18,500 nt of DNA from an uncultured Methanosarcinales archaeon (lineage in GTDB: Archaea > Nanobdellota > Nanobdellia > Woesearchaeales > JABIAG01): the NCBI GenBank assembly GCA_964427985.1, contig CAYRWJ010000019.1, positions 1 to 18,500 of the forward strand. Direction: 5' to 3'. The notes beneath the pieces were generated by a model. The model saw only the letters and a program-made list of their open reading frames with translations, was not told the origin of the DNA and did not search any database. The first letter of the stretch is position 1; every line of letters starts with the position of its first letter. Position numbers and translations under genes: made by a program. Shown piece after piece: positions 1 through 18,500 of this stretch.

Positions 1-2
1 AT

Positions 3-1418
3 GGAGTTACAATTCTAGAAGAAATGCAAATAGAACATCCTGCTGCAAAAATGATAGTTGAGGTAGCAAAAACACAAGAAGATGAAATTGGAGATGGAAC
101 TACTACTGCAGTAGTATTCGCTGGAGAACTGTTAAAACAAGCAGAAGGATTATTAGAAAAAAGAATACATCCTACGGTTATAGCTAAAGGATATAGACAA
201 GCAGCAGAAAAAGCTCAAGTAGTTCTTGGAAACATAGCTGAAAAAATAACAATAAAAGATGAAGATATAATTAGAAAAATTGCAATAACTGCCATGACTG
301 GAAAAGGGGCAGAAATTTCTAAACAAGCTTTAGCAGGAATAGTTGTTAATGCAATAATAAGTATTTATGATAAAAAATTCGAAAGAAACAATATTAGGAT
401 TGAAAAGAAAGTGGGTGGTTCTGTTGAAGATTCAGAATTAATAATTGGAATAGTAATAGATAAAGAAAAAGTACATTCAGGAATGCCTGATTTAGTTGAA
501 GAAGCACGTATAGCACTTTTAGATGTTTCTTTAGAAGTTCGTAATACTGAAATTGATGCTAAAATTTCTATAACTGACCCTTCACAAATGCAAGATTTCA
601 TAGATATGGAAGAAAAAATGCTAAAAAAAATGGTTGAAAAAGTAATAAAATCAAAAGCAAATGTTGTTGTATGTCAAAAAGGAATAGATGATTTAGCACA
701 ACATTATTTAGCAAAAGAAGGGATATATGCTGTTAGAAGAGTTAAAGCATCTGATCTGGCTGCATTATCTAAAGCAACAGGTGGAAATATAATTAATAAT
801 CTAAATGATTTAAATGAAAGTGATTTAGGAAAAGCAGGAATTGTTGAAAATGTTACTATTGGTGATGAAGAGATGACTTATATTAAGAAGTGTGTTGACC
901 CAAAAACAGTAACTATCCTAGTTCGAGGCGGAACCGAACATGTTATTGCAGAAATAAAACGAGCTTTAGAAGATGCAATAGGTGATGTTGTAGCTTCTTT
1001 AAAAGAAGGAAAAGTAGTTGCAGGTGCGGGTTCAACAGAAATGGAATTAGCTAAAGAAATAAGAAGTTATGCTGCTAGTTTGTCTGGTCGTGAACAATTG
1101 GCTGTTAACGCATTTGCAGAAGCATTAGATGTTATTCCAACTACTCTTGCTGAAAATGCAGGATTAGACCCAATAAATGTCTTGGCTGAAATGAAAGCAT
1201 CTCATGATAAAGATAAAAAATGGGCAGGGATTAACGTATTTACAGGAAAAGTAATGGATGCTTGGGAAAATGGGGTAATAGAACCATTGAAAATAAAAAC
1301 TCAAGCTATTTCATCAGCAACAGAAGTGGCAGTAATGATATTAAGAATAGATGATGTTATTGCAGCAGGGAAACCTGAACAACCACAAATGCCTCCTGGA
1401 ATGAACGGGATGATGTAA
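3..1418 (+). CDS. ths: Thermosome (group II chaperonin) subunit, 5' end cut by the window edge
   Basis: The frame is open from nt 3 ([17 protein letters not shown]...). It contains the GDGTTT nucleotide-binding motif, [17 protein letters not shown] and a Gly/Met-rich C-terminal tail (PPGMNGMM). Stop TAA at 1416-1418. Confidence 0.95.
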
Positions 1419-1420
1419 TA

Positions 1421-2149
1421 TTAATTCCAAGCAAATAAGAAGAAATCTAAATATTCTTTTGCTAAACTTTTATTTTTTATTAATATTAGAGTTGGAGTTG
1501 TGTCCCAATTCATTATAATTATTTTATCTTGAAAAATTCCAACATCTCCTGGAAAAGAAACTTTGCTAAATCTTGTTTTCCAGTACTTATGATTTATGAC
1601 TTTGTGTTGTTTTTTAAATTTACTTTCATTTTTTTTTGAAATTAATAAGTGTGAGATGATTTTTTTCTCTTTTTTTAATACGCCAGACCAGTCATAAAAT
1701 ATTTTAGCTTTTTTATCAGAACTAGATTTTCCTGTTCCGTAACTATAATGGATTGAATCGGGAGTTGAGTCTGAAAAAAACTCAATGATTGCGCCTCTTA
1801 AGGCTTTCATACCTTCAAACATTTTAACTTCGTTCTTATTATTTGATTTTTTTTGAAGAATTTTTAATTGATTTATATTATTTTCAATATTTCTTTTTTT
1901 TTCATTAAATAAATCTAAAATTTTGTTTGGGTCAGATGCTAAAAAATATTTAGTTTTAATTTTAGTAATCCAACTAACTAAACTTTTGTTTTCTAGTGAT
2001 TCTAGGACTGCGTATATTTTAGAGTTAGGTACTTGTGATTTTTTAGATAGTGGGCCCGTTGTGGTTTGTCCTAATTCTAATAATGCACAATAAACTTTTG
2101 ATTCACGTTCAGTAAGACCTATTTCTGTTAGTAATTCATTAACATTCAT
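1421..2149 (-). CDS. TrmB-like winged-helix transcriptional regulator, paralog 1 (242 aa)
   Basis: The N-terminus LTEIGLTERESKVYCALLELGQTT...IYAVLESLENKSLVS matches the TrmB-type HTH pattern, followed by a ~150-aa C-terminal domain. ATG start; divergent from SBP1. A TATA-like box is centred ~25 nt upstream of the ATG. Confidence 0.8.
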   Translation of the reverse strand: MNVNELLTEIGLTERESKVYCALLELGQTTTGPLSKKSQVPNSKIYAVLESLENKSLVSWITKIKTKYFLASDPNKILDLFNEKKRNIENNINQLKILQKKSNNKNEVKMFEGMKALRGAIIEFFSDSTPDSIHYSYGTGKSSSDKKAKIFYDWSGVLKKEKKIISHLLISKKNESKFKKQHKVINHKYWKTRFSKVSFPGDVGIFQDKIIIMNWDTTPTLILIKNKSLAKEYLDFFLFAWN

Positions 2150-2164
2150 GCTTGTTATAATCTG

Positions 2165-2197
2165 GTTGTATATTTAAATGTTTTTGTTACTTCTCCC
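2165..2197. promoter_or_regulatory. Conserved intergenic block A, copy 1 (TGTATATTTAAAT...TTCTCCC); candidate TATA/promoter of a leaderless trmB-like gene
   Basis: 33-nt block, about 27/33 identical to 4080-4112. It starts exactly 16 nt from the regulator ATG in both cassettes. The TATA-like core is 2167-2179. Confidence 0.5.
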
Positions 2198-2198
2198 T

Positions 2199-2230
2199 TG
2201 GGGGGTAAATGGAGTTTATATGTTGTTTTG
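2199..2230. promoter_or_regulatory. Conserved intergenic block B, copy 1 (GGGGTAA..ATGGAGT.TATA..GTTGT)
   Basis: Alignable by eye with 7993-8034 and 10048-10089. It lies 46-77 nt upstream of the SBP1 start. Confidence 0.45.
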
Positions 2231-2275
2231 CGTTATTTAACGATAAGGGGGATGAAATCGAGTAAACGAGGTAAA

Positions 2276-3328
2276 ATGAAATGGATAATGATTTTAGCAA
2301 TGTTACTTTTGTTAGTTGGTTGTAGTTCAACAAACACATTTAAAGTTGGAGTAATAGCTCCGCTGTCTGGAAATCAGGCATTTATAGGAAATGATTTCAA
2401 AGAGGGATTAGAATTAAATTCTGAAATAGAATATGTTTATCAAGATAGCCAAGGGAGTGTAATTGGTGCAGTATCAGCATATCACCAATTAAGAGTAGAG
2501 GATGTTGATGCAATGGTTGTTGTAAGTTCAGGAGATGAAGCAATACTTGAACTAGCAGATAAAGATGAAATTCCTTTGATTTTAACAGTATCATCCACTG
2601 GAGGTTTACCTTCAAAAAGTTCTTGGGTCTTTAGATATTTTACTAATGCAGATAGTGATGCTCCTGTAATTGTAGAATATGCAACTGAAGACTTGGAGTA
2701 TAATAATTTTGCAATTTTACATGTTGTAGATAATTTCGGATATAGTTATGCAACTGTTTTTCAATCAGAAGTTGAAAAAATGGGCGGAACCATAGTTGGA
2801 GTTGAACAATTTCAATATACTGATTATGAATACCGAACACAACTATTGAAATTAGAAGAAGAAAATCCGGATGCAATTTATGTTATAGGATTAGATTATC
2901 AGATTGCAGAAGCGCTAAAAGAAATAAATGAATTAAATATTGATGTTCAAGTATTATCTTTAGGGACAATAGCAACAGACTATGCAATTGGATTAGCAGA
3001 GGGAACAGCAGAAGGAGTTTACACAACTGCATTTTGCACAGATGGAACCCCTGAAAACTATAAATCTGAGTTTGAAGTAAAATATGGTTATGAACCTGGA
3101 TTCTTCTCAGAATTAGGAAATGACATTGATAACTTTATTGAGTTATCTGAAGCAGATGATAATGTTGAATTTAGAGATAATTTACTCTCTCTGAAAAATG
3201 TTGAATCAAATGCAGGACTTGTTAGTTCGGATTCAAATGGTGAGTTAATAATGCCTGTTTGTGTTAAGAAAATTCAAGATGGAAAAATATTGAATCTTCA
3301 AACAGGAAAATATTATAATGAAGATTAA
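2276..3328 (+). CDS. LivK-like (type I periplasmic-binding fold) substrate-binding lipoprotein, SBP1
   Basis: MKWIMILAMLLLLVGCSS is a signal peptide with a lipobox-like LVGC. FKVGVIAPLSGNQAFIGN and NPDAIYVIG are typical of Leu/Ile/Val-binding-protein-family SBPs. Start moved to ATG 2276 (GAGGT 4 nt upstream); the track's TTG at 2198 lies in the promoter region, and ATG 2252 is an alternative. Confidence 0.8.
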   Translation: MKWIMILAMLLLLVGCSSTNTFKVGVIAPLSGNQAFIGNDFKEGLELNSEIEYVYQDSQGSVIGAVSAYHQLRVEDVDAMVVVSSGDEAILELADKDEIPLILTVSSTGGLPSKSSWVFRYFTNADSDAPVIVEYATEDLEYNNFAILHVVDNFGYSYATVFQSEVEKMGGTIVGVEQFQYTDYEYRTQLLKLEEENPDAIYVIGLDYQIAEALKEINELNIDVQVLSLGTIATDYAIGLAEGTAEGVYTTAFCTDGTPENYKSEFEVKYGYEPGFFSELGNDIDNFIELSEADDNVEFRDNLLSLKNVESNAGLVSSDSNGELIMPVCVKKIQDGKILNLQTGKYYNED

Positions 3329-3335
3329 ATGTCTT

Positions 3336-4064
3336 TTATTTTTTTATTTTCCAAATAGCATCAAACATAAACCTAAATGAGTTGGCTATTTGTTTTGAAT
3401 TAATCATTACTGCGGTGGGGATGTCTTCAAAAGAAGCAATTAATACTGTATCTCCATAAATTCCAATTCCTCTTGGAGCAAAATCATTAACATACTTAAT
3501 TTGCCAATTTTTAACATTCTTAAAACGAGTTTCAAATACATTTTTATCAGAGCGGTTAACAATTAATTTAACTTTATATTTCATTTTAATTCGTTTTAAT
3601 TGATAATTTTCAAAGAAAACTTTTACTGATTTTGGTTCATTCTTATTTGAACCAAGAGCAAAAGCAAGATATTCACTTCCTTTTGGCAATATCTCAAGAA
3701 CAGAATTAAATGCAGTTTGGATTCCTTTCCAACCAATAAACATTTTAGTTTCAGGTTGGTTTTGGGAAAGTGAAATATTTTCTAGTTCAGGAATCAAGTC
3801 TGCAAGTTTAGATTTTTTATCTTCCCAAAGATGCATGATGTTTTTTGGTTCTGTTGCGGAGAAGTATTTAGTCTTAGATTTTATGATAAATGTAACTAAA
3901 CCTTTCTGAATTAAATCATCTAATGCTCTATAAACAACCGAACCTGCAATTTGAGCTATTTTTATTATGTTTCCAGACTTGGTTTGCCCCAACTCTAATA
4001 GTGTTGTGTAAACGATTATTTGGGAATCAGTTAAACCTATTTCTTCTAGTATTTTTAAATCCAT
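3336..4064 (-). CDS. TrmB-like winged-helix transcriptional regulator, paralog 2 (242 aa)
   Basis: LEEIGLTDSQIIVYTTLLELGQTKSGNI...VYRALDDLIQKGLVT. Same length and architecture as paralog 1; divergent from SBP2. Confidence 0.8.
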   Translation of the reverse strand: MDLKILEEIGLTDSQIIVYTTLLELGQTKSGNIIKIAQIAGSVVYRALDDLIQKGLVTFIIKSKTKYFSATEPKNIMHLWEDKKSKLADLIPELENISLSQNQPETKMFIGWKGIQTAFNSVLEILPKGSEYLAFALGSNKNEPKSVKVFFENYQLKRIKMKYKVKLIVNRSDKNVFETRFKNVKNWQIKYVNDFAPRGIGIYGDTVLIASFEDIPTAVMINSKQIANSFRFMFDAIWKIKK

Positions 4065-4079
4065 GGTAACTTTTTATTT

Positions 4080-4112
4080 GATGTATATTTAAATCTTTTT
4101 AATTGTTCTCCC
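4080..4112. promoter_or_regulatory. Conserved intergenic block A, copy 2
   Basis: GATGTATATTTAAATCTTTTTAATTGTTCTCCC starts 16 nt from the regulator ATG (4064), the same spacing as copy 1. Confidence 0.5.
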
Positions 4113-4191
4113 AAAAAGAATAACAAACTATTATATGTGGCTTTGTGTTCTCTAATTAGTAATGAAATCAACAATAAAAAGAGGGAAAAAG

Positions 4192-5241
4192 ATGAAATTT
4201 AAAATTTTATTTATTGTATTGTTAATCAGCTTAACTTTTTTAGTTGGTTGCGAAAAAAATACAAATGAAGAACTTGATGTTGCTTTAATTTTGCCTGTAA
4301 CTGGAAAAGGGGCAGGAGTTTCACAAGATTTTATGTATGGAATAGAACTAGCAAAAAAAGAATTGGGAAGTGATGAAATCAATTTTTATTTAGAAGATAC
4401 TCAAACAAATCCAAAAGAGGCAGTGACTGCATTAACACAATTATTGAGCACAAAAGAGATAGATTTAATCGTAACAATGCAAGCACAAACATCACAACCC
4501 TTATTAACAATTGCAGATCAAAATAATATTCCCATAATATCTACGTTAACATCACTTCGAAAAGAAGAATTTACACGAAAAAGTGAAAACGTTTTTTTAG
4601 ATTATCCGCTTCCAGAATATGAGATGAAACCAACAATTGAATTTATGCAAAACAAAGGGTTTGAAAATATAGCAACTCTAACTGTTCAGGATGAATTTGG
4701 AAACACAATGCTTTCATTATTAGATGAACAAGTTGAATTAGTTATTGAAGAGAAGTATTTGATATCTGAGTTAGATTATAGAACTCAATTAATTAAAATA
4801 AAAGAATTAAACCCTGATGCAATATACGTAATAGGATATCCTGCACATCTTATAAGTTTCTTGAAACAAAGAAAAGAATTAGACATGCAAGAAATTCCCG
4901 TAATCTCAACAATGCACATTCAAAGTGGGTTTGTAAGAGCAAAATCAAAAGGAATAATGGAAAATGTATATGCTGTAACTCCAATTTCTTTAGTTTAAGA
5001 TAACTCAGATTTTAGTGAAAGATTTGTTGAAATAAACGGGGTGGAACCTGATGTTTTAGCAGCGTATGGGTATGATTTAGTAATGATGTTAAATCAAATT
5101 AAAGATAAAGAAGATGTTAAAACTGCCCTGTATGAAGTAAACATTGAAGGAATTAATGGAAACATAAGTTTTAATGAATATGGCGAAATTGATATGCCTT
5201 TGGTGGTTGTAGAAGCAGAAGGAAGAACAATAGTTAATTAA
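4192..5241 (+). pseudogene. LivK-like substrate-binding lipoprotein SBP2, interrupted by a single in-frame TAA (4996-4998)
   Basis: ORFs 4162-4998 and 5041-5241 are in the same frame. Reading through the TAA gives ...AVTPISLV*DNSDFSERFVEINGVEPDVLAAYGYD..., a contiguous full-length SBP (~349 codons, like its paralogs). Signal/lipobox is MKFKILFIVLLISLTFLVGCEKN. The likely start is ATG 4192, preceded by GAGGG. Confidence 0.75.
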
Positions 5242-5243
5242 CG

Positions 5244-5270
5244 TCCACCAAAATAAATATCTTTTATTTT
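5244..5270. repeat. Direct repeat, left copy (27 bp perfect; 33 bp imperfect from 5238): orphan copy of the livF 3' end
   Basis: TCCACCAAAATAAATATCTTTTATTTT is identical to 5990-6016. The reverse complement of 5238-5270 reads ...KIKDIYFGGR*, the same C-terminus as the ATPase ORF. Confidence 0.9.
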
Positions 5271-5296
5271 AAAATCAAAACCTTTATATATTCTTG

Positions 5297-5313
5297 GATA
5301 CTTTTTAAGTATC
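5297..5313. promoter_or_regulatory. Perfect palindrome GATACTT-TTT-AAGTATC downstream of a TATA-like box (5283-5293); candidate operator of the RelE-type TA module
   Basis: A 7-bp inverted repeat with a 3-nt spacer sits between CCTTTATATATTC and the AGGTGA ribosome-binding site/ATG 5338. Confidence 0.45.
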
Positions 5314-5337
5314 AGTTGATGCTTAAAGGTGATAAAT

Positions 5338-5640
5338 ATGCAAAAGTTAAAAATTACAAAAAATGAATTAATCGAGAAAAAAAGGTTTAAAACAAAAAGA
5401 TATCCTAATTTAAATACTGTTTTAATGGTAGAAGACTTTTTGAAAGAACATAGCGTTCCAATGTCTTTGGCAAATCTAAAAAAAAAGCTTCCAAGACAGG
5501 TAATGCACCAAACTCTAAAAATTATTTTACAATACTTATGGAAAAGTGGAAAAATAATTTATGGACCTAAAGGAATACAATGGATATATGTTGAACCCGA
5601 ACATCTTAAACAAATGATGCAAGATTCTTTGGAATTGTAA
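5338..5640 (+). CDS. Putative antitoxin / small DNA-binding protein of the RelE-type module (100 aa)
   Basis: The call is positional. Its stop (5638-5640) is 1 nt from the toxin ATG. AGGTGA lies 6 nt upstream of ATG 5338 (the track's GTG 5329 is rejected). No recognisable family by eye. Confidence 0.45.
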   Translation: MQKLKITKNELIEKKRFKTKRYPNLNTVLMVEDFLKEHSVPMSLANLKKKLPRQVMHQTLKIILQYLWKSGKIIYGPKGIQWIYVEPEHLKQMMQDSLEL

Positions 5641-5641
5641 A

Positions 5642-5983
5642 ATGTTCATGGAAAAAGAGGTTAGAATTTTATTAAAAGGACAAGCTAAAGATTCTTATAT
5701 TAAGTTAAAGAAAAGAGAAGATAAAGAATCTAAAAGTATATTAAAATCTGTTGAAAGAGTTACAAATATTCTTAAAGAAAATCCTCAATTTGGGGATCCA
5801 ATTAAAAAGATGTTAATTCCTGATGAATTAAAAAAAGTAGGAATACAAAATATCTATAGAGTTGAATTATCTAATTATTGGAGGATGTTATATACTTTAG
5901 AAGGAAATGAAATAAGTATATTTCTTTTTGTTTTAAAAATATTTAATCATAAAGAATATAACAAATTTTTGGGATATAAATAA
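5642..5983 (+). CDS. RelE/ParE-superfamily toxin (113 aa)
   Basis: The C-terminal pattern NIYRVELSNYWRMLYTLEGNEISIFLFVLKIFNHKEY matches the RelE/ParE core (YR..L..YR.iY.i....i.il.i..R..aY). An ENPQFGDPI segment lies upstream. Tightly coupled to the preceding small ORF. Confidence 0.7.
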   Translation: MFMEKEVRILLKGQAKDSYIKLKKREDKESKSILKSVERVTNILKENPQFGDPIKKMLIPDELKKVGIQNIYRVELSNYWRMLYTLEGNEISIFLFVLKIFNHKEYNKFLGYK

Positions 5984-6898
5984 TTATCTTCCACCAAAAT
6001 AAATATCTTTTATTTTTTTATTTTTTAAAATATCTTTCTTGCCTTTTAATGCAATCTTACCATCTTCTAAAATATAAGTTGTGTCTGCAATCTCAACAGC
6101 TTGTTTAGCATTCTGTTCAACAATTATGACCGATATTCCTTCTTGATTTATTTTTTTAATTATTTTAAAAACTTCTTTCATAGCTTTAGGAGAAAGACCT
6201 AAAGAAGGTTCATCTAAAAGTAAAAGTTGGGGGTTTTGAATTAATGCTCTTGCTATTGCAAGCATTTGTTGTTGTCCGCCTGATAAAGTAAAATTCATAT
6301 CATGTTCTATTAATAAAATAGTATCACCTTGTTTTTTTAGTTGTTTGATAATTTTAGCAATAGTGTTTCGTAATTGTGGATTAACACCTGCAACAGGTTC
6401 ATCAAGCATTAATAATTTATGTGGGTTTAAGATTGACCTCGCAATTTCAGTTAAACGTTTTTGACCAAAACTAAGTTCTGATGTTTTTTTATCTTTGTGT
6501 GCATACATTTGAACTAGTTTTAAAATAGGATCAATATTTTTAAGATCTTTATTTAAACCTAAAAAGTTTTTCCAAAATTTAGTATCTTCTTGATTTGTTG
6601 CTAATTTTAAGTTTTCTTCAATAGTCAAGTTGCTAAACAAACGTGATTGTTGAAATAATCTAGAAATGCCCTTATTAGAAATTTGTTCAATTGGTAAACT
6701 AGTTATGTCTTGTTTATTAAAAACGATTTTTCCAGAATCTGGAGTAATAATTCCCGAAACAAGATTAAATAAAGTAGATTTACCAGAACCATTAGGACCA
6801 ATTAACGCAGTAATAGAATTTGGTTTGATTTCAAAACTACACCCATCAACAGCTTTAACGCCCCCAAAGTATTTTTTAAGGTTAGATATTTGTAACAT
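5984..6898 (-). CDS. livG/F: ABC ATPase: in-frame chimera of LivG (aa 1-~203) and the C-terminal ~100 aa of LivF; possibly non-functional
   Basis: The order is Walker A GPNGSGKST, Q-loop RLFQQ, signature LSFGQKR, Walker B LLMLDEP and H-loop LLIEHDM. A second signature LSGGQQQMLAIARAL then follows directly, with a second Walker B LLLLDEPSLGL, a LivF-type VEQN and the tail IYFGG. There is only one Walker A. Junction ~6287-6292. Confidence 0.85.
   Translation of the reverse strand: MLQISNLKKYFGGVKAVDGCSFEIKPNSITALIGPNGSGKSTLFNLVSGIITPDSGKIVFNKQDITSLPIEQISNKGISRLFQQSRLFSNLTIEENLKLATNQEDTKFWKNFLGLNKDLKNIDPILKLVQMYAHKDKKTSELSFGQKRLTEIARSILNPHKLLMLDEPVAGVNPQLRNTIAKIIKQLKKQGDTILLIEHDMNFTLSGGQQQMLAIARALIQNPQLLLLDEPSLGLSPKAMKEVFKIIKKINQEGISVIIVEQNAKQAVEIADTTYILEDGKIALKGKKDILKNKKIKDIYFGGR
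5990..6016. repeat. Direct repeat, right copy (inside the 3' end of the ATPase ORF)
   Basis: Identical 27-mer to 5244-5270. The extended 33-bp version (5984-6016) differs only in the Arg codon (TCT vs ACG on the + strand). Confidence 0.9.
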
Positions 6899-6929
6899 AT
6901 AGTATTAGTAATAAAGTGGTTAATAAATT

Positions 6930-7979
6930 TTATGATGTCACCCAGTTTTTACCATTAAATGTAAAGATGGTTGAGTTTCTGTTAACAATGCCGTTTTTAT
7001 TGAATTTTAAAGTTCCATCTAATCCTTCAAATTCAGAACTAAGCAAAGTATCTCTTATATATAAGTTATTACCTTTACAGTCTTTTATAATTGGAACTAT
7101 TAAATCAATAGACTCATAAAAATTATAAGACCAATCGTTTCCGATTGAATTAAATCTTGTTTTGAGTAAAAAATCAACAGCTTTTACTTTGGGGTTTTTT
7201 TCAATATAAAAATCTGAACCTATTCCTGAACTAAATACTTTCCCAAGTTCATTAATCGGATTGCATCCTCCTGTAATGTGGGGACAGATAAGTTGAAAAT
7301 CTTTCATGTTAAATGCCTCCATTTGTTTAATTAAAAGGGGCAAGTTTGTTGTAGAAATCCGCAAAAGAATAAAATCAGGATTTTGAGCTTTAATTTTCAT
7401 TAAATGAGTTTTGAAATCTTTATTTTCTCTATCAAAAAGTTCAATATTCAAATTAAAACCTGTGTCTTCAAATGCTTTAATACAGATAAGGGTGGATTCA
7501 GCATTCTGTCCTAATACGCTTCCTTTTTTCCCTTTCACCATTTTAGCTAATTCTTTACAATCTTTTTCAATGTCAATATAATTTTTAAAAACAAAAGAGT
7601 TTTCCTTTGCGGGAGAACTTAAAACTGAAGTATAAAATAAGGGTACTTTGTTAAGTTCTGCAATATCTGCTACAGATGCACTGACACTTGACATGGCAGT
7701 CATTATTAAATCCACCTGGTCAATATTTATTAATTTTAAAGCAGCACTTACAGATTTGCCTGTATCACCTTCATTATCTTCAATAATGAATTCAATATCG
7801 GGATAATCTTCTTTTTTTAATTCTAAAGATTCAAGTGCTTTTTCTCCATAATACGCAAAATGTCCTGAAACTGGGATTATAACTCCTATTTTGTATGTTT
7901 CATCTTTTACTGTATTGCCCGTTGTACATGCTGTAAGAACTAGTAAGAGTAACATTGTTATTATCATCCATATTTTCAT
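6930..7979 (-). CDS. LivK-like substrate-binding lipoprotein, SBP3
   Basis: MKIWMIITMLLLLVLTACTTG is a signal with a lipobox-like LTAC. YKIGVIIPVSGHFAYYG and NPDFILL are also present. AAAGGT lies upstream of the ATG. It sits directly upstream of the ATPase ORF on the same strand. Confidence 0.8.
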   Translation of the reverse strand: MKIWMIITMLLLLVLTACTTGNTVKDETYKIGVIIPVSGHFAYYGEKALESLELKKEDYPDIEFIIEDNEGDTGKSVSAALKLINIDQVDLIMTAMSSVSASVADIAELNKVPLFYTSVLSSPAKENSFVFKNYIDIEKDCKELAKMVKGKKGSVLGQNAESTLICIKAFEDTGFNLNIELFDRENKDFKTHLMKIKAQNPDFILLRISTTNLPLLIKQMEAFNMKDFQLICPHITGGCNPINELGKVFSSGIGSDFYIEKNPKVKAVDFLLKTRFNSIGNDWSYNFYESIDLIVPIIKDCKGNNLYIRDTLLSSEFEGLDGTLKFNKNGIVNRNSTIFTFNGKNWVTS

Positions 7980-7992
7980 TTTTACCTTTAAA

Positions 7993-8034
7993 GTGAGGTA
8001 ACTAAATGAGGTATATAAAGACTTGTTGTAATGA
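7993..8034. promoter_or_regulatory. Conserved intergenic block B, copy 2
   Basis: GTGAGGTAACTAAATGAGGTATATAAAGACTTGTTGTAATGA is ~31/42 identical to 10048-10089, although the flanking proteins are only about one-third identical. Confidence 0.5.
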
Positions 8035-8074
8035 TGATGGCAACACTTATATACTTCTTGGTTTTTGGTTAATC

Positions 8075-8800
8075 ATGATTATAGATATGTTAAAAGAAAT
8101 TGGGTTAAGTATAACTGAGGCAAAAGTATATTTAGCTTTACTTGAATTAGGTTCAGCTCTTGCGGGAGAGATAACAAAAAAGTCAGAAGTAAATAGAACA
8201 AATGTTTATGATGCGTTAGAACGCTTAATTGAAAAAGGGTTGGTTACCTACGTAATTAGTGCTAATAGGAAGGTGTTTGAGGCAGTACATCCTTCAAGAT
8301 TAAAAGAAATTTTGAAGGAAAAAGAAAACAATCTTAAAAAAGAAATGGGTTTGTTAGAATCTTTATATTCGGATAATAAAGAAAAAGAGGAAGCGATAAT
8401 ATACAAAGGAAAAAAAGGACTAAAATCAGTATTTGAAGATATACTTAATGAAAGCAAAACAATTTATGGTTATGGTGCAGAAGGCAAGTTTGTACAAATG
8501 TTTGGTCCTTATGCTGAAAACTGGCAAAAAAGAAGGATTAATAAAAAAATAAAAATGAACATAATCTGGACTGAAAAAGTGAGATCTAGAAAAATACAAA
8601 ATGTCAATAAACTGGAGCTGGTAAATAAACGCTTTATACCAAACACCTATGATTTTCCCTCAACTATTGCAATTTATGGCAATAAAACAGTAACAATAGT
8701 TTGGAGTGAACAACCTTTTGCATTTATGATTAAAAGTCAAGAAGTTGTTAAAAGTAATATTAACTTCTTTAAGATGTTATGGAAGATAGCTAAGGATTGA
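8075..8800 (+). CDS. TrmB-like winged-helix transcriptional regulator, paralog 3
   Basis: MIIDMLKEIGLSITEAKVYLALLELGSA...VYDALERLIEKGLVT. Start moved from 8006 to ATG 8075, by alignment with the N-termini of paralogs 1, 2 and 4 and because a TATA-like CTTATATAC is centred ~25 nt upstream (ATG 8087 also possible). Confidence 0.75.
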   Translation: MIIDMLKEIGLSITEAKVYLALLELGSALAGEITKKSEVNRTNVYDALERLIEKGLVTYVISANRKVFEAVHPSRLKEILKEKENNLKKEMGLLESLYSDNKEKEEAIIYKGKKGLKSVFEDILNESKTIYGYGAEGKFVQMFGPYAENWQKRRINKKIKMNIIWTEKVRSRKIQNVNKLELVNKRFIPNTYDFPSTIAIYGNKTVTIVWSEQPFAFMIKSQEVVKSNINFFKMLWKIAKD

Positions 8801-8882
8801 GTAATAATTATAAAACTAATTTTGAGGTATTATGGAAAAGTTCTAAAAAATATGACTTAACCAACCTATCTCTTAGTTAAAT

Positions 8883-10010
8883 TTAAATTTTACTAAACAC
8901 TTTTTCTCCATTTTTAATGCTAACTTCTTTGTAAACATCATTGCTAAGTACTGGGTCTCCATTTTCATCAAAATCCCATTTTGCTACTTTACCATCCCAG
9001 TTATTGTTAACTAAATAACTTTTAATGCAGGTAGTGTTTTCTTCACAAGTTAGTATGGCATCTTTAATGATGTATGCTGCATCATACATTGCAGCAGTAT
9101 GGAAAAAGTGAAATCCTGGTTTTTCTCCATAGGTTGTAATGTATTTTTGCAATAATTCTTCATTTTCAGCAAAAGGAAATACTGAAAAAGCATCGTTAGG
9201 AAGCGCTTTATCTGATTTCTCATAAACTGCAGTATCAATTACAGTTGGAGGTCCCATTATCTTTACTTTATTTAACAAACCAGATTCTTTCATCTGTTTT
9301 AAAATTCTTGCAGAGTCTTGAGCTGCTAATCCTGCTACAAAAACACCATCTACATTTTTAGAATCAATTTTGGTAATTATTGTTCTAAAATCAGTTGTTC
9401 CTGTTGGAAAGCTTTCAGTTAAAACAATTGAACCGCCTTTTTCCTTAAAGCTAGTTGCAAATTCATCAGCCCAACTTTTTGTGAATTCAGTTTGTTCAAC
9501 AATCATTGCAATACGATTTAATTCATATTTTTCTTTTGCTATTTCCCCAATAATTTTTGCTGCTTCTGTTGCTGCGGGAGATATTCTGAAAGCATATTCA
9601 AAATTATCGAAAAAACCAGTAGCAGTAGTTGTTGCTGCTAATATAATTATTTTATTTTCATTAGTTATAGGAGCAACAGGTCCGGATGCAGGAGTGCAAC
9701 TTGGTCCAAGAATAATTTTTATATCTTGAGCTAAAAGTTTGTTGGCTGCAGTAACAGCAGCATTTCCTGAACACATATCGTCTTCTAAGATAAATTCAAT
9801 TTGTTTTCCATTAACTCCACCTTCATTGTTAATTTCATCAATAGCAATCTTTGCAAAATTGGCTTCTGTAGTTCCTCCAACTGCCCAACCGCCAGTTAGA
9901 GCAAATAGGCCTCCAATTTTAATAGTATCGTTTTCTTCTACTTTATTTGAACATCCAACTAAAGTTATTAAAATCAATAGTAATATTGTTATAATTTTTA
10001 TTTTATTCAT
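8883..10010 (-). CDS. LivK-like substrate-binding lipoprotein, SBP4
   Basis: MNKIKIITILLLILITLVGCSNK carries the lipobox. IKIGGLFALTGGWAVGG, AIDEINNEGGVNGKQIEFILED and ILGP are classic Leu/Ile/Val-binding-family motifs. AGAGGTAAAAAC lies upstream of the ATG. Confidence 0.85.
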   Translation of the reverse strand: MNKIKIITILLLILITLVGCSNKVEENDTIKIGGLFALTGGWAVGGTTEANFAKIAIDEINNEGGVNGKQIEFILEDDMCSGNAAVTAANKLLAQDIKIILGPSCTPASGPVAPITNENKIIILAATTTATGFFDNFEYAFRISPAATEAAKIIGEIAKEKYELNRIAMIVEQTEFTKSWADEFATSFKEKGGSIVLTESFPTGTTDFRTIITKIDSKNVDGVFVAGLAAQDSARILKQMKESGLLNKVKIMGPPTVIDTAVYEKSDKALPNDAFSVFPFAENEELLQKYITTYGEKPGFHFFHTAAMYDAAYIIKDAILTCEENTTCIKSYLVNNNWDGKVAKWDFDENGDPVLSNDVYKEVSIKNGEKVFSKI

Positions 10011-10047
10011 AGTTTTTACCTCTTTTTTTATTGTTTTTACCTCTATT

Positions 10048-10089
10048 GTGGGGTAACCAAATGGAGTATATAATACGTTGTTGTCATAA
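10048..10089. promoter_or_regulatory. Conserved intergenic block B, copy 3
   Basis: GTGGGGTAACCAAATGGAGTATATAATACGTTGTTGTCATAA. It shares GTTGT(C/T)ATAATCTG with 2152-2165 of cassette 1. Confidence 0.5.
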
Positions 10090-10140
10090 TCTGACTACAA
10101 ACAGAAAAGTTTAATAATCAGTTAAAGTTTAAAGTTTAAC

Positions 10141-10869
10141 ATGGACGTTTATTCAGCATTAATGGAATTTGGATTGGAAAACAGAGAAACTAAAGTTTAT
10201 ACTGCTTTATTAGAATTAGGTCCAACAACAGCGTCACAACTAGCAAAAAAAGTGAGTATTCTAAGGCCTACAATGTATGAAGTTCTTAATAGAATGATGC
10301 AAAAAGGGGTAATAAGTAGTTCTATAAGTGGGGGGAAAAAAATATTTGAAGCAATAAAACCTAAAATTTTATTGCAAATTCTTGATGATAAGAAAAAAAT
10401 TCTTCAAGATTTTATTCCCGAATTGGAAGAATTAGTTAAAGTGGGACATACCGAACAAAAGGTAAGCACTTTTTTTGGAGAAAAAGGATTAAAAACAATA
10501 TATGATGATATGTTAGTTGAAGGAAAGACAATTTATCATATTTTAAATTATGTAGAACATTCAAAAGTATTTAAATTATATTGGACACAAAATTTTATTA
10601 AAAAAAGATTAGAAAAAGGAATACAATTTAAAGCAATAGTAAGTAAAATAATTGATAAAGAACTTGAAAAAACAGATAAAGCACGATTAAGAGAAATAAG
10701 AAAACTAAAAAAAGTAGAAGAGTTTAAAGCATCATTATTCATTTATGGAAATAAATGTGGTTTTTTTACAACAAAAGATAGTTTAATTGGTGTTTTAATT
10801 GAAAGCCCAACAATAACTGCGTCTCTAAAAATAATGTTTAACATATTGTGGAAGATAGCTAAGGATTAA
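10141..10869 (+). CDS. TrmB-like winged-helix transcriptional regulator, paralog 4 (242 aa)
   Basis: LMEFGLENRETKVYTALLELGPTTASQLA...MYEVLNRMMQKGVIS. The C-terminus ILWKIAKD is shared with paralog 3. Confidence 0.8.
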   Translation: MDVYSALMEFGLENRETKVYTALLELGPTTASQLAKKVSILRPTMYEVLNRMMQKGVISSSISGGKKIFEAIKPKILLQILDDKKKILQDFIPELEELVKVGHTEQKVSTFFGEKGLKTIYDDMLVEGKTIYHILNYVEHSKVFKLYWTQNFIKKRLEKGIQFKAIVSKIIDKELEKTDKARLREIRKLKKVEEFKASLFIYGNKCGFFTTKDSLIGVLIESPTITASLKIMFNILWKIAKD

Positions 10870-10900
10870 TCTTTTTAAAGAATAAATTTACATTACTGTC

Positions 10901-11779
10901 TCAGGAAGAATCTAATTCTACTCTTCCAAAGAAACCTTTAGGTCTATAAACTAAAATTAGTAAAAGTAATAACGCATAAATTATCTGCCTCATTGGGCCA
11001 ACAATACTAGAAGGAAAACCAATAAATCTTAAAGGTTCAGGAAGAAGTATTAAAATAATAGTTGCTATGGTTGTGCCTTTTAAAGATGCCAATCCTCCAA
11101 TGATTACAATAGCAATAACTGGAATAATTTGCATTAATGTAAAAGAAGAAGGATCAATAAATGTAATATAATGAGCATATAAACTTCCCGCAATTCCTGC
11201 AAAGAAAGCACTAATTCCCATAACATACATTTTCATCTTAAAAGTATTCTTACCAAGAGTTTTACTTGCTAATTCATCATCTCTAATAGATTCTAAAACT
11301 TTGCCAAAAGGAGATTTAATTATTTGTCTGATAACAAAATAAGTTATAATGCATATTATTATTGTTAAAATGAGAAAAGAAAAATTGTTTGTTATAGCTA
11401 AACCAAAAAAGTTAGGTTTAGGGATGCCTGGAATACCCAACGGCCCCCTAGTTAAAGAAACCCAATTTAATAATACTGCGTAGATAACAAAGAAGAATCC
11501 CAAAGTAGCTAAAGCAAGATAATCTCCTTTAAGTTTATTCAAAGGAAGAGATAATAAAAAACCAAATAACATTGCGACAATTCCTGCTGAAATAAAAGCA
11601 ATACTGAATGGAACTCCATTCATAACCATTAAAGCAGAAGTATAAGCACCAATACCATAAAAAGCAACATGGCCTATGTTAAGTAAACCACTATAACCAA
11701 TAGTAAGCTGTAAAGATAATGCTAAAATGAGATAAATACCTACCAAGATAGCTAAATGAATAAAATATGCTTCAATCAT
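10901..11779 (-). CDS. livM: Branched-chain amino acid ABC transporter permease, LivM type
   Basis: A polytopic membrane protein with the LivM-like SGLLNIGHVAFYGIGAYTSA motif. GAGG lies 6 nt upstream of the ATG. Confidence 0.85.
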   Translation of the reverse strand: MIEAYFIHLAILVGIYLILALSLQLTIGYSGLLNIGHVAFYGIGAYTSALMVMNGVPFSIAFISAGIVAMLFGFLLSLPLNKLKGDYLALATLGFFFVIYAVLLNWVSLTRGPLGIPGIPKPNFFGLAITNNFSFLILTIIICIITYFVIRQIIKSPFGKVLESIRDDELASKTLGKNTFKMKMYVMGISAFFAGIAGSLYAHYITFIDPSSFTLMQIIPVIAIVIIGGLASLKGTTIATIILILLPEPLRFIGFPSSIVGPMRQIIYALLLLLILVYRPKGFFGRVELDSS

Positions 11780-12197
11780 GTTTTTCCTCTAAATTTTTTT
11801 TAACTTGATAGATTGCATCTTTTAAATCAGTTATTAAATCTTTTGCTTCGATAGCATTAACTCTTTTTTTATAATAATTAATTCCATTTCTGATTTTTCT
11901 TAAATAATTAAATTTTATAGATAATTCATTTAAATTTAAAAATTCAGATATAAAAGAACAATAACATTCATGATTTTTTATTTTAAATCCATTTCTCATT
12001 GCTAAAGCTTCAAGAAACATTCTTAATATGTCATAGAAATCACAAACAATAGTTTCTGCGCTAAGGTTATTAATTTCTAAAGAATCAATAAATTTAAATT
12101 TTTCATCCGCTTTCTCTTTTAAAACCTTAATTAATAGTTTATCAACAAAAACGTCATCTTTCACAAATTTTTCTTTTTTACATTCAATCCAATCCAT
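11772..12197 (-). CDS. HEPN-like domain protein, putative toxin partner of the adjacent nucleotidyltransferase (141 aa)
   Basis: An all-helical-looking 141-aa protein immediately downstream of a minimal NTase (TAATG overlap). It has an ...KNHE... segment and a C-terminal LRKIRNGINYY segment. Its stop overlaps the livM start. The family call rests mostly on the conserved MNT-HEPN gene pairing. Confidence 0.55.
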   Translation of the reverse strand: MDWIECKKEKFVKDDVFVDKLLIKVLKEKADEKFKFIDSLEINNLSAETIVCDFYDILRMFLEALAMRNGFKIKNHECYCSFISEFLNLNELSIKFNYLRKIRNGINYYKKRVNAIEAKDLITDLKDAIYQVKKNLEEKHD

Positions 12198-12679
12198 TAT
12201 ATTATTAACCCTTTTTTTATATTTTTAATTAACTCTTCACTTTTGGCTGCATTTTTGAAAAATAATTGAATTTCTCGTTTCAATAGTTTTTCAGCTTTGG
12301 ATAAATCAATTTTTTTCTCAGGTAAATCAATAAATAAGTCTACATCTGAATTGATAGTATTTTCAACTTTAAATAATGAACCAAATAATGTTATTGGTTT
12401 AAACATTAACTCTTCTCTTAAAGGTTCTAAAACTTTTGTTAATCTTTTTCTCCAAAAAGCTTTAGTTAAATCTTTGAAAAAATCTGAAGTTTTGTTTGCC
12501 CTGAACATTAAATAAATTCTATCCTGTTTTTTTATTAATAATTCTTCTTTAGCAAATTGATTTAATAGTTTAGATGCAGTTGGCGGACTAATATCTTGCA
12601 TTCTTGCATATTCTCTTACAGAAATTTCTCTATAAACATCTTCGAAAAAAGGTTTTAAATTATTAAATATACTTAACAT
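12197..12679 (-). CDS. Winged-helix + minimal nucleotidyltransferase (MNT) fusion, putative antitoxin (160 aa)
   Basis: The N-terminal HTH-like segment is ISVREYARMQDISPPTASKLLNQFAKEELLIKK. The NTase motif is LFGSLFKVENTINSDVDLFIDL (GS...DxD). Confidence 0.75.
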   Translation of the reverse strand: MLSIFNNLKPFFEDVYREISVREYARMQDISPPTASKLLNQFAKEELLIKKQDRIYLMFRANKTSDFFKDLTKAFWRKRLTKVLEPLREELMFKPITLFGSLFKVENTINSDVDLFIDLPEKKIDLSKAEKLLKREIQLFFKNAAKSEELIKNIKKGLII

Positions 12680-12698
12680 ATGTTAAATATACTTAACA
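12663..12698. repeat. Tandem direct repeat, 2 x 16 nt (TTAAATATACTTAACA), period 20, straddling the MNT start codon
   Basis: Copies at 12663-12678 (first codons of the MNT gene) and 12683-12698 (immediately 5' of the ATG). The unit is near-palindromic (TTAAGTATATTTAA on the coding strand). Confidence 0.8.
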
Positions 12699-12746
12699 CT
12701 TGTTAATAAATGTTTCTATTTTAAAAGAAAAAATAAAAATTTTGTT

Positions 12747-13832
12747 TTATTCAATTGGAATAATTTCACCATCTTTAATAACGTGGATTGCATAGCTTTT
12801 TCCAATAGTGTCTCCATTCTCATCAAAGTTAGTAGTTCCCGTAGCACCTTTCCAATCTTTCACATTATATAACCATGCTTTAGCCTCTTCAATATTCCCA
12901 TTATTCTTAATTAAAGCTTCTAAAGTTAATAAGGTACAATCATAAATTCCTGAAGCAAAATACCCTGGTTCACTATCATATTTTATTTTATGTGTTGCAA
13001 CAAATTCTTTTAATTCTTCAGAATCTGGATCAACATAATAAGGAAAAAGAACGTCCTCTCCTAATTCCAAATCTTCTGTTTTTAAAATACTCATAAAGTT
13101 CTCAGAACCAATTAAGGGTAAGTTAATATCCAGTTCTTTAATCTCTTTAAGAATTGTAGGATAATGGTGCGAAATAACTACTAAAACATCTGGATTTTTA
13201 TTTTTTATTTTAATAAGTTGTGTTTTAAAATTTAAAGAAGTAACATCAAAACTTTCAGTAATAACAACTTCTCCCCCATTTTTTTCAACTTGGTTGATTA
13301 TAACTTCTTTAAGTCCGGTTCCATAATCATTAAGAATGTTTAATATTGCCACTTTTTCATATCCTTTTTCTGCAATAAGATCCGCAATATCATTACCCTG
13401 ATATAAATCGGAAGGATAAATTCTAAAAACATAATCTCCTGCATTGGTTATATCTGGACTACTTCCTCCTGTGATTAAAAGAACTTTATTTTCTTCAGCA
13501 ATTGGGGCCATAGCAAGAGTTTCGCTAGAACTTCCCGGAATAATCGCTTTAACTTGATCAATGTTAATTAGTTTTTGAGCAGCAGCAACGGATTTAGTAG
13601 AATCAAGTTGAGAATCTTCAATAATAAGTTTAACATCAACATTGTATTCCTTTTCAATTTTTTCAATACCTAATTGTAATGCTTTTTCAAAACCTTGTCC
13701 ATAATCTGCAGCAGGTCCTGTTAAGGGAATGACTGCACCAATTTTTATTGTTTCTTTTTCTTCTACTTCTTTAGAACAACCAATTAAAGTTATTAATGTA
13801 AGTAATAATAATATTGTAATTATTTTTTTCAT
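12747..13832 (-). CDS. LivK-like substrate-binding lipoprotein, SBP5 (no paired regulator)
   Basis: MKKIITILLLLTLITLIGCSKE carries the lipobox. IKIGAVIPLTGPAADYGQG, KLIIEDSQLD and NPDVLVV are also present. AGAGGTAAC lies upstream of the ATG. It sits between livH and the MNT/HEPN pair. Confidence 0.85.
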   Translation of the reverse strand: MKKIITILLLLTLITLIGCSKEVEEKETIKIGAVIPLTGPAADYGQGFEKALQLGIEKIEKEYNVDVKLIIEDSQLDSTKSVAAAQKLINIDQVKAIIPGSSSETLAMAPIAEENKVLLITGGSSPDITNAGDYVFRIYPSDLYQGNDIADLIAEKGYEKVAILNILNDYGTGLKEVIINQVEKNGGEVVITESFDVTSLNFKTQLIKIKNKNPDVLVVISHHYPTILKEIKELDINLPLIGSENFMSILKTEDLELGEDVLFPYYVDPDSEELKEFVATHKIKYDSEPGYFASGIYDCTLLTLEALIKNNGNIEEAKAWLYNVKDWKGATGTTNFDENGDTIGKSYAIHVIKDGEIIPIE

Positions 13833-13886
13833 TCTTGTTACCTCTGGTTTAATTCATTATTAATTTATTTATTCTTAAATGTTGTG

Positions 13887-14759
13887 TTAATCTTTCTTTT
13901 TTATACCCAAAATGCCTGTTGGTTTAAATATTAAAAATATGAATAATATTACAAAAGCAATAGCATCCTTATATCCTGAAGGAAGATACCAAATACCATA
14001 ATTTTCTGCAAAGCCAAGTAAGAATGAACCAAGAACTGCGCCTGGAACAGAACCAATACCCCCAATAATCGCACCAGTAAACCCCTTAATAATAAGATTA
14101 GTTCCCATTGTAGGTTCTAAATTTTGTTCTAACCCAATAAGTATCCCTGCAATACCTGCAATGGTAGAACCTAAAACCATCGCCCACATATAAATACGTT
14201 CAGAAGAAATGCCAACAATTGAAGCAACATCTTTATTATCACTAACTGCTCTCATTGCTTTACCTAACTTAGTCTTTTTCATAAAAAAATATAAAGAAAT
14301 AAGCAAAATCGCAGCTACAATTATAATTACAACTTGTAAAGGAGTTATGATAGCACCCATAAATTCCATACCCTTAGCAACTTTTAAATAACCAATAGTT
14401 TTAACATCAGCACCAAAAAATATCAAAATAAGAGATTCAAGTAATATAAGAAGAGCAAAACTAGCAATTAATAAAATGACCGTAGATGCCTTTTTTATTC
14501 TTAACTGTTTGTAAATGTGATGCATACCATAACCTAATAGTGATGCGCAAATCAAAGCTAAAATAATAGAAAAACCAAAATTAATATTTAATATGGTAAA
14601 AAATAAGTAAAGAAAATATGCACTAAACGCAACAGTAACACCATGAGCAAAATGAATAATTTTAGATGTTGAATAAATTAAAGAAAATCCTGTGGCTACT
14701 AAAGCATAAATTGCTCCTGCAATTAAACTATTAACAAATAATTGTGCAACAATTGACAT
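13887..14759 (-). CDS. livH: Branched-chain amino acid ABC transporter permease, LivH type
   Basis: A polytopic membrane protein with the LivH-like N-terminus LIAGAIYALVATGFSLIYSTSKIIHFAHG. Confidence 0.85.
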   Translation of the reverse strand: MSIVAQLFVNSLIAGAIYALVATGFSLIYSTSKIIHFAHGVTVAFSAYFLYLFFTILNINFGFSIILALICASLLGYGMHHIYKQLRIKKASTVILLIASFALLILLESLILIFFGADVKTIGYLKVAKGMEFMGAIITPLQVVIIIVAAILLISLYFFMKKTKLGKAMRAVSDNKDVASIVGISSERIYMWAMVLGSTIAGIAGILIGLEQNLEPTMGTNLIIKGFTGAIIGGIGSVPGAVLGSFLLGFAENYGIWYLPSGYKDAIAFVILFIFLIFKPTGILGIKKKD

Positions 14760-14853
14760 AATAAAAAAAAATAAAGGAAGTTAATAAACTTTACTTAAAA
14801 TAACATATTTTCCTAATGCTTACTAATATTTTAATTTGGAACCAGGCAAAACC

Positions 14854-15438
14854 TTAATCATAATAAATTAAGCCAACACGACTTCCATAAGGGATAGATT
14901 CGGGAAGGGTGTTGTTCTGAATCCAATACATTTTTTTGTCTACAGTTTCAGCAGTTTCAAATACATTAATACCAAAAGATTCCATTGCAGGAAAAACATC
15001 TCCTTCGTGAGAACAGATTCCATTTTTAAGAAGTTCACAATCAATATTATTACAAAACACTTTTTTACAAGGACCTGCTGCTAAAAGAAGAAATCTTTTA
15101 TGTCCTGAGTTTTGTAATTCATCTTTTAAGTTTTTTAACAATTCATAAATAATTTGTTGACTTTTTGCGGGTAAACTTTTTTTATAACCTTCCCAAGTTA
15201 GTTCTTTACTTGGAACTTTAATAAAGATTAAATATGCTTTTTTGAAAGATTTAATTTTAGCTTCACCTTTTTTATTGAAATCATTTTTGATATTGGGACA
15301 ATGTCCGCTTATATTTGATAAACCACAATGATTTAAACACCAATCTAAAATCGATTTGCCATAAAATTTAGAAAAGGAAATCTGACTAATTGAAAGGGGG
15401 ATTGTTTCAATTTCATACTCTTTAGGAATTTCAATCAT
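14854..15438 (-). CDS. Cys-rich predicted metal-binding protein (DUF2284-like, by eye)
   Basis: Cys clusters are CLNHC...GHCP and GPCKKVFCNNIDCELLKNGIC, followed by PAMESFGINVF. This resembles the DUF2284/COG5423 pattern as I recall it; not verified. Confidence 0.45.
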   Translation of the reverse strand: MIEIPKEYEIETIPLSISQISFSKFYGKSILDWCLNHCGLSNISGHCPNIKNDFNKKGEAKIKSFKKAYLIFIKVPSKELTWEGYKKSLPAKSQQIIYELLKNLKDELQNSGHKRFLLLAAGPCKKVFCNNIDCELLKNGICSHEGDVFPAMESFGINVFETAETVDKKMYWIQNNTLPESIPYGSRVGLIYYD

Positions 15439-15520
15439 GAATGGTTTAAGTGTTATTGTTTATTTAACTTTTCCCCCCATATTAATAAGATTTAAATACT
15501 TGAATTGATAAATAAATAAA

Positions 15521-16096
15521 ATGCTATTTGAAACACTATTTGCAACATTATTTGATTTGTTCCAAGGACAGATAGATTTCTTTTCAGGATTGTTTACTAA
15601 AATAATGATATCTGCAATATTTTTAATATTTGGATTAGTTATTGGGCGGTTGGCAGGGAATTTTACAAAAAGAATATTAAAAGAAATAGAATTAAATAAA
15701 ATACTTAAAAAAACAGCAAATATCAATATGGAAATGGAAGACCTGGTGGGGCAAGTAGTAAGTTATATAATTTATTTTTTTGCAGTACTAATGGCATTAA
15801 GTCAATTAGGAATAACTACAACCGTATTAACTGTAATTGCAATAGGAGTTGTTGTTATAATCGTATTAACCTTTATTTTGGGTGTTAAAGATTTTATTCC
15901 AAATATGATAGCGGGAATAATGATTAACAAAAATAAGTTATTTAAAGAGGGTGATGTTATTGATGTGGCGGGAGTAAAAGGAAAAGTAATACATCTAAAA
16001 TTAATAGAAACAGAAATAAAAAGTAAAAATGATTCAATATTTATACCTAATTCTACAATATTGAAAAATAGATTAAAAATAGTTAAGAAAAGTTAA
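15521..16096 (+). CDS. Small MscS-family mechanosensitive channel (191 aa, short form)
   Basis: Three hydrophobic helices, then the MscS beta-domain pattern NMIAGIMINKNKLFKEGDVIDVAGVKGKVIHLKLIETEIKSKNDSIFIPNSTI. A TATA-like GATTTAAATAC is centred ~27 nt upstream of the ATG. Confidence 0.7.
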   Translation: MLFETLFATLFDLFQGQIDFFSGLFTKIMISAIFLIFGLVIGRLAGNFTKRILKEIELNKILKKTANINMEMEDLVGQVVSYIIYFFAVLMALSQLGITTTVLTVIAIGVVVIIVLTFILGVKDFIPNMIAGIMINKNKLFKEGDVIDVAGVKGKVIHLKLIETEIKSKNDSIFIPNSTILKNRLKIVKKS

Positions 16097-16335
16097 CATA
16101 ATTGTTCAATAGAACTAATAACATCTAAAATTTGAACTCTAATTCCTGCTTCAATATTATTACTATTAAGTTCTAATTCTTCTAATTCATTACAACATTT
16201 ATTTTTTTTAATGTTAATATCATCATCATTTTTAAGAATTTCAATAATTTTATTTAAAGTAGCAGAAACATTTTTTGGAAGAGTATTTTCTTCAATAATA
16301 CAATTTACAAAACCAATTAGATCACTTACTTTCAT
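16093..16335 (-). CDS. UPF0147-like small archaeal protein (80 aa)
   Basis: EENTLPKNVSATLNKIIEIL....IRVQILDVISSIEQL resembles the UPF0147 pattern. It overlaps the prefoldin stop by 14 nt. Confidence 0.45.
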   Translation of the reverse strand: MKVSDLIGFVNCIIEENTLPKNVSATLNKIIEILKNDDDINIKKNKCCNELEELELNSNNIEAGIRVQILDVISSIEQLC

Positions 16336-16645
16336 TTTTAGTCTCTTTCATAAATTCTTTTCTTAATTCATCTGCTTTTTCTTTAAGTTTTTTTTCTTGA
16401 GTTTCAATGGTTTTGATTCTTAAATTTATTTCTTCTTTTTTCATAGTAAGTTCTTTTTGTAACTCTTCTTTATTAGTAGAAAGCATAACGCCTCCAAGAA
16501 TTTTATAACTTTCTTTAGCATTAGAAAGTTCGTTTAAAGCTGATTCAGTTTCAATCATACTTTGTTGAAATTGTTGTTTTTGCATAAGAAATTGTTGAAG
16601 ATTTTGTTCAATTAATTGCATTTGTTGCATTTTTTCGGTATTCAT
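16322..16645 (-). CDS. pfdB: Prefoldin beta subunit
   Basis: A 107-aa coiled-coil protein: QQMQLIEQNLQQFLMQKQQFQ...ALNEL...YKILGGVMLS...ELTMKKEEINLRIKTIETQEKKL. It lies in the conserved archaeal cluster. Confidence 0.85.
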   Translation of the reverse strand: MNTEKMQQMQLIEQNLQQFLMQKQQFQQSMIETESALNELSNAKESYKILGGVMLSTNKEELQKELTMKKEEINLRIKTIETQEKKLKEKADELRKEFMKETKNESK

Positions 16646-16860
16646 TTTATCTCCTTAACTTTGTGAAAAACACTTAACATTTGAGTAAGTGAATTTAATG
16701 TGGCTCTTAAAGCTACTGGGTCTTGAGCTTTAATTTCAAAAATTAATTTGTCTTTTTTTATAATATTAATCGTTGAACGTAATTGCTTAGTAATATCCGC
16801 TTTAATTGCTTTGTAAAGTTCTTCAACATCTTCATCAATGGTAATTAATGCAGTAATCAT
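16642..16860 (-). CDS. pcc1: KEOPS complex subunit Pcc1
   Basis: 72 aa. LIFEIKAQDPVALRATLNSLTQML matches the Pcc1 signature (I.A.D..ALRa..NS.l). ATGA overlap with rpoP. Confidence 0.7.
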   Translation of the reverse strand: MITALITIDEDVEELYKAIKADITKQLRSTINIIKKDKLIFEIKAQDPVALRATLNSLTQMLSVFHKVKEIK

Positions 16861-16994
16861 CTTGCTTTAATTTTAGTTGATTGAGTTCGTGGTTTGTAAA
16901 TCATCTTAGATCCACAATAAGGACATCTAACTTTTTTTCTTAAAAATTCTTCGCCAACTTTTTTATTACACTGAAAACATTTATACAGAACCAT
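16857..16994 (-). CDS. rpoP: DNA-directed RNA polymerase subunit P (Rpo12), 45 aa; not in the supplied ORF track
   Basis: Hand translation of the minus strand gives MVLYKCFQCNKKVGEEFLRKKVRCPYCGSKMIYKPRTQSTKIKAR*. The zinc ribbon is CxxC...CxxC, with the RpoP-typical YKC and CPYCG. Confidence 0.8.
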   Translation of the reverse strand: MVLYKCFQCNKKVGEEFLRKKVRCPYCGSKMIYKPRTQSTKIKAR

Positions 16995-17244
16995 TTTTTT
17001 CTCCAGAGTCTTCTGAGATCTCTTTTACACTTTCTTTAATTTTAGTTTTAGTAATATCATATGCTCTTCCAGTAAATTTTGAATTACATTTAGTACAAGT
17101 CCAAATTCCCATTGCAATTCGTTTAACTTTTAATGCATGACAATAAGGGCATTTTTTAGCTTGATTTTTAATAGTTAGAAATTTTGAAAGTTTATCTCTA
17201 ACCTTTCTACCGTATCTTGCTCCGTAACTTAATTTTTTTGCCAT
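16981..17244 (-). CDS. rpl37ae: Large-subunit ribosomal protein L37Ae (eL43)
   Basis: MAKKLSYGARYGRKVRDKL...CPYCHA...WTCTKCNSKFTGRAY is a zinc ribbon. Start moved to ATG 17244 (GGAG 8 nt upstream); the track start at 17256 is a TTG. Confidence 0.9.
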   Translation of the reverse strand: MAKKLSYGARYGRKVRDKLSKFLTIKNQAKKCPYCHALKVKRIAMGIWTCTKCNSKFTGRAYDITKTKIKESVKEISEDSGEKNGSV

Positions 17245-17280
17245 AATAATCTCCAAAATTTAAATGGTTTTGTCCATTTT

Positions 17281-17340
17281 TTTGTTAAACGAAATTTTCT
17301 CGCTTAACAAAGGACTATGCTCACTTTGTTTGTATAGTCC
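17281..17340 (-). other. Two adjacent stem-loops between the tRNA-Pro 3' end and the L37Ae start
   Basis: On the minus strand: GGACTAT-15 nt-ATAGTCC (17312-17340), then UUUGUUAAGCGA-7 nt-UCGUUUAACAAA (17281-17311, 12 bp with one G-U). On the plus strand the G-U would be an A-C mismatch. Confidence 0.5.
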
Positions 17341-17357
17341 GTCTTAGTTATTTTAAG

Positions 17358-17461
17358 TGGGGCTGCCCAGACATTCGACAACCCTAATTTTTGAGTTGTA
17401 TTCGAACTGGGGTCCTCTGGTCCCAAACCAGAGAGGATGGACCAAGCTACCCTACAGCCCC
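17358..17461 (-). tRNA. tRNA-Pro(UGG): tRNA-Pro (anticodon UGG) with a 29-nt intron in the T-loop; no encoded CCA
   Basis: Hand-folded. The acceptor stem is GGGGCTG/CAGCCCC with discriminator A, plus U8, A14, G18G19 and A21. The anticodon stem is TCTGG/CCAGA with loop TTTGGGA (anticodon TGG, G37). The T-stem is CCCAG/CTGGG, and the T-loop TTCGAAT is restored after intron removal. The exons sum to 75 nt. Confidence 0.85.
17371..17400 (-). other. tRNA intron (29 nt; boundary ambiguous by 1 nt) at position 59/60, with a canonical helix-bulge-helix-bulge-helix splice motif
   Basis: The pre-tRNA reads CCCAG-[TTCG]-AAT-[ACAAC]-loop-[GTTGT]-[CGAA]-TGT-CTGGG. That is a 5-bp helix, a 3-nt bulge, a 4-bp helix, a 3-nt bulge and a 5-bp helix. 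Confidence 0.75.
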
Positions 17462-17527
17462 GTTATGTCTATTAGATAAAGGGAAAAATAATGCGTTTAT
17501 AAATGTTACTGTAATGTAAAAAGAAAT

Positions 17528-17583
17528 AACCGTTGCACAACATTTTGAGGGGGGTGTATCCAGAAGGATAACGTGCAACGGTT
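17528..17583 (-). terminator. Long-loop hairpin immediately 3' of the 136-aa ORF (11-bp stem AACCGTTGCAC/GTGCAACGGTT, 34-nt loop)
   Basis: A perfect 11-bp inverted repeat starts 2 nt after the stop codon of the minus-strand ORF. A terminator or RNA-stability role is a guess. Confidence 0.3.
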
Positions 17584-17584
17584 G

Positions 17585-17995
17585 TTAATCGTCAATCAAT
17601 GATTTAGCATTACGTGAGAGCTCTTTGCTCCACAATAAACCAATTCTTAACATCTCTTTTTTGAAATTATTTGAAATTTTGTAAGTTTTTTTATACATAT
17701 CATAATCAATAATGCCCATACTTCGAAAGGGGGTTAATATTCTATCGTAAAATTGGCGTTTGTTATAGGAAAGTTTTACTTTTTTTCCTTTAAACTTCGG
17801 TGTTGGGATCTTTGCAATGATTTTACCTTCATGTAAACTTGTTGCAAACATGGACATTTGAGTTTTTCCTATTTCACCTCCATTGTCTTTTATGAAATCT
17901 ATGAGCAGTCTACCTACTATTGATTGTTGTTCTGTAGCGAACACTAATTCATATATATCCTCCGGCAGGTTAAACCTGTCGAATAATATTACCAT
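17585..17995 (-). CDS. Hypothetical protein (136 aa), no family recognised
   Basis: An ATG-initiated ORF with a TATA-like TATATAAATA centred ~27 nt upstream. Its local composition looks less AT-rich than the surroundings. Confidence 0.5.
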   Translation of the reverse strand: MVILFDRFNLPEDIYELVFATEQQSIVGRLLIDFIKDNGGEIGKTQMSMFATSLHEGKIIAKIPTPKFKGKKVKLSYNKRQFYDRILTPFRSMGIIDYDMYKKTYKISNNFKKEMLRIGLLWSKELSRNAKSLIDD

Positions 17996-18015
17996 ATTGT
18001 AGGGAAAGCATAACT

Positions 18016-18182
18016 AGTATATAAATATTTCGTTTAGTATACGAAAAGGTATACTAATCTCCATCGGAAACAGGGGGGTGTGGTAAAAAGTATACTAGTC
18101 TAACTAATATTGATTTCCTGTGCTTAAAAGGGTTACTTTTATAAATGAGTTAAAAATTTAATTATTTATGAGTATACTAATC
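18016..18182. repeat. Cluster of GTATA(C/T) boxes; three 12-nt copies RGTATACTARTC at 18048, 18089 and 18171 (spacing 41 and 82 nt)
   Basis: GGTATACTAATC (18048-18059), AGTATACTAGTC (18089-18100) and AGTATACTAATC (18171-18182, codons 2-5 of the downstream ORF). Weaker copies are AGTATATAAATA (18016-18027) and AGTATACGAAAA (18036-18047). Confidence 0.75.
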
Positions 18183-18500
18183 ATTGGTGGAAGAGGAAAA
18201 CAATCTTTTGGAAGACATGCCGCTAGAATTCTAATGGGAAAAGGATATGAAATAGTAATGTCAAGTACAACTCCAGAAGGAGTTGAAGAAATAGATTCAA
18301 GAATTAATGAAAGAAACAATACCCAACTTAGAGGATGTTTAATCCGTGGTGCTAATTTGGGAGGGAATGTAACATTAGGAAATTCAGATTTATCAAAAGT
18401 TTTACAAGATAAGCAACCTGATTTAGTATATGATGCATCACAGGATAGGTTGCTAGGAGATTCAATACATGTATGTCATGCAGACGAGTGTTTAAAAGCA
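18168..18500 (+). CDS. Partial ORF (111 codons, runs off the window) with a Rossmann-like N-terminus
   Basis: I read this frame by hand from ATG 18168 to the window end and found no stop codon. MSILIIGGRGKQSFGRHAARILMGKGYEIV resembles a dinucleotide-binding beta-alpha-beta start. A TATA-like TTTTATAAAT is centred ~25 nt upstream. Confidence 0.4.
   Translation, partial: MSILIIGGRGKQSFGRHAARILMGKGYEIVMSSTTPEGVEEIDSRINERNNTQLRGCLIRGANLGGNVTLGNSDLSKVLQDKQPDLVYDASQDRLLGDSIHVCHADECLKA

Follow-up and report, generated by a model that had tools for sequence, protein, structure and literature searches.

In the LIV-I system of Escherichia coli two binding proteins (SBPs), LivJ and LivK, share LivHMGF; each SBP gene has a promoter of its own, and the system is controlled by Lrp. 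In LysR-type divergent pairs the two genes share an intergenic region with an inverted repeat, and the regulator controls both its own gene and the divergent one. TrmB, which regulates the trehalose/maltose operon of Thermococcus litoralis and Pyrococcus furiosus, exerts its effect through a short palindrome in the SBP gene promoter (PMC4158304). Tyr50 in its recognition helix is essential for DNA recognition, and its second C-terminal subdomain holds six of the seven sugar contacts (PMC4158304). This sugar-binding subdomain is missing from TrmBL2 (PF0496/TK0471) and TrmBL3 of the Thermococcales, as it is from the regulators described here (PMC4158304). Almost nothing is known about gene regulation and uptake choice in ultra-small symbiotic archaea and CPR bacteria.

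The stretch that we analysed (the window) is an 18.5-kb metagenome contig from a small-genome archaeon (Woesearchaeota). It contains four regulator/SBP cassettes, each with a 241-242-aa TrmB-HTH gene (R1-R4) divergent from a Peripla_BP_6 lipoprotein gene (S1-S4), and these surround one amino-acid-type ABC importer (Table 1). Cassettes 1 and 2 are inverted relative to cassettes 3 and 4, and the gaps between regulator and SBP genes are 95-130 bp. A preliminary description of this DNA had the position and orientation of every cassette gene right, together with the inversion, the single LivH/LivM pair, and the fifth SBP (S5) that lies without a regulator between livH and livM. The chromosomal site is fixed, with a thermosome gene on one side and DUF2284/prefoldin/L37ae genes on the other, and synteny with the relatives L085 and L088 extends over the whole locus, from thermosome to L37ae.

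Table 1. Coordinates of genes, intergenic regions (IG) and candidate operators in the window
Feature	Coordinates	Strand	Details
R1, TrmBL2-like regulator, cassette 1	1421..2149	-	242 aa; PF01978 E 5e-16
IG1	2150..2275	.	R1-side TATA TTTAAATA (2164-2178)
IG1 imperfect inverted repeat	2187-2209		TTTACCCCCCAAGGGAGAAGTAA
IG1 S1-side TATA	2214-2222		followed by S1 leader with GAGGT ribosome-binding site
S1, HAAT-type SBP lipoprotein	2276..3328	+	350 aa counted from MKWIMIL...; Peripla_BP_6 E 1e-31
R2, TrmBL2-like regulator, cassette 2	3336..4064	-	242 aa; PF01978 E 2e-10
IG2	4065..4191	.	R2-side TATA 4080-4093; S2-side TATA 4128-4137
IG2 inverted repeat	4103-4126		TTGTTaTTCT-N7-AGAACAA
S2, SBP gene broken by in-frame TAA	4192..5241	+	Peripla_BP_6 on 278-aa N-terminal part
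Two small toxin-antitoxin-like ORFs beside ATPase chimera	5329..5983	+	103 and 113 aa; ParE_like E 0.001, below Pfam cut-off
Chimeric ABC ATPase	5984..6898	-	304 aa; two ABC_tran stretches
S3, most divergent SBP lipoprotein	6930..7979	-	349 aa; Peripla_BP_6 E 6e-25
IG3	7980..8074	.	S3-side TATA 8011-8020; R3-side TATA 8046-8054
IG3 palindrome	8023-8045		TTGTTGT-N11-CAACA
R3, TrmBL2-like regulator, cassette 3	8075..8800	+	241 aa; PF01978 E 4e-18
S4, SBP lipoprotein closest to LivJ/LivK type	8883..10010	-	375 aa; Peripla_BP_6 E 7e-46
IG4	10011..10140	.	S4-side TATA 10066-10076; R4-side TATA-like TTTAATAA 10109-10119
IG4 palindrome	10078-10100		TTGTTGTCA-N5-TGACTACAA
R4, TrmBL2-like regulator, cassette 4	10141..10869	+	242 aa; PF01978 E 8e-17
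LivM-type permease	10901..11779	-	BPD_transp_2 E 1e-50; 91% identical to L088
MNT-type nucleotidyltransferase and partner, inserted in liv operon	11772..12679	-	160 and 141 aa; NTP_transf_2 E 1e-5
S5, SBP inside liv operon, without own regulator	12747..13832	-	Peripla_BP_6 E 4e-45
LivH-type permease	13887..14759	-	BPD_transp_2 E 3e-37; 90% identical to L088

The architecture of R1-R4 is of the TrmBL2 type, with a winged helix-turn-helix (wHTH), a coiled coil and a PLD-like C-terminal domain. Pfam searches bore out the families proposed earlier, matching the TrmB HTH in R1-R4 (40.9-65.5 bits against a gathering cut-off of 25.6) and Peripla_BP_6 in all five SBPs (E 1e-25 to 7e-46); the C-terminal ~150 aa of R1-R4 had no match in the domain search. 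The R3 ORF is open back to 8006, and its start was set at 8075, where homologues begin. A tyrosine corresponding to TrmB Tyr50 (Tyr46) is invariant in both regulator alignments (A1 and A2), and an E.KVY motif formerly ascribed to all regulators is replaced by QIIVY in R2. A profile of the regulators aligns over its full length to TrmBL2 5box (positions 5-240 to 7-258, E 7e-8, hmmsearch), and to TrmB 3qph in the N-terminal part only (residues 3-111). The AF2 model of R4 (pLDDT 91) predicts a single alpha/beta domain after the coiled coil, matches TrmBL2 (5bpd, 5bqt; E 2e-14) and TrmB (E 3.5e-10) in Foldseek, and has a C-terminal domain resembling the PLD-fold proteins NucT and Zucchini.

R1-R4 end at residue ~242 and have no counterpart of the second, sugar-contact subdomain of TrmB (Asn305...Glu326), which belongs to the sugar-sensing group of TrmB, TrmBL1 and MalR, where sugars modulate DNA binding. 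The C-terminal domains are 43-76% identical inside orthologue groups and 20-31% between paralogues, and no ligand site could be identified in the regulators. The preliminary description had called the short TrmB architecture unrecognised, but it was already known from TrmBL2 and TrmBL3, as profile and Foldseek comparisons agree (PMC4158304). Its suggestion that the regulators sense ligands found no support: the subdomain with most of TrmB's sugar contacts is absent, and the comparison of predicted structures that it proposed points to a TrmBL2 fold, PLD-like and lacking that subdomain. We found no published description of these regulator/SBP cassettes; short TrmB proteins themselves are known.

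The cassettes are a variation on the TrmB-plus-ABC-transporter theme. As with TrmB, a PF01978 wHTH protein with a recognition tyrosine and an ABC transporter that relies on an SBP are encoded together. However, TrmB has 338 aa against ~242, its transporter carries sugars whereas the one here is of the HAAT (amino-acid) type, and it is one gene inside an operon, whereas here a divergent regulator accompanies each SBP and the unit is iterated four to five times. TrmBL2 has the same three-part architecture and a similar length (264 aa), but R1-R4 are only ~20% identical to it. TrmBL2 is also a single abundant chromatin protein, non-specific on coding and intergenic DNA, whereas here one locus holds many paralogues, and every one of them has a conserved palindrome of its own. 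The likeness to LIV-I lies in the several HAAT-family SBPs for one LivH/LivM and in S4, which matches LivJ and LivK structures; Peripla_BP_6 domains with a lipobox and two BPD_transp_2 permeases are present, and separate LivG and LivF are not. In E. coli a single regulator, the global Lrp, serves two SBPs, whereas here there is one regulator per SBP, the SBPs number five to seven, and a chimera replaces the ATPase pair in the window. LysR-type pairs resemble the cassettes in the common control region with its inverted repeat and differ in protein family, and the promoters here are archaeal (BRE/TATA).

The five SBPs all carry an L-x-[GA]-C lipobox and are 24-35% identical to each other; the regulators are 27-34% identical, and an earlier estimate by eye of about one third was close for both. 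The closest solved relatives of the SBPs bind Leu/Ile/Val, and the family also includes aromatic-acid binders. The PDB relatives of S1 are branched-chain amino-acid binders, and those matched by S4 include 4gnr and the LivJ structure 1z15. S2 had been read as intact through an in-frame TAA at 4996-4998; the identical stop occurs in an independent JGI contig (L084), the L088 orthologue (SBP_f, 63%) is intact, and S2 is probably a pseudogene or encodes a truncated product.

The translocator is also altered, and the system is partly damaged in this genome. The sole ATPase in the window is a livG::livF deletion chimera, in which LivG residues 1-~205 are joined in frame to LivF residues 128-234 (junction near 6284/6285; parts assigned by blastp and blastn against L017, L085 and L088), and separate intact LivG and LivF are absent. 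The LivG part holds Walker A, signature, Walker B and H-loop, and this is the only Walker A in the protein; the LivF Walker A and the LivG C-terminal PF12399 domain are missing. None of 7386 relatives shares this architecture; the nearest are 243-245-aa LivG proteins with PF12399. Both LivG and LivF are carried by L017, L085, L087 and L088. As had been noted, the ATPase is the only one and is bracketed by the cassettes, but it is not a normal LivG or LivF.

Each intergenic region contains a candidate operator between divergent promoters. The clean palindromes in the window are those of IG4 and IG3, with IG1 and IG2 imperfect; the IG1 repeat by itself is not significant against shuffles, and single palindromes did not exceed what dinucleotide shuffles gave (p 0.01-0.8). 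The IG4 pattern TTGTNGT-N3-14-ACNACAA has one match in the window against 0.03 expected. Of 15 archaeal intergenic regions, eight have their best inverted repeat centred between -47 and -54 (mean 1.4, maximum 6 in 300 shuffles), and in orthologous regions the best-conserved part is the core between the TATA boxes. L085 and L088_e conserve the IG1 core, L085_6273 and L088_d have almost the same IG2 core, and the IG4 palindrome is conserved in L085 and L087. The IG3 palindrome is found upstream of R3 orthologues in L001, L003, L008, L012, L013 and L032, where the neighbours are unrelated, and TTGTTGT-N9-11-CAACA is kept by R3-type orthologues, directly upstream of the regulator in 7 of the 10 loci matching the pattern. 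The palindromes are specific to regulator type and follow the regulator even beside a different neighbour. Geometry is not uniform, the palindrome lying downstream of the TATA box in two L088 cassettes.

On balance we think it probable that each cassette is a local regulator/operator/SBP module and that all of them supply one translocator. Each would consist of a TrmBL2-architecture factor, a type-specific inverted repeat between divergent promoters and a HAAT lipoprotein SBP. The factor would bind its own palindrome as a dimer, centred ~50 nt upstream of the regulator start codon, ~10 nt upstream of the regulator TATA and 1-6 nt from the SBP-side TATA, and once bound would control the SBP gene as well as its own, leaderless one. 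The SBPs would then bring different substrates, a range that we infer, to the single LivH/LivM translocator. Repression is slightly favoured as the sign of regulation because the putative site reaches the BRE of the SBP promoter, as for TrmB at malE. An effector of the regulators is likewise something that we only infer.

The pairing recurs in other genomes. Among 80 loci centred on a regulator, from DPANN archaea and CPR bacteria, 7 have a divergent SBP partner (expected at most 0.94, P~5e-5), and 10 of the 15 SBP ORFs in these loci are the divergent neighbour of the regulator. The window and nine loci together have 18 divergent SBP/regulator pairs, mostly 95-130 bp apart; four relatives with a liv locus hold 1-5 cassettes each, with L085, L087 and L088 among the genomes that have them. 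In cassette comparisons where either partner was at least 45% identical, both were orthologous in 11 of 15 (Mantel r=0.73, p=0.0005); with orthologous cassettes excluded, regulator and SBP divergence were not correlated (p=0.13). R1 has orthologues in L085 (80%) and L088 (58%), both adjoining the S1 orthologue (60% in L085, 71% for SBP_g of L088). The R4 orthologues (65% in L085, 55% in L087) are each paired with an S4 orthologue (53% and 62%). R2 shares 76% identity with TrmB_d of L088 and 63% with L085_6273, and its L085 orthologue adjoins a non-orthologous SBP. Enrichment, co-inheritance and type-specific palindromes together confirm the earlier view that the pairing is not accidental.

The regulators could instead be autoregulators, or else chromatin proteins or global factors of a general, TrmBL2-like kind, with SBPs just filling the divergent slot and neither SBP-specific control nor a 'bank'; the finding would then shrink to an annotation note. 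A divergent neighbour is also present at 57 of the 73 non-SBP loci, and its kind varies widely (radical SAM, NMT1 SBP, PQQ propeller, acyl-CoA dehydrogenase, HMG-CoA synthase, unknowns); this is a general local-regulator family. R3, with 912 homologues (best 55-67% identical), is a member of an orthologue group that is widely conserved in Woesearchaeota/Nanoarchaeota. Its operator tracks the regulator and not the neighbour, as this rival would have it, and its orthologues in L001-L003, L008 and L012 are not beside SBPs. Since that is the norm for R3 orthologues, the R3-S3 link may be incidental; an R4 relative in L086 (56%) also has no SBP neighbour. The earlier proposal of one regulator module per SBP holds as a recurrent unit; the R3 group is not SBP-linked elsewhere. 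The closest solved structure is that of a non-specific chromatin protein, but such a protein would not be expected to occur in one locus as four to five paralogues whose palindromes differ. The excess of SBP partners and the co-inheritance with SBPs also speak against mere autoregulation, and binding 1-6 nt from the SBP-side TATA could hardly spare the SBP promoter, so we judge this reading improbable. Another reading is that the diversity and turnover of the SBPs come not from substrate range but from selection on lipoproteins exposed at the surface of an episymbiont (attachment to a host, escape from viruses), with the regulators giving alternative expression of variants. It would fit cassettes that differ between genomes with 90% identical LivH/LivM and lipoprotein paralogues as divergent as S1-S5. 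It seems to us very unlikely, as full Peripla_BP_6 domains are kept, the closest solved relatives bind amino acids, the SBPs always accompany their cognate HAAT translocator in relatives, and no repeats or switching elements surround the SBP genes.

A stronger claim can be made for decay, in which the livG-livF fusion by deletion and the S2 nonsense codon mark a dead importer whose cassettes are being lost. The missing ATPase parts, the broken S2, the toxin-antitoxin-like insertions and a pseudogenised regulator in L088 agree with it, and the importer may be impaired in this genome; the chimera and the truncated S2 lead us to doubt that uptake works in this organism. However, R1-R4, S1, S3, S4, S5, LivH and LivM are all intact ORFs, both permeases share ~90% identity with their L088 counterparts, the chimera has its first nucleotide-binding domain complete and might work as a homodimer, and further ATPase genes may lie outside the contig. 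A dead remnant is possible but rather unlikely. The 'bank' of SBPs on one common translocator proposed earlier is upheld by relatives, which have many SBPs and a single LivH/LivM/LivG/LivF set, but here intact LivG/LivF are lost and S2 is truncated. An assembly artefact with collapsed or mis-joined cassettes might be suspected from a metagenome contig with an odd ATPase, but is scarcely credible: L084 is 100% identical over 3042-7311 (4.27 kb), chimera and S2 stop included, the paralogues are only ~30% identical and could not have collapsed, and relatives are syntenic.

The cassettes turn over fast. L088 has in common only cassettes 1, 2 and S5 (70% identical to SBP_b), and no S3 orthologue was found in L017, L085, L087 or L088 (best at most 30%). 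The array is thus not the old and maintained one first described; judging from these genomes, cassettes are quickly gained, lost and swapped at one fixed chromosomal locus. Cassettes come, go and decay rapidly between genomes whose permeases are 90% identical, which suggests that for these organisms uptake specificity is an accessory trait tied to the niche. More tentatively, and with considerable doubt, DPANN archaea (including Woesearchaeota) and some CPR bacteria might have a fixed-site, fast-turnover 'specificity island' of plug-in regulator/operator/SBP modules on a single HAAT translocator, with the PLD-like domain as a paralogue-specific sensor of the partner SBP's substrate. The locus offers a natural series of four to five paralogous factors with distinguishable palindromes and partner binding proteins, usable for reading the TrmB-family DNA-recognition code and for asking whether the TrmBL2-type C-terminal domain senses small molecules.

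Two toxin-antitoxin-like pairs interrupt the locus. The pair beside the ATPase chimera is missing from the syntenic L088 locus. The 141-aa partner of the nucleotidyltransferase had no significant Pfam match, and the position of this insertion is occupied by an SBP gene in L088.

The window has a GC content of ~29% and belongs to an archaeal contig whose close relatives are labelled Candidatus Woesearchaeota. Its four regulators, R1-R4 (241-242 aa), match the TrmB helix-turn-helix model PF01978 within their first ~70 residues only (E 2e-10 to 4e-18), and a Pfam scan of R1-R4 found neither TrmB_C nor any other domain in the C-terminus. All five substrate-binding proteins (SBPs, S1-S5) start with a signal peptide ending in L-x-[GA]-C. 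Pairwise identity is 27-34% among the regulators and 24-35% among the SBPs. The Pfam matches and these identities agree with the preliminary description, which was made from the sequence alone and reported TrmB-like regulators in four divergent regulator/SBP pairs (here called cassettes), a fifth SBP within livH/livM, and paralogues about one third identical. With regard to the putative substrates, a structure-database search matched S4 and S1 to solved branched-chain amino-acid binders (4gnr, LivJ 1z15, 3td9), and also to members of the Leu/Ile/Val-type ABC importer family (HAAT) with other ligands.

Table. Features of the locus and occurrences of the R3-type palindrome (coordinates of the window unless a comparison locus is named)
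Feature	Position	Strand	Remarks
Thermosome gene	24-1418		opens the window
R1	1421-2149	(-)	TrmB HTH PF01978
S1	2276-3328	(+)	Peripla_BP_6; divergent from R1
R2	3336-4064	(-)	TrmB HTH PF01978
S2	4192-5241	(+)	Peripla_BP_6; divergent from R2
Small two-gene insertion	5329-5983	(+)	weak ParE-like, toxin-antitoxin-like; adjoins the chimera
ABC ATPase chimera	5984-6898	(-)	304 aa; only ATPase ORF
S3	6930-7979	(-)	Peripla_BP_6; divergent from R3
R3	8075-8800	(+)	TrmB HTH PF01978
S4	8883-10010	(-)	Peripla_BP_6; divergent from R4
R4	10141-10869	(+)	TrmB HTH PF01978
livM	10901-11779		
MNT-type nucleotidyltransferase and 141-aa partner	11772-12679	(-)	toxin-antitoxin-like; between S5 and livM
S5	12747-13832	(-)	fifth SBP, flanked by livH and livM
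livH	13887-14759		
DUF2284, MscS-like channel, prefoldin beta, L37Ae			far end of the window
R3-type palindrome, window	8023-8045		
R3-type palindrome, L001	9946-9968		
R3-type palindrome, L003	9947-9969		
R3-type palindrome, L008	4225-4247		
R3-type palindrome, L012	7981-8003		
R3-type palindrome, L013	5-27		

The short TrmB-like protein has a known architecture, that of Pyrococcus TrmBL2. The R1-R4 profile aligns full-length (positions 5-240) to TrmBL2 (PDB 5box, 5bpd, 5bqt; E 7e-8) and to TrmB over the N-terminal 110 residues only. The AlphaFold2 model of R4 (pLDDT 91), in which a winged helix is followed by a helix of 29 residues (74-102) and a single alpha/beta domain, retrieves TrmBL2 first in Foldseek (E 2e-14), followed by TrmB (3.5e-10). 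TrmBL2 and TrmBL3 (264 aa) are without the C-terminal ~70 residues that constitute the sugar-binding subdomain, which in TrmB holds six of the seven sugar contacts (PMC4158304). Because of the TrmBL2 match and the missing subdomain, we assign the window regulators to this known short architecture, with no recognisable TrmB-type ligand pocket. Although they are TrmB family members, they lack what defines the sugar-sensing TrmB/TrmBL1/MalR group. The tyrosine at position 50 that is essential to DNA recognition in the TrmB family (PMC4158304) has a counterpart, Y46, which is invariant in the family alignments of the window regulators.

On its own, the C-terminal domain matches the PLD-fold proteins NucT and Zucchini in Foldseek. 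The domain has nevertheless been maintained, with orthologues sharing 43-76% identity in it and paralogues no more than 20-31%. Such a pattern would be compatible with a function particular to each paralogue, be it effector binding or self-association. That the regulators act as ligand-specific sensors is possible but unsupported, and we regard it as rather doubtful. In an alignment of 68 family members (R4 numbering) a nearly invariant G-x-x-G-x-K (G113, G116, K118) opens the PLD-like domain, together with Tyr202, and F233 and W237 were noted alongside; these positions could mark a binding or interface site. The G-x-x-G-x-K block differs from an HKD motif.

Gene-neighbourhood analysis bears out the divergent TrmB-like/SBP pairing as more than accidental. 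A scan of species-representative genomes gave 408 regulator relatives in DPANN archaea and CPR/Patescibacteria, and the best 80 loci were screened with HMMs made from the window's own proteins. An immediate divergent SBP neighbour was present in 7/80 (L015, L017, L022, L030, L047, L049, L064; three with a bacterial label), compared to at most 0.94 expected from the SBP gene density of the same loci (P~5e-5), and 10 of the 15 SBP ORFs in the screened loci are divergent partners of the regulator. Look-ups of closer relatives added three further loci. In the closest relative (L088/L089), whose LivH and LivM are 90% identical to those of the window, five cassettes and seven SBPs are present and both LivG and LivF are intact; its liv locus occupies the same chromosomal position, from the thermosome gene to DUF2284/prefoldin/L37Ae. 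L085 has three cassettes. In L087 a single TrmB-type cassette occurs alongside two SBPs divergent from double-HTH_AsnC proteins, so the one-regulator-per-SBP layout has also been built with a second regulator family. In this stretch of L087 (15574-20191), from a more distant Woesearchaeote, the double-HTH_AsnC proteins are 317-320 aa long, each divergent from a HAAT SBP gene.

These comparisons show the cassettes to be co-inherited as units. Orthologues of R1/S1 are 80/60% identical in L085 and 58/71% in L088, those of R2/S2 76/63% in L088, and those of R4/S4 65/53% in L085 and 55/62% in L087. Both partners are orthologous in 11/15 cassette comparisons (criterion: one partner or the other at least 45% identical), and regulators and SBPs are correlated (Mantel r=0.73, p=0.0005). 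Not every case conforms: in L085 the R2 orthologue adjoins a different SBP, an R4 relative in L086 (56% identity) has no SBP neighbour, and the R3 orthologue group is very widespread (912 homologues, best 55-67% identical), with no adjoining SBP in the loci examined elsewhere. Once orthologous cassettes were removed, a mirror-tree comparison gave no signal of deeper regulator-SBP co-divergence (p=0.13), and an ancient duplication of the regulator/SBP unit is therefore undemonstrated. The preliminary description's old, maintained array does not hold, since the window and L088 have only cassettes 1 and 2 and S5 in common; R3/S3 and R4/S4 are without an orthologue in L088, as are three L088 cassettes in the window.

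When oriented alike, the archaeal intergenic regions follow a common plan: an SBP leader with an SD, an SBP-side TATA-like element, an inverted repeat and the regulator TATA. The latter is of the TTTAAATA type and lies 28-30 nt ahead of the regulator ATG, a spacing from which the regulator mRNA is expected to be leaderless. Single inverted repeats, tested per intergenic region, were no better than those of dinucleotide shuffles (p 0.01-0.8), and weight is therefore placed on positional clustering, phylogenetic footprints and regulator-linked conservation. In 8/15 regions the centre of the best repeat falls 47-54 nt ahead of the regulator's start codon (null mean 1.4, maximum 6 in 300 shuffles). 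The TATA-repeat-TATA stretch is the best-conserved part of orthologous intergenic pairs, and between the cassette 2 region and L085 it is nearly identical, where the proteins are only 63% identical.

The repeat tracks the type of regulator, not the neighbour gene. In six loci whose neighbouring genes are unrelated, TTGTTGT-N9-11-CAACA adjoins the TATA box of the R3 orthologue; this pattern is present in 10/87 loci, directly upstream of the regulator in seven of these, and is a candidate conserved autoregulatory operator of a core Woesearchaeota transcription factor. Other groups have repeats of their own, namely TC(T/C)CCA-N4-6-(T)GG(A/T)GGA in L047, L049 and L088_a, and TTTACCCC-N-GGGAG-AGTA in the R1 group. 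The palindrome of the cassette 4 region, TTGTTGTCA-N5-TGACTACAA at 10078-10100, is the single match in the window to TTGTNGT-N3-14-ACNACAA (0.03 expected).

We consider it probable that the cassettes are local regulator/operator/SBP modules, in each of which the regulator would bind the palindrome of its own intergenic region and, once bound, control both its own gene and the divergent SBP gene, with the SBPs feeding one common LivH/LivM translocator. A gap of 1-6 nt separates the repeats from the TATA on the SBP side, and one of about 8-10 nt from that on the regulator side. This places them on top of or next to both BREs, so that both promoters should be affected by a bound dimer. Repression is slightly favoured, by analogy with TrmB at malE; the alternative is activation from upstream of BRE/TATA, for which TrmBL1/Tgr is a precedent. 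In two of the L088 cassettes the repeat is located downstream of the TATA, and the promoter geometry is thus not uniform. Control through the leader RNA was also considered, but upstream of S1-S4 the folds of SD-sequestering hairpins and riboswitch-like leaders were no better than those of shuffles (best z = -1.95), and no Rfam families or tRNAs were found in the window. The S3 and S4 leaders (7980-8022, 10011-10065) have a common block, GTG[A/G]GGTAAC[T/C]AAATG[A/G][G/A]GTATATAA, and TTACCT-N8-AGGTAA overlaps the S3 ribosome-binding site; for neither leader is the predicted RNA fold significant (z -1.95 and +0.56).

The proposed local module resembles TrmB at the trehalose/maltose operon in placing a TrmB-family factor, by predicted binding, at a palindrome in the SBP promoter of an ABC importer, and E. 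coli LIV-I in its multi-SBP logic. Full-text literature searches on TrmB, DPANN/CPR or branched-chain amino-acid SBPs turned up no account of cassettes that pair a TrmB-like regulator with a HAAT SBP, nor any of this variable locus. Some Woesearchaeota MAGs encode livKHMGF, with nothing further there on the pairing (PMC11606122). The cassettes should be useful to those who work on archaeal regulation or on the biology of DPANN/CPR, and introduce no new principle.

Two features of the importer genes had escaped the preliminary description. S2 has an in-frame TAA at 4996-4998, after which the frame is open to 5241 (278 + 80 codons); its L088 orthologue is intact. Stop-codon reassignment is an unlikely explanation of this TAA, as the orthologue has a sense codon at that position and every other gene finishes at an ordinary stop. 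The sole ATPase ORF is a livG::livF deletion chimera by comparison with relatives. Residues 1-205 are 62-81% identical to the LivG of relatives and residues 198-304 correspond to LivF residues 128-234 (80-89%), and it has one Walker A, two sets of signature, Walker B and H-loop, and no LivG C-terminal PF12399. In the DNA, nt 1-621 of livG run in frame into nt 404-705 of livF near 6284/6285. In L088, 4.66 kb with two further cassettes lies between the two breakpoints. Set against 7386 relatives from the protein collection, the architecture of the chimera is unique, the nearest being ordinary LivG proteins of 243-245 aa. An assembly artefact is ruled out by synteny with relatives and by an independent JGI contig (L084), 100% identical over 4.27 kb; as this contig has the chimera as well as the S2 stop, these are real population features.

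The fusion may have crippled the importer, and S2 is truncated; that the system is non-functional in this genome is possible but less likely than not. Cassettes decay independently in different lineages. Both toxin-antitoxin-like insertions, likewise missed by the preliminary description, are absent from L088, which has an SBP gene at the MNT position, and the insertion adjoining the chimera may be linked to the ATPase rearrangement. The 141-aa partner of the MNT protein had no significant Pfam family in a Pfam scan. The R1 orthologue of L088 (18744-19457) has an in-frame stop of its own, ...GDWGI*GDKILL...

Outside the SBP pairs, 57 of the 73 loci have a divergent ORF at most 350 bp away. A Pfam scan of twenty of the larger of these ORFs found radical SAM proteins (4/20), NMT1-type SBPs adjoining an ABC ATPase (2/20), PQQ beta-propellers (2/20), and one each of acyl-CoA dehydrogenase, HMG-CoA synthase and a tRNA-synthetase-like protein; nine had no significant Pfam family, one of them with a sub-threshold coiled-coil match only. 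Two or more regulator paralogues occur in 16/80 loci. These varied partners and paralogues show the regulators to be a general family of local regulators in archaea and bacteria with small genomes, of which HAAT-SBP pairing is one recurrent use. Among the divergent partners of family members are NMT1-type SBPs with an ABC ATPase beside them and, in several cases, radical-SAM enzymes (L010 5375-6352, L051 1789-2814; L004, L007, L027, L073), and the loci with such partners include CPR-labelled bacterial ones.

Follow-up and report, generated by a model that had tools for sequence, protein, structure and literature searches.

A livG::livF hybrid ATPase gene, very likely deletion-derived and probably inactive, in the transporter locus of an uncultured Woesearchaeota archaeon

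An uncultured Woesearchaeota (DPANN) archaeon carries, in its liv transporter locus, an ATPase gene that begins as livG and ends as livF. That this hybrid is a real gene, derived by deletion, is very likely, and it is just as likely that the deletion was mediated by a microhomology and, being in frame, made the hybrid. With distinctly less assurance, we favour reading the gene as the outcome of a recent deletion that probably inactivated it, within a transporter locus that changes fast.

The locus and its relatives

The window, i.e., the whole stretch of DNA analysed, is 18.5 kb long and has a GC content of about 28%. Its transporter genes comprise livH, livM, six SBP genes (one with a nonsense codon) and the one hybrid ATPase; as had been read from the sequence at first, there is no second ABC ATPase ORF elsewhere in the 18.5 kb. 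A HAAT-type locus has two permeases, two distinct ATPases and at least one SBP, a set that is not complete within the window. The permease genes are as follows.

10901..11779, minus strand: livM-type permease, intact, 91% amino acid identity to the nearest relative; in relatives, livG directly follows livM
13887..14759, minus strand: livH-type permease, intact, 90% amino acid identity to the nearest relative

The nearest sequenced relative is the Woesearchaeota MAG GCA_018675265.1 (L001), whose locus is present, too, on a JGI contig of 1.1 Mb and in SI048_bin101 (L001, L002, L010). Synteny of the window with L001 extends from the L37ae/prefoldin genes as far as the thermosome gene, with a nucleotide identity of 70-84%. 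Both ATPase genes of L001 are intact: livG (243 aa) starts one base past the stop codon of livM, and livF (234 aa) is separated from it by 4.1 kb, in which lie a TrmB gene, a small ORF, an SBP gene, a second TrmB gene and a second SBP gene. L100 is a more distant relative (58-73% identical in two BLASTP comparisons), in which TrmB-SBP modules spanning about 10 kb stand between livM and livG, and a split SBP gene and livF come after livG.

Composition of the hybrid

The hybrid ORF, its two parts and its motifs are arranged as follows.

5984..6898, minus strand: hybrid livG::livF ORF, 304 aa, ATG start
6293..6898, minus strand: livG-derived part, codons 1-202; blastn match to L001 livG 10001-10621, 79% nucleotide identity
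6284..6292, minus strand: junction TTT ACT TTA (Phe203-Thr204-Leu205), codons common to both parents; microhomology of at most 9 nt
5984..6283, minus strand: livF-derived part, codons 206-304 and stop; blastn match to L001 livF 15279-15573, 84% nucleotide identity
6773-6799, minus strand: Walker A, G34-T42, the sole Walker A of the hybrid
6647-6661, minus strand: Q-loop, R80-Q84
6455-6475, minus strand: signature 1, LSFGQKR, L142-R148
6395-6415, minus strand: Walker B 1, LLMLDEP, L162-P168
6296-6316, minus strand: H-loop 1, LLIEHDM, L195-M201
6266-6286, minus strand: signature 2, LSGGQQQ, L205-Q211, overlapping the junction
6206-6226, minus strand: Walker B 2, LLLLDEP, L225-P231
6110-6127, minus strand: H-loop equivalent 2, IIVEQN, I258-N263

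The blastn alignments extend into the junction on either side, window 6284-6898 aligning to the L001 livG segment and window 5991-6285 to the L001 livF segment. At the protein level, residues 1-206 are 81% identical to L001 LivG (P0002) and residues 198-304 are 89% identical to L001 LivF, residues 203-304 (about 89-90% identical) corresponding to the C-terminal 102 aa of LivF. The NCBIfam profiles divide the protein at the same place: residues 1-203/204 match LivG NF008449 (profile 5-217 of 255) and UrtD, and residues 204-303 match LivF NF008626 over profile positions 137-237 of 237 only. When the halves were scanned apart, LivG/UrtD was the top match for the first and LivF for the second, so that a LivF origin of the second motif set, proposed from the sequence alone, is confirmed by the profiles. 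Pfam finds two ABC_tran stretches, and sequence matches in the PDB pair residues 2-206 with MJ1267 LivG (1G6H, 8-218) and residues 201-302 with TM1139 (1JI0, 136-238). Taken with the motifs, these NCBIfam, Pfam and PDB matches bear out what the sequence-only reading had described, namely an in-frame LivG::LivF chimera in which the set of signature, Walker B and H-loop occurs twice and the Walker A once.

Each parent is represented only in part. The hybrid lacks about the last 38 aa of LivG (the first reading had put this at about 45), including the LivG-specific PF12399 (BCA_ABC_TP_C) tail, which is listed on nearly every LivG match and is absent from the hybrid's own entry among the 120 matches listed. 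It also lacks about the first 132 aa of LivF, close to the 130 given earlier, so that the Walker A, the Q-loop and most of the helical subdomain of LivF are gone. Of the missing livG 3′ and livF 5′ sequences nothing is left elsewhere in the window; the sole liv ATPase remnant there is at 5241-5270, where 10 codons from the livF 3′ end persist as a relic.

The protein belongs to ABC_tran (PF00005), with E=8.8e-46, profile positions 2-137 of 137 covered by residues 18-170 and the motifs in canonical order; the second, partial motif set lies C-terminal to this canonical one. Its score with the LivG profile NF008449, where the match ends at position 217 of 255, is 224.5 bits (cut-off 362), and with the LivF profile NF008626 it is 206 bits (cut-off 441). 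Because both scores fall short of the cut-offs and the defining parts of each protein are missing, none of the names LivG, LivF and LivGF fusion should be given to the hybrid.

The junction

Across the junction the hybrid reads IEHDMNFTLSGGQQQ, the Phe-Thr-Leu codons being TTTACTTTA at 6284-6292; the earlier estimate of about 6287-6292 was correct to within one codon. At the corresponding sites the L001 nucleotides are TTTACATTA in livG and TTCACACTA in livF, and the L001 proteins read IEHDMNFTLNIAD in LivG and DDYAFTLSGGQQQ in LivF, both with Phe-Thr-Leu. This tripeptide is kept at both sites in L100 as well, in livG and in livF. The join is out of register, LivG position 203-205 having been brought together with LivF position 133-135, and since the shared codons are in the same frame in both genes, an out-of-register deletion could nevertheless stay in frame. 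It had been recognised before that the join does not lie at homologous positions; the site is not an arbitrary one, being placed on the 9-nt Phe-Thr-Leu microhomology of the two parents.

It had also been suggested that the contig might be misassembled here, and it could be supposed that separate livG and livF genes were collapsed or joined into a chimeric contig. Both contigs that carry the hybrid are short-read metagenome assemblies, and the many paralogous SBP/TrmB modules of the locus could mislead assemblers. Nonetheless, the junction is carried in identical form by the JGI metagenome contig Ga0208904_1010563 (L003), of 4270 bp and from sample 3300025669, which matches window 3042-7311 at 100% identity across the join. 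The parents have at most 9 nt in common at the join, far below the k-mer sizes of assemblers, and the longest exact word common to L001 livG and livF, which is also the only longer one, has 16 nt and lies at the Walker A, about 0.5 kb away. Moreover, an in-frame join at a codon-level microhomology is what a biological deletion would give. With an identical junction on a second contig and no long k-mer common to the parents at the join, an assembly artefact is very unlikely. When JGI metagenome contigs were searched for exact matches to the 26 nt that flank the join on the livG side, five unrelated contigs were returned, and neither the window population nor an intact allele was among them.

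Origin of the hybrid

According to the proposed mechanism, the deletion would have joined livG codons 1-205 to livF codons 133-234 at the identical Phe-Thr-Leu stretch. The product would then consist of the complete nucleotide-binding core of LivG, up to six residues beyond the H-loop histidine, followed by the signature helix, the Walker B strand and the H-loop strand of LivF as a second copy and then by the LivF tail, the C-terminal tail of LivG and the entire N-terminal half of LivF having been removed. When related genomes were searched for an intact pair or for the same fusion, intact livG and livF were found in L001 and the fusion only on L003. Set against the split from the nearest sequenced relative, the deletion is recent.

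In the window, a block without orthologue in L001 stands where livG would be expected to begin.

6899..10900: the block (4 kb), made up of two TrmB-SBP modules and bounded exactly by the livM stop codon and the former livG start
6930-7979: SBP gene of the block
8006-8800, plus strand: TrmB gene of the block
8883-10010: SBP gene of the block
10141-10869: TrmB gene of the block

The simplest history would thus comprise the insertion of this block between livM and livG, plus the livG-livF deletion, and the modules between livM and livG in L100 are a direct precedent for such a two-event history. Among the relatives, livG and livF are adjacent in L006, L012, L022, L023 and L027, and they are 0.5-7.6 kb apart, with SBP/regulator modules between them, in L001, L008, L011, L013, L020, L021, L025, L026 and L030. 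Because the spacing varies in this way, the deletion could have removed anything from about 0.5 kb (genes adjacent) to about 4.7 kb (an L001-like arrangement). A deletion across livG and livF was already part of the sequence-only reading and stands; its size of about 0.5 kb presumed adjacency, and with the L001 genes 4.1 kb apart it has to be widened to 0.5-4.7 kb. Both this range and the order of the deletion relative to the insertion of the 4-kb block are deduced by parsimony.

There is another route by which the same arrangement could have arisen. In the ancestor, livG and livF could have been separated by the 4-kb block. Template switching or patch replacement, with its end at Phe-Thr-Leu, would then have put a copy of the 5′ 0.6 kb of livG in place of the 5′ portion of livF, and the original livG beside livM would have been deleted afterwards. 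The order and orientation of the block (TrmB-, SBP+, TrmB-, SBP+) are indeed those of the L001 livG-livF spacer; the hybrid follows an SBP gene after about 31 nt, as L001 livF does after 34 nt; and the SBP gene at 8883 and the TrmB gene at 8006 find their best L001 matches, by a small margin, in the positionally equivalent genes. However, this route needs three events rather than two. The genes of the block are only 25-31% identical in amino acid sequence to those of the L001 spacer, i.e., at the level of paralogues, whereas the flanking orthologues are 57-91% identical, and the TrmB gene at 10141 and the SBP gene at 6930 fail to pair with their positional counterparts. L100, with TrmB-SBP modules between livM and livG and with livG and livF downstream, offers a precedent for the simpler scenario. 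Between the intergenic sequence upstream of the hybrid and the L001 SBP-livF spacer there are short AT-rich matches only, which carry no weight at 28% GC. Copying of livG over livF is quite unlikely, and insertion plus deletion is the preferred account.

Rates of change since the fusion

If the hybrid had evolved without constraint for some time, an excess of changes would be expected on its branch. In Tajima-type relative-rate tests of the LivG part with 14 outgroups, the hybrid had 4-12 unique changes and L001 LivG had 8-15, and in those of the LivF part with 13 outgroups, the hybrid had 1-5 and L001 LivF had 3-6, so that there was no excess of change on the hybrid branch in either part. The sole nominally significant LivG test (outgroup P0033, p=0.012) placed the excess on the L001 branch and not on that of the hybrid. 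Measured against L001, the LivG part has a dN/dS of 0.092 and the LivF part one of 0.054; the values for comparison are 0.072 (livM), 0.075 (livH) and 0.063 (thermosome gene), with dS at about 1.1. By relative-rate tests and dN/dS, no period of neutral evolution is detectable in either half. The lack of acceleration implies either that the deletion is very recent or that the product is still under selection. If it is very recent, its age would be, as a rough estimate, a few per cent of the divergence at most. Selection after the fusion is represented by two contigs only, which are identical and thus carry no population polymorphism.

Predicted structure

The hybrid was modelled with AlphaFold from a MAFFT alignment (A2), in which LivF fragments were set on the first motif set and residues 206-268 were left without aligned homologues, which biases the model towards an NBD plus insertion. 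Aligned in A2 with both families, the hybrid appears as an NBD with a 63-aa insertion (206-268) that repeats elements of the core, and with a LivF-type tail. The model has a mean pLDDT of 82 and a pTM of 0.63. Most of residues 1-203 are predicted with high confidence. The exception is residues 104-118, where pLDDT falls below 50, and the LivG control has a low at 104-114 as well. Beyond residue 203, pLDDT is 61-85. The control, an intact LivG, reached a pLDDT of 88.5 and a pTM of 0.84, with 92-96 in its C-terminal part. In Foldseek comparisons about 205-211 residues of the hybrid superpose on NBD structures at about 3 Å, and full-length alignments give an rmsd of about 14 Å, which indicates that the position of the LivF-derived part in the model is not that of a normal NBD. 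The prediction is one of a normal NBD core of about 205 residues, with the LivF part uncertainly placed; its confidence values bear on the fold and not on function.

Is the hybrid active?

Provided that the gene is real, its product is probably non-functional, to judge from its sequence and its predicted fold. Loss of ATPase function, which had been put forward from the sequence, seems plausible, and we infer that the hybrid is a loss-of-function or badly crippled allele. What counts towards a defect is that the PF12399 tail is absent, that the NCBIfam scores are well under their cut-offs, that core elements are repeated in an insertion of 63 aa, and that the model has a pTM of 0.63 rather than 0.84 and superposes on known structures over about 205-211 residues only. 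On the opposite side, the frame is open, all catalytic motifs of both halves are unchanged, and the window retains livH, livM and five SBP genes in intact form.

These last observations would suit a working ATPase, in which residues 1-203 and the LivF tail (about 265-304) form one NBD that tolerates the duplicated 63 aa and drives LivHM, either as a homodimer or together with a LivF or LivG encoded elsewhere. The low dN/dS (0.05-0.09) without rate acceleration would fit as well, although a deletion that is simply recent predicts the same data. The LivF tail is homologous to the lost LivG tail (41% identity) and is aligned to it in A2, but residues that are invariant in the LivG tail (P227 and A239 of P0002) are not kept. 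AlphaFold predicts native-like secondary structure throughout, yet the pTM drops and the LivF part lies off the canonical position, the extra Walker B and H-loop strands being elements of a hydrophobic core that have no partner half-domain. An intact SBP gene lies 31 bp upstream of the hybrid on the same strand. Against a working ATPase there is also the distribution of the protein, which stands alone in the collection searched: among the 120 matches listed, the only ones of full coverage were the hybrid's own protein and complete tandem fusions of about 510 aa. Importers of the HAAT family, for example LivHMGF of E. coli, use two different ATPases, which likewise tells against this reading. 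Taken together, both the formation of one NBD in this manner and its driving of LivHM are unlikely.

A more radical version can be imagined by analogy. In the normal NBD dimer, the H-loop of one subunit and the signature of its partner meet at the same ATP gamma-phosphate, and in the hybrid the LivF signature begins six residues beyond the LivG H-loop histidine. The LivF piece might fold back and complete the LivG ATP site within the chain, or a homodimer might energise LivHM, in either case giving an active minimal ABC ATPase; we regard this as highly improbable. If it were true, one gene would have replaced the LivG/LivF pair in a reduced DPANN genome, and any activity of the hybrid would mean that an ABC importer could run on one rearranged NBD. 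If the hybrid is dead, as we think probable, the LivHM-type importer of this population is without a normal LivG/LivF pair, barring copies elsewhere in the genome.

A transporter locus in flux

The deletion is one of several recent disruptions in the locus, the others being a nonsense codon in an SBP gene, two small inserted cassettes and the gain and loss of TrmB-SBP modules. The following features are concerned.

4162-5241, plus strand: SBP gene with an in-frame TAA at 4996-4998
5230..5270: 41-nt direct repeat, copy 1
5976-6016: 41-nt direct repeat, copy 2, at the 3′ end of the hybrid; 90% identical to copy 1, 746 nt apart
11772-12679, minus strand: nucleotidyltransferase (PF01909, weak MntA-like match) and a 141-aa ORF without family match

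In the SBP gene at 4162-5241, the stop codon stands where the L001 orthologue has AAA (Lys), i.e., it is a single-base nonsense mutation, and the gene is otherwise colinear with this orthologue, at 64% amino acid identity. Its dN/dS of 0.17 is like that of intact SBP genes, which implies that the nonsense mutation is recent. The 41-nt repeat corresponds to the overlapping 3′ ends of livF and of the convergent SBP gene, and because it includes the livF 3′ end, copy 1 retains on the minus strand the orphan relic mentioned above, i.e., the last 10 livF codons and stop (KIKDIYFGGR*). The two copies bracket a 746-bp cassette with two ORFs (5329-5983; 103 aa and 113 aa), and since the 113-aa ORF has only sub-threshold ParE_like/RelE matches (E=0.001 and 0.057), a toxin-antitoxin label for the cassette is tentative. 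The nucleotidyltransferase pair lies between the SBP gene at 12747-13832 and livM, overlaps the livM start by 8 nt and occupies the place of an L001 SBP gene (8028-9086).

An array of Peripla_BP_6 SBP genes, most of them with a TrmB-family gene, surrounds a single livH/livM pair in the window (1421-14759), in L001 (3839-19349) and in L100 (153-16124). The window, its relative with 75-84% identity, and L100 have strongly differing sets of TrmB-SBP modules; in L100, 16 kb hold eight SBP genes (one split) and six TrmB genes. Such differences suggest that cassettes of an SBP with its own regulator are rapidly gained, lost and replaced. In the protein collection searched, the SBP gene at 6930-7979 found no more than three homologues, all distant, and one of these is on L100. 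A TrmB gene and an SBP gene that lie between the DUF2284 gene and livH in L001 (3839-5761) are absent from the window (14760-14853). In the TrmB gene at 8006-8800, the conserved N-terminus (MLKEIGLS...) comes 27 codons downstream of the listed start. Translation probably begins near 8087, and the divergent intergenic sequence towards the SBP gene at 6930-7979 would then be about 107 bp long.

Significance and comparison with known systems

A complete liv set was present in only one of nine Woesearchaeota MAGs (PMC11606122). If our main reading is true, the hybrid is a single-step case of the erosion of a transporter locus in DPANN, caught before secondary decay. An annotation should call the hybrid neither LivG nor LivF, nor should it count the population's liv importer as complete. 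The rapid turnover of TrmB-SBP modules around one permease pair may matter more than the hybrid itself.

The closest known systems are the LivG/LivF ATPases of the HAAT/LIV-I importers (TC 3.A.1.4), with which the hybrid shares orthologue-level matches (residues 1-205 to LivG, 203-304 to LivF) and the livH, livM and Peripla_BP_6 neighbours. Unlike the LivG/LivF pair, it is one polypeptide, in which one Walker A is accompanied by two sets of signature, Walker B and H-loop. It resembles the LivG-LivF tandem fusions of about 510 aa in having both types of sequence in one frame. Full tandem fusions of about 500-530 aa were found in Rectinema, Neobacillus, Brevibacillus, Kyrpidia and Leucobacter (P0007-P0011, P0068, P0083, P0105); these have two complete NBDs and two Walker A motifs and are kept across genera, whereas the hybrid has about 1.4 NBDs in 304 aa, is recorded from a single population and is 31-42% identical to the fusions. 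A search for homologues of the LivF part (101-aa query) returned short proteins only (85-177 aa), the known orthologue of 234 aa not being among them.

Broken LivF genes occur in other DPANN loci. In L095 (2954-3361) there is an orphan 5′-truncated LivF, comprising residues 99-234, whose called product of 94 aa is found on about 20 contigs, and in L098 (989-1756) an orphan full-length LivF with an in-frame stop in the Q-loop; neither relic has liv permease or SBP genes near it. Like the hybrid, these relics are broken liv ATPase genes in reduced archaeal genomes. They are truncated or interrupted orphans, whereas the frame of the hybrid is open and permease and SBP genes are still beside it.

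When a deletion runs from one paralogue into its neighbour, the 5′ part of the first is fused to the 3′ part of the second; such hybrid genes are of the Lepore type. The livG::livF gene is like them in that one deletion between paralogues on the same strand would have produced an in-frame hybrid. The Lepore type arises by homologous unequal crossover, in register, whereas livG and livF were joined out of register at a 9-nt microhomology, and as a consequence part of a domain was duplicated rather than exchanged. The hybrid adds a case to a known class of event, deletion between paralogues, and does not represent a new type of system.
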